Shown here: positions 1-64,000 of the stretch, one piece after another | How the letters are laid out: each line of letters starts with the position of its first letter | How positions within the stretch are numbered: the first letter of the stretch is position 1 | Assembly: GCA_963718875.1 (NCBI GenBank) | Contig: OY970378.1 | Span: 669,373-733,372, forward strand | Direction: 5' to 3' | DNA length: 64,000 nucleotides | Source: Candidatus Parcubacteria bacterium | GTDB lineage: Bacteria; Patescibacteriota; Saccharimonadia; UBA4664; JBIOIQ01 | Notes under the pieces: generated by a model | The model's input: only the letters and a program-made list of their open reading frames with translations | Database searches by the model: none | What the model was told of the DNA's origin: nothing | Program-made: the position numbers and the translations under genes

Positions 1-36
1 AGGGTGCAATACTGGCTTCATAATAATATTATACGG

Positions 37-924
37 CTATATAGAGAGTGTGAGGAGGAATTGTTTTAATTCTGGGGGTAATGGCGACCTCACTGTCACT
101 TGCTTACCCTCAGTATCGGTAAATTCGATAGAGACTGCGTGTAGAAACAATCTCTCGGGCTTCGAATGTGATTTTCTTCCGTATAAACCGTCCCCTACGA
201 TGGGGTGCCCGAGATGCGAAAAATGTACTCTTAGCTGATGCGTTCGTCCCGTTTTGGGGTGTGCTTCCAAAAGGGTGTACTTGTCGTATTCCGACAGTAT
301 TGTGTAGCTAGTTTGACTTGGTTTGCCGCTTGGAGTTATGTTGCGCTTAGCTGTGTTGGGTTTTCGCCCTATTGGTAGGTCAATCAAGGCCTCCGGCCGC
401 TTTAAGTGTCCCTCGATAAGGAGTTGATAGGTTTTTTTGACTAGACGATCTTTAAATTGTTTTTGCAGAAAGGCCTTAGTGGCGGAATCTTTGGCTATGA
501 GCACTAGTCCAGAGGTATCACGATCTAGTCTATGTACGATACCGGGTCTATTAGTAGATTGATCAGAGGTGTGAAGTGCTGCAAATTGTGCTAATGTTGG
601 CTCAAGCGCTCTCCCTGGTACGTCGTGCACCAAAAGTCCGCTTGGTTTTTCTACTACCAATAAGTGGTTGTCCTCGTACATTATGACTAATTGAGGCGCA
701 GATATGTCGGTTTTCTGACTATCCATGGAAACGTCAGAAAATTCAATAAGATCACCAGCAACTACCTGATAACTAGATTTTTCAGTCAATTGATTGACCC
801 GCACCAATCCATCCTTTATGGCTCGTTGCCAAAAGGCTCGACTGTGTCCATGTTGGGAAGCCATAACTTGGTCAATGCGTTTGCCTGCTATGGCCGAAGT
901 TATTTTAAAATGTTTTTTAGTCAT
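37..924 (-). CDS. rluD: RluA-family 23S rRNA pseudouridine synthase (RluD-like; N-terminal S4 domain plus catalytic HRLDRDTSG motif)
   Basis: 295-aa ORF with the catalytic HRLDxxTSGLLxxAK motif and an S4-like N-terminus. Confidence 0.85.
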   Translation of the reverse strand: MTKKHFKITSAIAGKRIDQVMASQHGHSRAFWQRAIKDGLVRVNQLTEKSSYQVVAGDLIEFSDVSMDSQKTDISAPQLVIMYEDNHLLVVEKPSGLLVHDVPGRALEPTLAQFAALHTSDQSTNRPGIVHRLDRDTSGLVLIAKDSATKAFLQKQFKDRLVKKTYQLLIEGHLKRPEALIDLPIGRKPNTAKRNITPSGKPSQTSYTILSEYDKYTLLEAHPKTGRTHQLRVHFSHLGHPIVGDGLYGRKSHSKPERLFLHAVSIEFTDTEGKQVTVRSPLPPELKQFLLTLSI

Positions 925-962
925 TCCTAGACAATAACATTAATTAGCAACTATCAAAAATA

Positions 963-1961
963 CTACCTAATGATGGCTGATGCTTCAGTAAGGTCCTTTT
1001 TGGCTCCCAGGACGATCAGGCGGTCGCCCGCGTATATCATCTCATGGCCGTTGGGTTGTACTCTGCTGGTACCATCGGCGCCATTAATGGCTATGACCGT
1101 GGCGCCTTTGACGTGCGCATCGATTAACGAGTGACTCAGTCGACGTCCGACTAGCTTTGATTCTTCGCCTACAACCATCTCTTCAACAGCCAAGTCGGCC
1201 TTAGCGTTACTATTACTAACGATGTCGATGTAATCAACAACATTAGGTCTGAGTGCCATGTTTGCCATATGATATCCGCCTATTTGGTAAGGCATAGCTA
1301 CTCGGTCAGCTCCTGCCCGCTTGAGCTTGATTTGATTGTCGTTGCGATTTGCACGGGCTACTATGTATAGTTCGGGGTTAAATGACCTGGCTGCCAGGAC
1401 AACAAACAAGTTTAAAGAATCTTCTCCCAAACTGGCTATCAAGCCAGCGGCGCGCTCAACACCAGCTTCGTGAAGTGACTCTTCGAGCGTACTATCGGAT
1501 ACAACGGCAAGAAAGCCGGCCTTAACGGCTTCCTCGACTTTTTCAGGATCTTTATCCAGTCCTATAAAGGGAACGCCTTCATTATGAAGCTCTCTTGCTA
1601 CTTGGCTCCCCACGCGTCCAAGTCCACAAACTATGTAGTGGTTCTTTAATTTATCAACCTTTGCTTTCATTCTTCGCCTTTTAACGTTATCGCCAATACC
1701 AATCATATATTCCGCTAGCCACTTAAGTAAATATGCTACTGCTAATAAGCTACTTAGATCTAGGGCAATTACTAAGAGCCTGGCTGCAAGTGTAGTAAAC
1801 CCATGGTGGTCATAGTGGGTTAGAATGATAATAATAGTGCTGTAAAGTGCTTCCCCAATGGGAATATCAGCAAGAATGTTGAAGCCAATGGTACCAACAA
1901 CGAGCATACCTGCTACCAGCAAACCAATCCACCATAATGCTTTACGCTGCTGCTCACTCAT
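963..1961 (-). CDS. RCK (TrkA-N/TrkA-C) domain membrane protein, K+ channel-like
   Basis: N-terminal TM helices; Rossmann GLGRVGSQVAREL motif (TrkA-N) followed by a TrkA-C-like C-terminus; the pore-like stretch GTIGFN lacks the canonical TVGYG filter. Confidence 0.6.
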   Translation of the reverse strand: MSEQQRKALWWIGLLVAGMLVVGTIGFNILADIPIGEALYSTIIIILTHYDHHGFTTLAARLLVIALDLSSLLAVAYLLKWLAEYMIGIGDNVKRRRMKAKVDKLKNHYIVCGLGRVGSQVARELHNEGVPFIGLDKDPEKVEEAVKAGFLAVVSDSTLEESLHEAGVERAAGLIASLGEDSLNLFVVLAARSFNPELYIVARANRNDNQIKLKRAGADRVAMPYQIGGYHMANMALRPNVVDYIDIVSNSNAKADLAVEEMVVGEESKLVGRRLSHSLIDAHVKGATVIAINGADGTSRVQPNGHEMIYAGDRLIVLGAKKDLTEASAIIR

Positions 1962-2230
1962 CTCGCTTATGATTATAGCTGAGAACTTGGAAAAAGTCCT
2001 ACTAAAGTCGTTCGATAGACTTCTTAGAGTTTAAGATCTTGGACACTTTGTGTCGGCCGGCTTAAGATGGCCTGCGCATCGTGGCCAACTATCAGATAGC
2101 TGGCCACTCTTATCAGGAGTATGTCGATGCGTTTCGATCTGCAATCTCATGATGGTCTATGACGCCAAAGGTTTCCGGTCCCCCGTTACGCACTAAAACA
2201 GCCTCTGACGGGGAGCGACTTTATAAAATA

Positions 2231-2258
2231 AAAACCACCCTTGTTGATGGTTTTTATT
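2231..2258. terminator. Hairpin (AAAACCA...TGGTTTT) flanked by A- and T-runs, just downstream of rpsI; bidirectional intrinsic terminator
   Basis: 7-bp stem with flanking A/T tracts, 13 nt after the rpsI stop. Confidence 0.4.
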
Positions 2259-2270
2259 TGAAGCAGGCTG

Positions 2271-2672
2271 TTAGCGTTTGCTAAACTGTGGAGCCTTGCG
2301 AGCCTTTTTAAGACCATATTTTTTTCGCTCTTTTTCGCGCGGATCACGAGTAAGCATGCTAGCTTTTTTGAGAGTTGGGTGTAGATCTTGACTCATAGCG
2401 TTTAGTGCGCGTGCAATTGCAAGCTTTGCTGCTCCGGCTTGTCCGCGTTTGCCGCCGCCCGTAACCTTCAAACTGACTTTGAATTTCTTGTCATGTCCCG
2501 TAAGAACGAGTGGTTGAGTTAGAGATGCTTCCAGAGTATTGTTATTAAAATACTCGCTGGCAAGTTTGTCGTTGACGCTAATTTCGCCTGTCCCACTATA
2601 TAGTCTTGCGGTGGCAATAGCTGATTTGCGACGACCGAGGCCGTAATAGTAGTGGTTTTTTGTATCAGCCAT
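2271..2672 (-). CDS. rpsI: 30S ribosomal protein S9
   Basis: 133 aa, C-terminus ...KKARKAPQFSKR typical of S9; follows rplM. Confidence 0.95.
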   Translation of the reverse strand: MADTKNHYYYGLGRRKSAIATARLYSGTGEISVNDKLASEYFNNNTLEASLTQPLVLTGHDKKFKVSLKVTGGGKRGQAGAAKLAIARALNAMSQDLHPTLKKASMLTRDPREKERKKYGLKKARKAPQFSKR

Positions 2673-2676
2673 TTTT

Positions 2677-3129
2677 TTAAGCTCCTCTAGTATTATCTGT
2701 TGTAATAGTCAGTGGTTGTGGCGATTGGGGTGCGTGACTGTGTTCAGCTGTGGCGTAAATCTTTAAACGCTTTAATCGGTCGTCTGTTAGTCGGTTGGCG
2801 GGTAGCATCCCCTTAACTGCGTGACGAATGACGTCGGTAGGGTTCTTGGCAAGCTTGTCACTTAGACTAATGTCTTTAATACCACCTGGGTATCCAGAAT
2901 GATGATAATAGATTTTACTATTTAGCTTGTCGCCAGTTACTCGAATAGAGGCGGCATTTATTACTACTACATTATCGCCGCAATCAATGTGGCGAGTATA
3001 GCTTGGCTTGTGCTTACCTATTAAACGCGTGGCAATTTCGGTAGCTAATCGACCTAGTGTTTGATCCTTGGCATCTACAAGATGCCAGCCCCTAGTAACT
3101 TCGACTGGTTTAGCTGAATATGTTTTCAT
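2677..3129 (-). CDS. rplM: 50S ribosomal protein L13
   Basis: 150 aa; N-terminus [29 protein letters not shown] matches L13. Confidence 0.95.
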
Positions 3130-3602
3130 TTTGCAACCTTAGTTTTAGCAGAACTTTTTTTAACAGCTGGTTTGGACGGTTTGGTTGTCTTTGTTGCACC
3201 AGAACTGGCTTCAGCTACCTCTGAAGGAACCGAAGGAAGCTTTTCTGGTAATACCAGGGCAACTATAGCCATTGGGGCGTTGTCTCCCCGGCGGTTACCG
3301 GTCTTAACGATGCGTGTATAACCGCCACTGCGCTTAGAAAAAGCCGGAGTAAGCTCCTGGATAAGTTTTTGTACGGCGTTTTCGGTAAGGAGCATGGCGC
3401 GCAGCGCTCGATTATTGGCTAGGTCGTTTACTTTTGCTTTCGTAACAAGACGTTCAAAGAATGGCGCAATTTCTTTAGCCTTACTATGAGTGGTTGTAAT
3501 TTGTTCGTGTAATACCAGTGACGTCAGCTGCCCACGAATAAGAGCCTTGCGTTGATCTCGATCGAGAGATAGTTTACGTCCTTGATAACCGTGGCGATGC
3601 AT
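3126..3602 (-). CDS. rplQ: 50S ribosomal protein L17
   Basis: 158 aa, [25 protein letters not shown]... L17 signature; last gene of the alpha operon. Confidence 0.95.
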
Positions 3603-4567
3603 TAGTTTTCCTCGTTACCTTCAAAGCCTAATTCAGCGATCTTTTCTTTTACTTCGTCATAGGCTTTTGCGCCAAATCCCTTAAGATTGCGCAAGCTGCT
3701 GTCGCTGAGAGTCAGAAGGTCTTTCATGGACTTTATGTCGTTATTGATGAGGGCGTTAGTAGTGCGTTGGGAAAAGTTGACTTCTTCTATCATGATCTTA
3801 CTAGCCCCGTTGTCTGTGCGGTCGGCTGTGGCTACAGGGAGCGCGTCAGTGACGCTATTACCGGCAATAACTTGGAAGTGGTTTACCAAGGTTTGAGCAG
3901 CCTGGCTAATGGCGTCTTCGGGACTTATAGTCCCATCGGTTTCAATCTCCATAACTAATCGATCAAGATCAGTTATTTGGCCTACGCGGGTATTTTCAAC
4001 ATGAAAGCGAACTCGTTGGATGGGGCTATATAAGGCGTCAATTGCAATCATGCCTACTTCTAGCTTTTCGTCTACGCGCTGTTCGACTGGGATATATCCT
4101 CGGCCTTTTTCAACGCGGATTTCCATGCCAACCTTGGTTTTAGAGTCATCAATAGTACAGATTAGTTGATCTGGGTTAACAATCTCTATATCAGAGGTCG
4201 CCTTAATATCAGCACCGGTGACAGTTCCTTTGCCAGATTTGGTGAGAATAAGAAACTGGGTTTCGTCGCTGTAGATTTTAAAGCGCAGGCGTTTGAGGTT
4301 TAGTAGAATTTCTACTACGTCTTCTTTGACACCTTTAAGAGTTGAAAACTCATGGGCTACGTTGTCGATTTTGACGGCTGTTACGGCTGCACCACCTAAG
4401 CTTGATAAGATTACGCGTCGCAATGAGTTGCCTAATGTCATACCGTATCCTGAGTACAGTGGTTCGATAGCAAATGTTGCTCTGTTGCCATCTTGCTTAA
4501 CTGGCTTAAGTTCCGGTGATGAAATTTCGTATAACACTTGGGCCTCCTTACCTTGAGTAAAATTCAA
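3602..4567 (-). CDS. rpoA: DNA-directed RNA polymerase subunit alpha
   Basis: 321 aa; conserved EPLxxGxGxTLGNxLRR NTD motif and CTD; positioned between rpsD and rplQ; start codon uncertain (overlaps the rpsD end). Confidence 0.93.
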   Translation of the reverse strand: MNFTQGKEAQVLYEISSPELKPVKQDGNRATFAIEPLYSGYGMTLGNSLRRVILSSLGGAAVTAVKIDNVAHEFSTLKGVKEDVVEILLNLKRLRFKIYSDETQFLILTKSGKGTVTGADIKATSDIEIVNPDQLICTIDDSKTKVGMEIRVEKGRGYIPVEQRVDEKLEVGMIAIDALYSPIQRVRFHVENTRVGQITDLDRLVMEIETDGTISPEDAISQAAQTLVNHFQVIAGNSVTDALPVATADRTDNGASKIMIEEVNFSQRTTNALINNDIKSMKDLLTLSDSSLRNLKGFGAKAYDEVKEKIAELGFEGNEEN

Positions 4568-5165
4568 TAATTAATTGCTCGGAAATATCTGCATCAATGT
4601 CTTCACGTGCCGGAAGTCCAGTCACTTTGGCAGTTAGCTTTTTGGCATCTAGACTGAGCCAACGGGTTTGAGATTGACCGGACGAAAAAGTTTCCTTGAG
4701 GGCGGTGAAGTAGCTGTTGCTTGAACTTTTCGGCCGAACAGAGATTTCGTCACCCGGCTTTACAATAATAGAAGGGATGTCGACACGCTTATTGTTTAGC
4801 ATAAAATGCCCGTGTGTCACTAGCTGCCTAGCTCCTTGGCGCGAAGGAGCAAATCCTAAACGATAGACAGCGTTATCAAGGCGAAGTTCGAGCAGTTGAA
4901 GCATAATTTCGCCTGTAACTCCAGTGCGTCGCTCGGCCTCTCCCACCAGTCGTGCAAATTGTTTCTCGAGCAACCCGTAAGTCCGCTTGACTTTTTGCTT
5001 TTCACGTAGCTGAACAGCGTACTGGCTTAATTTAGAACGCATGCCTGTTTGCCCATGCTCACCGGGGCCGTATGCGCGTTTAGCCATGCCTTTAATGGCT
5101 TTTGGGTGTAAGGCGGTTTTTTCTCGCCTCGATTGCTTGACAATAGGTGTTAGATTTCTAGCCAT
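4548..5165 (-). CDS. rpsD: 30S ribosomal protein S4
   Basis: 205 aa [16 protein letters not shown]... with S4 domain. Confidence 0.95.
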   Translation of the reverse strand: MARNLTPIVKQSRREKTALHPKAIKGMAKRAYGPGEHGQTGMRSKLSQYAVQLREKQKVKRTYGLLEKQFARLVGEAERRTGVTGEIMLQLLELRLDNAVYRLGFAPSRQGARQLVTHGHFMLNNKRVDIPSIIVKPGDEISVRPKSSSNSYFTALKETFSSGQSQTRWLSLDAKKLTAKVTGLPAREDIDADISEQLIIEFYSR

Positions 5166-5557
5166 TAGACTCGCCTAGCCTTTCGTGGTCTGCAGCCATT
5201 GTGCGGAATACCAGTGACGTCTTTGATGCTTGACACTGCTATACCGGCAGTTTGCAGGGCTCTTACGGCTGATTCACGTCCGCTTCCAACCCCAGTTATT
5301 AATACCTCGACCTTGGTTAGTCCAACCTCTTTGGCTGAGGCGGCGGCCTTTTCGGCAGCAATTTGAGCGGCATAGGGGGTGCTTTTTCGCGAACCTTTGA
5401 ATCCAGCCGCTCCTGCGCTTGACCAGCTAATAAGTGCACCGCTTGTGTCGGTGATAGAAATGATAGTGTTATTAAAGGTTGATTGAATATGAACCTGGCC
5501 TGTAGTTACACTACGCTTGGTCTTTTTGCGTCTAGTTGTAGTCGATGTTTTAACCAT
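5165..5557 (-). CDS. rpsK: 30S ribosomal protein S11
   Basis: Conserved core [43 protein letters not shown]; start placed at the internal Met (MVKTS...) to avoid overlapping rpsM. Confidence 0.93.
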
Positions 5558-5564
5558 TGTTTCC

Positions 5565-5951
5565 TTACGTCTTAGCGGCTGATTTTTTGCGTCCGCTTCC
5601 CATAGTAACTTTTTTGCCTCGTTTTGTGCGGGCGTTGGTTTTGGTGCGCTGTCCGTGTGCTGGTAGGCTTGCCTTGTGCCGTAACCCGCGATAGGCATTG
5701 ATGTCCTTTAAGCGCTTTATATTTTGACTCACTAAGCGGCTTAAGTCCCCTTCGACCTGATAATCCTTATCAATAACTTCGCGAATCTTATTAATTTCCG
5801 CTTCGGTTAAATCTTTGACTCTGGCGTTTGAATCTATACCGGTACTCGAAAGTATCTTTTTGCTAATTGCAGGCCCGATTCCAAAAATATAAGTAAGGGC
5901 TACTTCGACGCGCTTGTCTGTAGGGATGTTAACCCCGGCAATTCTTGCCAT
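5565..5951 (-). CDS. rpsM: 30S ribosomal protein S13
   Basis: 128 aa [26 protein letters not shown]... Confidence 0.95.
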
Positions 5952-6064
5952 TATCCTTGTCTCTGCTTATGACGAGGATTTTCACAAATAACTCGAACCA
6001 CGCCTTCTCGGCGGATAACTTTGCATTTTTCACACCGTGGCTTTGTGCCTGGATGAACTTTCAT
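5951..6064 (-). CDS. rpmJ: 50S ribosomal protein L36 (zinc-binding C-x2-C-x12-C-x4-H form)
   Basis: Hand translation of the minus strand gives [37 protein letters not shown], 37 aa; absent from the ORF track because it is under 60 aa; TAATG overlap with the rpsM start. Confidence 0.9.
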
Positions 6065-6315
6065 TTGGAGTCCTGTCGCTTACTATTATCACCAACCTTG
6101 TGCCGATATGTAATACGTCCTTTTGTGAGGTCATAAGGGGTCATCTCTAAGGTGACGCTATCGCCAGGTAAGATTTTGATGTAATGCATCCGCATCTTAC
6201 CTGAAATATGCGCCAAAACAATATGGCCGTTCTCTAGCTCTACCCTAAACATTGCGTTTGGCAGAGTTTCTAGGACGGTCCCTTCGACCTCAATTACTTC
6301 CTTTGTGTCTGACAT
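6061..6315 (-). CDS. infA: Translation initiation factor IF-1
   Basis: 84 aa; S1-like fold sequence [43 protein letters not shown]. Confidence 0.95.
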
Positions 6316-6337
6316 ATACTCTTAGCTACAGTTCGTA

Positions 6338-6366
6338 ATTATAGATACTCTTTCACCTATTGTAAA
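6338..6366 (-). promoter_or_regulatory. Sigma70-like promoter for infA-rpmJ-rpsM... (TTTACA-17-TATAAT on the minus strand)
   Basis: Near-consensus -35 (6361-6366) and -10 (6338-6343) hexamers with a 17-nt spacer, ~20 nt upstream of the infA start. Confidence 0.45.
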
Positions 6367-6466
6367 GGCTTTTAGAGTACAGTGTTCGAACTATTTAGCT
6401 TTATCTCCTCTTAAATGCGACCAAATGGGATGATGCCAGGACTTAAGTAGTGTGGCAGTTCTGGGT

Positions 6467-7780
6467 TTAGTACTCATCATAGCTACTAGTTATTGCTCGT
6501 GCTTCAACTGCTCTCATAGTTTCAATAGCGACCGATACGACAATTAGCAAGCCCGTTCCTCCGAGTGATAGTGAGCTGGTTTTGGTTACGGCTGTTACTA
6601 TAAAAGGCAGTACGGCTACAATGCCCAGCCCTAAGGCTCCACCCAGCGTAATACGGTTTAAAACCCGTTTGAGGTAGTTAGCGGTTTCGCGTCCGGGCCG
6701 GATACCAGGTATAAAACCACCCTGCTTTTGAAGGTTTTCGGAAATATCCTTGGGTTGAAAAACTACTGAGGTATAAAAGTATGTAAATATAACTACCATG
6801 AGAAAATAAGTAACAGCATATGGCAAGCCGTTAGGTGACAAAAAAGTATTTAGCCATTGCGCTGCATTGGAAAGCCAGGCAGTTTTGGCATTAGTGAGCA
6901 GTTGGGCAATAAAGCCGGGAACAGACAAAAACGCCAAGGCAAATATAATCGGAATTACACCCGCCGTTATAACTCGCAATGGCAGGTGGGTGTCTACGCC
7001 GGCGTAGATTTTTGTTCCGCGAGTGCGCCTGGCATAGGAGACGGGGATGTTACGTTGGCCTTCATTCAGGAAGACGATAAAGACTATGACTGCGAGGGTT
7101 ATAATACCATATAGAATGAAAGTAAATAATTTTCCAGCATCTGCTCCCAATAAAGCGGTAAATTGACTAAAGGTAGCGGGTAGTTGAGAGACTATCCCGG
7201 CAAAAATTATTAAGGAAATTCCATTCCCAATCCCTTTTTCCGTAATAATCTCGCCTATCCACATCAAAAGCAAGCTACCTCCTGTAATAGTTACTATCAT
7301 TAGCAACCAGTGGAAAGTATCGAGTCGACCTATTAAATCTGTTCCCGCTATCTGCTTTGATAGTGTTCGTAGCAAAAACACCATACCGATAGATTGCAGA
7401 ATTGCCAGTGGCAATGTTAGCAGGCGGGTATATTGGTTAATTTTTTGCCTGCCGGCTTCACCCTCTTTGCTTAATGCTTCAAACCTGGGAACGGCTTGAG
7501 TAAGCAACTGCATAATAATAGAAGCGTTAATATATGGTCCAACTCCCATCAAAATTATAGAGAACTGGGACAATGCTCCCCCCGAAAATAGGTCTACGGT
7601 TGTAAGCAGCTTACTTGAATTAAACAGTGTCTGTAAGAAATTAGCTAAGGCTATGTTGTTTGGTACTGGTACTGGAATGTGTGACAACAGACGGAATATT
7701 ATTAACAAGCCTAAAACCATAAGAAAACGCTTGCGTAAGTCACGGGACCGGTAAGCTTGGCGCAAAACGCTCAAGTTCAT
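6467..7780 (-). CDS. secY: Preprotein translocase subunit SecY
   Basis: 437 aa polytopic membrane protein, MNLSVLRQAYRSRDLRKR..., positioned between rplO and infA. Confidence 0.95.
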   Translation of the reverse strand: MNLSVLRQAYRSRDLRKRFLMVLGLLIIFRLLSHIPVPVPNNIALANFLQTLFNSSKLLTTVDLFSGGALSQFSIILMGVGPYINASIIMQLLTQAVPRFEALSKEGEAGRQKINQYTRLLTLPLAILQSIGMVFLLRTLSKQIAGTDLIGRLDTFHWLLMIVTITGGSLLLMWIGEIITEKGIGNGISLIIFAGIVSQLPATFSQFTALLGADAGKLFTFILYGIITLAVIVFIVFLNEGQRNIPVSYARRTRGTKIYAGVDTHLPLRVITAGVIPIIFALAFLSVPGFIAQLLTNAKTAWLSNAAQWLNTFLSPNGLPYAVTYFLMVVIFTYFYTSVVFQPKDISENLQKQGGFIPGIRPGRETANYLKRVLNRITLGGALGLGIVAVLPFIVTAVTKTSSLSLGGTGLLIVVSVAIETMRAVEARAITSSYDEY

Positions 7781-8256
7781 GTGCGGTCAACCTTAGGTTT
7801 TGATCGGCGCACAGGGCTGGAAACGATCTCTATCGATCCTCCGGCGGCTATAACGGCTTTTGTTGCAGAAGAGCTAGCGGCTTGTAGCCTTATTGAAAGT
7901 TTTTTGGTCAGACCACCAAATCCAAGAAGTTTTATCGGCAAATCTGCTTTTTTAACTAAGCCAAGGTTTTCTAAAACTGCTGCGTCTATTTTGGAATTGT
8001 CCTTAAACTGCTCAAGTTTCGATATGTTTATAACTTGAAAAGTTAAACTGTTGAGAGGTGCAAAACCGCGTTTTTTGGGCAGACGTTTCGCAAGGGGGTT
8101 TTGTCCACCTTCAAATCCAGGTCGAACGCCACCTCCGGTACGAGCATTTTGGCCCTTTGTTCCTCGACCTGCGGTTTTTCCATAGCCGCTACCGATGCCT
8201 CGTCCGACGCGCTTCTTGTCTTTTTGAGACGTAATATTTAATTCATGTATTTTCAT
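7777..8256 (-). CDS. rplO: 50S ribosomal protein L15
   Basis: 159 aa with Gly/Arg-rich N-terminus RVGRGIGSGYGKTAGRGTKGQ. Confidence 0.95.
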   Translation of the reverse strand: MKIHELNITSQKDKKRVGRGIGSGYGKTAGRGTKGQNARTGGGVRPGFEGGQNPLAKRLPKKRGFAPLNSLTFQVINISKLEQFKDNSKIDAAVLENLGLVKKADLPIKLLGFGGLTKKLSIRLQAASSSATKAVIAAGGSIEIVSSPVRRSKPKVDRT

Positions 8257-8258
8257 AT

Positions 8259-8765
8259 CTATTCCTTTGTGGCTGCTACCTTAGACTTCGCGGGCTTTTC
8301 TTCGATCGGTTGTTTTCGATTATTCTGCAGCTGTGTTAATGCTAACACGGTTGCATAAGCATTGTTAACTTTATTACTTGACCCAAGGGATTTGCTCAAA
8401 AGGTCACGAATTCCTACTGCTTCTACTACATTTCTTACAGCGCCCCCAGCAATAACTCCTGTTCCTTCCGAGGCGGGCTTAAGCATAACATGGGCTCCGG
8501 CAAAGTGGACGTTGACTTCGTGCGGGATAGTCTGGCCTTTAAGATTGACGGTTACTAGGTTTTTTTTGGCCTTGGCAACGGCTTTGGCGATGGCTGTCAT
8601 GACTTCACCTCCCTTGCCAACTCCAACGCCAACACGGCCTTTACCATCACCAATTACTACTGTTGCACGGAAACGAAAGCGTCGACCGCCTTTCACTACT
8701 CGACTGACACGGTCGATGGAAATAACTTTTTCCTCAAACTCTTTTACTATTTCAGTGATAGCCAT
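8259..8765 (-). CDS. rpsE: 30S ribosomal protein S5
   Basis: 168 aa; dsRBD-like [23 protein letters not shown] motif; no L30 gene follows (rplO is directly adjacent). Confidence 0.95.
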
Positions 8766-9109
8766 TAAAACTCCAATCCAGCACTACGTGCTGCTTCTGC
8801 TAATGCATGTAGGCGCCCGTGGTAAAGACGACCCGCACGGTCAAATACAACCGCGGTAATGTTGCGTTTTTTTGCTACGGCGGCAATCTTAGTACCAATT
8901 TCGGTTGCACGCTCAGTCATTGTGCCTTTAGTGCTGGATTTTACACTGGTTACATACCCGAGTGTTGTCATGTTGTCGTCATCAATTAGTTGGGCGGTAA
9001 TATGACGATTGGTCACGTGCACAGTTAATCTAGGTCGCTGCGCTGTACCATGAATGCGAGACCTTACACGAGCTCGACGACGGGCTTTTTGAATGGTTGT
9101 TTGTAACAT
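8765..9109 (-). CDS. rplR: 50S ribosomal protein L18
   Basis: 114 aa ...[18 protein letters not shown]... L18 signature. Confidence 0.95.
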
Positions 9110-9114
9110 AATCT

Positions 9115-9654
9115 CTAACCTTTAGTTGCGGTCTTACCGGCTTTTCGGCGAATCCGCTCTTCGATGTATTTAATACCCTTACCTTTGTAAGGTTCAGGTT
9201 TTTTTAATGCGCGTAAATTAGCGGCCACTTGACCAACTAGTTGCTTGTCATGGCCGCTAATGGTAATGATGTTTTTATCAACTTTGGCGGTAATGTTGAC
9301 CGGAAGATTAAAAACTACCGGGTGCGAAAAGCCCAAGCTAAGGTTGACAACGTTTCCACTTACGGCGGCACGAAAACCAACACCATTAATTTCCAGTTGA
9401 CGTTCAAAGCCTTGGGACACACCCACAACCATGTTATTGATGAGTGTGCGCATCAAGCCAAACGAGGCTTGAGTTTGAACATTTTCTAGCTGCTTCGACA
9501 CGGTCAAAGTATTGTCGGTTTGAGAGAGTGAGATTCCTGGCAATAACCGTTCCGACAGAGTACCTTTTGGGCCTGATACCGTCACTTGCTCACCTTCTTG
9601 AGTAACATTTACTCCATTTGGGACAGTAATGGGTTGTCGTCCAATTCTACTCAT
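9115..9654 (-). CDS. rplF: 50S ribosomal protein L6
   Basis: MSRIGRQPITVPNGVNV... typical L6 N-terminus (start trimmed to an internal Met; the longest ORF extends to 9672). Confidence 0.93.
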   Translation of the reverse strand: MSRIGRQPITVPNGVNVTQEGEQVTVSGPKGTLSERLLPGISLSQTDNTLTVSKQLENVQTQASFGLMRTLINNMVVGVSQGFERQLEINGVGFRAAVSGNVVNLSLGFSHPVVFNLPVNITAKVDKNIITISGHDKQLVGQVAANLRALKKPEPYKGKGIKYIEERIRRKAGKTATKG

Positions 9655-9724
9655 CGTAAGCCTCCTTGGCAAGAGTACGTGCTTGGGCTAATTAGGGTTT
9701 TAAAACATGGTGTCTTCATGGTTA

Positions 9725-10108
9725 CTACCAGACCTTACAAATTAATTCACCGCCCAAGCCTTGCTTGCGAGCTTGACGCCCTGTCATAAGTCCGCGGGAT
9801 GTGGATACAATTACGATACCGCGGCCACCTAAGACGGTAGGGATGTCGCTGGCAGCTGTGTAGACTCTGCGGCCGGGCTTGGAAATACGGCTCAAATTGG
9901 TCAAGTTAGCCGACTGGGCTTCTAGATTGACTACGATTGATTTTAAACCCTCTGCGTCGACTTGAAAATCGGAAATAAATCCGTTGTTTTTTAAAATCGT
10001 AGCAATGGCTTCTTTAATCTTGGAGTAAGGCATGCGTGTAGATGACTGTCGTGCGCCAGCTGCGTTGCGGATACGGGTTAACATGTCTGCGATTGGATCG
10101 GTTGTCAT
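9725..10108 (-). CDS. rpsH: 30S ribosomal protein S8
   Basis: 127 aa MTTDPIADMLTRIRNA... Confidence 0.95.
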   Translation of the reverse strand: MTTDPIADMLTRIRNAAGARQSSTRMPYSKIKEAIATILKNNGFISDFQVDAEGLKSIVVNLEAQSANLTNLSRISKPGRRVYTAASDIPTVLGGRGIVIVSTSRGLMTGRQARKQGLGGELICKVW

Positions 10109-10124
10109 ATAGCTTACTCCTTTC

Positions 10125-10310
10125 TTACCAACTGGACTTTACAACGCCGGGGATCTGGCCCCGACTGGCGTATTCACGGAAACAAATGCGACAGAGCGAA
10201 AACTTACGAATATACCCGCGTGGGCGACCACAGATTTTACAGCGGTTTATTTGGCGGGAAGAAAATTTAGGCTTGCGCTGCGCCTTAACAATCATAGCAA
10301 CACGTGCCAT
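10125..10310 (-). CDS. rpsZ: 30S ribosomal protein S14 type Z (zinc-binding, 61 aa)
   Basis: [24 protein letters not shown]4 zinc ribbon; short-form S14 between rplE and rpsH. Confidence 0.93.
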
Positions 10311-10855
10311 TACGAGTTCCTCCTAAAGGGAAATCCCATTAATTCTAATAACTTACGGCCTTCTTCAGCCGTCTTGGCGGTGGTAACAATGTTAACTTGG
10401 AGTCCATGACTTGCTCCGGCTTCTTCGTAGGGAATCTCGGGAAATATTGTTTGCTCAGGTATCCCTAGGCTATAGTTTCCTTGGACATCAAAAGCGTCTG
10501 CAGATATTCCTCTGAAGTCACGGATACGGGGAAGAGTTACAGAGATGAGACGGTCAAGGAATTCGTACATCCGTTCACCGCGAATCGTTACGGTAGTGCC
10601 AACTTTATTGCCTTCTCGAAGCTTAAAGCCGGCAATGCTTAGCTTAGCAGCTGTTTGGACGGGCTTCTGCCCAGTTACCTTGCTTAACGTGTGACTGGCA
10701 GCTTCCAGGTATTTTGCATCGACCGTAGCTTTACCGACACCAGCGTTAACCACAACCTTGTTGATTTGGGGAACTTGGTGAGGGTTTGTGTAACCAAATT
10801 CTTTCGTCAATAACACAGTAATTTCTTTTTGATAGCGGTCTTTTAATCTACTCAT
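10310..10855 (-). CDS. rplE: 50S ribosomal protein L5
   Basis: [12 protein letters not shown]...VNAGVG L5 signature (start trimmed to an internal Met; the longest ORF extends to 10879). Confidence 0.93.
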
Positions 10856-10857
10856 AG

Positions 10858-11166
10858 TTATTTCACCACTGCCTGACATTTGCGGCAGATTCGTTCTTTG
10901 TTATCGCCATTAATTTGGTATCCCACACGAGTGGGCTTTTTGCAGGAAGGGCAAACAAGTGCGACCTTACTGGCGTTTATGGGTTTAGCTATTTCTAGTA
11001 TGCCTCCGCGAGGTACCTTATTTGAAGGCTTAGTATGTCGTTTTACTACGTTAAGGTTATTGGCAATAATTTTTCCAATTTGAGGCAAAACCCGTTCTAT
11101 CTCGCCAGTTTTTCCTTTGTCTTTACCGGCCAGGACTATAATAGTATCTTTGCGTCGCAATTTCAT
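10858..11166 (-). CDS. rplX: 50S ribosomal protein L24, with a C-terminal C-x2-C...C-x2-C zinc-ribbon variant
   Basis: [26 protein letters not shown] motif; C-terminus CPSCKKPTRVGYQINGDNKERICRKCQ. Confidence 0.9.
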   Translation of the reverse strand: MKLRRKDTIIVLAGKDKGKTGEIERVLPQIGKIIANNLNVVKRHTKPSNKVPRGGILEIAKPINASKVALVCPSCKKPTRVGYQINGDNKERICRKCQAVVK

Positions 11167-11534
11167 TACAATACCTCCGGAGCGAGTGAGACAATTTTCA
11201 TATAGCCAGCTTCGCGAAGTTCACGTCCGATTGGTCCAAAAATGCGAGTACCACGAGGTTGGCCGGACTTATCAATAAGGACCGCGGCGTTTTCGTCGAA
11301 CCTAATACTTGAGCCATCGGTGCGATGCGTTGTGTTGGCTGTACGGACTATAACTGCCCGGACAACTTCTTTTTTCTTAACGTTGGCGCCTGGGGTAGCG
11401 GCTTTAACACTAGCAACTATGATGTCACCAACACCAGCGTATCGGCGCCGTGATCCGCCGAGTACTTTAATACATAGTAGATCTTTGGCTCCACTGTTGT
11501 CAGCAACTTTTAATCTTGTTTCTGCTTGTACCAT
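11166..11534 (-). CDS. rplN: 50S ribosomal protein L14
   Basis: [17 protein letters not shown]... L14 N-terminus (internal Met chosen; the longest ORF starts 5 codons earlier). Confidence 0.95.
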
Positions 11535-11538
11535 AATA

Positions 11539-11790
11539 TTATCCTTCAACCTCAGTTGCTGAGATGCGCCTTGTTACCTGCCATCGCTTGGTACGACTAA
11601 GCGGTCGCGATTCCGCAATTTCCACTAAATCTCCATTTTTATATTGGTTGGTTTCATCGTGGGCTTTAAATTTTTGGGTTACTTTATACTTTTTACGGTA
11701 GATAGGGTGTTCTTTGACGCTTGCAACAGCCACTACAACCGTTTTTTCCATGACGTCTGAAACAACAGTACCGTGTAATGTTCTACTCAT
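11539..11790 (-). CDS. rpsQ: 30S ribosomal protein S17
   Basis: [22 protein letters not shown]... S17; start trimmed so it does not run through rpmC. Confidence 0.92.
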
Positions 11791-12019
11791 GTGATGCTCC
11801 TTCGTCTGATGCCGAACTTCCAAACTCTTCGGCCAACTCGCGTTGACGCTTGACCGTAAGGGCTTGGGCAATGGTTTTTTTAAGAGCGGCAGTTTGTTTA
11901 ACGTTGTTTACTTTCTTTGTTCGCATTTCGACGGCGTGCTCGGCTAAGGCTTTTTGCTGGTCTTGAATGAAAGCGGATAGCTCTTTGGAAGTTTTGTCGG
12001 TAATTATACTGAGTTTCAT
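11783..12019 (-). CDS. rpmC: 50S ribosomal protein L29
   Basis: 78 aa, ...[29 protein letters not shown] coiled L29 pattern; lies between rplP and rpsQ. Confidence 0.9.
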
Positions 12020-12444
12020 TATTCAACCTCTCCAGCTATGTGGCGTACCACAAAGCGAGTTTTAACTGGCAGTTTTGCCGCAGCCAAGCGCATGGCTTCC
12101 TTGGCAACATCCTCGGTAATCCCGTCCATTTCAAATAAAATCATGCCGGGTCGAACTTTGGCCGCGTAGTGGTCAATCGAGCCCTTGCCACTACCCATTC
12201 TAACCTCAGCAGGTTTACGTGTAATAGGAGTGTCCGGAAAAATGCGAATCCAGATTTTGCCGCCGCGTTTAACATATCGAGTCATTGCGCGGCGAGCTGA
12301 TTCTATCTGACGAGAGCTAATGCGGTCTGTGTCTAGGGTTTTTAAACCATAGCGGCCAAAGCTGACTTCGATTCCACGAGTAGCTACGCCGGTAATCCGG
12401 CCCTTTTGTTGCTTGCGATATTTTGTCTTCTTGGGTAATAACAT
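12019..12444 (-). CDS. rplP: 50S ribosomal protein L16
   Basis: 141 aa [19 protein letters not shown]... Confidence 0.95.
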
Positions 12445-12453
12445 ATTTATCTC

Positions 12454-13080
12454 TTAAAACTTCTCGCCTTTATATACCCATACTTTCACACCAATTACTC
12501 CGTAAGTTGTGCGAGCAATGGTGGACGCAAAGTCAATGTCTGCTCGGATGGTATGGAGTGGGATGCTTCCCTGGGCGGTTGTTTCACGCCGAGCCATTTC
12601 CGCGCCGTTTAAACGACCAGCTACTGTTACTTTGGCACCTAGTGCACCAGCTTTCATGGCATTTTCAGCGGCCATCTTCATGGCTCTGCGGAATGAAATG
12701 CGGCGTTCGAGCTGGCTGGCAATATTTTCAGCTACAAGTGCGGCATTAGTTTCGGGTTTTTTTACTTCCTCAATACTAATTTTGACAGGTCCGCCAACTT
12801 GCTTGGACAAAATATTTTTAAGTTCTTCTGAGCTGCTGCCGCCTCGACCAATTACTACTCCTGGTTTAGATGTGTGGATTGTGACCGCTAGCAGGTTGGG
12901 TGAGCGCTCTATAATTACTTTAGCTAGTCCTGCTCTTTTTCCAAGTTTTTTTTCTACACCTCGACGTATCTTAAGGTCGCTAATGAGCTGAGCGGCATAG
13001 TCTTTGGTGGCGAACCAGCGTGATTGCCAGTCTTTGTCTACTTGTAGACGCAGGCTGCGGGGGTTAACTTTTTGGCCCAT
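12454..13080 (-). CDS. rpsC: 30S ribosomal protein S3
   Basis: 208 aa [14 protein letters not shown]... KH domain. Confidence 0.95.
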   Translation of the reverse strand: MGQKVNPRSLRLQVDKDWQSRWFATKDYAAQLISDLKIRRGVEKKLGKRAGLAKVIIERSPNLLAVTIHTSKPGVVIGRGGSSSEELKNILSKQVGGPVKISIEEVKKPETNAALVAENIASQLERRISFRRAMKMAAENAMKAGALGAKVTVAGRLNGAEMARRETTAQGSIPLHTIRADIDFASTIARTTYGVIGVKVWVYKGEKF

Positions 13081-13529
13081 TATGTGGTCTCCTCGGCGGT
13101 TTTACTTGCTGCAGATGGTTTAACAGGTAGCTTGGGACTAGCGTCAGTAGACTTAGCTAAACCCTTGGACAGACTCATAGGTTTGGTTGTAGCTACTTTA
13201 TTATCGGAGAGAACAACTGTTATGTGACTTGAGCGCTTGCGAATACTAGCTGCGGCGCCTTTAGCACGAGCACGAAAGCGCTTTAAGGTTGGAGCTGGTC
13301 CTACTAAAACTGACTCAACAATTAAATCGCCTTTTTTAGCGTTGTCGTTGTTTTGAGCGTTCGCAAGGGCTGAGGCTAACACTTTTCCGACGGGCTCAGT
13401 TGCGCGCTTGCCGGTATGCTCCAGGATGCTTTGAGCTGAAATAACACTTTTGCCACGAATAAGGGCAGCCACGAGGCTGATTTTGCGGCTGGAGGTGCCA
13501 ATATATTTTGCTGTTGCTGTGGCTTTCAC
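13080..13529 (-). CDS. rplV: 50S ribosomal protein L22
   Basis: [27 protein letters not shown]... L22, with a C-terminal Ala/Lys-rich extension. Confidence 0.93.
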
Positions 13530-13804
13530 TTACTTTGCTCCTTAGCAAGTTTACCGCCGTGGCCGCGGAATTTGCGCGTGGGCGAGAATTCACCCAGTTT
13601 GTGGCCAACCATATTTTCTGTTACAAAAACTGGTACATGTAGCTTTCCATTGTGGACGCCAAAGGTACGGCCAACAAATTCAGGAGGAACGGTACAATTA
13701 CGCGACCATGTTTTTAATACCGTCTTATCGTTTGCCCCTAAAGAGGCGACGCGACGCATAAGACGCTCATCGACGTAAGGACCTTTTTTTAGTGATCGAC
13801 TCAT
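13526..13804 (-). CDS. rpsS: 30S ribosomal protein S19
   Basis: 92 aa [19 protein letters not shown]... Confidence 0.95.
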
Positions 13805-14638
13805 TTAGCGTCTCCTTCCGGCTTTACGACCGCGGATAATCATAGCATTAGTACCCTTGCGATTACGAGTTTTATACCCTAATGCAGGCTTACCCCATGG
13901 TGTCTTGGGATTCATTCCTAGTGACGTATGGCCCTCACCTCCACCATGGGGGTGATCCACAGGATTCATGCTTTTACCAAGTACGCTTGGGCGCCAGCCC
14001 ATACGACGGCGACGTCCGGCGCTGCCGTACTTAATGTTTTGGTGGGCTTCGTTGCCAACACTACCGATGGTTGCGGAGCAATCTTGGTGAACCAGTCGAA
14101 CTTCGCCGCTAGGAAGTTTTATTTGGCAAAAAGGAACATCTTTGGCAACCAGCTGGGCTTTGGAGCCGGCACTACGGGCAATTTGGCCGCCCTTACCTAA
14201 TACCAGCTCAATGTTGTATATCTGGGTGCCAGCAGGGATGTTTTTTAGCGGCAATCTATTGCCTTTTTTTATCTCAGCTTCGGAACCTGTGGCAATATTA
14301 TCCCCTACCTTCATTCCGCTACCTGCTAAAACATAAGCCAGCTTACCGTTTTCTAACTTAACTAGGGCAATGTTGGCTGAGCGGTTTGGGTCGTACTCAA
14401 TGGCTGTTACAGTAGCCTTCAGGTTGGCTGCTAAGTTAAAGCTAACCAAGCGGTAAAAGCGTTTAACGCCGCCGCCGCGATGTCGAACGGTAATTTTTCC
14501 TTGGTTGTTACGGCCGGCGTTTGACTTAGTATGAACGAGCAATGACTTTTCTGGTTTCTTTTTGGTGATTGCCGAAGAATCAGCAGTAGTCATGCCTCGT
14601 CTAGCTGGTGTGGTTGGCTTATAGAGCTTAATAGCCAT
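13805..14638 (-). CDS. rplB: 50S ribosomal protein L2
   Basis: 277 aa MAIKLYKPTTPARRGMTT...; conserved GGGVKRFYR and HPHGGGEG motifs. Confidence 0.96.
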   Translation of the reverse strand: MAIKLYKPTTPARRGMTTADSSAITKKKPEKSLLVHTKSNAGRNNQGKITVRHRGGGVKRFYRLVSFNLAANLKATVTAIEYDPNRSANIALVKLENGKLAYVLAGSGMKVGDNIATGSEAEIKKGNRLPLKNIPAGTQIYNIELVLGKGGQIARSAGSKAQLVAKDVPFCQIKLPSGEVRLVHQDCSATIGSVGNEAHQNIKYGSAGRRRRMGWRPSVLGKSMNPVDHPHGGGEGHTSLGMNPKTPWGKPALGYKTRNRKGTNAMIIRGRKAGRRR

Positions 14639-14919
14639 TATTTTGCTCCCTCAAACAATGCGATCGATTGACCTTTTTGCAGTGTTACCATGGCTTTCTT
14701 GGTGTCGCGCTCTTGGCCCAAAGTTTTCTTGAAACGCTTGATTTTACCCTTGGTGATAAGCATATTTACGCCTTTGACTTTAACCTTGAATGCTTTTTCG
14801 ACAGCTTTAGAAACTTCAATTTTGTTGGTAGATGCAGGCACTTCAAAGATATAAACGTTTTTTTCAGCTAAGGCAATGGCCTTTTCGCTGATGCGAGGAG
14901 TGAGAATGAGGCTACTCAT
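14638..14919 (-). CDS. rplW: 50S ribosomal protein L23
   Basis: 93 aa, positioned between rplD and rplB; ...NKIEVSKAVEKAFKVKV... Confidence 0.92.
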   Translation of the reverse strand: MSSLILTPRISEKAIALAEKNVYIFEVPASTNKIEVSKAVEKAFKVKVKGVNMLITKGKIKRFKKTLGQERDTKKAMVTLQKGQSIALFEGAK

Positions 14920-15607
14920 TGTCAGCCTCCTTTACGGTTTTTTCTTTGGTCAACGGTTTTGTTTCGACCGAAGCTTTTTTGTCACCTAACCAGCCTTCAA
15001 TAATTGGCAAGGACTTTTCAGTGATTATAATAAGATCGGCATTTAAGATATCAAAAACGTTCAGATACTTAGAAGAAACGACTCTGAGGTTGCCGATATT
15101 CTGGGTCGCTCGAGTTACAAGTGCGTCTTTAAGGTCAACGACTAAGAGAATGTTGCCTTTAGCCTCTAAATTGGTAAGTAGTCCTAGGGTGGGCTTTACT
15201 TTGCCCTCTGGGCACTCAAACGTTTCGAGGAAAATAATCTTATTGTCAGTTGCTTGGGCACTTAGGGCGTGTCGAATGGCTAGGCGGCGGACCTTAACAG
15301 GCAAATTGATACTGTAATTTTCATTTCCTGATGGACCAAAAATTACGCCACCACCGCGCCAGTTGGGGACACGGCTTGATCCTACGCGGGCTCGTCCGGT
15401 GCCTTTTTGACGCCAGGGTTTTTTGCCTCCTCCTCGGACTTCGCCTCTTTTTAGAGTGGTAGCGGAGACGGATCGTCCATTTGCTAGATAAGCGCGGTAG
15501 GCTAAATCAAGTACTTCGTGGTTTGGTTCAAGACCAAAAACAGCTTTATCAAGCTTCAAACTTGTTTCTTTTTTGGTTCCGGTTTTGGTGAATGCTGTTA
15601 TAGCCAT
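14912..15607 (-). CDS. rplD: 50S ribosomal protein L4
   Basis: 231 aa; KPWRQKGTGRARVGSSRVPNWRGGGV core. Confidence 0.95.
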   Translation of the reverse strand: MAITAFTKTGTKKETSLKLDKAVFGLEPNHEVLDLAYRAYLANGRSVSATTLKRGEVRGGGKKPWRQKGTGRARVGSSRVPNWRGGGVIFGPSGNENYSINLPVKVRRLAIRHALSAQATDNKIIFLETFECPEGKVKPTLGLLTNLEAKGNILLVVDLKDALVTRATQNIGNLRVVSSKYLNVFDILNADLIIITEKSLPIIEGWLGDKKASVETKPLTKEKTVKEADNE

Positions 15608-16266
15608 TATAAGCCTTTCACCAATACTATTCCCTTGCGTGGTCCGGGAACTTGGCCGTAAACACCTAGTACTTTGTGTTCGGCGTCGACAATCATAATT
15701 TTTACACCGCGAACGGTGTTGCGTTTATTGCCCATTTGTCCGGCCATGCGCATGCCTTTAAATACATGTTCTGGATAGCCCGCCCCGATAGAGCCGGGCG
15801 CACGATAGTTGTGCGAGCCGTGAGTTTTGGGACCGGTAGCAAAATTATGTCGCTTAACGGTGCCGGCAAAACCTTTGCCCTTGCTTGTGCCGGTGATTTG
15901 AACCTTGTCGCCAACCTCAAATGTTGTTACATCTAGCTTAGAGCCAACCTTCAGGTCATCGGTGCCTTCTTCGGAGCTTGCGTCGGGCTTATTGGTGTTG
16001 TTAAGGTCTGTGCGGATTTCACGCAAGATTTTGGAGTTGGTATTGGCTGCCTTGAGGTGTCCCATCTGAGGGCGGGCTTGGTGCTTAGCCTCGCCATAGC
16101 CAATTTGCACTGCGTCATAACCGTCTTTGACTTCGGTTTTTATTTGTGTGACCACACAAGGCCCAGCTTCAATAAGGGTAATGCGAGCAACATTGCCTTC
16201 TTCATCGAAGATCTGAGTCATGCCGAGTTTTCGTCCGATCAATGCTTTCATAAGGCCCTTTAACAA
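15607..16266 (-). CDS. rplC: 50S ribosomal protein L3
   Basis: 219 aa GMTQIFDEEGNVARITLIEAGPC...; first gene of the S10-type operon here (no rpsJ upstream). Confidence 0.95.
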   Translation of the reverse strand: MLKGLMKALIGRKLGMTQIFDEEGNVARITLIEAGPCVVTQIKTEVKDGYDAVQIGYGEAKHQARPQMGHLKAANTNSKILREIRTDLNNTNKPDASSEEGTDDLKVGSKLDVTTFEVGDKVQITGTSKGKGFAGTVKRHNFATGPKTHGSHNYRAPGSIGAGYPEHVFKGMRMAGQMGNKRNTVRGVKIMIVDAEHKVLGVYGQVPGPRKGIVLVKGL

Positions 16267-16392
16267 AAAATAATCCTAGCAAGCAGCTGGTTTCCCTTAT
16301 CGGGACCTGTCTACTTCCCAGTCGTTTATCTTAGATATTTTACGTGGCTACTCAAGGAAGAGTATCAAAGATTGGCTTGAGTGTCAATCAGC

Positions 16393-17289
16393 TTGTAATA
16401 AGGTTCATTACACTAAAGCGGAACAAGCTACAATCTAACTAGGACTAACCAGTTAGAAAAGGAGACTTGTTCCAATGACCACATTAGCAGATCTACCGGT
16501 AACAGACCAAGAATGTTTTAACCAAGTGCTAGTACATCTTTATCCCGAGGGCCCTATTTGCCCTTGGATGTCCCACTCAAACATCCACATAACTACTCAG
16601 TATCTTTGGTGCGGCACCTGTCGTCGTAAATGGAGCTTAAAGAAACAAGTCGGCTTTGGGTCGTCTAAGCTCGGCTGGAGGAGGATTCTGGAACTGGTGA
16701 CTTGCTGGAGCGGTAAGCAGTCACCTGGCGACATTATCACCTCAACGGGGCTGTCCTACTGGACGATCCAACGCTGGTTAGAACGCTTGCGATCTAGACT
16801 ACCAGTCGACAAGAGCCAGTTAGTCGGGCTACTGGAGATAGACCAGAGCTATCTAGGTCGGCAGAAATATGGTAACCAACACATTGTTATGGGTATCGTG
16901 GACCGGGAAACCAACCTCGTAAGACTAGCTGAGATACTAGATTGTGAGCAGGATAGCATAGAAGGTTTTCTCGATCAGTATGCCACTCTCGGTAGCCTGA
17001 TCTTTGCTGATGCTCACGCCTCTCACCTTGGCCTAATGGAAGTTGGCTATGGTCTGGAGATCTGCAACCATTCCATTGGCCACTTTGGACCAACCAACCG
17101 CATTGAAGGGATCTGGAGCTGCCTGGATCGGTTTACCAGACGTACCCGCGACCGCTTCATGCATCAGTTCTTACCGGGATTACTCAGAGAGTTCCAGGCT
17201 AGAAAGAACCACCCAGAGTTGTTCAGTAGCCCATTTATATTACTTAAAAGTATGTCTGTTCCGTTTTAGTGGACAGAACCTTGTAATAA
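16393..17289 (+). mobile_element. IS1595-family insertion sequence (~879 bp, 16402-17280) with ~24-bp imperfect terminal IRs and flanking 9-10 bp direct repeat (C)TTGTAATAA
   Basis: IRL GGTTCATTACACTAAAGCGGAACA versus reverse complement of IRR GGTTCTGTCCACTAAAACGGAACA (19/24 match); direct repeats at 16393-16401 and 17281-17289; single transposase ORF fills the element. Confidence 0.7.
16475..17269 (+). CDS. IS1595-family (ISXO2-like) DDE transposase
   Basis: N-terminal C-x2-C...C-x2-C zinc ribbon, LLEIDQSYLGRQKYG...IVMGIVDR and TNRIEGIWSCLDRF motifs characteristic of IS1595/ISXO2 transposases. Confidence 0.75.
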   Translation: MTTLADLPVTDQECFNQVLVHLYPEGPICPWMSHSNIHITTQYLWCGTCRRKWSLKKQVGFGSSKLGWRRILELVTCWSGKQSPGDIITSTGLSYWTIQRWLERLRSRLPVDKSQLVGLLEIDQSYLGRQKYGNQHIVMGIVDRETNLVRLAEILDCEQDSIEGFLDQYATLGSLIFADAHASHLGLMEVGYGLEICNHSIGHFGPTNRIEGIWSCLDRFTRRTRDRFMHQFLPGLLREFQARKNHPELFSSPFILLKSMSVPF

Positions 17290-17673
17290 TGAATATTTGC
17301 GAATCAGGGATAAAAGGTGGTTTGCGGCTCAGCGGATCTATTAACCAATTTTCGAATGAGTTGAAGGTTGTAAGGCAATAAATGAAGAAAATGTTGTTGA
17401 CTTTGTGTCAATTATAATGTATATTAGCTAATTAATTTTAGTGAGCGAGAAATGCGCAATGTTTACCATAATTCCCATATATATTTTGCCACCTGTGTAG
17501 GGCTGTATTTAACCAACTATGCTATTTATATTTACTTACCTAGCGAGCTAACTCAACTTCGGACAATAATGTCTACAGTCATGCTCGTACTTCTACTGCT
17601 GTCGATGGTAGCTGCCCTAGGTTTTATTTTTAAGCCTGCTGGTAAACTGCAAACTACGACCGAAAAAGGTTCG

Positions 17674-18030
17674 TTAACTCGTGGCAAAGTTAAAGAAAAC
17701 ACCAAGACCCGCAAACGCTAATAGTGCTGCAATAAGCAGTATGGCGTATTCGATTTTGCGATCAATCTGAAAATGGTCATGACTGCTAAAAATTAGGCCT
17801 AAGATGAGCCCTATGGGCAAAACTACTCGGCCATTAACCTTGATCCAAATGCTACCAAGGATGAAATACATTAATATTTTTAAGAAATAAACACTGCCGG
17901 ACTCTTGAGCTTGTTTTTTGTGTGCCATGGCATAATTTAAGCATAATCGCTTTAACGGTGCAAGCTCTTTGGGAATTTGCGAATTATGAACCCGAGAATC
18001 AGGAATTGTGGGCTGCAGTCGTCTCTTCAT
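17674..18030 (-). CDS. Hypothetical small membrane protein (2-3 TM helices)
   Basis: 118-aa ORF directly downstream of the NUDIX gene on the same strand; hydrophobic segments; no recognisable motif. Confidence 0.35.
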   Translation of the reverse strand: MKRRLQPTIPDSRVHNSQIPKELAPLKRLCLNYAMAHKKQAQESGSVYFLKILMYFILGSIWIKVNGRVVLPIGLILGLIFSSHDHFQIDRKIEYAILLIAALLAFAGLGVFFNFATS

Positions 18031-18107
18031 TTATTGCCTGAGCTAGTCGAAGGCTCAAGTGCGCAATTGCCCTTTGACAGACTAAGATGATGTAACGAGG
18101 CACAGCT

Positions 18108-18575
18108 TTAGATTATGCCCGCGTTTCTTGCGGCCTCAAGGTCGCGCATGGTTTGCGAATGGAGGGGCGAGGGCAGGCTTTCAAGGGTAAACCAGCCTAT
18201 ATCCTCAATTTTATGGGGATAGCCATTTTTAACTCGGGTTGGATCAACCTTGACGGCGTAAGAAAAAGCAATCCAATGAGTAGGCTTGTTGTTTAAAGTC
18301 CTGGTTACTTCGTACCAATCCAGAAATGTCATGTCTTGGCTTTCTGCAGACAGCTCTTCCTTGACCTCTCGTCTGATAGCATCGGGTATGCTTTCGTTAA
18401 ACTCAACTACTCCACCACCATTATCCCACACTCCCTGCTCGTCCCGACAGTTTTGACTACGCTTATGAAGCACGAATTTTCCTTTGCCGTCATGGACAAC
18501 AAAACAAGCAGCAACACCAACATAATCTACGCCCGGTCTTAGATCCTGGCGCTTATACTCTTTAGAATCAGTCAT
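18108..18575 (-). CDS. NUDIX hydrolase
   Basis: Nudix box GGVVEFNESIPDAIRREVKEELS (G-x5-E-x7-REVxEE); 8-nt overlap with upstream rarA. Confidence 0.8.
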   Translation of the reverse strand: MTDSKEYKRQDLRPGVDYVGVAACFVVHDGKGKFVLHKRSQNCRDEQGVWDNGGGVVEFNESIPDAIRREVKEELSAESQDMTFLDWYEVTRTLNNKPTHWIAFSYAVKVDPTRVKNGYPHKIEDIGWFTLESLPSPLHSQTMRDLEAARNAGII

Positions 18576-19779
18576 TTTTAGCTTCCTGTGGTCGGTAAAA
18601 GATTACCCCATCTAGTCCTTCAGGCATAAAACCCTTGGGATGCTCAAATCCCGGCTTCCATTTATAATCCTGCCCGTATTGAAGCTTTTTCATCAGTGAG
18701 GTTGGCGCATTGCGCAGATGCAGCGGCGGTTCGGCTGTTGGGTTATCCGCTACAGCCTGTGTAGCATTATTTATAGCATCATAGGCGGCTCTAGACTTGG
18801 GGCTAGTGGCCATTGCAATGGTGGTGTGACTCAAATTAATGCGGCATTCAGGCATTCCAATTCGCTCCACAGCTAAAAACGTTGATACAGCAAGGTTAAG
18901 CGCATCGGAATTAGCCATACCAACATCTTCGGAAGCAAAGATTACCATTCGCCGAGCAATAAACTTGGGGTCTTCGCCGGCTTCAAGCATTCTGGCAAGG
19001 TAAAATAAGGCAGCATTTACTGCTCCACCGCGCAAAGATTTAATATATGCAGAGATGAGGTTGTAGTGAAATTCTCCTCCCTTATCGTAGCGCAAACTGG
19101 TGGACTGCATGGCCTGTTTTATAACCGGTGTTGTAATGGTTGAAGCAAGACTTGCGGCTACTTCAAGACCGCCCAAAGCCATGCGGGCATCTCCTGCCGC
19201 TAACTCAGATAACAAGGCTTTTGCATCAGTTTCAATGGTTTTTCCTGGTAGCTCAGACATTGCCCTGTCAATAATAATCTGTAGCTGGCTAGGCGAAAGT
19301 GGCTCAAGCACGACTACTCGACTACGCGATAAAAGTGGCCCTATGACCTCGAATGAAGGGTTTTCGGTGGTGGCGCCGATCAAAATAATTGTGCCGTTTT
19401 CAACATGAGGCAAGAAGGCATCTTGTTGGGCTTTGTTAAACCGGTGTATTTCGTCTATAAAAAGAACGGTTTTTTGACCCATCTTGGTTCGCTCACTAGC
19501 TTGCTGGATAAGTTTTTTTACCTCAGGAAGGCCGGCGGCAACCGCTGATATCTCTTCAAAGGCAGCCTGGCTTGAGGCGGCAACTATTCGAGCTAGAGTA
19601 GTTTTGCCTGTCCCAGGGGGGCCCCAGAGTATCAATGACGTTGGCTGCCCAGCTTCAACAAGTTTGCGTATAAATTGGTTGTCACCTAAGACATGTTCCT
19701 GGCCAACAACTTCTTTTAAGTCTCGAGGTCGTATCCTATCCGCCAAAGGCTTTTGATTATTGGATTCAAATAGGTTCAT
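18568..19779 (-). CDS. rarA: Replication-associated recombination protein A (RarA/MgsA AAA+ ATPase)
   Basis: Walker A GPPGTGKTTLARIVA, Walker B VLFIDEIHRFNKAQQD, sensor and C-terminal MgsA domains. Confidence 0.9.
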   Translation of the reverse strand: MNLFESNNQKPLADRIRPRDLKEVVGQEHVLGDNQFIRKLVEAGQPTSLILWGPPGTGKTTLARIVAASSQAAFEEISAVAAGLPEVKKLIQQASERTKMGQKTVLFIDEIHRFNKAQQDAFLPHVENGTIILIGATTENPSFEVIGPLLSRSRVVVLEPLSPSQLQIIIDRAMSELPGKTIETDAKALLSELAAGDARMALGGLEVAASLASTITTPVIKQAMQSTSLRYDKGGEFHYNLISAYIKSLRGGAVNAALFYLARMLEAGEDPKFIARRMVIFASEDVGMANSDALNLAVSTFLAVERIGMPECRINLSHTTIAMATSPKSRAAYDAINNATQAVADNPTAEPPLHLRNAPTSLMKKLQYGQDYKWKPGFEHPKGFMPEGLDGVIFYRPQEAKND

Positions 19780-19931
19780 ATTGCTTCTATAATACCGAAA
19801 TCAAACCGAAGCTACTAATTTGCCAAATTACTCAGCCCTGCTGGACGATGGATAAGCTCAATTATAGCTTCTTTTTAAGCGAGTGTGGCTTTGGTCAATG
19901 ACCTAAGATTTTAACCTTGCGCGGTTTATCG

Positions 19932-20390
19932 CTACTTGTAATAGCTTCGTATCTGGAAAAGAATAAACAAGCTTAGGAGCGCACTTATGAGAGCATTCAA
20001 GATATGTCCGCTCAAGAGTCCCACCGCTAAGGACACTACAACACCGTAGAAAGTAAGCATCCAGCCTTGTTTGGTACGAGCCAACAAGCCGGGTATGGCC
20101 GCAGCGAACAAGCCAACCTGAACTAAGGTAACGATCCACACCAAGCCTATACCAGTGGCGACTGCTGGTGAAGCAACACCAATAACTGGTAGTGCGACGG
20201 TACTTATGCCCAATGCAAGCAACAACAAAGGCAGAGCTAAGAGAAGTAGAACTAGATCTATCCAGGGACCGTATTTTACAATCCATTTTTTAGCGTTTTC
20301 TGGAAGCTGTACTGGAGACTTTGTTACCAAATAGTATTCTAGCATTCCCATTACATCTTTTGGAGGAGTGTCCGAACTTGGTCGAGCCAT
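19932..20390 (-). CDS. Hypothetical polytopic membrane protein
   Basis: 152 aa with 3-4 hydrophobic helices, no recognisable catalytic motif; lies between the rarA upstream region and the IS481 left end. Confidence 0.45.
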   Translation of the reverse strand: MARPSSDTPPKDVMGMLEYYLVTKSPVQLPENAKKWIVKYGPWIDLVLLLLALPLLLLALGISTVALPVIGVASPAVATGIGLVWIVTLVQVGLFAAAIPGLLARTKQGWMLTFYGVVVSLAVGLLSGHILNALISALLSLFILFQIRSYYK

Positions 20391-20451
20391 TTTAATAAAT
20401 CCTTCATTAATACTTCCATCATAAGCAATTTGAGCTGAAAATTCAATTTAG

Positions 20452-21519
20452 TGTGGTGGTTCATAACATGAGCGCCACTTTTTCTCGTTCTAGTTTCTCG
20501 GCATATTCCTTTGGCGTCAAGTATCCGAGAGCTTCGTGTGGCCTGTAGTCGTGGTATTTCACTAGCCAAGTGTCGATGATGTCTTGTTGGTCGGCTAGAT
20601 CAATTGCTAGGCCGCCCCACTGGATACATTCCCGCTCCAAGGTACCAATGAAACGCTCAACATGGGGCTTGTCTTTGGGAGTGTAGGGACGGGCAAAGTA
20701 CTGCGTAACGTCCATCTCCTTTAAGAGTTTGGCAAACTTTCCTAAATTCTCAGAGCCGTTGTCGTTTAAGGCAGCGGTCGGGACTAGTCCCCAGAGCTCA
20801 CAAACCTTGGTCCAGGCAACGGCAGCTTGCTGAGATGAAATACTGCTAGCCACATGGACGAAAGCTCGTTTACCCACGACATCAATGGCCACAAACCCAT
20901 AGCGTTTAACCCCCAGCATGGGCAAGTGCTTAACATCCACCTCGACTAAGTCGCCAGGCTCTGCTGCCACCAGATCTTTCGGTTTACGACGGCGGTTGAC
21001 TCTGTCAGGGTGCCCTTGGGTTTAATTGGCGGGGTGATAAACAAGTTGTAGCGCTTGATGATCCGGCCAATAGTTGAGGCGGATAAAACTACTTCATGGT
21101 CACGCTGCAGAATAGTTGCTAGTTTGTACTTAGAGTATTCTGGGTTGGCTTTGCGCAAAGAGCAAACGAGATCTATGTGAGCTAAGGGGGTTGTGGGCTT
21201 ACGGACTTGCCTGGGACGTTGAGACAAGTTCTCCAGCCCTTTTAGTCCCTGTTGGTGAAACCTTTGGTAGTAGCGGTAGAAACTGCGATGATGGATGCCA
21301 AAATGGCGACAGGTTAGACGGGCATTGCGGCCATGGGAGTGGTAATAGTCTACCCATTTAAGCCGTTGTTTAGCTTCTTTGGATAACTCTACTGGATCAC
21401 GAACTTTTCCTAACCCTGGAACAATTACGCCAATAGATGTTTGGTGGCCTGTTCGACCCTTCATAACTGCCTCCTCTAGATTATTCTAGAGTGGCGCTCA
21501 TGTATGTGAACCTGGACAT
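20452..21519 (-). mobile_element. IS481-family insertion sequence (~1.07 kb) with TGT-initiated imperfect terminal IRs and possible 5-6 bp TSD (A)TTTAG
   Basis: Left end TGTGGTGGTTCATAACATGAGCGCCACT versus reverse complement of right end TGTCCAGGTTCACATACATGAGCGCCACT; TTTAG at 20447-20451 and 21520-21524. Confidence 0.6.
20461..21464 (-). pseudogene. IS481-family transposase split into two overlapping frames (N-terminal HTH part 20946-21464; rve/DDE integrase core 20461-20970)
   Basis: The upstream ORF ends ...IWWQQSLAT and the downstream ORF continues ...EPGDLVEVDVKHLP (first catalytic D region) in another frame; rve motifs YFARPYTPKDKPHVERF present; a frameshift near 20946-20970 is needed to join them. 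Confidence 0.65.
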
Positions 21520-21587
21520 TTAGCCTTGTAAAAAGGTTTTTTTTAGAGTTTTCTTCAAGAAATATTGGCAAAAGTAAGCATAAGGAC

Positions 21588-21616
21588 TTGACAATATAGT
21601 GCTTATGGTGTAGAAT
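21588..21616 (+). promoter_or_regulatory. Near-consensus sigma70 promoter TTGACA-17-TAGAAT
   Basis: -35 at 21588-21593, -10 at 21611-21616, 17-nt spacer; lies ~70 bp outside the IS481 right end, upstream of the Rpf-like gene. Confidence 0.5.
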
Positions 21617-21637
21617 ACCTTCTTATGTTCAGATGAG

Positions 21638-21661
21638 GGCCTGATTACAGGTCTTTTTTTT
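21638..21661 (+). terminator. Intrinsic-terminator-like hairpin (GGCCTG-ATTA-CAGGTC plus T8) about 15 nt after the predicted TSS; candidate attenuator
   Basis: 6-bp stem (one GU) followed by 8 T; between the promoter and the 21765 start codon. Confidence 0.4.
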
Positions 21662-21764
21662 CTGGACATAATATCTCATTCATTCGGGGTGAGGTGGAGT
21701 TATATCACATAACGAAAGGTACACTAAGCATCGGCTGGCGCATTATCTTGCGTAACCGATACAT

Positions 21765-22380
21765 ATGCGTAACTTTACTAAGTTAGTAATGGCTTCGGCT
21801 ATGCTAGCTACTCAGGCGACACCTACTGCTCCTTATGTAGACGCCGCTTCAGTTAGGGCTTCAGTCCCTACTGTAGTTTCTTCAGAAAGTATGATTCATT
21901 TTTCAACCGCTTCAGTATATGCGGTTGAACTTGAAACTAAACCACAACCAGACTTTGATAGCGAAGTTTTAGTGCCTTTGCGGAAAGCTCAAGCTGATGC
22001 AGCTCAAAAAGCCGCTGAAGCTAAAGCTGCTCAAGCAGCAGCTCAAAAGGTTGCTCAAGCAGCCACTGCCAGCACGAACAGTTACCACTACGACCAAAAG
22101 CTTTGCGTATAATGGCCAAGTTTTAAGTGAGGCTGCTATACAATTCTTAGGTAATTGCGAGAGTGGCATGACGGCCAACCGTAATTCAGGAAACGGTTTT
22201 TACGGTGCCTTCCAGTTTACCATTAGCACTTGGAATTCAATGCAAACTGGCTATGCGCGAGCTGACTTAGCTCCCTTAGATGTCCAGATTCAAGCTGTCC
22301 ATAAGCTGCTTTCAAAATCTTCGATTTACACTCAGTTCCCCGCTTGTGCTCGAAAAATGCAAGCTGCTGGTCTGATTTAA
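21765..22380 (+). pseudogene. Secreted Rpf-like (resuscitation-promoting-factor-type) transglycosylase, frameshifted
   Basis: Signal peptide plus Ala/Gln-rich linker in frame 1 (21765-22112), and NCESGMTANRNSGNGFYGAFQFTISTWNS...FPACARKMQAAGL transglycosylase-like domain in frame 2 (21997-22380); one indel near 22060-22090 would join them. Confidence 0.6.
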
Positions 22381-22388
22381 CTAAAAGC

Positions 22389-22418
22389 AAAAACCGCTTT
22401 TAAAAGGGCGGTTTTTGC
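22389..22418. terminator. Bidirectional intrinsic terminator (AAACCGC...GCGGTTT with flanking A/T runs)
   Basis: Hairpin directly after the Rpf-like stop. Confidence 0.45.
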
Positions 22419-22473
22419 GTGTAAAAAGTAACCTTTAGTTGTCGAGTCTCGATGGTTTTTCTCGAATGTCTAT

Positions 22474-23010
22474 TTATAAGGTCGTGTCGGCGATATTGGT
22501 ACCACCATGTACGCCATCTCCCCGAAGATCTAGATCCGTTGGATTACTTGCAGGGGTTGTTGGGTCGACCATCGGCGGCATTTCTGGATTTGTCTCGATA
22601 GGGTCGGTAGCAGGGTTATGAGATGGAATTTCTATTTCCTTAATGCTTAACTGCGAAGCCAAAGTTATTTGAGAGTCCTGTAGTGCTCGAGCTGTAGCAA
22701 GGGTAGATAATGCGGGGTTTACGGGCTTATAAACAATGCGGGGTTTAATAGTAGTACTGCGATATTGGGGAGCTTGCGTGCTTAGCTGAGAGGGATTTGT
22801 TGGCTGAGAAAGTGAGCTTTGAGGGGTGATGATTTGAGTTTTAGGCTTTGGAGCAACTCGAGGTTTATTAGCTACTGGTTTCTGCCCAGGAAGTCTGAAA
22901 AAGGCTAAGCTAATAGTAGCCCCTAGTAATAAAACAATTGTAAGCGCAGCAAAAGTTTTTACTCCGTTTTGAACAGATTGTTTTTGACTTAATTGCTTCA
23001 TAAACTCCAT
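22474..23010 (-). CDS. Hypothetical N-terminally membrane-anchored Pro/Thr/Ser-rich protein
   Basis: 178 aa, one TM helix near the N-terminus, then a low-complexity P/T/Q-rich region. Confidence 0.5.
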   Translation of the reverse strand: MEFMKQLSQKQSVQNGVKTFAALTIVLLLGATISLAFFRLPGQKPVANKPRVAPKPKTQIITPQSSLSQPTNPSQLSTQAPQYRSTTIKPRIVYKPVNPALSTLATARALQDSQITLASQLSIKEIEIPSHNPATDPIETNPEMPPMVDPTTPASNPTDLDLRGDGVHGGTNIADTTL

Positions 23011-23091
23011 GTTGTGGTTGGCTCACTGACTTTAAGTAGGAGCCTATTTTAGTTTGTTTTGGTCAAAATTACAATATTTTTGATGGATTAT

Positions 23092-24594
23092 TTAAGGCTT
23101 GTGATTACTCACTAGATCTTGGTTCGACGATATACTTTGCAAGAATTGATAAATTTTTACCATAGCTAGAGTGTCTTGTCCGCAGTAGGTTATGAGGTCT
23201 GAGTAGACCTTTTGGTTTTCTTCGGTCGTTAAATGCCCTTTGGCGCTATTTGTCCACCGAATTTGAGCAGTTGCTCCTTCGTGAATCTCTAAGTCGGCGT
23301 AGCTCATTTCTGGCACAAGAATTGGTAAGACGTTCTTTATGGATACGCTACCGCCAAAATTGGGGTCTACATACCAAAAGTTACTAAATACTTCCATTAA
23401 ATCCACAACTCGGTCGTTAACTGAAGCTAAAAAACTTGCATATTCAGGTTGTAGCCTTGACATGGTGTTGTTGCAGCTCATTTCAAACAGTTTAAACCAA
23501 ACCAATACGCTTCCGCTTAGTCCAAGATCTCTCTCTAGCCGCAAGAGAAGTTGCGGTATAGGATTGTCGCTTCCGCGGCTCAAGAATTCCTTGTGGCGCA
23601 CTTCCCCACCCGGCATATCAATAATATGGAGAGAATATTGGAATGGAAGCTGTTGGTATGGTCTTTGCTTATCCCATAGTGGAATGGCAAGATTATAGGT
23701 TTCGTAATCAAGAAAATATAGTGGATATTGAAGCTGGCTTAACCACTCAGCAATTTTTACTCGATGCGTTGCTGGTCGGTCTAACCGTAGAGCTTCAATG
23801 TATGCGCGTTGTTCTCGTGATAGTTTGGACGACAGAGAAATTTGACTTGATTTTGTAATCCCCGACTGGCTCCATGAGCGCAGCTGATCGGGCTTAAGCC
23901 GCTTCAGCCTGAAAATGCTATCTGGTTCCAGGCTGGGGTGAAGATGCCGATATGTCGGTAACCAAGCACCTAAGTTGGTTGCCTTAATGGGGTGCAAATC
24001 TGGACATTGGCTAAGGTTGAGCACACCAATAGCCTCAATAATTTTGCTTTTAGTAGAGTCAAGGATGGAGTCGACCCGGTCGGTAACGTTAACTGTTTTG
24101 AAAAGGTGACGTGGATTTATAGCACCGTCTTTCGTGAATCGGGTATTTATGTGTACAACAAAGGTCTGGCCTATTTTGTAACCATAGTCTGTAAAGGCGA
24201 CTTTTTGAAAACTTAGGTCGTTTAGGTGGTCAAACCGGACTTTGGTTGCGGCTTTAATTTCGTAAATGTCCCAATGCAAGCCGTTTTTTACCAAAACGTC
24301 AGCCCGCGCATATAAATTGCGACTAGTTAAGACGGACGCCTGGAAGAGGGTGGTCGAACCGTTGCTTATAATCCAGTTAGTGTCAGTAACGGCCTCTTTA
24401 AGAACCGTTTCTATCATTATCCCATCAGGAAAAAGACTGCGGGCAAGTGCCTCCACCTCGTTCCCTTGGTTTACGTGGTAGTGTCCTGATTCATCGAACG
24501 GCGGCAGTTTGTCTTTGTCGTATTTTGAAAGCCAAAGGTAGGCCGGATGAATTAGGAACTTTAGGTAGTCAGACTTGGTTAGCCATTTAGCCAT
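23092..24594 (-). CDS. Two-nuclease-domain protein: N-terminal PD-(D/E)xK nuclease, C-terminal DEDDy-like 3'-5' exonuclease domain (DUF2779-like)
   Basis: ARADVLVKNGLHWDIYEIKAATKV (D...EIK motif) in the N-terminal half; YFLDYETYN (Exo I-like DxE) and YCGQD (Exo III-like YxxxD) in the C-terminal half. Confidence 0.55.
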   Translation of the reverse strand: MAKWLTKSDYLKFLIHPAYLWLSKYDKDKLPPFDESGHYHVNQGNEVEALARSLFPDGIMIETVLKEAVTDTNWIISNGSTTLFQASVLTSRNLYARADVLVKNGLHWDIYEIKAATKVRFDHLNDLSFQKVAFTDYGYKIGQTFVVHINTRFTKDGAINPRHLFKTVNVTDRVDSILDSTKSKIIEAIGVLNLSQCPDLHPIKATNLGAWLPTYRHLHPSLEPDSIFRLKRLKPDQLRSWSQSGITKSSQISLSSKLSREQRAYIEALRLDRPATHRVKIAEWLSQLQYPLYFLDYETYNLAIPLWDKQRPYQQLPFQYSLHIIDMPGGEVRHKEFLSRGSDNPIPQLLLRLERDLGLSGSVLVWFKLFEMSCNNTMSRLQPEYASFLASVNDRVVDLMEVFSNFWYVDPNFGGSVSIKNVLPILVPEMSYADLEIHEGATAQIRWTNSAKGHLTTEENQKVYSDLITYCGQDTLAMVKIYQFLQSISSNQDLVSNHKP

Positions 24595-24624
24595 ACTTAA
24601 TATTGTAACAAAAGCTGTTACTTG

Positions 24625-25395
24625 CTATTTGAATCGTGACGCTGACTCAATTAAGGCTTGGCGGGATTTGCGATAGCTTTTTAGGCCTAAAAACATGGCC
24701 GGAATGGCAACACTTGCTATCAGAGGTGCCTCTGAGCCAGTTTTAGGGGTTGTGGCGGGTTTTGGAATAGGTGTTGTCGCAGGAGTAGGCGGTGGAACAG
24801 AGATAGGCGCCGGCGCGGGGGTGGCTTTTGTCATCGGGGCTGGCGTAGGTTTTGGTACCGGAGTGGGAGCAGGTACTGGAGTCGGCGTCGGACTTGTCAT
24901 TGCAGTAGTGGCTACCACGGGACGTGCCGTTACAGGATTACCGCAAGATTTGATAACGGCCCACATGAACTGGTTGTTCTGCATGTATACGTAAGCGGGG
25001 AGACTGTCGCTGACAAAGGATACGGACGTAGGGCGAATCCAAACGTTAGCCATTGCAGTTGATCCTTCCATGAACTGACGCCCGACAGATTGGGCATTTG
25101 TTGCAACAACACGGTTATTTAGCAGTAGCACATTCCCGGCTTTTGTTACAGTTCCTTCAACTGTTGAGCTAATAAGATTAGGGTCAATTCCGCTAGCAGC
25201 GTAAATACTTGAAATGTCAGCTGAGCTATTGTGTCCATCTCCTTGGGTCGCAGCTTTGACTACATCTGACGGATACGTTGCTCCACACCAAATAACGGCA
25301 TTATCATCGCAATCTTGGGCAGCTTGAGTTGACAATGGATTCGCAATAGCTATGGCTACGAGCACAATGATTGGTAGTAACTTTTGCTTATTCAT
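24625..25395 (-). CDS. Secreted surface protein with Pro/Thr linker and C-terminal sortase-type sorting signal (TPKTG plus TM helix plus basic tail)
   Basis: N-terminal signal peptide; PTPTPVPAPTPVPKPTPAP linker; C-terminus TTPKTGSEAPLIASVAIPAMFLGLKSYRKSRQ. Confidence 0.55.
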   Translation of the reverse strand: MNKQKLLPIIVLVAIAIANPLSTQAAQDCDDNAVIWCGATYPSDVVKAATQGDGHNSSADISSIYAASGIDPNLISSTVEGTVTKAGNVLLLNNRVVATNAQSVGRQFMEGSTAMANVWIRPTSVSFVSDSLPAYVYMQNNQFMWAVIKSCGNPVTARPVVATTAMTSPTPTPVPAPTPVPKPTPAPMTKATPAPAPISVPPPTPATTPIPKPATTPKTGSEAPLIASVAIPAMFLGLKSYRKSRQALIESASRFK

Positions 25396-25602
25396 AGATT
25401 AGATCCTTTTATGAGTAACAACATCGAATTCTATCATGGCAGAGAAGCCAACAGATTGACTTGTTGAAAGTCACACAAAACAAGCCTAGTTATTAAAACT
25501 TCATTGGAATAACAACCATCATCTTAATACTCGTTTGATTTTTAGCTGGACTTTACTTTTGGCTACTTTAAGGTCAGAATGTAAGCATAATAAGGATTTA
25601 CA

Positions 25603-26373
25603 ATGTCTGAAAATTCTGTGCTGGGCCAGCCCCAAAAAGACCGTCTCAGTATATCATTTGGCTACAAGTTCATATCCCTGACATTGCTCGCAGTGATCGC
25701 TATTATGCTTCTGGTTTGGAAGCCCTGGGTTTCAACCGCCAATGCAGACGATCGTACTATTTCGGTTACAGGCAAAGCCGATATCAAAGCCGAGCCGGAC
25801 GAATATGTCTTTAATCCTAGTTATCAGTTTAAGAACATTGATAAGGCAGCTGCTCTTAAGAACCTCACCGCTAAAAGCAGCGAACTGATAGCAAAATTAA
25901 AGGGTATGGGCGTTGAAGACCGGAATATAAAAACAGATTCTAACGGATATGACTATCAACGCTACTACTATAATAACGACACAAAAGAATCGACTTACAC
26001 CTTAGTTTTGACTGTGACGCTTGCAAACCGCGATAAAGCTCAGAAAGTCCAAGACTATCTTGTAACAACTGACCCTACGGGGAGCATATCGCCCAATGTA
26101 ACTTTTAGCGATAGTAAACGTAAGGCGCTTGAAAGCCAGGCTCGAGACCTCGCTACAAAAGAAGCACGCTCAAAAGCTGAGCAGTCGGCTAAAAATCTTG
26201 GATTTAAGGTTGGGGCAGTTAAGGCGGTCCAGGACGGCTCTGGTTTCGGCAATATATATCCAATGCAGGGCAGGGCCAGCTTAGAGACATCGTCAGAGGA
26301 TGCAAAGTTAGATGTGCAACCCGGTCAAAATGACCTCAGCTATACCGTAAACGTTGTTTATTTTGTTAAATAA
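25603..26373 (+). CDS. SIMPL (DUF541) domain protein, YggE/BP26-like periplasmic/extracytoplasmic protein
   Basis: N-terminal TM/signal anchor, then RTISVTGKADIKAEPDEYVF and downstream SIMPL-like pattern; AAGGA Shine-Dalgarno 7 nt before the ATG. Confidence 0.65.
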   Translation: MSENSVLGQPQKDRLSISFGYKFISLTLLAVIAIMLLVWKPWVSTANADDRTISVTGKADIKAEPDEYVFNPSYQFKNIDKAAALKNLTAKSSELIAKLKGMGVEDRNIKTDSNGYDYQRYYYNNDTKESTYTLVLTVTLANRDKAQKVQDYLVTTDPTGSISPNVTFSDSKRKALESQARDLATKEARSKAEQSAKNLGFKVGAVKAVQDGSGFGNIYPMQGRASLETSSEDAKLDVQPGQNDLSYTVNVVYFVK

Positions 26374-26663
26374 TATTTTAAGCATAACTAGGTTGACTCA
26401 AACTAGTGTATTGTGATTAACTTGACTTACCAACTTAAGTTTTGTGGAGTTGGATGTTTATAACGGCCGCTAAGGTTCGTTATGGTACCTATCTAGAGAG
26501 GACTGCTCATAAACTGTTTAAACAATAGACGCGAAACGTCTAGAGTGATTTCAGTAAGAGTGATACGAGCGCCTAGGCTAATCCATCCTGAAGTGTGATT
26601 GTGGAAAATTACGCTAAAATCATGATACTAGCTATTTGGATGTGTCTTCAAAAGAGCAACTGC

Positions 26664-26694
26664 ACCTCTGACTTCCAATCGGAGGTGTTTTTGT
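26664..26694 (+). terminator. Intrinsic terminator (CACCTC-13 nt-GAGGTG plus TTTTTGTG) in non-coding DNA
   Basis: 6-bp GC-containing stem followed by a T-run; no convincing CDS upstream on the plus strand. Confidence 0.4.
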
Positions 26695-27017
26695 GTTAAT
26701 TTGCTTTAACCAACAACTTAATTCATAATTTTGGTGTCCGGTTCTCCAGCAGAAAGGTGCTTTAAGGTGTCACTGCAGTTGTTCCTGATCCTGACAGCGT
26801 TGCTAGGATGGTTTCTTCCGGCAATGTTACTCAATCTGCTCCTACGCCAGGTTAGAAGGCTATATCCAAGAAGCCGAGTCGCGATCATTTCTCGTGACTG
26901 GCTGTACAGTTGGAAATGGTTCCTGTGCTGGTGGATCACCGTATTGTGCATCATTTTCCGAGTCGAAGATAAGCCAGCCTTCGCTTCGTCGACTACGTCG
27001 CCAACGGCGGAATCGTA

Positions 27018-27084
27018 ACACCCCTAAGTAGTAATTTATCGCCAACGGGCGATATCCGCTTTTCTCAGGGGTGTCGTCTTTTTA
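27018..27084 (+). terminator. Two-level hairpin (ACACCCCTAAG...CTCAGGGGTGT with an inner ATCGCC/GGCGAT hairpin) followed by a T-run
   Basis: 10/11-bp outer stem, 6-bp inner stem, then CGTCTTTTTA; abuts the 3' end of the minus-strand CYTH gene. Confidence 0.4.
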
Positions 27085-27089
27085 TAAAG

Positions 27090-27662
27090 CTACCGTTTTT
27101 CCTGCTGATCAAATTTAAGTATTTTGTAATCAAGCATATTAATCCCTGAGGCTTCATAGATCTGAAAGGCTGAGCAAATCTTCTTGTCCGCTTGACTTAG
27201 GCTGAGTTTTTCGATCATTTTGTCAATATCTGCCCAGCTGGTAGCTTCAATCTCAAGATAGGGTGGGATCAAAGGCATCTCATCAATGTCGAGCTCTACC
27301 CCATCTAGTTCATAACGCGTGCGCTTTTTTTCTTCCAGGAACTTTTCGACCAGTCCAATACGGCGTAGGATCTCGGAGGTGGCTTCAAAGTCGCTAACTT
27401 TTACTTCATGTTCAAGCATTGAGCTATCATTTGCGCCGGCTTTAACTCCTTGGCGCTGTTTGTATGCCAGCTTGGTCTCGTTACCATCGCTACGTAAGCG
27501 CACCCAGGCAGCTTGCTCATTAAGGCGTAAGTCGGGGAAATCAAAGGTGGTGATGCGATACTTTGTTTCGAATAGCTTTTTCCCACCCAGTTCGATAATT
27601 TGATTCTTAAGGTGGTCCCGATTGATATTGAGGAATTTAACTTCTATTTCTTCCATGCACAT
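27090..27662 (-). CDS. CYTH-domain protein (triphosphate tunnel metalloenzyme / class IV adenylate cyclase-ThTPase family)
   Basis: N-terminal EIEVKFL signature and overall ~190-aa CYTH pattern of alternating acidic/basic beta strands. Confidence 0.7.
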   Translation of the reverse strand: MCMEEIEVKFLNINRDHLKNQIIELGGKKLFETKYRITTFDFPDLRLNEQAAWVRLRSDGNETKLAYKQRQGVKAGANDSSMLEHEVKVSDFEATSEILRRIGLVEKFLEEKKRTRYELDGVELDIDEMPLIPPYLEIEATSWADIDKMIEKLSLSQADKKICSAFQIYEASGINMLDYKILKFDQQEKR

Positions 27663-27757
27663 TCTATCCAGTTAGGTCCCTTGACTCGTATAACTCGCTC
27701 GGGATGACAGATAAGTGAAGTTCTGCGGGATACGTTGTGCAGAATTTTACTTCTTTG

Positions 27758-27793
27758 TCACATCTTAATTTCGATGTCGACGCCAGCTCGGGG
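27758..27793 (-). other. Diverged partial copy of the rpsJ 3' end (encodes [11 protein letters not shown] plus stop), located immediately 3' of the real rpsJ stop
   Basis: 26/34 nt identical to the authentic rpsJ terminus at 27808-27841; differences are mostly synonymous third-position changes. Confidence 0.55.
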
Positions 27794-27805
27794 TTTTCGC
27801 GTAGC

Positions 27806-28136
27806 TACATCTTGATTTCAATGTCAACACCGGCAGGGAGATTGAGGTTCATGAGTGCATCGATCGTCTTGGGAGTTGGTTCGGTAATATCGATGAGACG
27901 TTTATGGGTGCGCATTTCAAATTGTTCTCGGCTGTCTTTATGAACGAATGTGCCTCGGATAACAGTAAAGCCTTTTTTTCGGTTGGAAGTGGAATTGGAC
28001 CAGCTACTAGTGCGCCTGTTCGTATGGCAGTATCAAGAATCTGCTTGGCAGACTGATCGATAACCTTAGAATCATAGGCTTTAAGGCGAATGCGGATTCG
28101 TTGTTTAACGGCTTCTTTTTCGGGTTTTTCTGGCAT
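27806..28136 (-). CDS. rpsJ: 30S ribosomal protein S10, reading frame interrupted at an A7 homopolymer (plus-strand T-run 27973-27979)
   Basis: Frame 1 gives [55 protein letters not shown]; with one extra A the downstream frame reads [56 protein letters not shown], a canonical S10 C-terminus. Confidence 0.85.
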
Positions 28137-28176
28137 TTGTACTAAGGTTCCTATTCCTTCTTTAGGGTATGCAAAG

Positions 28177-28195
28177 GCCCCGCAGGGTGCGGGGC
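28177..28195 (-). other. GC-rich perfect hairpin (GCCCCGC-5 nt-GCGGGGC) in the tuf-rpsJ intergenic spacer
   Basis: 7-bp G/C stem with no following U-tract; likely an RNA processing or stability element rather than a terminator. Confidence 0.3.
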
Positions 28196-28206
28196 TAGCA
28201 TGTATG

Positions 28207-29397
28207 TTACTTAATAATCTTGGTTACAACTCCGGCACCAACAGTACGGCCACCTTCACGAATGGCGAAACGTAGGCCTTCTTCCATGGCAATCGGTGCA
28301 ATCAGAGTGATTTTCATTTGTACATTATCACCAGGCATTACCATCTCCATACCCTCTGGAAGCTGAACTTCACCAGTTACGTCAGTGGTGCGGATGTAGA
28401 ACTGGGGCTTGTAACCTTTGAAAAATGGAGTGTGACGTCCACCCTCTTCTTTTTTTAGTACGTATACTTCGGAATCAAATTCAGTGTGAGGAGTGATGGA
28501 GCCTGGCTTAGCTAATACTTGTCCACGCTCAATGTCGGTACGCTCGATACCACGTAACAGCGCGCCTACGTTGTCACCTGCTTGGGCATCCGGTAGGAGC
28601 TTTTTAAACATCTCAACACCGGTAATGACGGTCTTTTTGGTGGGGTGAATGCCGATAATTTCGACTTCGTCATTTACCTTGACTATACCTTGCTCAATAC
28701 GGCCGGTCGCAACAGTACCACGGCCTTTGATCGAGAAAACATCTTCAATAGGCATAAGGAACGGCTTGTCAAGTTCGCGCTTGGGCTCTGGAAGGTAGTC
28801 ATCCATAGCCTTAACAAGCTCTAAAATAGCTTTTTCAGCGTCAGCATCGCCTTCCATCGCTTTAAGAGCTGATCCCTTAATGATAGGCGCATTGTCGCCG
28901 TCATACTCGTTTTTGTTGAGTAATTCGCGAATTTCGACTTCTACTAGTTCTGCTAACTCTGGGTCAGCCATGTCCATTTTATTCATGAATACGAGAATGC
29001 TAGGAACGCCTACTTGTCGAGCCAACAGAACGTGCTCGCGAGTTTGAGGCATGGGGCCGTCAGCGGCGCTTACTACTAAGATGGCGCCGTCAATCTGGGC
29101 GGCACCGGTAATCATGTTTTTGACATAGTCAGCATGACCCGGCATATCGACATGAGCGTAGTGACGCTTTTCGCTTTCATACTCTTCGTGAGATGTTGCA
29201 ATCGTAATACCACGTTGTTTTTCTTCTGGCGCGTTGTCAATTTGCGCGTACGATACGGGCTTATTAATGCTTGATGGTAGGTGTTTTGCAAGTACTGTTG
29301 TAATAGCAGCTGTTAGCGTGGTTTTACCGTGGTCGACGTGACCCATGGTACCAACATTAAGATGCGGCTTGGTGCGTGAATATGTTTCTGTAGCCAT
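28207..29397 (-). CDS. tuf: Elongation factor Tu
   Basis: 396 aa, [27 protein letters not shown] motifs; AAGGAG Shine-Dalgarno upstream. Confidence 0.97.
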
Positions 29398-29676
29398 GAA
29401 CTCTCCTTAACTTATGAGTTGTGTAGTTATGCCATTTGCGGACTTGATGCAGTTCCCCTTTGATAAAGTGATTCTGAACCAAGCGCACAATGACGATCAT
29501 TATACTAAAATGGGCAATAAAAATAACTGCCCATTAGGACCTAGCCATTATACGGATAAACAGACTTGTTTGTAAAGGCTTTTAAGCTCGCACTCTACGT
29601 TTGTAGTTATGGCTTAGCGCGCTTGACGACCCGAGAGATGTTGATGATCCCCCGGGCCGTTAAACTTTGAGACGCA

Positions 29677-30225
29677 TTACGATAGGGGCACCAAACGCAT
29701 CAGATTGCCCAATGCAGTCGGGTTTTGTTGGAGGAAGTAAATCGCTATCAGGCTGCTGCCTCCAACTGCAGAAAACCAGCACAGAATTAGGTTGCCCATG
29801 ACTGCCTGTATAACCATCAAGCAGAGTAAAATTGCGCCTATGAGGTTGAGTTGGGACGCTCCGGACGTTAATAATACTGCGGTTATGAGCAGTACTATCA
29901 CTTGCTCAGCAACAAGTAGTAAGACGGCACGCGCTTTTTCGTGGTATTTCCAGAGCTCGATAGGATGGCTCAAGCTCTCGAAGCACCCAGTTGAGAGTTT
30001 TTCTTGGAGACTCATTCTACTGAGGACGATTGCCTTACACCCACCTATCCATAGCCCCACAACACACGTAAATAATGGGAGTCGTAGTTGCGGCCGAAAG
30101 ACGACTATAGTTCCGCATGCGCCCAGCATGGCCAGTGACAGGTAGAGAAAGCTGATCTTAAGGTTGGCTTCGGATTTACTGTTCGCTTTGGTAAGCTTGC
30201 CGTTCATCGATTGCTCTGCTTTCAC
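29677..30225 (-). CDS. Hypothetical polytopic membrane protein
   Basis: 182 aa, 5-6 predicted TM segments, no recognisable family motif. Confidence 0.45.
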   Translation of the reverse strand: MKAEQSMNGKLTKANSKSEANLKISFLYLSLAMLGACGTIVVFRPQLRLPLFTCVVGLWIGGCKAIVLSRMSLQEKLSTGCFESLSHPIELWKYHEKARAVLLLVAEQVIVLLITAVLLTSGASQLNLIGAILLCLMVIQAVMGNLILCWFSAVGGSSLIAIYFLQQNPTALGNLMRLVPLS

Positions 30226-30656
30226 TAAGAGCTTGCTCGTCTGCCAAGGTGGTAGAGCGCACGCTAATAATAATGCGTGCTTGAGTGATAAAGCAAGCGA
30301 ATCACATATATAGAGGTCATCTAGATGAGGCTAGTCGTGGCTCCAAGTTCGACGACTATTTACTTCCTCCTTGGCTCTAAAGGCCTTTTCAAGGTCGAGG
30401 TCTAGCTCATTGCTTATATCCATAATTAAAAAAAGCATGTTGGCAAATTTTTTTTCCAAGTTTCTTTGCTTGGAGCCTGCATGAAGCTTGATGCCTCTTA
30501 GACTGCGAACGGTTTAGCAGCTTCTCCAGCTCTTCCTGGAGAAGCATAAACTTTTGAGGTATACTTTCCTCGTCAAAACCTCTTTGTATCGAGACAGCTT
30601 TAACATAGCTTTGCAACTCTGCCAGGGTACGACCAAACTTAATTACGCTAACGTTC

Positions 30657-31073
30657 CTAGGCTCGCGATTTGGTGCGGCTAATTCGGATTAGTGCGACGA
30701 TGATATATGCGACTACTGCATATACTGCCATTGCAACCAGGGTAGCAAGTTCAAAGCTAGCTACAGTAAAGTTGTCTGTAACCGAGAATATGCCGATAAA
30801 TGGGTAGATTAGGGGGTACGTGATGGCGTAAATGAGATTTACGAAAGTACTGACAGAATTGGCTCCTAAAAGGCGCAGTACCAGTCGGAAAGCTAACAGA
30901 ATTTCGACTATTGTTAAGATTAGATAAATAATTTGAGCCGCTCGAGATTCGACAGGCTCGACTACAGCGGGGGTAGTGGCAACAGCTGGACGCTCCGTAA
31001 CGACTGTACGTTCAGTAGCTACGGTTGGTTCATTTACAACGGTTTCACGGGTTTCTTCAACAATTCTAGCCAT
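30657..31073 (-). CDS. YggT-family-like small membrane protein with Thr/Val-rich N-terminal region
   Basis: LLAFRLVLRLLGANS...FVNLIYAITYPLIYPF resembles the YGGT repeat; N-terminal repetitive TVATERTVVTERPAVATTPAVVEP. Confidence 0.45.
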   Translation of the reverse strand: MARIVEETRETVVNEPTVATERTVVTERPAVATTPAVVEPVESRAAQIIYLILTIVEILLAFRLVLRLLGANSVSTFVNLIYAITYPLIYPFIGIFSVTDNFTVASFELATLVAMAVYAVVAYIIVALIRISRTKSRA

Positions 31074-31219
31074 AATAATCCTCCATTTAATCAGGTCTAG
31101 CTGATCGTACCAAGCATATTAGTTTGATTCATTGGGCAATATTACAAAGCCATGGCTAGGTTAATATTTGCTTCGTCGTGTATAAATTTTCCAGGTCCGG
31201 AGTGGCCGATAGCCAGGCG

Positions 31220-33301
31220 TTAATTGGCGACCGCTTTTTTACCAATAATTTCGTCGGCTACGTTACGTGGAACTTCAGCGTAGTGGTCAAACTCCATGGA
31301 ACTAGCAGCTCGCCCTTGAGTCATTGAACGAAGTGTAGTTGTGTAGCCAAACATTTCAGATAGAGGTACCATGGCGTCAATTACTTTAGCCAGACCGCGA
31401 TCATCCATTTTTTCGATTCGACCGCGCTTAGAATTGAGGTCACCAATAACATCCCCCATAAATTCTTCTGGTACAGTTACTTCTACTTTCATAATCGGTT
31501 CTAAAATGACTGGATCTGCTTTTCGTACGCCTTCCTGGAGAGCCATTGATCCGGCAATTTTGAAAGCCATCTCGTTAGAGTCTACTTCGTGGAAGCTACC
31601 ATCGTAAAGTTTTGCTTTGACGTCTACAACAGGGTATCCAGCAACTACGCCATTTTGTAACGCTTCTTTTACGCCATTCTCCACTGGAGTAATGTATTCT
31701 CGGGGAATCGCACCGCCAACAATGGCATTCTCCCATTCAAAACCTGCTCCCATTTCATTGGGGCTAAGTTCTAGCCAGACGTGGCCGTACTGACCCCGTC
31801 CCCCACTCTGGCGTACAAACTTACCTTCTGCTTTAACGGTCTTCCTAATAGTCTCACGATAGGCCACTTGTGGCTTACCAACATTGGCTTCGACTTTGAA
31901 CTCTCGCTTCATACGGTCTACGATAATATCTAGATGAAGTTCACCCATTCCGCTAATAATAGTTTGGCCTGTTTCTTCATCTCCTCGCACTCGGAAGGTT
32001 GGATCTTCTTCGGCTAGGCGCTGTAAAGCAGTACTCATCTTCTCTTGATCAGCTTTAGTCTTAGGTTCAATAGCAATTGAAATAACTGGTTCTGGAAAGG
32101 TAATTGATTCGAGAATGATAGGGTGGGCAGGGTCGGTCAGGGTGTGGGCTGTGGTTGTTCCTTTTAGTCCGACGGCTGCAGCAATTTCTCCTGAAAATAC
32201 TTCGCTAACTTCTTCCCGACTGTTGGCATGCATCCTCAAAATTCGGCCAATTCGTTCTTTTTCGCCGGTACTTGCGTTTAGAATATATGATCCAGCCTTA
32301 AGCGTGCCAGAATAAACCCGGAAAAAAGCCAGTTTGCCGACAAAGGGATCGGTGGCAATTTTAAAAGCCAGGGCTGAAAAAGGCTCTTCGTCACTGGCGT
32401 GACGGATGGTCTCCTCGCCAGTTTTAGGGTCTATGCCTTTAATAGCCGGTATGTCGAGCGGGCTGGGCAAGTATGTGTTGACGGCGTCAAGTAGCTGTTG
32501 CACTCCTTTATTCTTTAGAGCAGATCCTGAGAGTACGGGATAAAGTTCATTATTTATTACCGCTTTGCGCAAAGCCGCATTCAGCTCAGCTTCAGTGATT
32601 TCTTCGCCTTCCAAAAATTTTTCGGTCAGAGCTTCATCCGTTTCGGCGATACGTTCTACCATAATGGTGCGGTACTTTTCGGCATCAGCTTTCATATCCT
32701 CGGGAATGTCCGTTACCTCGAAAACCTTACCCATGTCGTCTTTGAAAATGATGGCATTCATTTTGATAAGGTCGACAATACCTTGGAAACGGTCTTCAGC
32801 ACCGATAGGCAGTTGTATGGCCACGGCCTTTTTAGTTAGGCGTGTCCAAATGCTATCAAGGTCTTTATAAAAGTCGGCTCCAGTGCGATCCATTTTGTTG
32901 ACAAAGCAGATACGGGGAACTTCATATTTATCTGCTTGGCGCCAAACGGTTTCAGACTGAGGTTCAACACCAGCTACACCGTCAAAAACAGTTACTCCAC
33001 CATCAAGCACACGCAAACTACGTTCTACCTCAACAGTAAAATCGACATGTCCAGGGGTATCAATAATGTTGATGCGATGGTCGTTCCAAAAACAGGTAGT
33101 TGCAGCTGAGGTAATAGTAATGCCTCGCTCTTGCTCCTGTTCCATCCAATCCATGGTAGCTTCGCCCTCGTGCACTTCGCCGATTTTATGGGTTTTACCT
33201 GTATAAAAAAGAATGCGCTCTGTGACTGTTGTTTTTCCAGCGTCGATGTGGGCAATAATTCCGATGTTACGAGTTTGTGCAAGCGAGTATTCGCGGGCCA
33301 T
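31220..33301 (-). CDS. fusA: Elongation factor G
   Basis: 693 aa, [22 protein letters not shown] motifs, domains II-V. Confidence 0.97.
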
Positions 33302-33313
33302 AATTAATCCTAT

Positions 33314-33456
33314 GAGGTCCGACCTTGTATTAACTGATAGTCTTGGAGTCCAGACTAAAGGTCGGACCTCCAGTCTGGAATTGAAATATGCGCGGGGTGC
33401 GCATTCGTTGTATTGTAGCCTAAAACACCCCTTCAGGCAAGAGGTTGGACTCCAAG
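33314..33456. repeat. Cluster of nested inverted repeats between the ABC-F gene and fusA (perfect 13-bp IR GAGGTCCGACCTT / AAGGTCGGACCTC, plus CTTGGAGTCCAGACT with two downstream complements)
   Basis: Arms at 33314-33324 vs 33360-33370; 33342-33356 vs 33372-33379 and 33445-33456; GCGC-GGGGT-GCGC mini-hairpin at 33391-33403. Confidence 0.45.
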
Positions 33457-33469
33457 TTTGGTTATAGGC

Positions 33470-35122
33470 TTAGGTAATATTTTGAACTTGAGCTCCGATC
33501 TCGATCACTTCCCCACCCATAGCTTCGGCAAAATAGCTATCGTGGGAAACGTAAATGACAGCACCATGATAGTTTTTAAGAGCGCGCTCAAACTCTTCGA
33601 TCGAAGGCAGATCAAGGTGATTTGTAGGCTCATCAAGAATCAGTAAGTTTGGATCGCCAGCTAATAGGTTGATGATTTGGAGTCTAGCTTTTTGACCACC
33701 GGACAGAAGACGGACCGGCTGATCAAAATCCGAGCCCGGGTCGAAGAGGTAATCAGCTAGGGTTTGCTTGATAAGCTGATCGTTAATTGGAAGCTTTTTG
33801 GCATTATAGGCGGCCTGTATAGCATCCCCCAGTTTCATTTTTAGCCAACTAGCGCTAATTTCTTGCTCATAGACACCGAGTTTTATTTTGGGTGATACAT
33901 TGATGACGCCAGATATTATGTGCGCTGGGGTAGGCTGATCGAGTACCTGAGCAATGATTGTTTTAACTAAAGTGGATTTACCTACACCATTACGTCCTTT
34001 TAAATGCAGTCGATCCCCACTAGACAGGCTGAAGTTCAATCCGCTAAACAAAGCCTGTACATACCCAAGAGACAGATTTTTTATTTCAACCAAGTCGCTA
34101 ACACGGCTTGCATTGATTGATTTACCAAGACGAACGTTACGGTCTTTATAACGGTCGTAATTTAAGGCGGCTGATCCTTTGAGCCCTTCTACTGACTGCT
34201 GGTCGATCCAGAGCGATGGTTTATTGAGGGCTGCTTCAAGCGCATCATATTCGCGCTGCAACCGCACTTCCATAACTTTATAGGCTGGTGAGGCAGCCTT
34301 ACGAGCTTTTGCAAACAGTAATTGTTGTTTTAACTTTAATAGTTCTCGCTGGCTAATCTCGTATTGGTTGACGGCAGTGATAGAGGTAACACTATTTTGC
34401 TTGAGATAGTTGTTATAATTACCAGGAAAGCTATAAGCCTTTTTGTCTTTGATCTCAACCACTCGATCAACAACATTTAGCACGTCGCGATCATGAGTAA
34501 TAACAACCACAGCGTGGTTCACAGCTTCGAGCCACTTGATAAACGCCTCTTTTGCGACATAATCCATGTGATTGGTTGGTTCATCGATTAGGGCCAGAGT
34601 AGCTCCAGAAAGCTCGACCCTGACAAGCTCAACTAGTCGTTTTTGACCACCTGACAAGTTTTGAAAATCGCTTAGAGCCAAGGACTTATCAATTTGGTAC
34701 GCCTCTAAGGCGTTTAGGATGTGCGGCTCTATGTCGTAATAATCTAAATCGCTAAACCGTTGAACGGCGTCAGTATAGGCTGAGATTTTGTCAATGTCGT
34801 CGTCCATCGTTTCGGGATAAGTGTCGATGATCAGCTTAAGCTCTGAATATTCAGGCAGGTTAGAGATAACGTAGTCTAAGCAAGACTGTCCGGGCACACT
34901 ATCAAACTCCTGCTTGGTTGAGACAAGCTGCAGACCACGACCCTGGACTATCTTCCCCTCGAAGCTGCTATTTTCGGCTAATATATTAAACAGAGTCGTC
35001 TTGCCAGCCCCATTGCGCCCTATCAAAGCCATTTTCTCTTTGTCTTCAATTGAAAAGCTGAGGTCCTGTAGAAGCAGTTTTGGCCCAATTTGCTTGGATT
35101 GGATATCTATTTGTAACAACAT
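33470..35122 (-). CDS. ABC-F family ATPase (two tandem ABC domains, no TMD; EttA/Uup-like ribosome-associated)
   Basis: Two Walker A (GRNGAGKTT; GRNGVGKST), two LSGGQ signatures and Walker B/D-loops; 550 aa. Confidence 0.85.
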   Translation of the reverse strand: MLLQIDIQSKQIGPKLLLQDLSFSIEDKEKMALIGRNGAGKTTLFNILAENSSFEGKIVQGRGLQLVSTKQEFDSVPGQSCLDYVISNLPEYSELKLIIDTYPETMDDDIDKISAYTDAVQRFSDLDYYDIEPHILNALEAYQIDKSLALSDFQNLSGGQKRLVELVRVELSGATLALIDEPTNHMDYVAKEAFIKWLEAVNHAVVVITHDRDVLNVVDRVVEIKDKKAYSFPGNYNNYLKQNSVTSITAVNQYEISQRELLKLKQQLLFAKARKAASPAYKVMEVRLQREYDALEAALNKPSLWIDQQSVEGLKGSAALNYDRYKDRNVRLGKSINASRVSDLVEIKNLSLGYVQALFSGLNFSLSSGDRLHLKGRNGVGKSTLVKTIIAQVLDQPTPAHIISGVINVSPKIKLGVYEQEISASWLKMKLGDAIQAAYNAKKLPINDQLIKQTLADYLFDPGSDFDQPVRLLSGGQKARLQIINLLAGDPNLLILDEPTNHLDLPSIEEFERALKNYHGAVIYVSHDSYFAEAMGGEVIEIGAQVQNIT

Positions 35123-35204
35123 GAGCTAAAATCCTTGTTCGGCTTCCCTACTGCTCGTTAAGGAAGTAAAGGAGGGTTTAAAAAGTATTGTTTTAGGCTC
35201 GGCT

Positions 35205-35681
35205 CTAGTAGCGTGCAAAATGAGCAAAAGCTTTGTTGGCTTCGGCCATTTTATGGGTGTCTTCGCGTTTTTTGACGGCATCTCCGGTGTTATTAAAGGC
35301 ATCCATAAGCTCACCTGCTAAAAGAGCATCGAACGATTTACCTGATTTAGACTGAGCTGATCCTAAAATCCAACTCATAGCCAAATGGATTTTTCGATCT
35401 CCGCGCACTTCAATAGGGACTTGGTATGTTGCTCCACCGATGCGTTTGGCTTTTACTTGTACCTGAGGAGAAACGTTCTTTATGGCTGTCTCAAAAATAT
35501 CCAATGCTGGTTGCTTCATTTTTGCTTCAACTGCCTCAAAAGCGTTATAAACAAGGGTTTCAGCGAGACGCTTCTTGCCTCCTCGCATTACTTTGTTGAT
35601 TAGTTTTGTTACCATAACATTGTTGTAGCGAATGTCTGGCTCGAGATTGCGTTTAAAGGATTTGGTTTTTTTACGTGGCAT
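35205..35681 (-). CDS. rpsG: 30S ribosomal protein S7
   Basis: 158 aa MPRKKTKSFKRNLEPDIRYNNVMVTKLINKVMRGGKK... Confidence 0.95.
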   Translation of the reverse strand: MPRKKTKSFKRNLEPDIRYNNVMVTKLINKVMRGGKKRLAETLVYNAFEAVEAKMKQPALDIFETAIKNVSPQVQVKAKRIGGATYQVPIEVRGDRKIHLAMSWILGSAQSKSGKSFDALLAGELMDAFNNTGDAVKKREDTHKMAEANKAFAHFARY

Positions 35682-35825
35682 GGGCTTCTCCTTTTCTTGG
35701 ATACTCCGCTGGTCGCTATAGTTAAGCGAGCGGCTGCCTATTTTTAGTTAATTACTGTCATGGTCAAGATCGCGAATTAGGTATTGTGAATAAAGTATTA
35801 TGGTTTCGGGTTTTGTTTAATTCAT

Positions 35826-35852
35826 AATTCTTTATTCTTTATTCTTTATTCT
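35826..35852. repeat. Short tandem repeat (TTCTTTA)x3.5 in the rpsL-rpsG spacer
   Basis: AATTCTTTATTCTTTATTCTTTATTCTCG directly after the rpsL stop codon. Confidence 0.5.
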
Positions 35853-35854
35853 CG

Positions 35855-36268
35855 TTAAGCTTTGGGTTTCTTGGCTCCGTACTTACTTCTACCTTGAGCA
35901 CGTTTTGCTACTCCTTGGGTATCAAAAGCACCTCGTACAATGTGATACCGAACACCAGGAAGGTCTTTTACTCGACCACCCCGAATAAGGACGACTGAGT
36001 GCTCTTGCAAATTATGTCCTACTCCGGGAATGTAGGCGTTTACTTCCATGCCATTTGTCAAGCGGACACGGGCAAATTTACGCAAAGCTGAGTTGGGTTT
36101 TTTGGGTGTCATAGTACCAACCTTAATGCAAACTCCACGCTTTAATGGGGAGGGCGCGGGATAGCTTTTGCCTTTTAGCGAGTTTAAAACCCGACCCAAA
36201 GCGGGTGTTGTAGACTTTTGCTTTTTATCTACACGGGGTTTTCGAATGAGTTGGTTGATTGTTGGCAT
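35855..36268 (-). CDS. rpsL: 30S ribosomal protein S12
   Basis: 137 aa [12 protein letters not shown]... with [10 protein letters not shown] motif. Confidence 0.97.
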
Positions 36269-36368
36269 TTGACCTTAATTTTCATTTTTACTTATTTTCA
36301 GTTTTCATTGCTGGTTGAATAGAATGATATTTGAAACTTGTTAAAATGAACCTTGTTAGTTGTTCTAG

Positions 36369-39300
36369 TTAAGCAGTTTTCTCATCTGCCGTCAATACTG
36401 GTACTATCTCTGGTTGTATTGACTGAGAGGGTAAATTGCCATCTTCGTCGCGGAAGCCGGTGCCTACGGGGATCAACCGACCAATAATGACGTTCTCTTT
36501 GAGCCCTCTCAAACGGTCAACCTTGCCCCGGATGGCCGCATTAATTAAGACCCGAGTCGTGTCTTGAAAGCTGGCGGCCGACAGGAATGAGTCGCTTGAA
36601 AGTGAGATCTTTGAAACTCCCAACAAAAGCTGTGTATATGTAGCTTGGTCTTTACCGGCTTTTACTAGCTCGCGGTTTTCTTCTTCCACGGCTACGCGAC
36701 TGACAATGTCTCCACTGACATATAGGGTGTTGCCTGGCTCCTCAATCTGAACCCTGGAAAACATTTGGCGAATTACGACTTCGATGTGTTTGTCAGATAT
36801 TGGTTGTCCTTGTGAGGCGTAGATTGATTGCACCTCTGCCACGATGTAACGTTGAACTACCGGCTCTCCTAGCAATTGCTGCATCTCTTGAAGGTTAATC
36901 GAACCTTCGGTCAGTCTTTGACCTACACTTACCAGGTCTCCATTGGAAACTTCCAATGATTGGTAGTTGGGAATTACATATTCATGCTCGTTGCCGCCAG
37001 CATGACTTAGTAGAATCTTGTCTTTTGCGACTTTAACGCTGCCTTCGGCTTTGGCCTTGAGGGCATGTTTCCCATTTGCGTCAGCCGCTAGAATGTCACC
37101 AATATTTACCTTGTCGCCAGATTTAACACTTGGTTTGCGGTCGCCCAACTCATATTCTGTAATTTTTAGGTCGGCCGGTGTAATACGAACGACATGCTTA
37201 CCAGGAGCTTCCTTAATGGTCACAACGCCTGTTGCCTCAGCCAGTACAGCTTGGCCTTTGGGGTTGCGCGCTTCAAATATTTCCTCTACTCGGGGCAAAC
37301 CGGTGGTTATGTCTTCTCCAGCTACTCCACCCTTATGGAAAGTTTTCATGGTCAACTGCGTTCCAGGTTCGCCAATTGATTGGGCAGCAATAACGCCTAC
37401 TGGCTCGCCCATGGCCACTATGGTGCCACGAGCAAGATCGAGGCCATAACATTGCTGACAAATTCCCCAGAAAGTATGACATTTAAGGACGCTGCGTACT
37501 CTTACTGTGTCAACACCGGTTGAATTAATTTGAGCCGCGGCGTCATCGGTAATCATTTCCCCAGCCTTAGCTACGGTTTTCCCGTCAATTTTGACATCTA
37601 CTACCGCAACACGACCTGCAACACGATAAGCAAAGCTTTCGCCAATTGCTTCAGATTCGTGTCGGCTGACAATATTACCCTCGTTGTCGCCACAGTTGAT
37701 TTCGGTAATAATGACATCTTGGGCTACATCGACTAAACGCCTAGTCAGATAGCCTGACTCGGCTGTTTTGAGCGCAGTGTCGGTCAGTCCTTTTCGAGCC
37801 CCGTGTGTAGAGCTAAAGTATTCGAGTACAGTAAAGCCCTCTTTGTAGTTGCTTTTAACAGGCAGCTCAATAGTTCGGCCAGCAGGGTCGGCCACAAGGC
37901 CTAACATTCCGGAAATTTGGTTGGCTTGACTTAAATCACCTCGTGCACCAGAGTCGATAAAGACGTTGGTACTAGTGGGGTTGGCTTGTAGGGCCACATC
38001 AAGCGCAATGGTAATTTTCTTGTTGGCTTCCTTCCAAACATCGACAGTTCGCTCATAACGCTCATTTTCGGTCATGAAACCTTGCTCGTATTGGCGGCTA
38101 ATAGCAACTGCTTGCTTTTCAGACGCATCAATAATGGATTGTTTGTCAGGAGGAATGATGTAGTCGTCCAAACCAATTGAAATTCCTGAAAGTGTGGCAT
38201 GCTTGAAGCCAAGGTCCTTAATGTCATCCACTACACGGGCAGTTACTTCGGTACCTGCAGTAACAAATATGTCTGCTATTAAACGCTGTAAGACTTTCTT
38301 GGTCATAGTGTCGTTATGGAAGCCGAAGTTTTCCGGAATTATTTCGTTAAACAAGATCCGGCCAACAGTCGTTACAAGCATTTCCCCCTCAATCCGGACC
38401 TGGATAGGTGTTTGAAGTGTTATCTGACCTAAATCATGGGTGGTTATAGCTTCATTGGTAGTACTGAAGCGACGCACAGGCTTGTCGAGACCAAACTTAT
38501 CGTAAGTCAGGTAGTAAGCCCCGAGAACCATGTCTTTGGTCGGGTCTACCACTACCGCACCGTCAGCTGGCTTGAGTAAATTCTTAGTAGCAAGCATGAT
38601 TTCGCGAGCTTCGCGTTGGGCTGCATCGCTAAGCGGTACATGCACGGCCATTTGGTCCCCATCGAAGTCCGCATTAAAAGCAGTACACACTAGGGGATGC
38701 AATTGTATTGCCTTCCCTTCGATCAAAATGGGTTGAAAAGCTTGAATTCCGAGACGATGAAGAGTGGGGGCGCGATTTAGTAACACATATTTGTCAGCAA
38801 TTATCTCTTCAAGGGCATCCCATACCTCGTTGCGTCCGCGTTCGATCATGCGCGAAGCACTTTTAACATTGTGTGCTAAATCCTGCTCAATTAGTCGGCC
38901 AATAACAAAAGGCTTAAACAGTTCCAGGGCCATCATTTTTGGTAATCCGCATTGGTATAGCTTGAGATTAGGTCCTGATACAATCACACTCCTCCCCGAG
39001 TAGTCAACCCGCTTACCGAGCAGGTTTTGGCGGAATCGGCCCTGTTTTCCCTTAAGCATGTCGGACAAACTCTTAAGCTTGCGACGAACGCCAGTCGAGC
39101 TAACGGCACGCTCACGGCGAGCATTGTTGTCGATAAGAGCGTCAACGGCTTCCTGCAGCATGCGCTTTTCGTTGCGTTGAATCACCTCTGGGGCATCCAA
39201 GTCAATAAGCCGTTTTAAGCGATTGTTACGGTTGATTACTCGTCGATACAAGTCATTTAAGTCAGAAGCAGCAAAGCGACCACCAGCTAGCTGAACCATA

Positions 39301-40220
39301 GGACGAAGATCCGGTGGAATAACAGGCAATTCGGTTATGACCATCCACTCGGGACGAATATTGGCACTTTTCATACCCTCGAGCATTTTTAAACGTTTAA
39401 AGGTTTTCTTGCGCTTCTGGCCTTGACTATCTTCAGCTTCTTGAGTGAGTGTTTCAACCATGGCATCTAGGTCAACACTCGCGAGTAGCTCCCGTATTGC
39501 TTCAGCTCCGATGCCCGCCGTAAACATTTTGGGATAGCGCGTAGCGAGGTCGCGATAACGACTTTCGCTTAATAGCTGCAACCGGTTAAGCCCTTCTAGC
39601 TCGGTTTTTGTAGCTGCAAAACTGGCATCAAGATCTGTCAACGCTGAGCTTTGTGAAGCCGCTACGGCTTTAATATCGGCTTCAGGTGCGCCTGCTCGCT
39701 CTTCATGGTCTTTGCTAATTTCCGTCCTTTGACTTTGATGCTCACTGATTAGGCTTGCTAGCGCAACACCGCGGGCATCTTCGTTTATATCTGTAACAAT
39801 ATAATTTGCAAAATACGATACCCGCTCAAGATCTCGAATGCTCATATTTAGAATCAAACCAATGCTCGATGGTGTCCCACGTAAGAACCAGATATGACTA
39901 ACCGGGACTGCAAGGGTAATGTGCCCCATGCGCTCGCGGCGAACAATGCTCCTGGTTACTCGGACTCCACATTTATCACAAACCACGTCTTTATAGCGAA
40001 TGCGCTTGTATTTGCCGCAATAGCATTCCCAGTCTTTGGTGGGTCCAAAAATTTTTTCACAAAATAATCCATCTTTTTCTGGCTTTTGAGTGCGATAATT
40101 GATGGTTTCGGGTTTTGTTACCTCGCCATGAGACCAATCTAAAATCTGCTCCGGGGAAGCCAAGCTTAGTCGTACGGCATCAAACTCACTGGTTTGCTGT
40201 TCGAGTAATGCGTCATTCAT
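36369..40220 (-). CDS. rpoC: DNA-directed RNA polymerase subunit beta'
   Basis: 1283 aa; zinc-binding [30 protein letters not shown] catalytic motif. Confidence 0.97.
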
Positions 40221-40222
40221 TT

Positions 40223-43200
40223 TTATACTTCCTCCTCTTGCATAGCTGATGGGTTGGTTGTTTCGTTCACTTCACTTAATACTTCGAATTGGTTTTCTTC
40301 ACCAGCCGCTAGGTCTACTAGAGGCATGTCGGAAACTGCGTCACCTATAACCAGTGGTTCAGATCCCAGAGAATCAACATCAGCTTCGAGTTCGCTTGCA
40401 ATGAGGTCCTCAGCGTCTACTTCCAACTCTGTGTCGGCAAATTCCTTGATCAACTCTACGCCTAGACCTAAACTCTGAAGCTCTTTGACTAAAACATTGA
40501 ATGATTCTGGAATGCGGGGGCCTCTAATTTGCTCGTTTTTGATGATAGCCTCGTAGGCTTTGGAGCGGCCGACTACGTCATCTGATTTAATTGTTAGGAT
40601 TTCTTGTAAAGTATTGGCCGCACCATAGGCTTCTAGCGCCCAAACTTCCATTTCTCCAAATCGCTGTCCGCCCATCTGGGCTTTACCGCCTAATGGCTGT
40701 TGAGTAACCATGGCGTATGGGCCTGTAGAACGAGCGTGGATTTTGTCGTCCACCATATGATGAAGCTTAAGCATGTACTTATATCCAACAGTCGTTCGTT
40801 CCTGGAAAGGTTCACCCGTCAAACCATCAAACAATTGGACCTTGCCGTCTTCAGGTAAATTGGCTTTTTTGAGTTCCGCCTTGATTTGTTCGACGCTTAC
40901 TCCGCCAAAAACCGGACTTGCAACAGTATAACCCAAGGTTTTTGCTGCCCAACCTAGATGGGTCTCAAAAATTTGGCCTATGTTCATACGGGCGCCTACC
41001 CCAAGAGGATTGAGACAGATGTCAACTGGAGTTCCGTCTTCTAGGAATGGCATGTCTTCAACCGGTAAAATTCGAGCAATAACACCTTTATTGCCATGTC
41101 TTCCGGCCATTTTGTCGCCCACGCTGATTTTGCGCATTTGAGCCACCGATACGTGCATCTGCTCAATTACACCTGCAGGTAGCTCATCGCCATTTTCGCG
41201 TGAGAATACTTTTACGCCAACTATCTTACCACTTTCGCCATTTGGCATTCGTAGGCTTGTATCTTTGACGTCGCGAGCCTTTTCGCCAAAGATTGCTCGC
41301 AAAAGTTTTTCTTCACTCGAAAGTTCTTGTTCGCCTTTAGGAGTAATTTTACCGACGAGGATATCACCTGCGCGAACTTCCGCACCTATGCGGATAATGC
41401 CGGTTTCATCTAAGTCTTTTAGGCTTTCTTCCGAGACGTTAGCGATATCGCGAGTTATGACTTCGGCGCCAAGTTTGGTATCACGAACATCTACAGGATA
41501 AGTTTCAATGTGAATTGAAGTGTAGCGGTCGTCTTGGACTAAACGTTGACTAATCACGATGGCATCTTCGTAATTGTAACCGCCCCAGTTCATGAATGCT
41601 ACCAAAACGTTTTGACCCAACGCCAACTCACCATCCTTAGTGCTCATTCCATCAACCAGAACATCACCCTTTTTAACTTGCTCACCGCCGCTTACTACCA
41701 CTTTTTGATGAATGCTGGTACCAACATTGCTACGCACGAAGTTAAGCAATTCGTAAGTCTTCGTTTCTCCCTGCTTGTATGTAACAGTTACTGATTGAGC
41801 GTTAGCGTTGTCTACTACCCCATCATTTTCAGCTAAAATTATTTGACCGGAGTCTTTGGCTACTATGCCTTCCATACCTGTACCTACAACTGGAGCCTCA
41901 GGACGAACCAGAGCCACAGCTTGCTTTTGCATATTGGCACCCATAAGGGCACGACGGGCATAGTCGTGTTCAAGGAAGGGGATCAGAGCGGCTGATACAC
42001 TAACAATTTGGCGACTTGATACATCCATGAATCCCACATTGTTGGCTGACTCTTCTTCGGCTTCTCCTGAGCGTCTCACGGCAACACGATCATCCACAAA
42101 ATAGCCATCATCGTTGATGATAGTGTTAGCTTGAGTGATAACAGCATGTTCTTCGTCAGCTGCATCCAAATAAACAATCTCTTCGGTTACTCTGGCTTTA
42201 ACAGGTATGGTTGGTTTCCCTATTTTTGACAATTTGACGGTTTGAGCGGCTGTAATTTTGTCACCCGGCTTAACAATTTCTTTGCCGCTGGCGTCTTTGA
42301 TAGTAGTACGGGCAATGTGGCCTTCGGCTTTATCAGGCGAAACTTCGTTTAGGACCAGTCTATAGGGGGTTTCAATGAAACCATATTCATTGACTTTGGC
42401 ATAACTTGCAAGATTGGATACCAGACCGATGTTTGGACCTTCGGGTGTTTCGATCGGGCACATACGTCCATAGTGAGTCTTATGTACATCACGTACTTCA
42501 AACCCAGCTCTTTCTCGGCTGAGACCACCTGGTCCCATGGCGTTGAGACGTCGCTTGTGAACTGTTTCAGCTAAGGGATTTATCTGATCCATAAATTGCG
42601 ACAGCTGTGAACTAGCAAAAAACTCTCTTACGCTGGCTACGATAGGACGAACATTAATCAGCTGCCCAGGAGTGACTGTTTGGGTGTCGTAGACACTCAT
42701 ACGGTCCTTGACAATCCGCTCCATTCTGAGTAAACCAACTCGGAACTTAGCTTGGATAAGCTCGCCAACCATTTTTAGGCGGCGATTCGCTAAATTGTCG
42801 ATGTCATCTGGTGTACCTTGAGTGTTATATAGATGAATAATTTCTTTGACGATTTCAACCAAATCTTCGCGTCGCAAAACTCGGTTTTCAAGAATGTTTT
42901 CGATGTCTAAGCCTAGTCGTTTATTGAGCTTATATCGGCCAACTTTGGACAAATCATAGCGCTTGGAATCAAAAAACATTGATTCAATCAAGGCTTTCGA
43001 GTTATCAACCGTAGCTAGATCTCCCGGGCGGATGCGGCGATAGACTTCCATTAGGGCTTCACTCATGGTATGGGCAGGGTCTTTGTCGAGAGTTTCGTTA
43101 ATAAGCTTAATGTCGCCCGTGTCGATCTCTTTAAATAGAGCCTTGATTTCATCGTCGGTACCATAGCCGAACGCTCGGAGTAATGTCGTGATTGGCAGCT

Positions 43201-43786
43201 TACGCTTGCGATCAATTTTTACAGATATGACCCCGTTTGCACTCGTATCCAGCTCGAGCCATGCGCCTCGACTTGGAATAACCTTGGCACCGTAAAGCTC
43301 AAGACCGCTGGCATTGTCGGAAGTAAAAAATACGCCTGGCGAACGTACTAGTTGAGAGACTACTACTCGCTCTACCCCATTAATTACGAACGTTCCTCGC
43401 TCAGTCATCCACGGGTAGTCACCCAAAAATATTTCTTGATCTTTTACTTCGCCGGTCTCTTTATTAACAAGCTGTACAAGCGCTTTTAAAGGTACTTCAT
43501 AAGAGATGTTCTTGGCTTTGGCTTCACGCTCACTATACTTTGGCTCTTCAAAATGAAAGCCTTTAAAATAAAGGGCCAATGTTTTACCGGTAAAGTCCTC
43601 AATTGGACTAACTTCAGCTAATAACTCTTTTAATCCTTCTTGAATAAACCATTCAAATGATTGTGTTTGGATTTCAATTAAGTTTGGAAGTGGCAACACT
43701 TCTATCACAGGATTCAAATACTTACGGCTAGTGGCACCATTTTTGGCCAAAATAAACTCCTTTGGTCGTTTTTGAGCATTTAGCAA
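40223..43786 (-). CDS. rpoB: DNA-directed RNA polymerase subunit beta (the longest ORF starts at TTG 43786; a better SD-spaced TTG at 43750 is the more likely start)
   Basis: 1187 aa with conserved rpoB blocks; AAGGAG 6 nt upstream of the TTG at 43748-43750. Confidence 0.95.
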
Positions 43787-44063
43787 TAGGTGCGCCCGAT
43801 CAACAGTTTATAAATTTGGCTGTCGATAAAGCGCTCAAAGCGCAGCTCAATTTACGTAATAATGTAATATTAAGGAGGTTTTTCTAAATCGTTATAATGG
43901 CAGCTTGCGCTAGAACAAGCTGCTGTACACATAAAACCTAGGGAATTACTCCCTAGTCGATTGATTTAAGCATCCTCTTGGGATCTATTTTGACTCACCT
44001 CCTCAAAACTGTCAAGGAGTTTTTACGACTTTGACGCTTTAACATAGATGGGCCGTCAGGTTT

Positions 44064-45341
44064 TTAGGTTTTTGGCTTAAAACTGGTGTAGCTTTTACCG
44101 TATTGGGCTACAGCATAAGATAACAACAACAGTCCCGTGAGGCCAATTACTTTGGTCACACTCAGAGTATCGGCCAGCACGCCGGCGAGTAGAACTGGAG
44201 CGGTGGCTGCCAAATTGATGAGCGTGTAAAGCACCCCAAATACCGTGCCACGCATTTTTTCTTCGCTCATTTCGTGAAGTAAAGTTTGTGCAGACACGCT
44301 TATTATGGCCACTGTGACACCAAGAATAAATAGCATGATGGCTACAATCCGCTCAACCCCAACCTCGCTAGCGAGCGCGTGTCCGCTGAATTGTCTGTAC
44401 AAAAGACCCGTGGCGCCCAACAAGGTTAAGGTAATTCCTGCAATCACTAAGTCCGCTTTAACTAGTTTGGATTTGGGAAAATGTTTAGTAAGCCGACTAA
44501 CACTAAGGACGCCCAACAGCATGCCTAACCCTGCTGGCACCACCAAATAAAGGCTAGAGTCTTGGAGGGGCTGTTTCAAGAGGGCCAGGGAGAGGGCTGG
44601 AGCAAGTGTCAATACAACACTTATAACGGCTTGCACTATCATGAGTTGAATTATGGGGTAGCGTAGATTAGGGTCGCGAAATACAAGTTTACGTCCTGCC
44701 TGGACGTCGTGGAGCGTAACTCGCCAGAGCTGGCGTAAGCTAATGTTGCCGGATTTTTTTCCCCCAAGATTGGGAAGTAAGATTGCCAGTATGGTTGCTA
44801 AGCCAAAAAAGCCGGCTGCTATTAGATACGGCGCTTGAGCTCCAAAAAGCTTGATGACTGGAGCCGAGGCAGAATATCCGATTATGAAGGTTGCATAAAA
44901 AGTTGTCACAAACAACCCGTTGGCTTTTACTAAATTTTTTGCCCGGGAAACAATCGGGATACTAGCCGCTTCAGCCGGAGCAAAGAATTGAGTTGCCGAA
45001 GACATTAAAAAGGCCAGAATCATAACTATAATTAAGTTATGCTCGAATACCAAAAATCCCAACACTACGATTGAGCGGAAAAAATTTGACATTACTAAGA
45101 CTTTGCGCCTATCCCAATGATCAACATAAACGCCAGCCAATGATGACAATAAAACTGCCGGTATACCAAACGAAAGAATAAGCAGCGCTACCGCAATGTT
45201 TGCGAATCTGCCTCCTTGCGTAAGTTCAAATATACGTATGATTAACGCAAAATTAAGTAAATTCTGCGCAATTAGAGACAAAATTTGGGAAGTCCAGAGC
45301 TTTACAAAATTTCGATCCCGTACTACCTCAGTATAACTCAA
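44064..45341 (-). CDS. MFS-type transporter (12 TM)
   Basis: 425 aa with 12 hydrophobic segments and a conserved GxxxDrxgrR-like loop (VYVDHWDRRKV). Confidence 0.7.
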   Translation of the reverse strand: MSYTEVVRDRNFVKLWTSQILSLIAQNLLNFALIIRIFELTQGGRFANIAVALLILSFGIPAVLLSSLAGVYVDHWDRRKVLVMSNFFRSIVVLGFLVFEHNLIIVMILAFLMSSATQFFAPAEAASIPIVSRAKNLVKANGLFVTTFYATFIIGYSASAPVIKLFGAQAPYLIAAGFFGLATILAILLPNLGGKKSGNISLRQLWRVTLHDVQAGRKLVFRDPNLRYPIIQLMIVQAVISVVLTLAPALSLALLKQPLQDSSLYLVVPAGLGMLLGVLSVSRLTKHFPKSKLVKADLVIAGITLTLLGATGLLYRQFSGHALASEVGVERIVAIMLFILGVTVAIISVSAQTLLHEMSEEKMRGTVFGVLYTLINLAATAPVLLAGVLADTLSVTKVIGLTGLLLLSYAVAQYGKSYTSFKPKT

Positions 45342-45409
45342 ATTTGAATGGCTCCATTTTTTAGTACTTGCCTATATTACACTAACTATAAGCATTTTCA
45401 CCAAATTAG

Positions 45410-46024
45410 TTATATGTTTTTGCTTGGCTTTCCAGTCATAATGTCATCAATCAATCCATAGGCTTTGGCTTCGCTGGCACTCATGTAGTAGTCGCGATCA
45501 GTATCTTTAGTTACCTTTTCAAGCGGTTGCCCTGTTCGTTCTGACAGTATTTGATCTAGTTTTTGTCTCGAAGCTAAAACTTCACGAGCAGTAATTTCGA
45601 TATCAGATGGCGACCCAGAAAAACCGGCTGATCCTTGATGTATCATAATTTTGGCGTTAGGCAAAGCAAAGCGCTTGCCTTTTGTACCGGCAGCCAGTAA
45701 AACTGCGCCCATACTCATAGCCATTCCGACTACAATAGTTGAAACATTTGGACGGATATAGTTCATGGTGTCAAACATAGCCATTCCCGCATAAACACTC
45801 CCGCCAGGAGAGTTGATGTATAACGAAATATCCTTGTTAGGGTCTTCACTTTCAAGAAACAACATTTGAGCAATAATCAAATTTGCAACCGTCTCGTCGA
45901 TTTCAGTACCGAGAAAAATGATGCGGTCTTTTAGTAATCGAGAATAAATATCGTAAGCTCGCTCACCCATAGATGTTTTTTCAATAACCGTCGGAATCAA
46001 GATTGAATTGTTTGGTCGTGTCAT
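45410..46024 (-). CDS. clpP: ATP-dependent Clp protease proteolytic subunit
   Basis: 204 aa; catalytic context [14 protein letters not shown] (Ser), HQGS... (His), ...YMSASEA... (Asp). Confidence 0.95.
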
Positions 46025-46043
46025 TTTATTTCCTTTTCTACAG

Positions 46044-46083
46044 ATTTATAATAGCACTCTAAAGTACCTGGGTGCTATTATAA
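46044..46083. promoter_or_regulatory. Perfect 13-bp inverted repeat TTTATAATAGCAC-N14-GTGCTATTATAAA between tig and clpP; CIRCE-like core (TAGCAC...GTGCTA)
   Basis: Palindrome 22-62 nt upstream of the clpP start; core resembles the HrcA operator CIRCE (TTAGCACTC-N9-GAGTGCTAA) with a 1-nt longer spacing. Confidence 0.35.
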
Positions 46084-46132
46084 ATGGCTATCCTACAAAC
46101 TGATCGTAATTCGATAATTGTCTGTTCATGCT

Positions 46133-47443
46133 CTAGCGTTTCTTAGCATTCTCCGCCACGTAATCCATAATCTTTGCAACAGTCTTACTTGCTAAAAGAT
46201 GGTTGTATATTTCGTCTTTAATTTCGCGACGCTCTAGCTCATCTTGCATTTGAGGATCCTGGTAGTCACTTTTAAGCCTGGCTAGCTCTGAGTTGATGTC
46301 TTCAGCACTAACCGTGATTTGCTCAGCTTTGGCAATTTGATTCAGTATTAATGCTAGTCCAACGCGCCGCTTTGCTGTTGGACGAAGCTCAGAATCTAGC
46401 TCTGTGGCAGTTTTCTTGGACAAGGTTAGGTATTTTTCTAGATCAAGCCCATTGCTAGCCAAACGATCTTCTAGCTCGGATTTAAGTCTAGTGATTTGAG
46501 CGTCTATGAGGCGCGGGGAGGCGCTCCATTTACTTTTATCCACAATCTGGTCAAGGATTGACTGCTCAAATTCTTGCATAGCATGATCATATTTTTCGGC
46601 TTTAATTCGAGCTTCAATATCAGCACGAAGTTCATCAACACTTGTAAGTGTACTTATTGAGGCAACAAAAGCCGCATCTACTGAGGGCAATTGGACTTCA
46701 TTCACTTTATGCAGGTTGACTTTAAACTCTACCTCAGCTCCCGCTAAATCAGACGCCTGATAGTCTTTTGGGAATGTAATTTTGAAGTTTTTAACTTGAC
46801 CCGCGGTGAGCCCGACAATTTTTTCTTCAAATCCTGGAATGAATGCGTTAGACCCCAGAGTGAGTGTGTAGTTCTTGGCTTGTGCGCCCGCAACTGGCTG
46901 ACCACCTTTGGATCCATCAAAATCAATATTAACTTCATCCCCAACCTGAGCAGCTCGTTGAACTTCGCTTTTAGTGGCCATCCGTTTGCGCAAATCTTCA
47001 ATTGTCTGATCTATTTCCGAGGGTTCTACTTTGACCTCCGGCTGGGGTTGGTTAATGGCCTTGTAGTCGAACAGTTTAATGTCTGGCATGATGTCGACTG
47101 TAGCCGTGTATTCTAGCTCAATAAAGGGCACAAATTTGGTCACATTCACTGAGGGAGGGGCAATTACTGCTAAGCCATGTTCGTTCAGGGCATGTGCATA
47201 GCTTTCGGAAATTGCTGCATCAAGAACTTCACTTTGCACTGTAGCATCGCCAAGTTCACGTTCCACTATGTGATCGGGCGCTTTACCTGGACGGAATCCT
47301 GCTACCTTCACTCTGTGCCGAAGTTTTTCAATTGTTGAGGTTTTGATCGATGCCAGGTGAGTATCATCAAGGACTACTGTAAAAGTAGTGTCCGTGTCGG
47401 TAGTTTTAGTTATAGCTGTTTTCATAGGTATTGATGTTAACAT
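46133..47443 (-). CDS. tig: Trigger factor
   Basis: 436 aa; N-terminal ribosome-binding domain, FKBP-like middle and C-terminal domain; followed by clpP as in many bacteria. Confidence 0.88.
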   Translation of the reverse strand: MLTSIPMKTAITKTTDTDTTFTVVLDDTHLASIKTSTIEKLRHRVKVAGFRPGKAPDHIVERELGDATVQSEVLDAAISESYAHALNEHGLAVIAPPSVNVTKFVPFIELEYTATVDIMPDIKLFDYKAINQPQPEVKVEPSEIDQTIEDLRKRMATKSEVQRAAQVGDEVNIDFDGSKGGQPVAGAQAKNYTLTLGSNAFIPGFEEKIVGLTAGQVKNFKITFPKDYQASDLAGAEVEFKVNLHKVNEVQLPSVDAAFVASISTLTSVDELRADIEARIKAEKYDHAMQEFEQSILDQIVDKSKWSASPRLIDAQITRLKSELEDRLASNGLDLEKYLTLSKKTATELDSELRPTAKRRVGLALILNQIAKAEQITVSAEDINSELARLKSDYQDPQMQDELERREIKDEIYNHLLASKTVAKIMDYVAENAKKR

Positions 47444-48042
47444 AAATGAGCCTAAGCGCCAACAAGCGGACTGTCTACTAAAACCGCAACAGCCGAGCTT
47501 TTAGGTAATGTAAACTGACATCCAAGAGTTCTTGGCGGCTTTTTAATGGCTTGTCTCTCTTAATAATACCGGGCAATCATCACAAAGCAGCTCTAAAGGT
47601 ATCAACCATACTCATCCAGTTGTGATGTTTTAGTTAGGTACCGCCAAACTGTTAGTAGTCAAAGTGCTTCGTCGGTAGATATCTTAAAAACGACATAAAG
47701 CACATCAAGTGGTCTTAGGTGGGTCTCTAGAACTAAAAATAAAAAGTACTGACAGCTTGGTGGTACTTAGCTGAATCAAGGTATGTTGGTGGGGCGGTAT
47801 TGGAACTTAAAAAATATGCTGCAAAACATCTGTGGGGTCTACGAGAAAGGTTTATAAAACATTCGTAACTGTGTGGCGATGTTTGACGAACCATAAGCTC
47901 CACTTATGACGACACCGCTTACACCACAAATAATTAATAGTGTCTGGGCCTCGGTATGACCCTACTAATTTTGTTTTAGTGTAATGCGTCAAAAAGCCAG
48001 CCGGGTAGGTAAAGTTTAATAAATGTTCTACTATAAACTGTA

Positions 48043-50418
48043 ATGATTAAGTCGTTATTAGATTTGTGGATTAAACGTGATCGGGCATACCGTGACCCAA
48101 GGCACGTGGTTGTTGCTATAGCTGCGACTTTGTTGTTAGTTATGATGACACTTCAGGCAATTCAAACCCGTACCAAGATTGATGGATTTGAAATGAGTTT
48201 ATTTAGCTTTTTCAATACCTTACCGAGTTGGCTTGACTCACCTTTTTTTATTATCACACAGCTTGGAGCGCTAGGGGCTGTCTTAATTTGGGGTGGTTTA
48301 GGTTTGTACCTGCGGAATGCCAGAGCCGGGGCGGTTATTGCTGCTGCGGGCGCTTTAGCTTGGTTCGTAGCAAAACCCTTTAAGGTATATGTGGGCAGAG
48401 GAAGACCTCAAGATTTACTCGAATTGCCAGATCTTTTGCACCTAGAAAAGTTTGGCGGCATGGGTTTTCCTTCGGGGCATGCATCGGTTACAGCTGCCTG
48501 CATTACTGCTTTATTGTTTTACGTGGATCGAAAACAGCGCAAGTATTTGTACCTTATTGCGCTTTTAATTGGAGCTAGCCGGATTTATCTTGGAGCGCAT
48601 TTTCCGCGAGATGTAATAGGAGGTTACGCGCTTGGTGCATTAATAGGGAGCTTAGTTTCGCTTGTGTTTGGGAGCGCTAAGCCGAAGATATCATTTGGCC
48701 CTATAAAGAGGCGTTTAGCAGAAATGGGAATTCAAGCAAAGTCAGTGCGTAAAATGAATGTGGATGCTCGAGGTTCGGTGCCAATATTTATTGAGGACGA
48801 GGCCGGTAAAAGTTATGTGGCAAAGCTTTTTGGTAAGCAGGAGTATGTTGCCGATTGGCTATTTAAAGCCTTGCGGTTTTTTAAGTTTAAAAGCTTTGGT
48901 GACGAGCGCCCATATTTAAATAGCAAGCATAATGTTGAACATGAAGCTTTGGCATCGATGTGGTCGGTAAGGGCTGGCGTAAGGACCCCAGAAGTTGTAG
49001 GTTACGCCCTGGCGGGAAGTCATTGGATGCTAACACAAGAGTGGGTTGACGCTACTCCTCTAGATGGACTAAAGCCGAAAAATGTCACCGATAAAACCTT
49101 GGCAAGGATATGGAGTGAGGTTAAAAAACTTCACAAATCTAATATTGCTCATCGTGATTTGAGGGCAGCCAACATTTTGGTCGATAAGAAGGGACTTCCT
49201 TGGTTGATAGACTTTGGATTTGCAGAAGTAGCCGCTAAATCTACCCGAAAAAGTATGGATATCGCCGAGTTGTTGATGTCGAGTGCGTTGGTAGTGGGCG
49301 AAGAAAGAGCTTATAAGACAGCTAAAAGGGTTCTTGGAGCCAAAGTTTTAAAAGAAGCTGCACCTTATTTTCAACTGCCGGTATTTAGTGGAGCCACCAC
49401 CTCCTTGGCGCGGAAGAATAAGGACGTTTATAAAGCTGTTTGTGACCGTTTAAACAACCTTAGTGATGAAGATGAAGTGGAGAAGGCTAATGTGTCGAGG
49501 CTTAATAGTAAGCGTTTAATTAATATTATTGCAATTGGAGTATTTTTATTTATAGTACTACCTCAGTTTGGAGCTTTTAAAGGAGCTTTTGTAGCACTTA
49601 AGTCCATTAACTTTTGGTGGCTTATACCTATATTGATTCTTTCGGGAGCAACCTACATAACGGCGGCAATGACGACCTTAAGCTTAGCTCCAACGCCACT
49701 TAAGTTTATGTCAACCATAGCAGTTCAAGTGGCTAGCTCTTTTGTAAGCAAGCTGTTACCCTCGGGTCTTGGCTCTATTACCTTATTTGTACGTTATCTA
49801 CACAAGGCCGGCTTGGATATAAGTACGGCAACATCGTTAATGGTAGTAGGAAGCTTTTTGGGTTTCATTACGTTTATGAGTCCATTGGCTCTAATTTTAT
49901 TGCTACACGGGAGCTCACTATCGAGTCTCGTTAAAATTAAGTTGCCATTGTGGCTATTGGCGATAGTACCAATTGTAATTCTTTTCCTCGGTTCGGCCCT
50001 TTGGTTTATAAAAAAACTGCGGAAGAAGGTTCTAGAAAGGCTTAATAAAGCTAGGGAGGATTTTCGGCTGCTGGCGTCCTCTCCAAAAGAACTTGGTTTG
50101 GCGGCAATGTTTTCAGCTGGGACAACTTTGATGTATGTCGCTTGTTTACATGCTTGTTTTTTAGCTGTTGGCATAGACATTTCGCCATTAACTACAATCG
50201 TGGTCTACGCCACCGCAACAATCGCTGGCTCTGCGCTCCCCACTCCTGGTGGTTTGGGCGCTTTAGAGGTGGCTATGGCGGCGGCCTTGGTGGGACTAGG
50301 CTATCCCCAAGTTCCGGCATATGCGGCCGTAATTTTATATCGGTTAGCTACTTTCTGGGCGCCTATTCCAGTTGGGTTTTTGGCCTATCAATATATTCAA
50401 AAAAAGAAGTTTATATAG
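48043..50418 (+). CDS. Triple-domain integral membrane protein: PAP2 lipid phosphatase, Kdo/WaaP-RIO-like kinase, and a flippase-like (lysyl-PG synthase TM / UPF0104) C-terminal domain
   Basis: PAP2 motifs KVYVGRGRP (KX6RP), PSGH, SRIYLGAHFPRD; kinase catalytic loop HRDLRAANILV and DFGFA; C-terminal 8-TM region with GGLGALEVAMAAALVGLG. Confidence 0.7.
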   Translation: MIKSLLDLWIKRDRAYRDPRHVVVAIAATLLLVMMTLQAIQTRTKIDGFEMSLFSFFNTLPSWLDSPFFIITQLGALGAVLIWGGLGLYLRNARAGAVIAAAGALAWFVAKPFKVYVGRGRPQDLLELPDLLHLEKFGGMGFPSGHASVTAACITALLFYVDRKQRKYLYLIALLIGASRIYLGAHFPRDVIGGYALGALIGSLVSLVFGSAKPKISFGPIKRRLAEMGIQAKSVRKMNVDARGSVPIFIEDEAGKSYVAKLFGKQEYVADWLFKALRFFKFKSFGDERPYLNSKHNVEHEALASMWSVRAGVRTPEVVGYALAGSHWMLTQEWVDATPLDGLKPKNVTDKTLARIWSEVKKLHKSNIAHRDLRAANILVDKKGLPWLIDFGFAEVAAKSTRKSMDIAELLMSSALVVGEERAYKTAKRVLGAKVLKEAAPYFQLPVFSGATTSLARKNKDVYKAVCDRLNNLSDEDEVEKANVSRLNSKRLINIIAIGVFLFIVLPQFGAFKGAFVALKSINFWWLIPILILSGATYITAAMTTLSLAPTPLKFMSTIAVQVASSFVSKLLPSGLGSITLFVRYLHKAGLDISTATSLMVVGSFLGFITFMSPLALILLLHGSSLSSLVKIKLPLWLLAIVPIVILFLGSALWFIKKLRKKVLERLNKAREDFRLLASSPKELGLAAMFSAGTTLMYVACLHACFLAVGIDISPLTTIVVYATATIAGSALPTPGGLGALEVAMAAALVGLGYPQVPAYAAVILYRLATFWAPIPVGFLAYQYIQKKKFI

Positions 50419-50458
50419 AAGCGGTCCTAGCTAAAAAACTAATCAACTCACCAGACTT

Positions 50459-51400
50459 ATGGAACGCTTCAAAAGAAAGTACAATAGTAGCATGAGCTTT
50501 AAGTCATACCTGCAGCAAAACGCTCGAAAACTCGATATTTGCTTATATGAATATCTTTTTGAAGGAGCTGAGCCTGGGTCACTAATTGAGGAGTTAGCAA
50601 CATATCAAAATGAAGATGGTGGTTTTGGCCACGCTTTAGACGCCGACCTTCGGCTGCCACATTCCTCAGTCCTAGCAACTACAATTGCCTTACAGTACCT
50701 ATCACATGTAGACACAGACTCGAGTCATACATTAATATCCGGCGCTATCCGTTACTTCAAAGATACATACGATACAGCCAGAAACCGATGGTTAAATATA
50801 CCGCAAGAGGCAGACAAATACCCCCGGGCTCCCTGGTGGAACTATAAGAGTACAACGAAGTCTTCAGAATGGGGGAACCCATCAGCAGAGGTACTTGGGT
50901 ATTTACTAAAGTATGCCCCTGATCCTAAAGTCAAGTTGATTCAAGTACTCACAGAACGGGCACTGCAGCGACTTCAAGAAATCGAGCATCCCGAGCCACA
51001 TGAGATCAAGTGCTTCATTCGTTTATACGAAAGTGCTGATTCAAGTCTTCAGAAAATACTGCATAAATTACTTGCGAAGCAAATAAAAAGCGTGGTCAAA
51101 ACAAATCCGGATGAATGGCAAGGCTATTCTCCAACTCCACTTACATTCGTTACTTCTCCTAACTCACCGTTCGCTGATTTGTTTAATGAATCGTTACTCT
51201 TAGAGAACCTGCAGTTTATCCAAAAACAAATCGTGGATGGCAATCATTGGGAACCGACTTGGCAGTGGGATCAGTTTGAGGATGAGTGGGCTAAGGCTAA
51301 ATTAGAGTGGAGTGGCAAGCTCACAGTGGAGAATTTATTATTACTAAAGTCTTTTGGTTCAGGTTTAAATCTAAATTTAGGTTCAATTAACCAGTATTAG
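50459..51400 (+). CDS. Hypothetical protein (possible alpha/alpha-toroid repeat protein, QxxDGGFG motif)
   Basis: 313 aa; YQNEDGGFGHAL resembles prenyltransferase/terpene-cyclase-type repeats; 41 nt downstream of the fusion gene. Confidence 0.35.
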   Translation: MERFKRKYNSSMSFKSYLQQNARKLDICLYEYLFEGAEPGSLIEELATYQNEDGGFGHALDADLRLPHSSVLATTIALQYLSHVDTDSSHTLISGAIRYFKDTYDTARNRWLNIPQEADKYPRAPWWNYKSTTKSSEWGNPSAEVLGYLLKYAPDPKVKLIQVLTERALQRLQEIEHPEPHEIKCFIRLYESADSSLQKILHKLLAKQIKSVVKTNPDEWQGYSPTPLTFVTSPNSPFADLFNESLLLENLQFIQKQIVDGNHWEPTWQWDQFEDEWAKAKLEWSGKLTVENLLLLKSFGSGLNLNLGSINQY

Positions 51401-51453
51401 AACTCGCTCAACAGATGGAGAACTTTTACAAAAAGGGATGAGATTAACATAAC

Positions 51454-51539
51454 TGGTGCGGATGAAAGGACTTGAACCTTCACGGGGTTTCCCCCACTAG
51501 CTCCTAAGGCTAGCGTGTCTACCATTCCACCACATCCGC
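51454..51539 (-). tRNA. tRNA-Leu (anticodon UAG), class II with long variable arm; 3' CCA encoded
   Basis: Hand-folded cloverleaf: acceptor GCGGATG/CATCCGC, D-arm GTG-GAATGGTAGA-CAC, anticodon arm CTAGC-CTTAGGA-GCTAG, variable arm TGGGGGAAACCCCGT, T-arm GAAGG-TTCAAGT-CCTTT, discriminator A, then CCA. Confidence 0.85.
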
Positions 51540-51551
51540 ACATTCGATCTT

Positions 51552-52085
51552 TCAGTTCAATTTATGATAGAAGCTAAGACTGCTATCGCCATACTTGCGC
51601 GTGTCGAGGCGCTTCATTGATTCTAGCTCAGGTGCGGCAATTCTACTAGTGTGCGAGACCACTAAAGTACCACCGGAAGCTAAAAGCTGCCCAAGTTTAC
51701 CTATAGTTTCTGTCTTAATATCATCATATGGTGGGTCGGCCACTATTAAGTCAAAGGTGGCTGAGCTGAGTTCGAGAGTCACCAGCTCTACAGTCTTTTC
51801 CATAATTCTGATGTTCAAACCCAGACCTAGCGCTTCCGCATTAGTTTTAATGACACGCGTTGCTGTGCGTGCGTTGTCTACAGCAATCACTTGCTTAGCT
51901 CCGCGACTAAGAGCCTCTATCCCTACTGCCCCACTCCCAGAGTAAGCGTCAAGTACCGATTGACCATCAACACTCCCAATAATATTAAACAGCGCCTCCC
52001 TGACTTTGTCGCTCATGGGGCGGGTATGGGTATTTTTGGGCATTACCAGCTTTCGACCACTATGCCTGCCTCCAATGATTTTCAT
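51552..52085 (-). CDS. rsmD: 16S rRNA (guanine966-N2)-methyltransferase RsmD
   Basis: 177 aa; SAM-binding LDAYSGSGAVGIEALSRGA and DPPY motif. Confidence 0.85.
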   Translation of the reverse strand: MKIIGGRHSGRKLVMPKNTHTRPMSDKVREALFNIIGSVDGQSVLDAYSGSGAVGIEALSRGAKQVIAVDNARTATRVIKTNAEALGLGLNIRIMEKTVELVTLELSSATFDLIVADPPYDDIKTETIGKLGQLLASGGTLVVSHTSRIAAPELESMKRLDTRKYGDSSLSFYHKLN

Positions 52086-52957
52086 ACCTTTTCTTTTTTA
52101 GACTTTTTTTTAGTTAGCTCCGTTTGTCCAACCTCAAGATAAGCTAACAGCCAAACGATTCCTACTACTTGGCAGGCGTGTATGGCTATTTGCTGGCGCA
52201 CAATCCTGGCCAGTTCGGCCGTCCATCCTTCACGGTAAAAACGGTTGTACAGGTTTAGCTCAGCAACATTACGGGCTTCTCTTTTAAAGAACCTCATCAT
52301 TCCAAGCTCGCGGCCTTCGGCCAGCAAAGCCTCGTTCAAAGTGGGGTTCAGCTTGGTGAACAACAGTGCCGTTGCAACGCCAATTTCAAAATTATGATGC
52401 GTTGATAGAATCCCTTTTCCTCCCCATATCTCCCAGTTTGCTTGAAGAGTTTTTTTAACGGAGTTTCCAACTACAAAGTTTTTCGTAAGATAGGTTGTGG
52501 CATCGTTGCGAAGTGGCTCTAGATTGGTTTTACGGTGACTGACGGCTCGCTTCCCGTCCCTCAAGCTAACCATCTTTTCGACTAGTGGATAGTGGTGAGC
52601 TGGTGTCAAGCCATCCACTAGATAGTGCGCAAGCCAACTGGCTTCGAATGCAGCCCGCACAAGGTCTTGATTTTGTAGTGACGTCACTAGTCCATCGTAG
52701 TGACTAGTGACATGCAGTGGTAGCTCCCCTACTTCGGTCTGTGGATCGTAGAAATGGCTGGGATCATCGACTCCAGGTGATTTAAGTTTTATACCATCCG
52801 GTCCGTTATAACCCTCAAAATGTAATATCGAACGGATATTAGGAAATGACTTTGGCTTTAGGTAAGGAGTAATCATTTTAAAAGAAGCAACATCAAAACG
52901 CTGGTGGACACCTAGTCGATTAATTACTTTTTTTGTTGAAACAAAGCCTGAATACAT
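52082..52957 (-). CDS. Zinc-dependent phospholipase C / P1-nuclease-family protein
   Basis: SHFYDPQTEVG and HYLVDGLTPAHH match the Zn-PLC motifs SHFYDPDNG and HYLGDxxQPMH. Confidence 0.55.
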   Translation of the reverse strand: MYSGFVSTKKVINRLGVHQRFDVASFKMITPYLKPKSFPNIRSILHFEGYNGPDGIKLKSPGVDDPSHFYDPQTEVGELPLHVTSHYDGLVTSLQNQDLVRAAFEASWLAHYLVDGLTPAHHYPLVEKMVSLRDGKRAVSHRKTNLEPLRNDATTYLTKNFVVGNSVKKTLQANWEIWGGKGILSTHHNFEIGVATALLFTKLNPTLNEALLAEGRELGMMRFFKREARNVAELNLYNRFYREGWTAELARIVRQQIAIHACQVVGIVWLLAYLEVGQTELTKKKSKKEKV

Positions 52958-52984
52958 GTAATTTTTTAAGGGGTTTTTGGTTAT

Positions 52985-55024
52985 TTAATCAAGGGAGGTA
53001 ACCGCTTTTAAGGCGTTAACAGTATCGCGGATATGAGGATAGTGTAGCATAGCGCTCGTGTCGCGTAAAAACTGGCTGGCATATTCCCTTACTTGAGCCA
53101 CAAGCTTGGCATTTCCAAAATCAGCCATTTGAAGGTTTAGATCGCCATGTTGTTTGATTCCATAAACCTGCCCAGGCCCTCTTAGCTCTAGGTCAATCTG
53201 AGCTAGCCTAAAGCCATCGCTAGTACGCTCCATGGCTCGCAAACGTTCGGCCACCCCGGGAGAAAAATTGTCATACATTAAGTAACAATATGCAGCGTCT
53301 TGGCCGCGACCAATACGTCCTCTGAGCTGGTGAAGCGCTGCTAAGCCGAACCGATCTGCGCCTTCAATCAGCATGATGCTGGCGTTCGGAATATCAATAC
53401 CAACCTCGATTACCGTTGTTGCGACTAGTATGTCAATGCTACCAGCACGATAACAATCCATGATTTCTTGCTTATCGGCAGCTGTCATTTTGCCATGCAT
53501 AACCTCAATTCGGCGATGACGAAAAATAGTTTTTTTCAGGTTGGCAGATTCCGCGGTAACGCTTTTTGAGCCGGTCTTATCCGAGTCTTCTATTAAAGGG
53601 CATACAACAAACACCTGCCTTCCTTTTGAAATTTCTTGGTCGACATGGACATACATTTTTTCCCGCTCAGACGGTTTGATGATTTTGGTAGTAACCGGCT
53701 GCCTTCCGGGTGGGAGCTCGTCAATGATGGATATGTCGAGGTCGCCATATACAGTCAGCGCTAGGGAGCGCGGAATTGGTGTGGCTGTCATGCTCAAAAG
53801 ATGTGGCAGTCGACCGGCTTTTTTCTTTAGTTCCTGACGCTGAGCAACGCCAAACCGATGCTGCTCATCGATAATAACCAACCCTAAGCTATGAAACTTA
53901 ACCGAGCTGCCTATAAGAGCATGGGTACCTATAATTAAATGAGCCTTCCCTTCTGCCGTCGTTTCTAGAGATTTTCGCTTGCTAGCTGTGTTTTGATTTC
54001 CCAAAAAAAGCACCGCCTCATACCCTAGTTTCTGAATTAGAGGAGTTATTTTTGCAAAATGTTGACGGGCTAATAGCTCTGTAGGAACCATTAATGCTGC
54101 TTGATAACCGCTAGCTATTGCCATTACTGCCGCCATAACAGCTACAACAGTCTTGCCACTACCAACGTCGCCTTCAAGCAGACGATTCATGGGATGTTCC
54201 CGCTCCATATCATTCAGTATCTGCCAAGCTGCTTGGCGCTGGGCATTGGTATAATCAAAACCGACGGCTTCAATATAGCGCTTGGCTAGGTCTAATTGAA
54301 ACGAAACTTTAGGAGATTCTTCCGTCTTAATCTCCTGCTTTATGCTCAGGCTTGCTAGGATAACTAAGAAAAGCTCCTCAAACGCGATTCTGTGGCGTGC
54401 CCTCTCCAACATCTCGGACGAAGTGGGTGTGTGTACTTGTTTTAAAGCTTCGGCGCGGCTTATTAGCTGGGCTTTTTCTATCACGGTACCTGGTAAGGTC
54501 TCCGGCAAGTCGCTCAGGCGTGCTAATAGCGGCTTTATGGCGACCTGGATTTGACGTGAACTTAACCCTTCGGTCTCTGGGTAAACGGGTATTATACGAT
54601 TCTCGCCAAGCGGTAAATCCTGAATTTTTTCTATAGCTGGCGACTGTAATGCTAAGTCGTTATTTCGAAATTGCAATCGTCCCGTTAGAGCTATCTCACT
54701 GTTTTTTTCTAACTGTGCCAAGCGATAAGGTTGATTGAACCAAATGGCCTTAAGTGTCCCAGATTCATCGCTGATGATTGCCTCAGTAATTGTAAGGTTA
54801 CGTCCACGAACACGTCTACTAGCAGCTGTTACCACTTTGCCCCTTACTGTCACTAAGCCGGGGACAACCTTTGATATTAAAGTTGCGTTGGTAAAGTCAT
54901 TATACCGCCTGGGATAGTGCTTTATTAGATCCCCAAGAGTTAAGACATGGAGGCGTTGTAGTTTTCGAGCGGTTTCAGAGCCCACGCCCCTAAGGCTTTC
55001 GACCGACAGATCTAGGTTGAGCAT
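52985..55024 (-). CDS. recG: ATP-dependent DNA helicase RecG
   Basis: 679 aa; wedge/OB N-terminus, helicase motifs GDVGSGKTVVA, DEQHRFG, and C-terminal helicase domain. Confidence 0.9.
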   Translation of the reverse strand: MLNLDLSVESLRGVGSETARKLQRLHVLTLGDLIKHYPRRYNDFTNATLISKVVPGLVTVRGKVVTAASRRVRGRNLTITEAIISDESGTLKAIWFNQPYRLAQLEKNSEIALTGRLQFRNNDLALQSPAIEKIQDLPLGENRIIPVYPETEGLSSRQIQVAIKPLLARLSDLPETLPGTVIEKAQLISRAEALKQVHTPTSSEMLERARHRIAFEELFLVILASLSIKQEIKTEESPKVSFQLDLAKRYIEAVGFDYTNAQRQAAWQILNDMEREHPMNRLLEGDVGSGKTVVAVMAAVMAIASGYQAALMVPTELLARQHFAKITPLIQKLGYEAVLFLGNQNTASKRKSLETTAEGKAHLIIGTHALIGSSVKFHSLGLVIIDEQHRFGVAQRQELKKKAGRLPHLLSMTATPIPRSLALTVYGDLDISIIDELPPGRQPVTTKIIKPSEREKMYVHVDQEISKGRQVFVVCPLIEDSDKTGSKSVTAESANLKKTIFRHRRIEVMHGKMTAADKQEIMDCYRAGSIDILVATTVIEVGIDIPNASIMLIEGADRFGLAALHQLRGRIGRGQDAAYCYLMYDNFSPGVAERLRAMERTSDGFRLAQIDLELRGPGQVYGIKQHGDLNLQMADFGNAKLVAQVREYASQFLRDTSAMLHYPHIRDTVNALKAVTSLD

Positions 55025-56235
55025 TAAAGCTTTATGCGAACGTAGCGGCGTTTGCCTACCTGAATTACGTCTCCATCTGCAAACGACTGTACTGCATCGG
55101 CTTCAAGTAATTGATCATTCAGACGAACTCCTCGTTGTTCAATTAACCGTTTGGCTTCGGACTTACTGGCAGAAAGACCAACCTCGACCAAAATATCTAT
55201 CATGTTGCTGCTTGATTTTTTAATCAATCTTTCTTCAATCATGTCCGGCTGTTGCCCCTCGCTGACTTCATTTATCCAGCTTTTCTCGGCATTTTCTGCA
55301 GCTCCTTGGCTGTGGTAGGTCGTGACGATTTCGCGGGCCAAGCTCATTTTGACGTTTCGAGGATTCTCACCGTTTATTAACGAAGTTTTTAGAATTTCAA
55401 TGTCTGTCATTGGCAGTCTGGTGCAGTCAATAAGCACCTGAATAATGGCCTCGTCGGGTAATGCCATAACTTTAGCGTACATTTGCGCTGGCTCCTCATC
55501 TAGACCTATCCCCGTTCCCAAGCTTTTGCTCATAAGTTTTTCGCCCGTCAATGGGTTCTCAAGCAAGGTTGTGGCTATAACAAATTTTTCTCGGTCTTGG
55601 TAGCGTTTTACTAGGGTTCGACCGGCTAGCATATTGAACGTCTGGTCGGTCCCGCCTATTTCAATGTCGGCCTCAAGCATGACTGAATCGTAACCCTGCA
55701 TCAGAGGATAAAAAAACTCGTGAACAAAAAGAGGCTTTTGATCTTTGAGGCGTTTTTGGAATGTATCCCGTTCTATCATTTGTTGGACGGTAAAATTAGA
55801 TGCAAGGTCAACCATGTCTGAAAAGGACAGCTTTGCAAGCCACTCCGAGTTAAACTTAAACTCAATAGGATTGGTCTTGGTGTTGAAATCTAAGATTTTT
55901 CCAATTTGTTGTTTAAATGTTTTGAGGTTTCGTTGAACTTCTTTTGCGGTAAGCTGCTTTCGGGCTGCGGTTTTATCGCTTGGATCACCAATAAGGGCGG
56001 TGAAGTCTCCTACTAAAACAATAATTTTATGTCCTAGCTTATGAAGCCTTTCTAGCAATAAATAGTTGGTAGCATGCCCTATATGAACATAGCTAGCAGT
56101 GGGATCAATGCCCATATATATGCGCATCGGCTTACCAGCCAGTAGCCGTTTCTGCAAGGCGCCGACAGAAGGATAGACTGCGCTGACAGAGCGGCTGAGA
56201 ATTTCATCAACTGCTTTGGATGTTTCATTACTCAT
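55024..56235 (-). CDS. tyrS: Tyrosine--tRNA ligase with C-terminal S4 domain (start taken at the internal Met MSNETSK...; the longest ORF extends to 56280)
   Basis: HIGH-type motif YVHIGHATN and KMSKS-type KLMSKSLG; C-terminal S4-like RLIEQRGVRLNDQ. Confidence 0.9.
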   Translation of the reverse strand: MSNETSKAVDEILSRSVSAVYPSVGALQKRLLAGKPMRIYMGIDPTASYVHIGHATNYLLLERLHKLGHKIIVLVGDFTALIGDPSDKTAARKQLTAKEVQRNLKTFKQQIGKILDFNTKTNPIEFKFNSEWLAKLSFSDMVDLASNFTVQQMIERDTFQKRLKDQKPLFVHEFFYPLMQGYDSVMLEADIEIGGTDQTFNMLAGRTLVKRYQDREKFVIATTLLENPLTGEKLMSKSLGTGIGLDEEPAQMYAKVMALPDEAIIQVLIDCTRLPMTDIEILKTSLINGENPRNVKMSLAREIVTTYHSQGAAENAEKSWINEVSEGQQPDMIEERLIKKSSSNMIDILVEVGLSASKSEAKRLIEQRGVRLNDQLLEADAVQSFADGDVIQVGKRRYVRIKL

Positions 56236-56368
56236 ATTGCCTACTATAGCACGACAGAATGACCGGAAAAACCTTCTCAACGCTTGTATATGTAATGTTT
56301 ATTGTCTTTGCGCAGACTCGACGAGCATAGCCCCGGTACGGTATAATCTCAAACGTAAGGATAATAAT

Positions 56369-59224
56369 ATGAAGCAATCTGCTCGTCGTGTTGTTAGATC
56401 AGCACGGTCAACTAGAAGTCGATCCTCAACTCCATTAGCGGCTTTTTTGGCTCATTTTAAACCGGCCAATCTCAGGGCTTATTGGTTTAGTCGCCAAGGT
56501 TTAGTAATGACTGCAAAAATTGGTGGTGCAGGCTTCTTAGTTATAGCCTTGACTTTTTTATATGTTGCCAAAGACCTCCCAAACCCAAGCAAGGTTAAGT
56601 CGGTTACTGGCGCCCAAAATACCCGCTATTATGCTCGAGATGAACTTACCAACCCAGGTCATGGAACTTTACTTTGGGAAGATCATGGAGACCGAAACCG
56701 CACCATAATACCTTTTGAGCAAATGCCTAACTCGATTAAGCACGCTACGATTGCCATTGAAGACAAGAATTTTTATAAAGAGGGAGCTTTTAGTTTTACT
56801 GGTTACTTAAGGGCCGCTTATACCGACATTACCAACCGTGGAGTGCGCCAAGGTGGATCCACTATAACTCAGCAATACGTGAAAAATGCTCTGCTTAGCA
56901 ATGACCAGACCTTTAGTCGTAAGATTAAAGAGCTGATCTTAGCGATTGAAATAAATCAGCTATACAAAAAAGACGACATTTTAAAACTTTACTTAAATGA
57001 AATCCCTTATGGCTCTCAATCATACGGAATTCAGGCAGCCGCAAAAACTTTTTTTAATAAAAATGCCAAGGACTTGAATTTGGCGGAAAGTGCTTTGCTG
57101 GCTGCCATCGCTAACCGGCCAAGCTATTATTCGCCTTATGGAGTACACACCGACGAACTATTGTTTCGGCAACACCTAGTGTTAAATGCTATGGCAAAAC
57201 AAGGGTATATCAAGCAGTCAGAGGCCGACGCTGCTAAAAAGGTTGATATTTTGGGCCCTGGAGAACTTTCTCAAACCCCCAATTTAACAGCCGGGAATCT
57301 TGCCCCGCAGTTTGGCTTTTACGCCAAGGATGTGTTGGTAGGCAAGTATAGCACTTCAATCGTTGAGTCAGGGGGCTTGAAAGTAATTACTACGCTTGAT
57401 ATTACGAAGCAACACCAAGCCGAAGAGGCGGTTGACGCTAATATGCGCGCAGTTACTAATGCAGGCGGCTCAAACGCTGCCATAGTGTCGGCTGATCCAA
57501 AAACTGGCCAGATATACGCTATGGTTGGTAGTTATGATTATAATAAAACTGCCTTTAATGTAGCCCTGGCTAACCGTCAACCAGGTTCAAGCTTTAAGCC
57601 ATTTGTATATGCTACGGCTTGGGGCAAAGAGTACAACTATGGACCTGGTACAACTATGTACGATGTTACAACTGACTTTGGAAACTTTATTCCCAAAAAC
57701 TATGACGGGTTGACCCATGGAGTTCAATCTATGCGCACATCTCTGGGAAATTCCTATAACATCCCGGCGGTTAAAACTTTATATATGGCAGGACTTAAAA
57801 AGTCGATCGACACGGCCCATAAGCTAGGCATTACTACTTTATATAACCCTCCTGAGGGTGGGTATGGGCTTGCATTAGTGCTTGGTTCTGGCGAAGTTAA
57901 GTTAAACGATATGGTCAACGCTTATCAAAGTTTCGCTAATGGCGGGCTCCATTATGAAGCAACGCCAATTCTTAAAGTCACTAATGCAAGCGGAAAAGTA
58001 TTGATAGACAACGCCAAGCCAAGCGGTAAACAGGTCCTCGACCAGCAAGTGGCTTACTTAATGAATAGTGTTCTAAGCGACAACGGCGCTCGCTCGGCTG
58101 TGTTTGGTCCAAACAGCCCGCTCGTATTGCCTGGCTATGCTGCTGCAGTCAAGACTGGCACAACAACCAATTACCATGACGCGTGGACGGTAGGCTACAC
58201 GCCAAATCTTATTGCCGGGGTGTGGGTGGGAAATAACGACAATAGCCCCATGACTGCAGGAGGTGTTAACATTGCTGCGCCGATATGGAATACTTATATG
58301 AGGGCCGCCCTTAAAGGAACACCAAACGACCAGTTCAACAAACCCGCGGGTATCCAAACTATTACATTGGATGCTGACACGGGGCGATTGCCATCTTCGG
58401 GCACAAAACGAACTAGGGTTGATGTTTTTCCTTCATGGTACAAGCCGACACCGGCTACAAACACTAGAAGCGCCAAAGTCGATAAAGTTTCGAAGAAGCT
58501 TGCCACAGATTGTACGCCACCACTGGCCATTGAAACTGCCTACTCAAGTGAAATTCACGCAGAAATTCCTTCAACAGACCAAGCTTATAGTCGATGGGAG
58601 CCTCCCGTGGCAGGGCTTGCCGCAAGTTTAGGCTTTGCTCAAGGAGGAACCCTGCCTACGCAGAATGATGACGTTCATAGCTGCGGAGACGAAAAACCAA
58701 CTGTTACAATCACGGCTGCGGGATCTGGCCCAATACGCATTACAGCCACCGTAACTTCCGGAACGTTTCCGGCAAATAAGCTCGATATTAAGCTTGACGA
58801 CCAGGTCATATCTACCCAATCGCCAATCGAAACAAACCCGTATAGTTTTGATTATTCGGCTGCGAGCACTGGTAGCCATACTATAACCGCTACTGTCACT
58901 GATACGGGGCTTTATCAAGCAAGCAGCCAGACTACTGTTATTGTAGCTTCTACCGGAAGCGGATTCGCAGGGATGAGTCCACCCGAAGGTTCGCACCAAG
59001 CAGGAACGGCGGCCTTTACATGGTCTCGTGTCATTGATGCTACTTCTTATCAGTTGTTTGTTACCCGGAATGGGTCTCCATATGCCCCAGCTAATCCGCT
59101 CACTACTACCGGCCAAGCGGCTTTTTTGCCCATAACCCCAGGAATCTATAGTTGGCGTGTCGATGCTTATGACGGAGCCAGTAGGATCGACACTACCCCA
59201 ATTTATAATTTCAGTTCTCCGTAA
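56369..59224 (+). CDS. Class A penicillin-binding protein (PBP1A-type glycosyltransferase plus transpeptidase) with a C-terminal beta-rich extension
   Basis: GT51 motifs (EDKNFYKEGAFS, RQGGSTITQQ), transpeptidase SxxK (SSFKP), SxN and KTG(T) motifs; start chosen at the ATG 56369 with AAGGA Shine-Dalgarno (the ORF track's 56216 start overlaps tyrS). Confidence 0.9.
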   Translation: MKQSARRVVRSARSTRSRSSTPLAAFLAHFKPANLRAYWFSRQGLVMTAKIGGAGFLVIALTFLYVAKDLPNPSKVKSVTGAQNTRYYARDELTNPGHGTLLWEDHGDRNRTIIPFEQMPNSIKHATIAIEDKNFYKEGAFSFTGYLRAAYTDITNRGVRQGGSTITQQYVKNALLSNDQTFSRKIKELILAIEINQLYKKDDILKLYLNEIPYGSQSYGIQAAAKTFFNKNAKDLNLAESALLAAIANRPSYYSPYGVHTDELLFRQHLVLNAMAKQGYIKQSEADAAKKVDILGPGELSQTPNLTAGNLAPQFGFYAKDVLVGKYSTSIVESGGLKVITTLDITKQHQAEEAVDANMRAVTNAGGSNAAIVSADPKTGQIYAMVGSYDYNKTAFNVALANRQPGSSFKPFVYATAWGKEYNYGPGTTMYDVTTDFGNFIPKNYDGLTHGVQSMRTSLGNSYNIPAVKTLYMAGLKKSIDTAHKLGITTLYNPPEGGYGLALVLGSGEVKLNDMVNAYQSFANGGLHYEATPILKVTNASGKVLIDNAKPSGKQVLDQQVAYLMNSVLSDNGARSAVFGPNSPLVLPGYAAAVKTGTTTNYHDAWTVGYTPNLIAGVWVGNNDNSPMTAGGVNIAAPIWNTYMRAALKGTPNDQFNKPAGIQTITLDADTGRLPSSGTKRTRVDVFPSWYKPTPATNTRSAKVDKVSKKLATDCTPPLAIETAYSSEIHAEIPSTDQAYSRWEPPVAGLAASLGFAQGGTLPTQNDDVHSCGDEKPTVTITAAGSGPIRITATVTSGTFPANKLDIKLDDQVISTQSPIETNPYSFDYSAASTGSHTITATVTDTGLYQASSQTTVIVASTGSGFAGMSPPEGSHQAGTAAFTWSRVIDATSYQLFVTRNGSPYAPANPLTTTGQAAFLPITPGIYSWRVDAYDGASRIDTTPIYNFSSP

Positions 59225-59787
59225 TGAGTCCGCAAGAACCCAGGCATTTGTTTATCATAGGTCCGGCGAGTGTTGGAAAGTCTACCGTTGGATACACTTT
59301 AGCGAGACGTTTAAACATTCCGTTTATTGACCTTGACCTAGAGTTTAATGCCAGATTAGAAAGCACCACGGACCACATCGACGCCCGTGGCTACGAAAGT
59401 TATGCGCGGACTAATTCTGCTCTTTTTGAAACACTCCTTGACGAGGCCAAAACCTCCAGCGTCTTTGTCACGCCTGGAGGTTTTTTAGCACATGAGTCGG
59501 TGCCTGATTTGATCCCAAAGCATCTAGAGCTGCTTAAGAACCACGGGGTAACGATCTTGCTTTTACCTGGAGATAATCCAGAAGTCGGGGCCGATCTCGT
59601 GGTCGCCCGGCAGCTAGCTAGGTCTAGGTGGAATGATGATTCAGCAGAGGTTGAAAGACAACGCTTTTTGCGTCGTTTTCATCTATACATTAAGCATGGA
59701 AACATCCAAATTCTCTCGTCAGAGTCACCCTCTAAGGTAGTTACTAAAATTATTAGAGAGCTTAAAAAGCATAAGTGGAATACTTAG
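59224..59787 (+). CDS. Shikimate-kinase-like P-loop NMP kinase
   Basis: GPASVGKSTVG Walker A, FIDLDLEF (DxD), TPGGF (GGG-like) pattern; ATGA overlap with the PBP stop. Confidence 0.5.
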   Translation: MSPQEPRHLFIIGPASVGKSTVGYTLARRLNIPFIDLDLEFNARLESTTDHIDARGYESYARTNSALFETLLDEAKTSSVFVTPGGFLAHESVPDLIPKHLELLKNHGVTILLLPGDNPEVGADLVVARQLARSRWNDDSAEVERQRFLRRFHLYIKHGNIQILSSESPSKVVTKIIRELKKHKWNT

Positions 59788-59806
59788 TAGCTCTAGTAAT
59801 AAACAG

Positions 59807-60856
59807 CTATTTCTTAACCCGGGATTTAGGCTGCAAACTATGACGCTTGTGATTTGACACAGTTTTATCGACCGCAGAAGTGTTTTTGTCTTCTTGTATA
59901 GCTGAGTTAGGCGTGGCAAAGATCATTTTGCCTGCAACCGTTTGAAATACCCGCGTCACTTCTGTGATAACTTCTTGGCCAATTAGCTTATCCCCGTTTT
60001 CGACCACTATCATGGTGCCATCGTTAAGGTAGCCGACCCCTTGGTTTTTTTCTTTACCTAGCTGCACCACCTTAACCACCATTTCCTCTCCTGGCAGTAC
60101 CACTGGACGGATTGCGTTTGATAATTCATTGATATTGAGTACGCGAACACCTTCAATTTGAGCTACTCTGTTTAAATTGAAGTCGGTAGTAAGAATTGGG
60201 ACGTGACGATTCTTGGCCAAACGAACTAACTTTGCATCTACTTCGGCGATTCCAGCCATTTCATCTTCGATGATTTCGATTTTGATTTCAGGGTTATCTC
60301 TAAGCTGATTGAGACACTCCAGTCCTCGACGCCCACGACTACGACGCATGGCATCATCAGAGTCAGCGATGTTCTGAAGCTCAGCCAAGACGAACCTAGG
60401 CACCAAAAGGTTACTTGGGGCAAACCCGGTTAAGGCTATGTCGGCAATCCGCCCATCAATAATTACAGAGGTATCTACCAAAGCAGCGTTGGTGCTCTGT
60501 ATGTCTAGAATATCACCCGTGTCGGATAGGCGCCGCATAAAAGGCAACAAGCTAGCGAATGTATCAGACTGTTTTACGAACGCCCCAATCATTACTGCTA
60601 CGGCTAGAACAGTTACCAGAATAGGAAAAATATTGCTAAATGGTGTCGGTAGGCTGCTTAGGGGTAGACTTAATAATGCGCCTATTAACAAACCAATGAT
60701 TGCCCCGCTTAAACCCAAAATCAAGCTTCGGAATGATAACCGCATTATCCGTACTGCTGCCAAGCCGGCACAGGCCAACAATACAATCACGCCGATAATA
60801 ATAACTGCTTCAGACATGCCATTCTCCTGTGTTTTAGGATTTGGAATTAAGGCCAA
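59807..60856 (-). CDS. PIN/TRAM-domain membrane protein (YacL-like)
   Basis: N-terminal TM helices, PIN domain (VDTSVIIDGRI...), C-terminal TRAM-like beta domain; sits downstream of radA as yacL does in Firmicutes. Confidence 0.7.
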   Translation of the reverse strand: MALIPNPKTQENGMSEAVIIIGVIVLLACAGLAAVRIMRLSFRSLILGLSGAIIGLLIGALLSLPLSSLPTPFSNIFPILVTVLAVAVMIGAFVKQSDTFASLLPFMRRLSDTGDILDIQSTNAALVDTSVIIDGRIADIALTGFAPSNLLVPRFVLAELQNIADSDDAMRRSRGRRGLECLNQLRDNPEIKIEIIEDEMAGIAEVDAKLVRLAKNRHVPILTTDFNLNRVAQIEGVRVLNINELSNAIRPVVLPGEEMVVKVVQLGKEKNQGVGYLNDGTMIVVENGDKLIGQEVITEVTRVFQTVAGKMIFATPNSAIQEDKNTSAVDKTVSNHKRHSLQPKSRVKK

Positions 60857-62162
60857 TTGTTATAGCTTGGCTGATAGTAGTAACTGCCAGCACTTCTTTG
60901 TCGCCGCGAGGGCCTATTGCTTTTGATAAGCCTAGTTTTTGCGCTTCCGCTAAGCGTTTTGTCACCTGCGACACACTTCGCACTTCTCCGCTTAAGCCTA
61001 CTTCGCCAAACACCACCGTGTCACCTACGAGCGGTTGATTTTTAAATGCCGATGCGATCGATAAAATAATTGCAAGATCAATAGCGGGCTCGGCAACCTT
61101 AAGTCCACCAACAATGTTAACATAAATGTCCTGATTGCTCAAATTTAGCCCTGCCCGTTTTGTGAGTACTGCCGCCAGCAGGTTGAGGCGGTTAAGGTCA
61201 AATCCTGAGGCAGTCCGCTTTGGATACCCGAAGACTGTGGTCGAAACAAGTGCTTGGACTTCAACTAACAGCGCTCTCGTACCCTCCAAGGTAGCGGCTA
61301 CAACTGAGCCGGCGTCCGGTTGACGTTCAGCTAGGAGCGCCGCCGAAGGGTTAGCAACATCAACCAACCCTGCCTCAGTCATTTCAAATATTCCGACTTC
61401 GTTTGTAGATCCAAAGCGGTTTTTAATACCCCTTAGCGCCTTGAAATTTCCATATCTATCTCCTTCTAGATAAAGGACGACATCGACAAGATGCTCAAGA
61501 ATTTTGGGACCTGCAATAGAGCCTTCTTTGGTGACGTGGCCAATTATAATCATGGCTGTATCGTGGCTTTTGGCAACGTTTTGAAGCATTTGAGCACTGG
61601 CAGTTATCTGTCCTACGCTTCCGGCTGCCCCCGTAAGTGCCTCTGTTGCCATAGTTTGAACCGAGTCAATCACAACCATCCCGTAATTTCCCGAGGCAAT
61701 TGTTGCAACGACGGCATCGGTGTTGGTTTCGGCCAGTAGGTCGAGCTCGGTCGATGCAAGCCCTAGCCGCTCCGCCCTAAGCTTGATTTGACTAGTTGAT
61801 TCTTCGCCGCTGACATATAAAACTGGTCTTTTCTTTGAAACAGTTGCAGCCACTTGCAGAACCAGCGTTGACTTGCCTATGCCAGGATCACCCGAGAGCA
61901 GTACAACTGAGCCTACAACAAGGCCACCACCAAGAACTTGATCGAGATCATTTGTGCCAGTCAATATGCGAGGGTATCGTGACGAGTCTATATTGGCTAG
62001 CTTTTCTGGAATTAGACTTTGAGTGCCCGACTTTTGACTTTTGGTAAAGGGCGCTGATTCAACCAAAGAATTCCAAGCAGCACATTCTGGGCATTTACCC
62101 GCCCAGCGGGGCGACGTTGCCCCACAACTTTGACAAATAAATTGGGTGGTTGGTTTTGCCAA
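60834..62162 (-). CDS. radA: DNA repair protein RadA/Sms
   Basis: N-terminal C4 zinc finger CQSCGATSPRWAGKCPEC, Walker A GDPGIGKST, KNRFG motif, Lon-like C-terminus. Confidence 0.92.
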   Translation of the reverse strand: MAKPTTQFICQSCGATSPRWAGKCPECAAWNSLVESAPFTKSQKSGTQSLIPEKLANIDSSRYPRILTGTNDLDQVLGGGLVVGSVVLLSGDPGIGKSTLVLQVAATVSKKRPVLYVSGEESTSQIKLRAERLGLASTELDLLAETNTDAVVATIASGNYGMVVIDSVQTMATEALTGAAGSVGQITASAQMLQNVAKSHDTAMIIIGHVTKEGSIAGPKILEHLVDVVLYLEGDRYGNFKALRGIKNRFGSTNEVGIFEMTEAGLVDVANPSAALLAERQPDAGSVVAATLEGTRALLVEVQALVSTTVFGYPKRTASGFDLNRLNLLAAVLTKRAGLNLSNQDIYVNIVGGLKVAEPAIDLAIILSIASAFKNQPLVGDTVVFGEVGLSGEVRSVSQVTKRLAEAQKLGLSKAIGPRGDKEVLAVTTISQAITIGLNSKS

Positions 62163-62262
62163 GTTCTAGCCCATTAACTTGTTAAGTGTACCGAACAAAT
62201 CGCGAACATGCAACTTTTGTTTACCTGGCTCATTGCACTCAAGCGGCGTCATCTCACAAAAG

Positions 62263-64000
62263 CTACTCTGCGGCTGTATGAGCCAAGGAGGCTGGCTCTA
62301 AGTGCAGCTTTTCGCCTCTGCGGGTAATTTCTACCATGTCTCCGCTTTTTACTCGTAGCCCTAATAGCTCTCCCGCCAATGGGTCTTCGATGTAGTCCTG
62401 AATTGCGCGCCGCATTGGACGAGCGCCGTTGTCTAGGTCGTAACCTTTTTCCATTAAAAAGGTTTTGGCCGAAGGAGAGACTTTTAACTCAATTTGCTGT
62501 TCCTTGAGTCGAGTTGCTAGATCGGTTAATTGTAGGTTCAAAATGCGCTTAATATCATTTTTACTTAGGCTGCGGAATACCACTACTTGGTCGATGCGGT
62601 TTAAGAACTCTGGGCGGAAGGTTTGTTTTAAATCACTCATTACCTTGGTTTTGATTTGCTCATGTACCTCATCAACCTGACGTTCGTCGTCTTTTGTAAG
62701 GGCCTTGAAGCCCATTTTGGCTTCACGATACATATCGCTGGCGCCGACATTACTTGTCATAATAATGATGGTGTTGCGGAAGTCAACTTTTCGCCCCTTG
62801 GCATCACTAACAAAGCCGTCTTCTAAAATTTGAAGTAGCATGTTAAATACGTCTGGGTGGGCTTTTTCAATTTCGTCAAATAGTATCAGGCTGTAAGGTT
62901 TACGTCGGACAATTTCAGTCAACTGCCCGCCATCCTCGTAACCCACGTATCCTGCGGGTGCTCCGACTAATCGAGCGACATTGTGCTTTTCCATAAACTC
63001 GCTCATATCAATCTTCACCAAGGCGTCTCGATCATGGAACATTTCTTCGGCTAATTGGCGCGCCAGTTCCGTTTTACCTACACCGGTCGGCCCCAAAAAA
63101 ATAAATGATCCAATAGGGCGACGGCTGTCGCTAATGCCTGTTCGGCTACGACGGATAGCCCTGGATACGACCCCCACTGCCTCGGTTTGGCCAACTACGC
63201 GCTTATTCAAGGCCTCATCAAGCTTTATTAGGCTTTCAGTTTCAGTCTTAATTAAGCGAGTTAAAGGTACTCCCGTAACCATACTGATAACCTCAGCAAT
63301 CTCTTCGCCGCCAATGACAATCGGCTCTCCACTAGCACCTTCACGTAAGCGTTGGGCAGTTACTTTTTGCTCCATAATGCTGGCTTTTGTCTTAAGTCGG
63401 GCAGCAAGCTCAAAATCTTGATTTTCAACAGCCTCTTCGATATCAGCGTAAATATCAGATAGTTGTTTTTGCAACCCTCGTGAAACTTTGCCATTTCCGC
63501 CTCTTTTAATACGCGCGAGCGATGAGGCTTCGTCTATGAGATCTATGGCTTTGTCTGGCAAAAAGCGGTCGGCAATGTAACGTTTGGCTAGCTTGGCAGC
63601 CTGTTCTACGGCTTCATCACTTATAACAACGCGGTGGTGATGCTCGTACGCACCTCGAATACCGTAAAGCACCTCGATTGTCTCTTCCACAGTAGCTTCA
63701 GGAACAATGATTGGCTGGAAGCGACGCTCTAAAGCTGCATCTTTTTCGATGTACTTGCGATATTCATCCATAGTTGTCGCGCCTACTGCTTGAATTTCTC
63801 CACGGCTAAGTGCGGGTTTCAAGATATTAGCAGCGTCTATGGCACCTTCCGCTGCTCCAGCCCCGACGACCGTATGAAGCTCATCTATAAACAAAATAAC
63901 ATCAGGAGAAGCCTTAGCTTCGTCCAATATCTTCTTCAATCGTTCTTCGAATTCTCCCCGGTATTTAGTGCCTGCGATAACACTGGCTAGATCAAGCATT
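62263..64000 (-). CDS. clpC: ClpC-type AAA+ chaperone ATPase, C-terminal ~580 aa (gene continues beyond the window end)
   Basis: End of D1, short UVR-like middle region, full D2 with [16 protein letters not shown] and the sensor-2/C-terminal domain; the ORF is open to the window edge. Confidence 0.85.

Follow-up and report, generated by a model that had tools for sequence, protein, structure and literature searches.

In the bacterium studied here, the ribosomal protein genes rpsJ and rplC are separated by 11.5 kb; this split is very probably ancestral and vertically inherited, with rplC under its own conserved predicted promoter and hairpin leader, and with two insertion sequences (IS) as recent additions. 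The source genome belongs to the Saccharimonadia (TM7, Patescibacteria/CPR), and the closest homologues of its L3, RarA and CYTH proteins all come from Saccharimonadia/Saccharimonadales MAGs. In the 64,000-nucleotide stretch analysed (the window), the minus strand reads tuf, rpsJ, the gap and then rplC. The tuf gene (EF-Tu; 28207–29397, minus) lies directly 5′ of rpsJ (S10; 27805–28136, minus; 332 nt, frameshifted), which starts 70 nt downstream, beyond a hairpin with a weak U-tract. rplC (L3; 15607–16251, minus) heads about 29 co-directional ribosomal-protein, secY, infA and rpoA genes; translation probably begins from the ATG at 16251, the ORF caller running on to a TTG at 16266. An earlier note on this DNA had listed the 11.5-kb gap, its gene content and 28 genes downstream of rplC, and gene order and Pfam matches bear this out, with about 28 co-directional genes counted there. 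We propose that the rpsJ–rplC junction was broken long ago in Saccharimonadia and that the broken state was then passed down vertically. rpsJ would have stayed with tuf, in most relatives ending at a strong intrinsic terminator, and rplC would head a transcription unit of its own, with a sigma-70-type promoter and a 5′ UTR of ~100 nt containing a covarying hairpin.

The split extends throughout the sampled clade. Among the other Saccharimonadia, both rpsJ and rplC are visible in nine loci, and all nine have them apart, at distances of 3.0–6.9 kb (3054–6867 bp in L003, L004, L007, L010, L012, L015, L016 and L018; 4.2 kb in L164), and no rpsJ was found within 10 kb of rplC in L013 and L162. The gap thereby ranges from 3 kb to >10 kb across a sample of ~20 Saccharimonadia genomes, mostly MAG contigs, and deep-branching members may keep the two genes together. 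In 47 non-cyanobacterial loci of other lineages, the Patescibacteria L033, L047, L074 and L075 among them, the distance is 0–420 bp. Twelve other Saccharimonadia genomes also encode rarA 5′ of rplC and on its strand; none of 80 RarA loci of other lineages has it linked to rplC. The nearest long-contig genomes compared share at most 83% RarA and 90% L3 identity with the window.

The gap also has a shared gene order at both of its sides, rpsJ–CYTH–SIMPL–surface protein–DUF2779 on the rpsJ side and Rpf–h152...rarA–h84–h89–rplC on the other. Locus L163 follows the gene order of the window from tuf through DUF2779, and L162 does so from DUF2779 through Rpf and h152, and then for rarA, h84, h89 and rplC. 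Beginning at rpsJ, a CYTH / class IV adenylate cyclase-like gene (Pfam; 27090–27656, minus), directly 3′ of rpsJ also in L163, L164 and L165, is followed by a 716-bp stretch without a domain-bearing ORF (26374–27089). This stretch carries terminator-like hairpins on both strands, has the same length in a short-read assembly, and has neither an Rfam match nor a homologue among the fetched loci. Next come a SIMPL (DUF541) gene (Pfam; 25603–26373, plus), in the same position and orientation in L163, and a surface-protein gene (24625–25395, minus) with homologues in L162 and L163. Its product has a signal peptide, a linker rich in Pro and Thr and, at the C terminus, PKTGS followed by a TM segment and a basic tail. 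The DUF2779 gene (Pfam; 23092–24594, minus) is syntenic in the same two loci. A 178-aa ORF (22474–23010, minus), Pro-rich in one region and with a single predicted membrane segment, matched no Pfam family, and the Rpf-like transglycosylase gene beyond it (21765–22380, plus) is split over two frames in an Ala/Gln-rich linker; L162 has an intact 195-aa orthologue in the same place and orientation.

On the rplC side, h152 encodes a 152-aa membrane protein (19932–20390, minus); L012 and L014 have it immediately 5′ of rarA, and in L162 it lies on the same side at a greater distance, beside Rpf. rarA (mgsA; Pfam; 18568–19779, minus) is overlapped at its stop by 8 nt of a NUDIX hydrolase gene (18108–18575, minus), of which the fetched relatives have no detectable homologue between rarA and h84. 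The small conserved membrane protein h84 (17674–17928, minus), with two predicted membrane helices, is extended to 18030 by the ORF caller, and its homologues start near Met35. It sits between rarA and rplC in all Saccharimonadia loci with enough flank except L015, and still precedes rplC in L164, which is without rarA; the rarA and h84 pair is found 5′ of rplC in at least 10 GTDB loci, plus L161 and L162. A small ORF, h89 (17452–17721, plus), has homologues in L001, L161 and L162, and is bracketed together with h84 by a perfect 16-nt inverted repeat (17373–17388, 18024–18039). Few ORF clusters in the gap middle are common to different genomes, the contents being unrelated small genes (DinB/MDMPI, DJ-1, YbjQ, GyrI-like, RNase H, NUDIX, PQ-loop, NYN and others). 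The edges of the gap (rpsJ–CYTH; rarA–h84(–h89) by rplC) are conserved, with a middle that would gain and lose small genes in each lineage. Most of the 11.5 kb (CYTH, SIMPL, surface protein, DUF2779, Rpf, h152, rarA, h84 and h89) is common to relatives that are 73–83% identical in CYTH or RarA protein. The earlier description of the region as a mosaic of core and acquired DNA fits these patterns, since rarA, h84 and CYTH are conserved and the gap middle varies between genomes. The choice it had offered, between an island inserted at the junction and an IS-mediated split, is contradicted by the clade-wide split and the synteny on both gap sides; the comparison with related genomes that it had proposed returned mostly the same gene order, without IS, the pattern that it had associated with an ancestral arrangement.

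The start of rplC is marked by further conserved features. A predicted promoter (16359–16387, minus) consists of a –35 TTGACA (16387–16382), a 17-nt spacer ending TGA and a –10 TACTCT (16364–16359), and the same architecture occurs upstream of rplC in 20/20 relatives examined. By these sequence criteria, rplC has its own conserved sigma-70-type promoter. The earlier note had placed an IS end 7 bp from this promoter and regarded the promoter as one on which rplC must now depend; the adjacency stands, at a measured 12 bp from the –35 hexamer, but the promoter is ancient and conserved across relatives rather than makeshift. Downstream, the 5′ UTR contains a structured leader of ~68 nt (16257–16323, minus) that folds as an imperfect long hairpin with stems P1 CUGG/CUAG, P2 AAGUAG/CUGCUU, GG/CC and UCCC/GGGA, and a conserved unpaired AGG...RAWACC. 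On its 3′ side are a U-rich run, a Shine-Dalgarno sequence and the ATG; the U-rich run begins 3–5 nt past the stem, which is atypical of a classical intrinsic terminator. A covariance model finds the leader in 21 genomes and in each case immediately 5′ of rplC; these are the 17 used for training and L008, L161 (E 1.5e-11), L162 (5e-14) and L164 (2e-5). Nothing else fell below E 0.1 in a search of about 2 Mb. Pairing is retained in 86% of cells versus 33–49% in slid controls, and 10/15 pairs show compensatory changes, values reached by 0/500 shuffles, although the alignment behind these counts was in part fitted to the model. With a plain MAFFT alignment, RNAalifold gave 10/14 covarying pairs, and the minimum-free-energy fold of the window leader is the same hairpin. 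There was no sequence or structure match to any family in Rfam 15. By analogy, we infer that the leader is a putative ribosomal-protein autoregulatory element, in which a protein encoded by the operon, once bound to the hairpin, might lower transcriptional read-through or rplC translation, as L4 does at the E. coli S10 leader.

Both IS elements reported earlier, together with their target-site duplications, were recovered with refined boundaries. An IS1595-family element of 883 bp (16400–17282, plus) has 26-nt terminal inverted repeats (23/26 match) and a DDE_Tnp_IS1595 transposase (Pfam; 16475–17269, plus) that points away from rplC; its end lies at the rplC promoter. It is flanked by GTAAT (16395–16399, 17283–17287), or CTTGTAAT counting the terminal CTT, so that the duplication is 5 bp unambiguously and 8 bp with CTT, where an 8-bp target duplication is typical of the family. 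An IS481-family element of 1067 bp (20452–21518, minus) has terminal inverted repeats of the TGTGG.../...CCACA type and a TTTAG duplication (20447–20451, 21519–21523). Its rve/HTH transposase (20461–21464, minus) is divided, unlike in its family, between two ORFs in a –1 frame relation, lacks a slippery site at the frame break, and may be inactive or mis-sequenced. In other respects, both elements resemble their families in domains (DDE_Tnp_IS1595, or HTH plus rve/rve_3), in size (0.88 and 1.07 kb), and in their inverted repeats, short duplications and multiple genomic copies, including further IS1595-family copies elsewhere in the same genome. The gap of no relative compared contains an IS: the IS1595-family element is absent from L001, L161, L162 and L164, and in L162 Rpf and h152 are adjacent without an IS between them. 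Because they are of different families and each has its own target-site duplication, both are simple insertions, not recombination joints; they are late additions and not the cause of the rpsJ–rplC split. The IS481-family element entered recently between Rpf and h152, and the IS1595-family element at a point 12 bp 5′ of the –35 box of rplC; each made its own duplication, and promoter and leader were left intact.

The 3′ end of rpsJ raises the possibility of exchange within the gap. Strong intrinsic terminators lie 3′ of rpsJ in 9 relatives. In the window, a second copy of the rpsJ 3′ end, 31 nt in length (GCTGGCGTCGACATCGAAATTAAGATGTGAC; 27757–27787, minus), starts 17 nt past the real stop and directly follows half of a terminator-like sequence (GAAAACCCCG), with CCCCG microhomology at the joint. 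This remnant corresponds to the last 10 codons of rpsJ, diverged at silent sites, and matches the functional rpsJ end of L164/L165 at 31/31 positions, the remaining DNA being 65–73% identical. A recombination scar has here replaced the usual terminator. A broader reading, compatible with our preferred one and not exclusive of it, accepts the ancestral split and adds that much of the gap content was exchanged by recombination (homologous or illegitimate, via natural transformation) with other Saccharimonadia, the gap acting as a hotspot. In addition to the remnant, it draws on the highly variable gap content, the inversion of the h84/h89 module in L161, and the position immediately 5′ of the –35 box of rplC, which is occupied by a different insert in each of three genomes (in the window, the IS1595-family element; in L001, 720 bp of 56% GC that include a 148-aa ORF; in L161, two ORFs). 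Saccharibacteria are naturally competent (PMC10633639), which likewise favors exchange. However, exchange between close relatives would leave no trace in composition, and the gap proteins are 55–86% identical to those of L162/L163, comparable with rarA (79%) and rplC (77%), as vertical descent predicts. Extensive exchange is thus a tentative addition that we hold to be possible but rather doubtful.

Assembly error, whether as a misjoin at IS copies or as long-read homopolymer errors, is an unlikely source of the pattern as a whole, albeit one with a clear foothold in rpsJ. In this essential gene the reading frame is broken within an A7 run (T7 at 27973–27979, plus strand), and one added A, or a –1 slip on A_AAA_AAG, gives back the full 110-aa S10. 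The frameshift did not appear in the earlier reader's list. It is probably a homopolymer-length error of the assembly, because the independent short-read assembly of run ERR12037361 has an intact 110-aa rpsJ (333 nt), with neighbouring genes identical, although the shift may instead be real and compensated by –1 slippage on A_AAA_AAG. All three frameshifts noticed (rpsJ, the IS481-family transposase and Rpf) fall in 20.4–28.1 kb, the window as a whole having had no systematic screen; those of the transposase and Rpf are outside long homopolymers. Against an artefactual arrangement, two ERR12037361 contigs show the gap halves independently and as in the window (DUF2779–surface protein–SIMPL–CYTH–rpsJ–tuf; h152–rarA–NUDIX–h84–h89). 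Both contigs stop at or close to the two IS elements, and these junctions are bridged by the target-site duplications and by L162 synteny. Likely only the frameshifts, that of rpsJ above all, are artefacts.

A recent composite island or integrative element at the rpsJ/rplC junction of the window genome would account for the 11.5-kb length, the two IS and several accessory-looking genes. Duplications such as the rpsJ remnant can mark integration at the 3′ end of a gene, and this one matches at every position the end of rpsJ in L164, which belongs to another lineage. The likeness to islands at the 3′ ends of housekeeping genes, with their att duplications, does not extend further: the two rpsJ ends are adjacent, 17 nt apart, rather than at opposite ends of the region, no direct repeats flank it, and Pfam detects no integrase or recombinase in the gap beyond the two IS transposases. 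Nor is there a shift in composition or codon usage between the gap and flanking genes, for which the earlier note had proposed a check. Scored for GC, GC3 and synonymous-codon likelihood against all window genes at a cut-off of 2 SD, every gap gene except the two transposases is within 2 SD, save h152 (z –2.2); GC3 is 0.424 ± 0.048 for all window genes and 0.51–0.56 for the transposases, and GC is 0.439 for the gap without IS versus 0.454 for the rest of the window. Given also the gene order common to relatives on both sides and the split in every Saccharimonadia locus examined, a recent island is highly improbable. Less credible still is an inversion or translocation between IS copies that split the operon in the window lineage, for although two IS lie in the gap, one beside the rplC promoter, and IS1595-family transposase copies exist elsewhere in the genome, the two belong to different families, each keeps an intact direct repeat that recombination between copies would destroy, IS-free relatives have the same Rpf–h152 and h89–promoter–rplC order, and the split is older than the insertions.

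The ancestral split, as we prefer to read it, has parallels in known systems. The rplC leader resembles that of the E. coli S10 operon (L4 attenuation plus translational repression) in being a structured 5′ UTR before the first gene of an L3-L4-L23-L2... operon, and, as in ribosomal-protein leaders, a hairpin and a U-rich run come before the ribosome-binding site. It differs in preceding rplC and not rpsJ, and in occurring, among the loci searched, only in Saccharimonadia; the mechanism is drawn by analogy. The gene arrangement itself recalls the cyanobacterial/plastid (and archaeal) layout, in which rpsJ is with tuf, and rplC, apart from both, opens a separate unit. The str cluster of cyanobacteria and plastids has rps10 after tufA, and no S10 gene was found upstream of rplC in 6 cyanobacterial loci with at least 5.5 kb of upstream flank, or in 2 further loci with a flank of only 0.5 kb. 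The Saccharimonadia split is nevertheless an independent event in an unrelated phylum; other Patescibacteria keep rpsJ and rplC together. Moreover, the Saccharimonadia units stay neighbours at 3 to >10 kb, rather than dispersed round the chromosome, and the gap between them holds the conserved rarA–h84 pair and a variable gene set.

Gene calling placed every ribosomal gene in this part of the window on the minus strand, with fusA (31220-33301, -), two small membrane ORFs, tuf (28207-29397, -) and rpsJ (27805-28136, -) on one side of an interval of 11.5 kb, and rplC (15607-16251, -), followed by ~28 co-directional ribosomal-protein, secY, infA and rpoA genes, on the other. The window thus departs from the canonical bacterial S10 operon, in which rpsJ comes first and directly precedes rplC. 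Two contigs of an independent short-read assembly (run ERR12037361), encoding proteins identical to those of the window, reproduce the blocks DUF2779-surface protein-SIMPL-CYTH-rpsJ-tuf and h152-rarA-NUDIX-h84-h89, and end at or near the positions of the insertion sequences (IS). Since both blocks recur there, the arrangement is no misassembly, and the ~11.5-kb separation and ~28 downstream genes described in the earlier note hold. So does its gene list for the gap, according to a Pfam scan of all ORFs of at least 85 aa in 16267-27805 plus one ORF of 78 aa. Specifically, the order from the rpsJ side is CYTH, a stretch of 716 bp, SIMPL (opposite strand), a surface protein (signal peptide, Pro/Thr-rich, C-terminal PKTGS followed by a hydrophobic segment and a basic tail), DUF2779, a 178-aa ORF (h178), an Rpf-like transglycosylase (opposite strand, in two frames), an rve/HTH transposase (in two frames), the membrane ORF h152, rarA, NUDIX (overlapping rarA by 8 nt), h84 (a small membrane ORF once its start is corrected), h89 (opposite strand) and a DDE_Tnp_IS1595 transposase. 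No NCBIfam or Pfam family was found for h84, h89, h152 or h178. The 716-bp stretch (26374-27089), of the same length in the short-read assembly, contains no recognisable gene or Rfam family and has no homologue in a six-frame tblastn against all fetched loci; it is missing from one relative (L163), in which SIMPL abuts CYTH. The str cluster is also broken up, with an ABC-F (EttA/ribosomal-protection-like) gene (33470-35122) between rpsG and fusA (33302-35204), and a YGGT-like ORF and a 182-aa membrane ORF in the fusA-tuf interval (29398-31219). In relatives, fusA-tuf spacing is 0.9-2.9 kb and tuf-rpsJ spacing reaches 2.3 kb.

The distribution of the split was evaluated in 80 loci that were fetched through L3 homologues from a set with one genome for each GTDB species and annotated with the proteins of the window. 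For L3, RarA and CYTH alike, the best homologues of the window are from Candidatus Saccharimonadia/Saccharimonadales MAGs. All eight surveyed Saccharimonadia loci containing both genes separate rpsJ from rplC, by 3054-6867 bp, and a further locus of the class (L164; 4.2 kb) brings the number of other split loci to nine (3.0-6.9 kb). Two more Saccharimonadia loci, L013 and L162 (the latter fetched through its RarA homologue rather than the L3 survey), have no rpsJ within 10 kb of rplC. The distance is 0-420 bp in 47 non-cyanobacterial loci of other lineages, including the Patescibacteria L033, L047, L074 and L075. Among cyanobacterial loci, none of eight has rpsJ upstream of rplC, the upstream flank being at least 5.5 kb in six of them. 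The split thus characterises the class Saccharimonadia, has precedent elsewhere and is not an event of this genome; the locus has the architecture normal for the class, to which two IS have recently been added. What appeared to be an island in an S10 operon is thus the usual architecture of a whole class, which broke an otherwise near-universal rpsJ-rplC link independently. We found nothing specific described in the literature on an rpsJ/rplC split or a ribosomal leader in Saccharibacteria. Two side observations arose from the survey. First, the four named Patescibacteria and L057, a MAG labelled as an uncultured gammaproteobacterium, have adjacent rpsJ and rplC with an unusually long spacer of 300-420 bp, versus 0-100 bp in most other bacteria. 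Second, MAG SRP200132_co1_243 yields two rplC loci, L001 (CAZSRA010000035.1) and L007 (CAZSRA010000018.1), with L3 identities to the window of 90% and 64%, and this bin probably mixes two Saccharimonadales genomes.

Clustering of the gap ORFs of 13 relatives revealed few families in common: rarA occurs in nine of these gaps, h84 in ten and h152 in two. The h84 product (17674-17928, -; ~85 aa) is predicted to form two membrane helices and contains a highly conserved core, DSVYFLKIL...DHFxIDRKIEYA; almost every Saccharimonadia locus examined has the gene upstream of rplC. Other gap ORFs vary by genome (among them DinB/MDMPI, DJ-1/PfpI, YbjQ, GyrI-like, RNase H, NUDIX, PQ-loop, guanylate-kinase-like, FMN-dependent dehydrogenase-family (PF01070), DsbA-like and NYN), and no recombinase or transposase was found among the scanned gap ORFs of relatives. 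Closer relatives, reached via RarA and CYTH homologues, retain longer stretches of the order in the window. L163 (CYTH 73%) reads tuf-rpsJ-CYTH-SIMPL(opposite)-surface proteins-DUF2779-188-aa ORF; L164 (CYTH 67%) reads rpsL-rpsG-fusA-x-tuf-rpsJ-CYTH-...-h84-h89(opposite)-rplC and has no rarA; and L162 (RarA 79%) reads DUF2779-surface protein-...-Rpf(opposite)-h152-...-rarA-h84-h89(opposite)-rplC. Judged by these three gene orders, most of the gap in the window is inherited. The rarA-rplC linkage is absent from 80 RarA loci of other lineages. The metagenome scan with RarA behind this negative control yielded no close relatives, only distant RarA genes (46-60% identity) of other lineages, and none of them lay next to rplC or shared its direction. 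The h89/h84 module is bracketed in the window by a perfect 16-nt inverted repeat (17373-17388 and 18024-18039), one arm overlapping the long h84 ORF at its start, and is turned around in L161 (3500-4030), where it likewise sits between rarA and rplC. The module may be an invertible segment or may reflect a one-off inversion; no comparable inverted repeat surrounds h84/h89 in L161 or L162.

The earlier note had proposed that either IS-driven rearrangement or insertion of a composite island at the rpsJ/rplC junction had split the operon. Two IS elements are indeed present. The first (16400-17282) has 26-nt inverted repeats matched at 23 of 26 positions and is flanked by GTAAT; its transposase (PF12762, 32.8 bits against a cut-off of 27) carries CxxC motifs near the N-terminus, and this DDE_Tnp_IS1595 transposase with an N-terminal zinc-ribbon, the terminal inverted repeats and the target-site duplication identify it as a member of the IS1595 family. 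The second (20452-21518; 1067 bp) is a probable IS481-family element: its size, its TGT...ACA-type inverted repeats, the flanking TTTAG and its HTH_28/HTH_32, rve and rve_3 domains fit, against an ORF split by a frameshift and an LZ_Tnp_IS481 match below cut-off. Rearrangement by these elements is contradicted by their different families, by the intact target duplication that each retains, and by the adjacency of IS-free relatives that is restored when both are removed, namely Rpf-h152 as in L162 and h89-promoter-rplC as in L001, L161, L162 and L164. From these comparisons, both IS are late, simple insertions, not the cause of the split.

Insertion of a genomic island or integrative element is not supported either. 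Far from lacking the interval at the same site, the relatives L162, L163 and L164 share gene order on both sides of the gap, and no Saccharimonadia locus examined has rpsJ next to rplC. The Pfam scan finds no integrase or site-specific recombinase in the gap, only the two IS transposases; a repeat search revealed no att-like direct repeats linking the gap ends, and self-BLAST of the gap against the whole window detected no further IS copies or repeats. Nor is there a compositional shift. GC is 0.439 in the gap without IS versus 0.454 in the rest of the window; GC3 of the non-IS gap genes is 0.33-0.48, compared to 0.424 ± 0.048 for all 59 window genes (0.51-0.56 for the two transposases), and their codon-likelihood z ranges from -2.2 to +1.65. 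Except for h152 (z -2.2, the only non-IS gene beyond 2 SD) and the transposases, gap genes fall within 2 SD of the 59 window genes in GC, GC3 and synonymous-codon likelihood. The description of the gap as a mosaic of core and variable DNA holds, though not in the sense that the note gave it; recent horizontal acquisition is not supported. A composite transposon, in which two copies of one IS bracket the cargo and share a single target duplication, can be dismissed, as the IS belong to different families (IS1595-like and IS481-like), have separate duplications and are both internal to the gap.

One scar is visible at the 3′ end of rpsJ. The stop codon is followed by CTACGCGAAAACCCCG, which resembles the 5′ half of the terminators of relatives, and then, 17 nt beyond the true stop codon, by a repeat of the final ten rpsJ codons (27757-27787, -; 31 nt) that differs from the real end by six synonymous and zero non-synonymous changes. 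This remnant is identical at 31 of 31 positions to the functional rpsJ end of L164/L165, including an unusual ATT codon and the TGA stop, and the DNA around it is only 65-73% identical to these loci. The missing 3′ terminator half (CGGGGTTTT) was sought at the far end of the gap, with matches at chance level. The simplest reading of these sequences is a past recombination joint at CCCCG microhomology, which would have replaced the rpsJ end and destroyed the terminator, as is plausible in naturally competent bacteria. The copies of the rpsJ end (27808-27831 and 27761-27784) are mutually adjacent and the sole such copies; the scar does not bracket the gap and is therefore no att site of an island.

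Three frameshifts were noticed in the window. The rpsJ gene goes out of frame after codon 55, within GAAAAAAAGG (A7; T7 on the plus strand, 27973-27979), and either one extra A or a -1 slip on A_AAA_AAG gives a normal protein. The short-read assembly, of the same strain and with identical neighbouring genes, encodes a 110-aa S10 from a 333-nt rpsJ, so the frameshift is most likely a homopolymer-length assembly error; programmed frameshifting is unlikely for the same reason, despite the presence of A_AAA_AAG. A frameshift in this essential gene flags probable homopolymer errors in the assembly of the window. The frameshifts in the IS481 transposase and Rpf lie outside long homopolymers. Programmed -1 frameshifting in the transposase is ruled out by an ORF overlap without a slippery heptamer, and both genes may be real pseudogenes or assembly errors; the Rpf orthologue of L162 is intact (195 aa).

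The most interesting by-product of the analysis is a conserved rplC leader that is absent from Rfam. In every Saccharimonadia genome examined, rplC is preceded by a promoter, TTGAC(A)-N17/18-TAnnnT (-35 box at 16387-16382, - and -10 box at 16364-16359, - in the window), a start region (GGTAnnn or GAGTAGCC), a variable hairpin and a conserved leader core, CTRGG-AAGTrn-AGGTC-stem/loop-GAWACC-nnACTT-CCYAG (16257-16323, -), followed by a U-rich run (TTATTTWTG), a Shine-Dalgarno sequence and the start codon. Run on a plain MAFFT alignment, RNAalifold predicted the hairpin, 10 of its 14 pairs showing compensatory changes, and the minimum-free-energy fold of the window alone gives the same structure. 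In a model-fitted alignment, 86% of cells pair, versus 33-49% with partners slid by 1-3 columns, and double changes occur in 10 of 15 pairs; the observed values were reached by none of 500 shuffles. A covariance model built from the leader finds it solely directly upstream of rplC, in 21 genomes including the window (L001-L016, L018, L161, L162, L164). Of these matches, 17 are to training loci, one is to L008, which is truncated, and three come from outside the training set, namely L161 (E = 1.5e-11), L162 (5e-14) and L164 (2e-5). No other sequence scored below E 0.1 in ~2 Mb that included non-Saccharimonadia Patescibacteria, and there was no match in the rpsJ-rplC spacers of L033, L047, L057, L074 and L075. 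Rfam 15 gave no match at E ≤ 1 in 15500-31500 and only chance-level matches (E about 1-8) in focused scans of the leader from the window and L007; the window contains no 23S rRNA. With a conserved, covarying 5′ UTR structure, the leader is a candidate ribosomal-protein leader, limited to Saccharimonadia among the loci searched and not listed in Rfam 15.

The earlier note was correct that the rplC promoter adjoins an IS end, in another sense than intended: the promoter is long-established and conserved, and the IS is late. The IS1595 element has its outer end (16400) 12 bp upstream of the -35 box and 4 bp beyond its own target duplication, with the transposase directed away from rplC, a position indicating that insertion removed whatever was upstream of the promoter but spared both promoter and leader. 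L001, the nearest relative of the window (L3 90%), loses homology to it at exactly this point, where L001 carries a different insert of 720 bp (142-862; 56% GC, 148-aa ORF) and L161 carries two ORFs of 249 and 235 aa (4040-5640). Three unrelated inserts in the window, L001 and L161 mark this spot (window 16389-16400) as a recurrent insertion site, and, with an IS only 12 bp from its -35 box, the main ribosomal-protein operon presents a natural perturbation.

A strong intrinsic terminator directly follows rpsJ in nine relatives, and the TM7x tuf and rpsJ promoters have been used as separate strong promoters (Wang et al., PMC10633639). Together with the rplC promoter and leader, these features make tuf/rpsJ and the rplC operon separate, long-established transcription units. 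Tentatively, and with somewhat less than even confidence, we suggest that the leader is an undescribed Saccharimonadia-specific ribosomal-protein sensor that arose or was retained when rplC and rpsJ were uncoupled, and that the interval has since been a tolerated "cargo bay". In this view L4, L3 or another operon-encoded protein would bind the leader, which would serve as an attenuator or translational operator, and the interval between two highly expressed units would have been repeatedly hit by insertions, inversions and transformation-mediated exchange, with one recurrent insertion point right at the -35 box. Since cultivated Saccharibacteria are genetically manipulable (PMC10633639), the leader is directly testable.

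For CPR genomes, the split is relevant to checks of marker-gene synteny, to the curation of MAGs and to annotation based on operons. Known systems offer two points of comparison. In cyanobacteria and plastids, rps10 follows tufA, which agrees with the absence of rpsJ upstream of rplC in the fetched cyanobacterial loci. In E. coli, the S10 leader is controlled by L4; by analogy, we infer that the Saccharimonadia rplC hairpin would be a site of autoregulation by one of the proteins that the operon encodes.

Follow-up and report, generated by a model that had tools for sequence, protein, structure and literature searches.

Which nucleic acid does a protein with two fused nuclease domains act on, and for what end, when it is encoded in the genome of a Saccharimonadia bacterium? 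The stretch of DNA analysed here (64 kb, hereafter the window) carries such a gene on its reverse strand. The original prediction placed the gene in an IS-rich accessory region and saw in its product a candidate single-gene defence nuclease or a nuclease for incoming DNA. We examined the protein, its chromosomal position and the neighbourhoods of its homologues, and weigh below what they suggest about its function.

A DUF2779 protein with two nuclease domains

The observation of a two-domain protein is confirmed: the open reading frame is exact, the motifs of both domains are conserved, and in Foldseek comparison of each half, the check originally proposed, the N-terminal one groups with Cas4, MGME1 and EXO5, the C-terminal one with DnaQ-type DEDD exonucleases (Table 1). 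The suspected resemblance to DUF2779 proved to be full membership, as PF11074 (DUF2779) matches residues 293-418 over its full model (1-126) with 125.4 bits, well above the cutoff of 23.3 (E=2.2e-36). It was the only family found in a Pfam scan at E<=1, PF13482 (RNase_H_2) being absent. Homologues align over 96-99% of the protein, and profile matches run end to end, from about position 2 to 490 in proteins of about 490-500 aa, with the Cas4-like domain preceding the DEDD one. The family is large and the signal far beyond chance: a word-indexed search found more than 2,370 homologues, and an exhaustive search gave 12,097 representative clusters at 50% identity. An identical protein is on record (P0001), from a 1.19 Mb contig. 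The fusion was already known; it was described in 2014 as RNase H-like family F.17 (Majorek et al. 2014), and again in 2026 for MMSYN1_0389, a gene that is quasi-essential in JCVI-syn3.0. The window protein is an ordinary DUF2779 member and not a new kind of system.

All catalytic residues that are invariant in the family (D99, E112, K114, Q130, D296, E298, E371, D398, Y470 and D474), as counted in an alignment of 329 sequences, are present in the window protein. The D...EIK motif noticed originally falls on conserved positions, D99 within ADVLVKNG and E112-I-K114 within DIYEIKAATKV; D99, E112 and Q130 are each kept in 327 of the 329 sequences and K114 in 328, and together with E48 they form an intact PD-(D/E)xK active site of the RecB/Cas4 type. 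The solved structures that match this head with a Foldseek probability of 1.0 are Cas4 8d3l_I (E=1e-4), 7mi4, 4r5q and 4ic1, MGME1 5zyv and EXO5 7lw8, at TM-scores of only 0.4-0.5.

In the C-terminal head, Exo I (D296 and E298 within FLDYETYN) and Exo III (Y470 and D474 within YCGQD) were likewise read correctly from the start. D296, E298, E371 and D398 occur in 329/329 sequences, Y470 and D474 in 328/329. The Exo II region is an invariant 'WxxxFE' on the helix after strand 4, with Glu (E371) where the canonical residue is Asp ('NxxxFD'), and the invariant D398 comes after strand 5; either of these two acids may be the one that binds metal. The acidic set of the DEDDy domain (D296, E298, E371, D398, D474) is complete, and its general-base tyrosine, Y470, is in place. 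The AlphaFold2 model of the whole protein has a pLDDT of 95.0 and a pTM of 0.89, and the C-terminal domain modelled alone a pLDDT of 94.5. The PDB structures that match this half include Cas2-DnaQ (8h2f/8h18, probability 1.0, TM 0.46-0.56), ERI2 (7n8v), 3'hExo (1zbu) and RNase T (3nh2). With TM values of at most 0.56 for either head, the matches to solved structures are distant. Searches of PDB chain sequences with the protein or a 35-sequence profile gave no match at E<=10, so that only structure comparison ties the two domains to solved nucleases.

The helical linker between the heads has the family consensus 'NLxRLxxxQLxxLxxxGIxxxxDIP', and its stretch 'SIFRLKRLKPDQLRSWSQSGITKSSQIS' is possibly helix-hairpin-helix-like, judging by the pattern of residues. 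The protein sequence contains neither a signal peptide nor a membrane segment, so it is no extracellular or membrane nuclease.

Table 1. Positions in the window of the gene, its encoded domains and residues, and its neighbours
Feature	Position	Strand	Basis or remark
Complete DUF2779-family gene	23092..24594	-	ORF list; 500 codons plus stop; ATG start; 500 aa
Cas4/MGME1/EXO5-like PD-(D/E)xK nuclease domain, ~aa 1-200	23995..24594	-	Foldseek, residue conservation
His16 codon	24547-24549	-	at first Fe-S cysteine position of about half of family
Catalytic codon E48	24451-24453	-	residue conservation
Catalytic codon D99	24298-24300	-	residue conservation
Catalytic codon E112	24259-24261	-	residue conservation
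Catalytic codon K114	24253-24255	-	residue conservation
Catalytic codon Q130	24205-24207	-	residue conservation
Helical linker, ~aa 201-285	23740..23994	-	model helices 208-218, 235-243, 260-271, 278-286
DnaQ-like DEDDy 3'-5' exonuclease domain, ~aa 286-490	23125..23739	-	Pfam, Foldseek, model
Exo I D296	23707-23709	-	residue conservation
Exo I E298	23701-23703	-	residue conservation
Exo II position E371	23482-23484	-	residue conservation
Extra invariant acid D398	23401-23403	-	residue conservation
Exo III Y470	23185-23187	-	residue conservation
Exo III D474	23173-23175	-	residue conservation
Non-ribosomal block between rpsJ (S10) and rplC (L3)	16267..27804	-	Pfam scans, synteny with loci L083 and L084 (tblastn, called genes)
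Flanking surface protein	24625-25395		signal peptide; C-terminal 'PKTGS', TM and basic-tail sorting signal
Flanking Pro-rich membrane-anchored protein	22474-23010		
Transposase gene	16475-17269		single-copy, window-specific addition
Transposase gene	20461-21464		single-copy, window-specific addition

Chromosomal position and the contexts of homologues

The gene lies in a block of non-ribosomal genes bounded by rpsJ and rplC, which encode, besides the DUF2779 protein and its two neighbours, CYTH, SIMPL, an Rpf-like transglycosylase, an rve-type IS, a membrane protein, MgsA/RarA, NUDIX and an IS1595 transposase. Flanking by surface-protein genes is as originally noted, and Pfam scans of the neighbours found no partner methyltransferase near the gene. 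The description of the locus as an IS-rich accessory region, in contrast, is not supported by comparison with relatives. The order tuf-rpsJ-CYTH-SIMPL-surface protein-DUF2779 is common to a relative with a 68% identical protein, and the order rpsJ-...-DUF2779-...-MgsA-...-rplC-rplD to one with 54% identity that lacks the IS elements; the slot is thus conserved, and the transposases are specific to the window. Recent horizontal acquisition through the flanking IS elements is rejected because of this synteny with IS-free relatives, the absence of repeats and the unremarkable GC content (0.442 for the gene against 0.453 for the window). The gene therefore sits in a conserved chromosomal position and not in a mobile defence island. 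A promoter and terminator scan around it was uninformative on operon structure, since the sites were fewer than in shuffled controls.

For the ten nearest neighbours other than transposases, PADLOC gave no specific match, only generic P-loop or NUDIX ones. The mad8 match in the window is confined to residues 46-68 of MgsA, its Walker-A region, which suggests that the seven mad8 matches among neighbours, considered as evidence of defence and set aside, are probably generic P-loop matches.

Across the family, the proposed survey of homologue neighbourhoods gave a mixed answer. No conserved operon partner was found across 79 loci, the commonest neighbour family occurring in at most 9 of the 79, and the 149 immediate neighbours in this 79-genome survey include 145 different Pfam families. 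In a clear minority of homologues, either SIR2-HerA or Eco57I/type ISP restriction-modification genes lie alongside, or the protein is fused with restriction-associated domains. Others stand in housekeeping contexts: the arrangement rpoC-dnaG-rpoD-DUF2779 recurs at 6-7 loci, several of them in named Paceibacteria, and a second conserved block, der-pth-dprA-x-dus-DUF2779-topA, is found in three window-clade members, with dprA 2-3 genes from the DUF2779 gene and an opposite-strand gene between. In one relative, rmuC, recO and an AddA-like gene lie close by, and on Arcobacter plasmids sbcD-sbcC is upstream. A division of the family into defence and housekeeping paralogous subfamilies was rejected, as the two kinds of context are interleaved in a neighbour-joining tree, a rough one built from BLOSUM distances and carrying no support values. 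DUF2779 homologues were present in none of 50,697 phage records, with no PHROG match, and in 31 of 72,556 plasmids.

Possible functions of the protein

We suggest, giving it about an even chance of being right, that the window protein is an ordinary, vertically inherited DUF2779 member that acts in the cytoplasm as a helicase-less, two-headed, metal-dependent nuclease in chromosomal DNA-end processing. Both heads are predicted to be active. The DEDDy head would use two-metal catalysis to take nucleotides off 3'-OH ends, and the Cas4-like head might thread and cleave single-stranded ends or flaps, mainly 5' ones, in the manner of its structural relatives. Jointly, the two heads could shorten or degrade both strands wherever DNA has a free end, an overhang or a flap; having no motor of its own, the protein would act on single-stranded tails or beside a separate helicase. 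In bacteria with small genomes, Patescibacteria and Mollicutes among them, its most likely task would be in the repair, recombination or replication of DNA.

Several points are consistent with this idea. The inheritance of the gene within the rpsJ-rplC and dprA-topA blocks in Saccharimonadia argues for a housekeeping role, and the proteins most similar in structure to the N-terminal head (Cas4, MGME1 and EXO5) are all DNA-end nucleases. The lack of a phage homologue, the few plasmids and the lack of a specific defence-model match point to a chromosomal role. Genome maintenance is also suggested by the quasi-essentiality of MMSYN1_0389 and by a transposon mutant of the Mycoplasma bovis DUF2779 gene (Mbov_0804), which was growth-deficient in cell co-culture, like dnaB, holA and recD mutants. 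Against the maintenance reading count the lack of a conserved partner or repair operon in the family, the Glu in place of the usual Exo II Asp, and the distance of the structural matches. The available texts that mention DUF2779 report no biochemical assay of any member.

The original prediction of a single-gene defence nuclease stands only in part. As a dedicated anti-phage or anti-plasmid nuclease, working by itself or serving neighbouring systems as their effector or accessory, the protein would break down both strands of invading linear DNA, and the defence and restriction contexts of a minority of distant homologues favour such a role. We nevertheless consider it unlikely, because the window gene and its 68% and 54% relatives occupy a conserved block, bounded by ribosomal genes, that holds neither partner nor defence genes, because loci flagged as defence and as housekeeping fall into no separate subfamilies, and because no PADLOC model exists for the family. 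Moreover, restriction-modification genes may simply be numerous in Patescibacterial genomes, and the syn3.0 homologue is required for growth in a phage-free rich medium; its authors hold that its action must go 'beyond bacterial immunity'. Destruction of foreign linear DNA might instead be a secondary consequence of DNA-end processing, by analogy with RecBCD. RecBCD serves both repair and immunity.

Patescibacteria and Mollicutes depend on scavenged nucleotides, and where de novo nucleotide synthesis is lacking a nuclease might break down DNA that is imported or comes from the host into nucleotides, or shorten single strands as they enter. DprA is a transformation protein, which lends this idea some support from the dprA-topA block of the three window-clade members. 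Yet dprA and topA may form a conserved pair that takes insertions of other genes, so that the adjacency may be incidental, and the distance of dprA and the opposite-strand gene between weaken it further. Neither competence genes near the window gene nor a signal peptide or membrane segment in its product were found. The M. bovis mutant fails only when it has to grow on host cells, and the same screen yielded the nanoRNase NrnA and GdpP; even so, we regard a role in handling DNA taken up as quite improbable. NrnA could also hint at RNA processing or decay, with an RNase D- or RNase T-like action of the DEDDy head and 5' RNA cleavage by the PD-(D/E)xK head. RNases (ERI2, 3'hExo and RNase T) are among the good DEDD fold matches, and essentiality in a minimal cell is easier to understand if the gene encodes an RNA-maturation enzyme and not a DNA exonuclease. 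But the best matches of the N-terminal head are DNA nucleases, MrfB, which is the best characterised relative of the C-terminal head, is a DNA-repair exonuclease, and neighbours and fusion partners are DNA-related (restriction-modification, HerA, SbcCD, topA, dnaG, MgsA, REase-like domains), all of which make an RNA substrate very unlikely.

We further speculate, with low confidence, that DUF2779 proteins are a helicase-less counterpart of RecBCD/AddAB in small genomes, degrading both strands at free ends, and that they also clean up after, or act as effectors of, restriction-modification and SIR2-HerA systems encoded next to them. If true, such a dual role would explain both the quasi-essentiality in the minimal cell and the recurrent restriction-module neighbours and fusions. 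The AddA-like gene near one relative weakens the case for a replacement for RecBCD, and the literature offered nothing usable on the recombination-gene content of Saccharibacteria. The family merits attention, being large and having two apparently active nuclease sites, near-perfectly conserved in sequence. Two leads stand out: the stable chromosomal inheritance of the Saccharimonadia gene in the rpsJ-rplC and dprA-topA blocks, and the minority of homologues in tight linkage or fusion with SIR2-HerA and type IIG/ISP restriction modules. Knowing what DUF2779 does would also give a role to a gene of the minimal cell that still lacks one.

Comparison with known systems

The window protein agrees with the described DUF2779 proteins (F.17, MMSYN1_0389, Mbov_0804) in its Pfam domain, its length of about 490-500 aa, the order of a Cas4-like and then a DEDDy domain, and its catalytic residues. 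It belongs to a different subfamily from the Mycoplasma/Ureaplasma branch of about 650 aa (UU173 family, NCBIfam NF045869), whose model it matches over its C-terminal part only and with 48.4 bits against a cutoff of 225.

With Cas4, MGME1, EXO5 and the end nucleases of the RecB, AddB and Dna2 type, the N-terminal head shares its fold, the D...ExK motif and the Q motif (Foldseek probability 1.0). Cas4 is also the best PADLOC match of the protein (E=0.046), and some DUF2779 members match PF01930 (Cas_Cas4), which the window protein does not at E<=1. It further differs from Cas4 in the second nuclease fused to it and in the absence of the four-cysteine Fe-S cluster, as its only three cysteines (197, 374 and 471) do not form the pattern of an N-terminal Cys and CxC...C, and His16 replaces the first. 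The Fe-S cysteines are kept in about half of the family and are all lost throughout the window clade, whereas MMSYN1_0389 keeps two of them. There is no short direct-repeat (CRISPR) array in the window, and no cas gene among the annotated neighbours.

The C-terminal head resembles DnaQ-superfamily DEDD enzymes (MrfB/YprB PF13482, Cas2-DnaQ, ERI/3'hExo), with which DUF2779 was grouped in a clade with a reversed C-terminal helix (Majorek et al. 2014), in its RNase H-like fold, its Exo I DxE and its Exo III YxxxD. It departs from them in Glu371 and the extra Asp398, with a best TM of about 0.56. MrfB, a DEDDh exonuclease and the best HHpred match given in the MMSYN1_0389 literature, has His where the window protein has Tyr.

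SIR2-HerA and restriction partners, which would link the protein to known defence systems, occur only at the loci of some distant homologues and not beside the window gene. In overall build the protein resembles COG2251/PF13482 F.13 proteins and giant-virus proteins such as CroV E3T4R0, which match over the whole length in structure (E=1e-13 to 1e-17, TMq 0.59-0.68) but differ in the Pfam family of the exonuclease, in their greater length (594-892 aa), often in extra or AAA domains, and in sequence (identity 9-14%). F.13 and F.17 each pair an exonuclease with a DUF83/Cas4-like domain, according to Majorek et al. (2014).

A DUF2779 protein with two predicted nuclease heads

The gene product is a member of the DUF2779 family, in which a PD-(D/E)xK nuclease domain is fused to a DEDDy-type exonuclease-like domain, as the original prediction had proposed. 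Residues 293-418 match PF11074 (DUF2779) with E=2.2e-36 and 125 bits against a Pfam gathering score of 23.3, and both halves match nuclease structures. All of the motifs on which the proposal drew were found in place, with D99 in ADVLVKNG and E112-I-K114 in DIYEIKAATKV for the PD-(D/E)xK head, and, for the DEDDy head, D296 and E298 in FLDYETYN together with Y470 and D474 in YCGQD. Among 329 full-length family members, drawn from three independent searches and aligned, D99, E112, K114 and Q130 are conserved in 327-328, D296, E298, E371 and D398 in all 329, and Y470 and D474 in 328; the upstream RecB-type motif is provided by E48, a conserved acidic position (Glu or Asp in 294 out of 329). At the level of sequence, this conservation excludes a chance match and gives the motifs the quality of predicted functional sites.

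An AlphaFold2 model built from a 35-sequence alignment was very confident (mean pLDDT 95.0, pTM 0.89). In Foldseek searches of the PDB, the N-terminal half matched nucleases that process ends, namely Cas4 (8d3l_I, E=1e-4; 7mi4, 4r5q and 4ic1), MGME1, an exonuclease of mitochondria (5zyv and similar structures), and human EXO5 (7lw8), all with probability 1.0. For the C-terminal half, modelled separately (pLDDT 94.5), the best matches were all DEDD-type exonucleases, namely the DnaQ domain of Cas2-DnaQ from S. thermophilus (8h2f/8h18, probability 1.0, TM 0.46-0.56), ERI2, 3'hExo and RNase T; its predicted fold is therefore that of a DEDD-type exonuclease and not a non-nuclease one. The matches of both halves are all distant, and sequence searches of PDB chains, profile search included, found none. 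The linker (residues 201-285) is helical in the model, and its pattern L..L...QL..L...GI....DIP may resemble a helix-hairpin-helix. The full length of the two-headed model is also matched (E=1e-13 to 1e-17, TMq 0.59-0.68) by proteins of giant viruses that infect eukaryotes (BFVD entries E3T4R0 of CroV, A0A3G4ZWN9, A0A5K0U8I2 and A0A3G5AGZ9), and thus the Cas4-like plus DEDD layout is present in Nucleocytoviricota; the most specific annotation among these proteins is 'YprB RNase H-like domain'.

The fusion is already known. An identical protein exists in NCBI and ENA on a 1.19 Mb contig, and many close homologues from Saccharimonadia and other Patescibacteria are labelled 'DUF2779 domain-containing protein'. 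Majorek et al. 2014 made DUF2779 family F.17 of the RNase H-like superfamily, within its 3'-5' exonuclease clade, and reported that it occurs together with DUF83, a Cas4-like domain. The 2026 description of MMSYN1_0389, the homologue in JCVI-syn3.0, gives identical catalytic residues, Tyr in place of the DEDDh His, and a partial loss of the Fe-S cysteines. An exhaustive profile search recovered 12,097 clusters at 50% identity, 4,207 of them at E<=1e-30, and the two-domain layout of about 490-500 aa is typical across this family. The window protein falls outside the Mollicutes subfamily UU173, scoring 48 bits where the cutoff is 225.

A conserved block between rpsJ and rplC

The window covers the rpoB-rpoC, rpsL-rpsG-fusA-tuf and S10-spc ribosomal region, and the DUF2779 gene lies inside a block that separates rpsJ from rplC, together with genes for CYTH, SIMPL, a sortase-type surface protein, a Pro-rich membrane protein, an Rpf-like transglycosylase, MgsA/RarA, NUDIX and two transposases. 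Positions are collected in the table.

Features of the window around the DUF2779 gene
Feature	Position	Strand	Remarks
Block separating rpsJ from rplC	16267-27804		about 11.5 kb
Transposase gene, IS1595/ISXO2-like DDE	16475-17269	plus	single copy
Transposase gene, HTH and rve integrase core	20461-21464	minus	two overlapping ORFs, single copy
DUF2779 ORF	23092..24594	minus	ATG start, 500 codons
Surface-protein gene	24625-25395	minus	upstream neighbour of DUF2779, 30 nt apart
Second copy of S10 tail	~27758-27787	minus	~17 nt past S10 stop
rpsJ (S10), frameshifted	27805-28136	minus	A-run ~27973-27979; stop 27805-27807

The block is not a recent acquisition. A relative whose protein is 68% identical keeps the order tuf-rpsJ-CYTH-SIMPL-surface protein-DUF2779, and another at 54% identity keeps rpsJ-...-DUF2779-...-membrane protein-MgsA-...-rplC-rplD with no IS at all. 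The GC content of the gene (0.442) matches that of the window (0.453). No repeat as long as 60 nt occurs in the window, and each IS is therefore single-copy; both transposase genes are missing from the syntenic relative L084, which makes them recent insertions into a conserved block. No CRISPR-like array was found in the window, and defence models gave no specific match to ten window neighbours. The architecture and family of the original prediction stood, and its reading of this locus as a defence gene in an IS-rich accessory region is not supported.

Several features of the region deserve mention in their own right. The rpsJ-rplC junction, normally contiguous in the S10 operon, is split in this Saccharimonadia lineage by a conserved non-ribosomal block of about 8-11 kb (CYTH, SIMPL, surface proteins, DUF2779, MgsA/RarA), common to relatives with EF-Tu 92-96% identical (loci L083 and L084). 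In both loci, homologues of the product of the upstream surface-protein gene lie near the DUF2779 gene. This product, for which Pfam gave no match, combines a signal peptide with a stalk rich in Pro and Thr, and its C-terminal 'PKTGS', hydrophobic stretch and basic tail make up a sorting signal of the sortase type whose motif is non-canonical.

The rpsJ gene itself is one base short relative to two orthologues (GAAAA-AAAGG vs GAAAAGAAAGG), such that the annotatable ORF covers only the first 45 out of 98 Pfam positions and the C-terminal half continues in a different frame up to the stop. Since rpsJ is an essential gene, the likeliest cause is an error of sequencing or assembly at the purine run; the assembly's other apparent frameshifts, for instance the two ORFs of the rve transposase, would then call for caution as well. 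Beyond the S10 stop, the final nine S10 codons and the stop occur a second time (GCTGGCGTCGACATCGAAATTAAGATGTGA, AGVDIEIKM followed by the stop), synonymously diverged from the S10 3' end, at a place where orthologues carry a terminator-like hairpin; it looks like the scar of an earlier rearrangement of the S10 3' end.

Gene contexts across the family

The original prediction proposed checking the neighbourhoods of homologues for defence islands, and a survey of 79 loci from species-representative genomes gave a mixed picture: five defence or mobile markers flagged at least 14 out of 79 loci, three housekeeping markers flagged 10, and no locus was flagged by both. The flagged loci of the two kinds are interleaved in a rough neighbour-joining tree (BLOSUM distances, no support values), which speaks against two subfamilies divided by context. 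No obligate partner was found in the 79 loci, any neighbour family occurring in at most nine, and 149 immediate neighbours matched 145 different Pfam families.

Among the housekeeping contexts, the order rpoC-dnaG-rpoD-DUF2779 occurs in 6-7 loci, several of them named Paceibacteria. Three members of the window's clade (L085, L090 and L091; relatives P0009, P0029 and P0057) share, as a second conserved position of the gene, der-pth-dprA-dus-DUF2779-topA, more fully der-pth-dprA-x-dus-[metK or two N6/N4 methyltransferases]-DUF2779-[purA]-topA-PBP-sigma factor-DUF8128/HerA-like ATPase, and another relative has rmuC, recO and an AddA-like gene close by. Altogether, the nine contexts surveyed in the window's clade comprise six conserved housekeeping blocks and three restriction-modification or mobile neighbourhoods. 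In L090, two methyltransferases and a 350 aa ORF are inserted adjoining the DUF2779 gene, probably a restriction-modification module.

As for defence or mobile contexts, Eco57I-like, type ISP or Eco57I plus ResIII restriction-modification genes adjoin DUF2779 in six loci (L001, L002, L005, L017, L089 and L092), and serine recombinases lie near it in several. In L006 (4878-9506) and L017 (5098-9470), DUF2779 is directly preceded, in the same orientation, by genes for a SIR2_2-domain protein and a HerA (DUF87) ATPase, with an overlap or a gap of less than 50 nt; in L009 (13-2986), a HerA-type gene truncated at the contig end, assigned by BLAST clustering with those of L006 and L017, holds the same position. 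One paper that classifies defence systems describes SIR2-HerA as an anti-phage system of two genes; with a nuclease as the third, these loci may represent a variant not yet described or mere island neighbourhood.

No DUF2779 homologue was found in 50,697 phage records (by sequence) or in PHROGs, and plasmid carriers are rare (31 out of 72,556). On Arcobacter plasmids, DUF2779 follows sbcD-sbcC and precedes a dGTPase. The run on Arcobacter and Aliarcobacter plasmids, such as Aliarcobacter cryaerophilus pM830MA (L081, 60-74 kb), is sbcD-sbcC-ATPase-DUF2779-hypothetical-AAA-dGTPase, where the DUF2779 gene overlaps the 3' end of the gene for an ATP-binding protein of 954 aa; it may be a module of several genes for DNA ends or defence.

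Candidate roles and comparison with known nucleases

One polypeptide carries two nuclease active sites, both strongly conserved and apparently complete, and no ATPase domain. By analogy with MrfB, Cas2-DnaQ and ERI, the DEDDy head would be a 3'-5' exonuclease, and the other head, to judge from Cas4, MGME1 and EXO5, would act on single-stranded ends or flaps; combined, they might trim or degrade both strands of a free DNA end. We favour, with evenly balanced confidence, a role in genome-maintenance DNA-end processing, because the position is conserved in the lineage, the JCVI-syn3.0 homologue is quasi-essential, its authors concluding that it acts 'beyond bacterial immunity', and a M. bovis DUF2779 mutant was recovered in one screen alongside dnaB, holA and recD mutants.

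A dedicated defence nuclease is unlikely. The combined reading, a helicase-less RecBCD-like end destroyer serving repair and restriction clean-up, is likewise doubtful, a nuclease for DNA uptake or nucleotide salvage is rather improbable, and an RNA role appears more improbable still. The interest of DUF2779 is that of a conserved, quasi-essential family with no reported biochemical assay, of which this copy is an unremarkable member.

Compared with known systems, Cas4 holds a four-cysteine Fe-S cluster, whereas the window protein has three cysteines only (197, 374 and 471) and no such cluster, with His16 at the first-cysteine position, which is Cys in 52% of the family. The Exo II acid of textbook DEDD exonucleases is Asp, whereas DUF2779 has an invariant Glu at the Exo II position (E371, in WxxxFE), and Asp398 is an additional invariant acid beyond the textbook DEDD set.

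Follow-up and report, generated by a model that had tools for sequence, protein, structure and literature searches.

The DNA analyzed (the window) is a 64-kb stretch of a genome from the Saccharimonadia (TM7, Patescibacteria). Reading along its minus strand, rpoB, rpoC, rpsL, rpsG, fusA, two small membrane-protein genes, and tuf lead up to rpsJ, the gene for ribosomal protein S10, and just 3′ of the rpsJ stop codon, on the same strand, lies a second rpsJ tail (Table 1). The membrane-protein genes (29677-31073; 182 aa and 138 aa, the latter YGGT-like) separate fusA from tuf, which are adjacent in the usual arrangement; the relative L084 also has extra small open reading frames (ORFs) between these two genes.

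Past rpsJ, a CYTH-domain gene is followed by a 716-nt gap, a SIMPL gene on the plus strand, a gene for a 256-aa secreted protein, a DUF2779 gene, and several small ORFs, and then by a split IS481-like transposase, MgsA, NUDIX, and an IS1595-like transposase that adjoins rplC and the rest of the S10/spc cluster. The S10 operon is therefore split, with rpsJ closing the str operon and lying about 11.5 kb (16267-27804) from rplC. Relatives L001, L083, L084, and L086 have the same split, and L003, a more distant Saccharibacteria locus, keeps rpsJ next to rplC. A Pfam scan of every ORF of 110 aa or more in the rpsJ-rplC interval of the window found no tyrosine or serine recombinase; the only transposition or recombination genes detected were broken DDE transposases, the IS1595-like one and the split IS481-like one. 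The gap between the convergent CYTH and SIMPL genes (26374-27089) holds no convincing ORF and matches nothing in Pfam or Rfam; it measures 8 nt in L001 and, as in the window, 716 nt in a contig of the same species. At 20461-21464 and 21765-22380, the IS481-like transposase is split into HTH and rve ORFs, and an Rpf-like transglycosylase is split into two overlapping ORFs. Because these breaks lie away from long homopolymers, both may be true pseudogenes.

Table 1. Positions of the features discussed, in window coordinates
Feature	Position	Strand	Description
fusA	31220-33301	-	
tuf	28207-29397	-	
rpsJ (ribosomal protein S10)	27805-28136	-	frameshifted as assembled; corrected translation 100% identical to P0001
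A7 run	27973-27979	-	A_AAA_AAG in zero frame (dnaX-type heptamer); point of the rpsJ frame break
Functional rpsJ tail	27805-27840	-	11 residues + TAG; reads CTC CCT GCC GGT GTT GAC ATT GAA ATC AAG ATG TAG (27840->27805)
Linker between tails	27794-27804	-	11 nt, CTACGCGAAAA; first bases similar to L085 post-stop bases (TAG CTAGGC)
Second, untranslated rpsJ tail	27758-27793	-	11 residues + TGA; reads CCC CGA GCT GGC GTC GAC ATC GAA ATT AAG ATG TGA (27793->27758)
Secure homology of the tail copy	27758-27787	-	GCT...TGA, 30 nt; encodes AGVDIEIKM + stop; pattern GCN GGN GTN GAC ATH GAA ATH AAG ATG + stop
Imperfect hairpin	27717-27753	-	GAAGU..UUCUGC / GCAGAACUUC; dG -8.9 kcal/mol, z -3.65, 12-nt loop, no U tract; directly after the copy
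Hairpin-like motif	27675-27708	-	GTCATCCCGAGCG...GTCAAGGGACC (CCYGAGC-N-GTCRA type); in the rpsJ-CYTH spacer
CYTH-domain gene	27090-27656	-	first gene after rpsJ; same neighbor in L001 and in the P0001 and P0003 contigs
rplC	15607-16266		

A second rpsJ tail beyond the stop codon

An earlier note on this locus had described a diverged second copy of the last 11 codons of rpsJ directly after the stop codon. The copy is real and lies where it was reported: a match of at least seven of the nine amino acids was reproduced in none of 20,000 shuffles of the downstream 300 nt, and a match of at least 23 of 30 nt in 0/20,000 shuffles. Two details needed correction. The end of the functional gene, which the note gave as 27806-27841, is placed one base off there (Table 1), and nine of the 11 codons in the copy are secure. 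The two upstream codons do not match (Leu-Pro versus Pro-Arg), which limits the secure homology to 30 nt. The 5′ flank of the copy, AACCCCGA, is not rpsJ-like; it is similar to the flank of a copy in the relative L083.

The two tails are identical at 26/36 nt over the span first reported and at 23/30 nt from GCN to the stop codon. Their differences were said to be almost all synonymous third-position changes together with an unlike stop codon, and this description holds without exception within the 27 secure coding nucleotides. All nine residues of AGVDIEIKM are shared, and each of the five nucleotide differences exchanges C and T at the third position of a codon, so that five of the nine wobble positions and none of the 18 other positions have changed. 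The stop codons are TAG in the functional tail and TGA in the copy. Five random substitutions in 27 nt would all be synonymous with a probability of 4.5e-5, or of 7.7e-4 if only transitions are considered. The tails repeat with a period of 47 nt, which is not a multiple of three and puts the copy out of frame with rpsJ; given the different frame, the stop codons before it, and the lack of an upstream start codon, the copy is untranslated. The longest exact word that the tails share in register is the 7-nt AAGATGT, and the other short identities at the 47-nt offset are GACAT and GAAAT.

This pair is the sole nearby peptide-level repeat of its kind in the window. We found no third rpsJ-tail copy in the 64 kb or near rplC and no further copies of the rpsJ-CYTH spacer in the window, and a repeat search of the window gave nothing relevant.

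Reading frame of rpsJ and the spacers on its two sides

As assembled, the frame that begins at the rpsJ ATG ends after 95 aa at 27849, and the C-terminal half of S10 is encoded in the -1 frame, which ends at the TAG at 27805-27807. An extra A, or a -1 slip, at the A7 run restores the canonical PLPTEKKGFTVI and gives a 110-aa S10 identical to P0001, which comes from a same-species Logan contig. Programmed -1 ribosomal frameshifting of the dnaX type is unlikely: the heptamer is not conserved in relatives, which carry an interrupted run (GAA AAG AAR in frame) at this position; no stimulatory structure was found downstream of the heptamer, where the fold is no better than that of shuffles (z +1.4); and the same-species contig encodes an intact S10. 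The frameshift probably reflects either a consensus error in the homopolymer or a variant of the strain. Since the gene is essential and its break falls on a dnaX-type heptamer, rpsJ of this assembly needs a check at the level of reads.

The hairpin that the earlier note had placed after the copy exists, at 27717-27753, and it is weak. A terminator scan did not call it; it may be a weak terminator or a processing site. The rpsJ-CYTH spacer as a whole folds no better than shuffled sequence (z -1.25), and neither the spacer nor L083 matched Rfam at gathering or lax thresholds. In addition to the site listed in Table 1, the CCYGAGC-N(1-14)-GTCRA motif occurs at 18037-18060 (plus strand) and 27776-27792 (minus strand) of the window and at 1394-1420 and 1815-1832 of L083. 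The three occurrences in the window, against 0.27 expected, are intergenic, and the stems flanking the motif vary (ATCCT/AGGAT, GCCT/AGGC, and TCCC/GGGA). The occurrence at 27776-27792 is made up of the non-rpsJ flank of the tail copy and the start of the copy itself. In L083, the tuf-rpsJ spacer is one of the places that hold the motif. The motif matches no known family in Rfam.

On the other side of the gene, the tuf-rpsJ spacer (28137-28206) contains a terminator-like hairpin, GCCCCGCACCCTGCGGGGC, followed by CTTTGC. Given this hairpin between tuf and rpsJ, rpsJ may rely on read-through or on a promoter of its own. The corresponding spacer of L083 has the motif GTCATCCTGAGCG in place of the terminator-like hairpin.

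rpsJ ends in relatives and in metagenomes

The rpsJ stop codon is a breakpoint of synteny, because the next gene is unlike in most relatives. The CYTH gene follows rpsJ in the window and in the three other contigs named in Table 1; its place is taken by a 114-aa ORF in L083, a 201-aa ORF in L084, other ORFs in L085, a DUF6941 gene in L086, a helicase gene in the P0013 contig, and rplC in L003. The P0003 contig has the order rpsJ-CYTH-SIMPL with an rpsJ-CYTH spacer of only 35 nt. In L001, where S10 is 95% identical and the tuf-rpsJ region 78.5% identical at the nucleotide level, rpsJ ends cleanly, with a strong terminator and no copy, and yet the gene order downstream is CYTH, SIMPL, a 253-aa secreted protein, and DUF2779. 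The accessory genes closest to rpsJ are therefore old, shared synteny. The earlier note had taken the 3′ end of rpsJ for the recombination point that bounds an accessory region; the breakpoint stands, and the island boundary does not, because L001 shares the downstream genes.

A clean terminator hairpin directly follows the rpsJ stop codon in L001, L084, L085, and L086. None of these four loci has a tail copy, nor do L002, L003, L082, and 78 other rpsJ loci. In the S10-based scan of a genome collection, the matches listed came mostly from distant phyla, and the Saccharibacteria among them were L002 and L003 only.

Within the species, a 4,556-bp Logan contig from ERR12037361 encodes S10 (after frame correction of the window), CYTH, and SIMPL proteins identical to those of the window. 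Its rpsJ is intact and 1 nt longer, its rpsJ-CYTH spacer measures 97 nt versus 148 nt in the window, and the remaining spacings are equal. The difference of 51 nt, in a contig known here from gene coordinates alone, comes near the 47-nt period of the tails without equaling it. The window has no microhomology at a 51-nt offset, and its CCCGAGC repeats lie 89 nt apart. The length difference suggests that the tail copy is polymorphic within the species.

One relative, L083 (GCA_025491075.1, JAOQFB010009675.1; S10 95% identical), has a decayed rpsJ-tail copy of its own at 1790-1866, 75 nt past its real tail. This copy, GTTGATATATAAATCAAAATGTAA, matches the L083 tail at 20/24 nt, a score equaled by 1 of 20,000 shuffles. 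It keeps the codon choices of L083 (ATA, ATC, and AAA) and has acquired a GAA->TAA change and a 12-nt insertion, which together make it look like a decaying local duplicate; L083 possibly has one more partial tail copy, GCCGATATCGAAGTG. The L083 copy is preceded by AACCCTGA, which resembles AACCCCGA of the window, and the two flanks match at seven of the eight positions of AACCCYGA, which is not rpsJ sequence. With a chance probability that we roughly estimate at p = 0.01, this sharing is suggestive, not compelling. Like the window, L083 lacks a canonical terminator, and in both species the tail-like sequence is followed by a hairpin with TTCTG/CAGAA arms.

The silent-only divergence of the two tails in the window implies that they diverged while both ended working rpsJ genes, since a copy free of selection would not drift in this way. 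The earlier note had proposed a fragment of a different rpsJ allele in preference to a fresh tandem duplicate. The copy does look like the end of another working rpsJ gene, one of the Patescibacteria type, and not like a duplicate that is fresh or drifts freely. The 11-residue tail is invariant among the 120 closest S10 proteins, and its terminal Met (...IKM*) is of the Patescibacteria type; S10 of Actinobacteria and Firmicutes ends in Leu. TGA, the stop codon of the copy, is rare in the source genome (3/40 long ORFs). Compared with real rpsJ ends, the copy differs at 1/30 positions from L082, at 4/30 from L084, and at 7/30 from the resident tail. An exact search of JGI metagenomes (27 coding bases, T, and the degenerate stop codon TRR) had L082, a real rpsJ end, as its one match. 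All 27 coding bases of the copy agree with L082 and the flanks are unrelated, so that L082 demonstrates that such an allele exists without identifying the donor; the exact agreement may also be a coincidence, given about 4,600 possible synonymous versions and many natural alleles. Searches of metagenomes and viral contigs found no donor with matching flanks, and the degenerate GVDIEIKM-stop pattern had 0 matches in viral contigs. A sequence suited to a search for a donor that matches in both the rpsJ end and the downstream flank is CTACGCGAAAACCCCGAGCTGGCGTCGACATCGAAATTAAGATGTGACAAAGAAG. Codon usage gives no sign of which of the two tails is native, and either could be the incomer.

Origin of the second tail

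We tentatively favor, at somewhat less than an even chance, the explanation that the second tail is a nonfunctional scar, left when diverged DNA recombined at the border of the conserved block that runs from rpoB to rpsJ. The rpsJ stop codon is the last base of this long and very conserved block (rpoB, rpoC, rpsL, rpsG, fusA, tuf, and rpsJ), through which DNA from another lineage of Saccharimonadia or Patescibacteria could have paired with the chromosome. As the homology does not reach past the stop codon, the other end would have been joined illegitimately a few bases away, and both tails would have been kept, 47 nt apart. Equally possible is a version in two steps, in which slippage duplicated the tail (compare L083) and recombination later replaced the allele of the working gene. 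In either version, one tail would be foreign to the other, and their differences would be silent only. The copy would do nothing now, beyond perhaps lengthening the 3′ untranslated region ahead of the weak hairpin.

To our knowledge, illegitimate recombination has never been demonstrated in Saccharibacteria. We infer the uptake of foreign DNA and the recombination; the observations themselves are the layout of the tails, their silent-only divergence, the lack of att and integrase features, the patchy distribution, and the break in synteny. Saccharibacteria are naturally competent (PMC10633639), and in Acinetobacter short ectopic patches are integrated at microhomologies (bioRxiv 10.1101/2023.11.22.568220); both serve here as analogies. 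The HFIR/SPDIR scars described there in Acinetobacter baylyi resemble the arrangement in the window in that short ectopic or foreign DNA lies beside a homologous anchor, with no mobile-element genes, in a naturally competent group. They differ in that the microhomologies expected at their junctions are not evident here, where no donor has been identified; none was obvious at the junctions of the tail copy, which cannot be placed exactly. The degenerate repeats of tRNA 3′ ends at hot spots of genomic islands are similar in that recombination returns repeatedly to one conserved gene end and leaves partial copies behind, as L083 with its own copy would illustrate; in contrast to those repeats, rpsJ is a protein gene to which no islands or integrases are attached. 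Because L083 has independently acquired a decayed copy, the rpsJ end appears to be a site that collects such scars repeatedly. The shorter spacer of the Logan contig is compatible with a recent, polymorphic event.

If the copy is a recombination scar, it would preserve a small, datable trace of exchange with diverged DNA in a bacterium of the candidate phyla radiation, at the very end of a universally conserved operon block. Such traces could help to map DNA exchange in reduced, naturally competent genomes and to explain why the S10 operon breaks after rpsJ in this clade. For annotation, the locus is a warning that a gene-end repeat alone is insufficient for calling an island boundary.

Integrative elements have two att copies, one at each end. 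The earlier note had read the two tails as the classic scar of such an element or of recombination with foreign DNA that brought its own rpsJ end. As an att scar, the pair would go back to an element with an rpsJ 3′ end of its own, which restored the gene on entering the rpsJ tail and was later deleted almost wholly, leaving attL and attR side by side. The evidence from the locus makes this unlikely. The copies lie in tandem, 47 nt apart with 11 nt between them, and flank neither an island nor kilobases of other DNA; no third copy exists in the window, and no integrase was found in the 16.3-27.8 kb interval; the clean site of L001 has the same downstream genes; the rpsJ end is on no viral contig; and the element would have had to be removed in its entirety, precisely and in an extra step. 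The longest exact identity of the copies is 7 nt, a core that is enough for some recombinases and far below typical gene-end att repeats. On the other side, a tail carried by an element would stay under coding constraint, in agreement with silent-only divergence, the common AACCCYGA flank of the window and L083 copies could be an arm of the element, and both the patchy distribution of the copy and the variable region downstream of rpsJ among relatives are as expected of an integration site. Streptococcal ICEs do target the 3′ ends of ribosomal protein genes (rpsI, rplL, and rpmG; PMC4701971), and their attL and attR resemble the present case in having a diverged second gene 3′ end adjoin the intact gene at a boundary of conserved and variable DNA. 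They are unlike it in the tandem arrangement here, in the missing recombinase, element, and intervening kilobases, in the identical core of at most 7 nt, and in that relatives with an empty rpsJ site keep the same downstream genes. We found no relevant literature on rpsJ as an attachment site.

Less probable than an att scar is a duplication of the resident tail in place, by slippage and then drift, with no foreign DNA involved. The L083 copy, with its own codons, nonsense change, and 12-nt insertion, fits such a history, and in the window the tandem arrangement and the short identities at the 47-nt offset (GACAT, GAAAT, and AAGATGT) agree with it. Free drift of an untranslated copy, however, should hit all positions, and the changes are at 5/9 wobble and 0/18 non-wobble positions; moreover, TAG->TGA takes two changes, each of which had to retain a stop codon.

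A similarly low probability applies to the idea that a site-specific process, as yet unrecognized, acts on the rpsJ stop codon in this clade, where it would repeatedly deposit or capture functional-looking rpsJ tails and swap the downstream cargo. Either a small CCYGAGC-N-GTCRA hairpin element or an insertion system without an integrase could be behind it. Such a process would account for the presence of copies in two species, for their common flank, and for the differing neighbor gene in nearly every relative, and the similar 8-nt flank at two scars in two species could point to it instead of to the recombination scar that we favor.

It is more doubtful still that the rpsJ-like sequence and the hairpin form a functional cis-element, acting at the RNA or DNA level in 3′-end processing, termination, or the binding of a protein by mimicry of the rpsJ tail. 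In two species a hairpin with TTCTG/CAGAA arms does come after a tail-like sequence, both are without the canonical terminator of the other relatives, and the CCYGAGC-N-GTCRA motif is overrepresented (3 versus 0.27 expected). A conserved function would, however, sit poorly with copies that differ between the window and L083 at 8/30 positions and by a 12-nt insertion, with the absence of the copy from most close relatives, and with a spacer whose fold is no better than that of shuffles (z -1.25) and that has no Rfam match.

The least probable explanation is an assembly or consensus artefact, in which reads of a related species were mixed into the conserved rpsJ region or the local consensus is in error, comparable to the frameshift at the A7 run 180 nt upstream. 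In its favor, the Logan contig of the same species departs from the window at precisely this place (spacer 51 nt shorter, rpsJ intact), other genes in the window are broken, and chimeric rpsJ products exist in metagenome data (P0004). Against it, the lack of a common word longer than 7 nt makes a k-mer join impossible, long-read errors do not produce 47 nt of codon-consistent sequence, and the independent assembly of another species (L083) has the same kind of feature.

Several other systems were considered and rejected. In the template and variable repeats (TR/VR) of diversity-generating retroelements, a repeat of a gene 3′ end likewise lies just downstream of the gene; here, the C<->T differences, on the coding strand, run in both directions and are not adenine specific, no reverse transcriptase is present among the scanned ORFs, and S10 is not a variable protein. 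On the basis of the mismatch pattern, the lack of the corresponding genes, and how large and how diverged the repeat is, we also rejected a homing spacer of a CRISPR-transposon, a target duplication by a casposon or transposon, and an antisense-RNA target.

The metagenomic product P0004, from a JGI contig of 1,044 bp, is a 166-aa S10 that joins residues 1-75 of one allele to a diverged second allele, which runs from about residue 20 to the end. It is either a chimera of metagenome assembly or a real internal, diverged duplication in the rpsJ gene of another organism.
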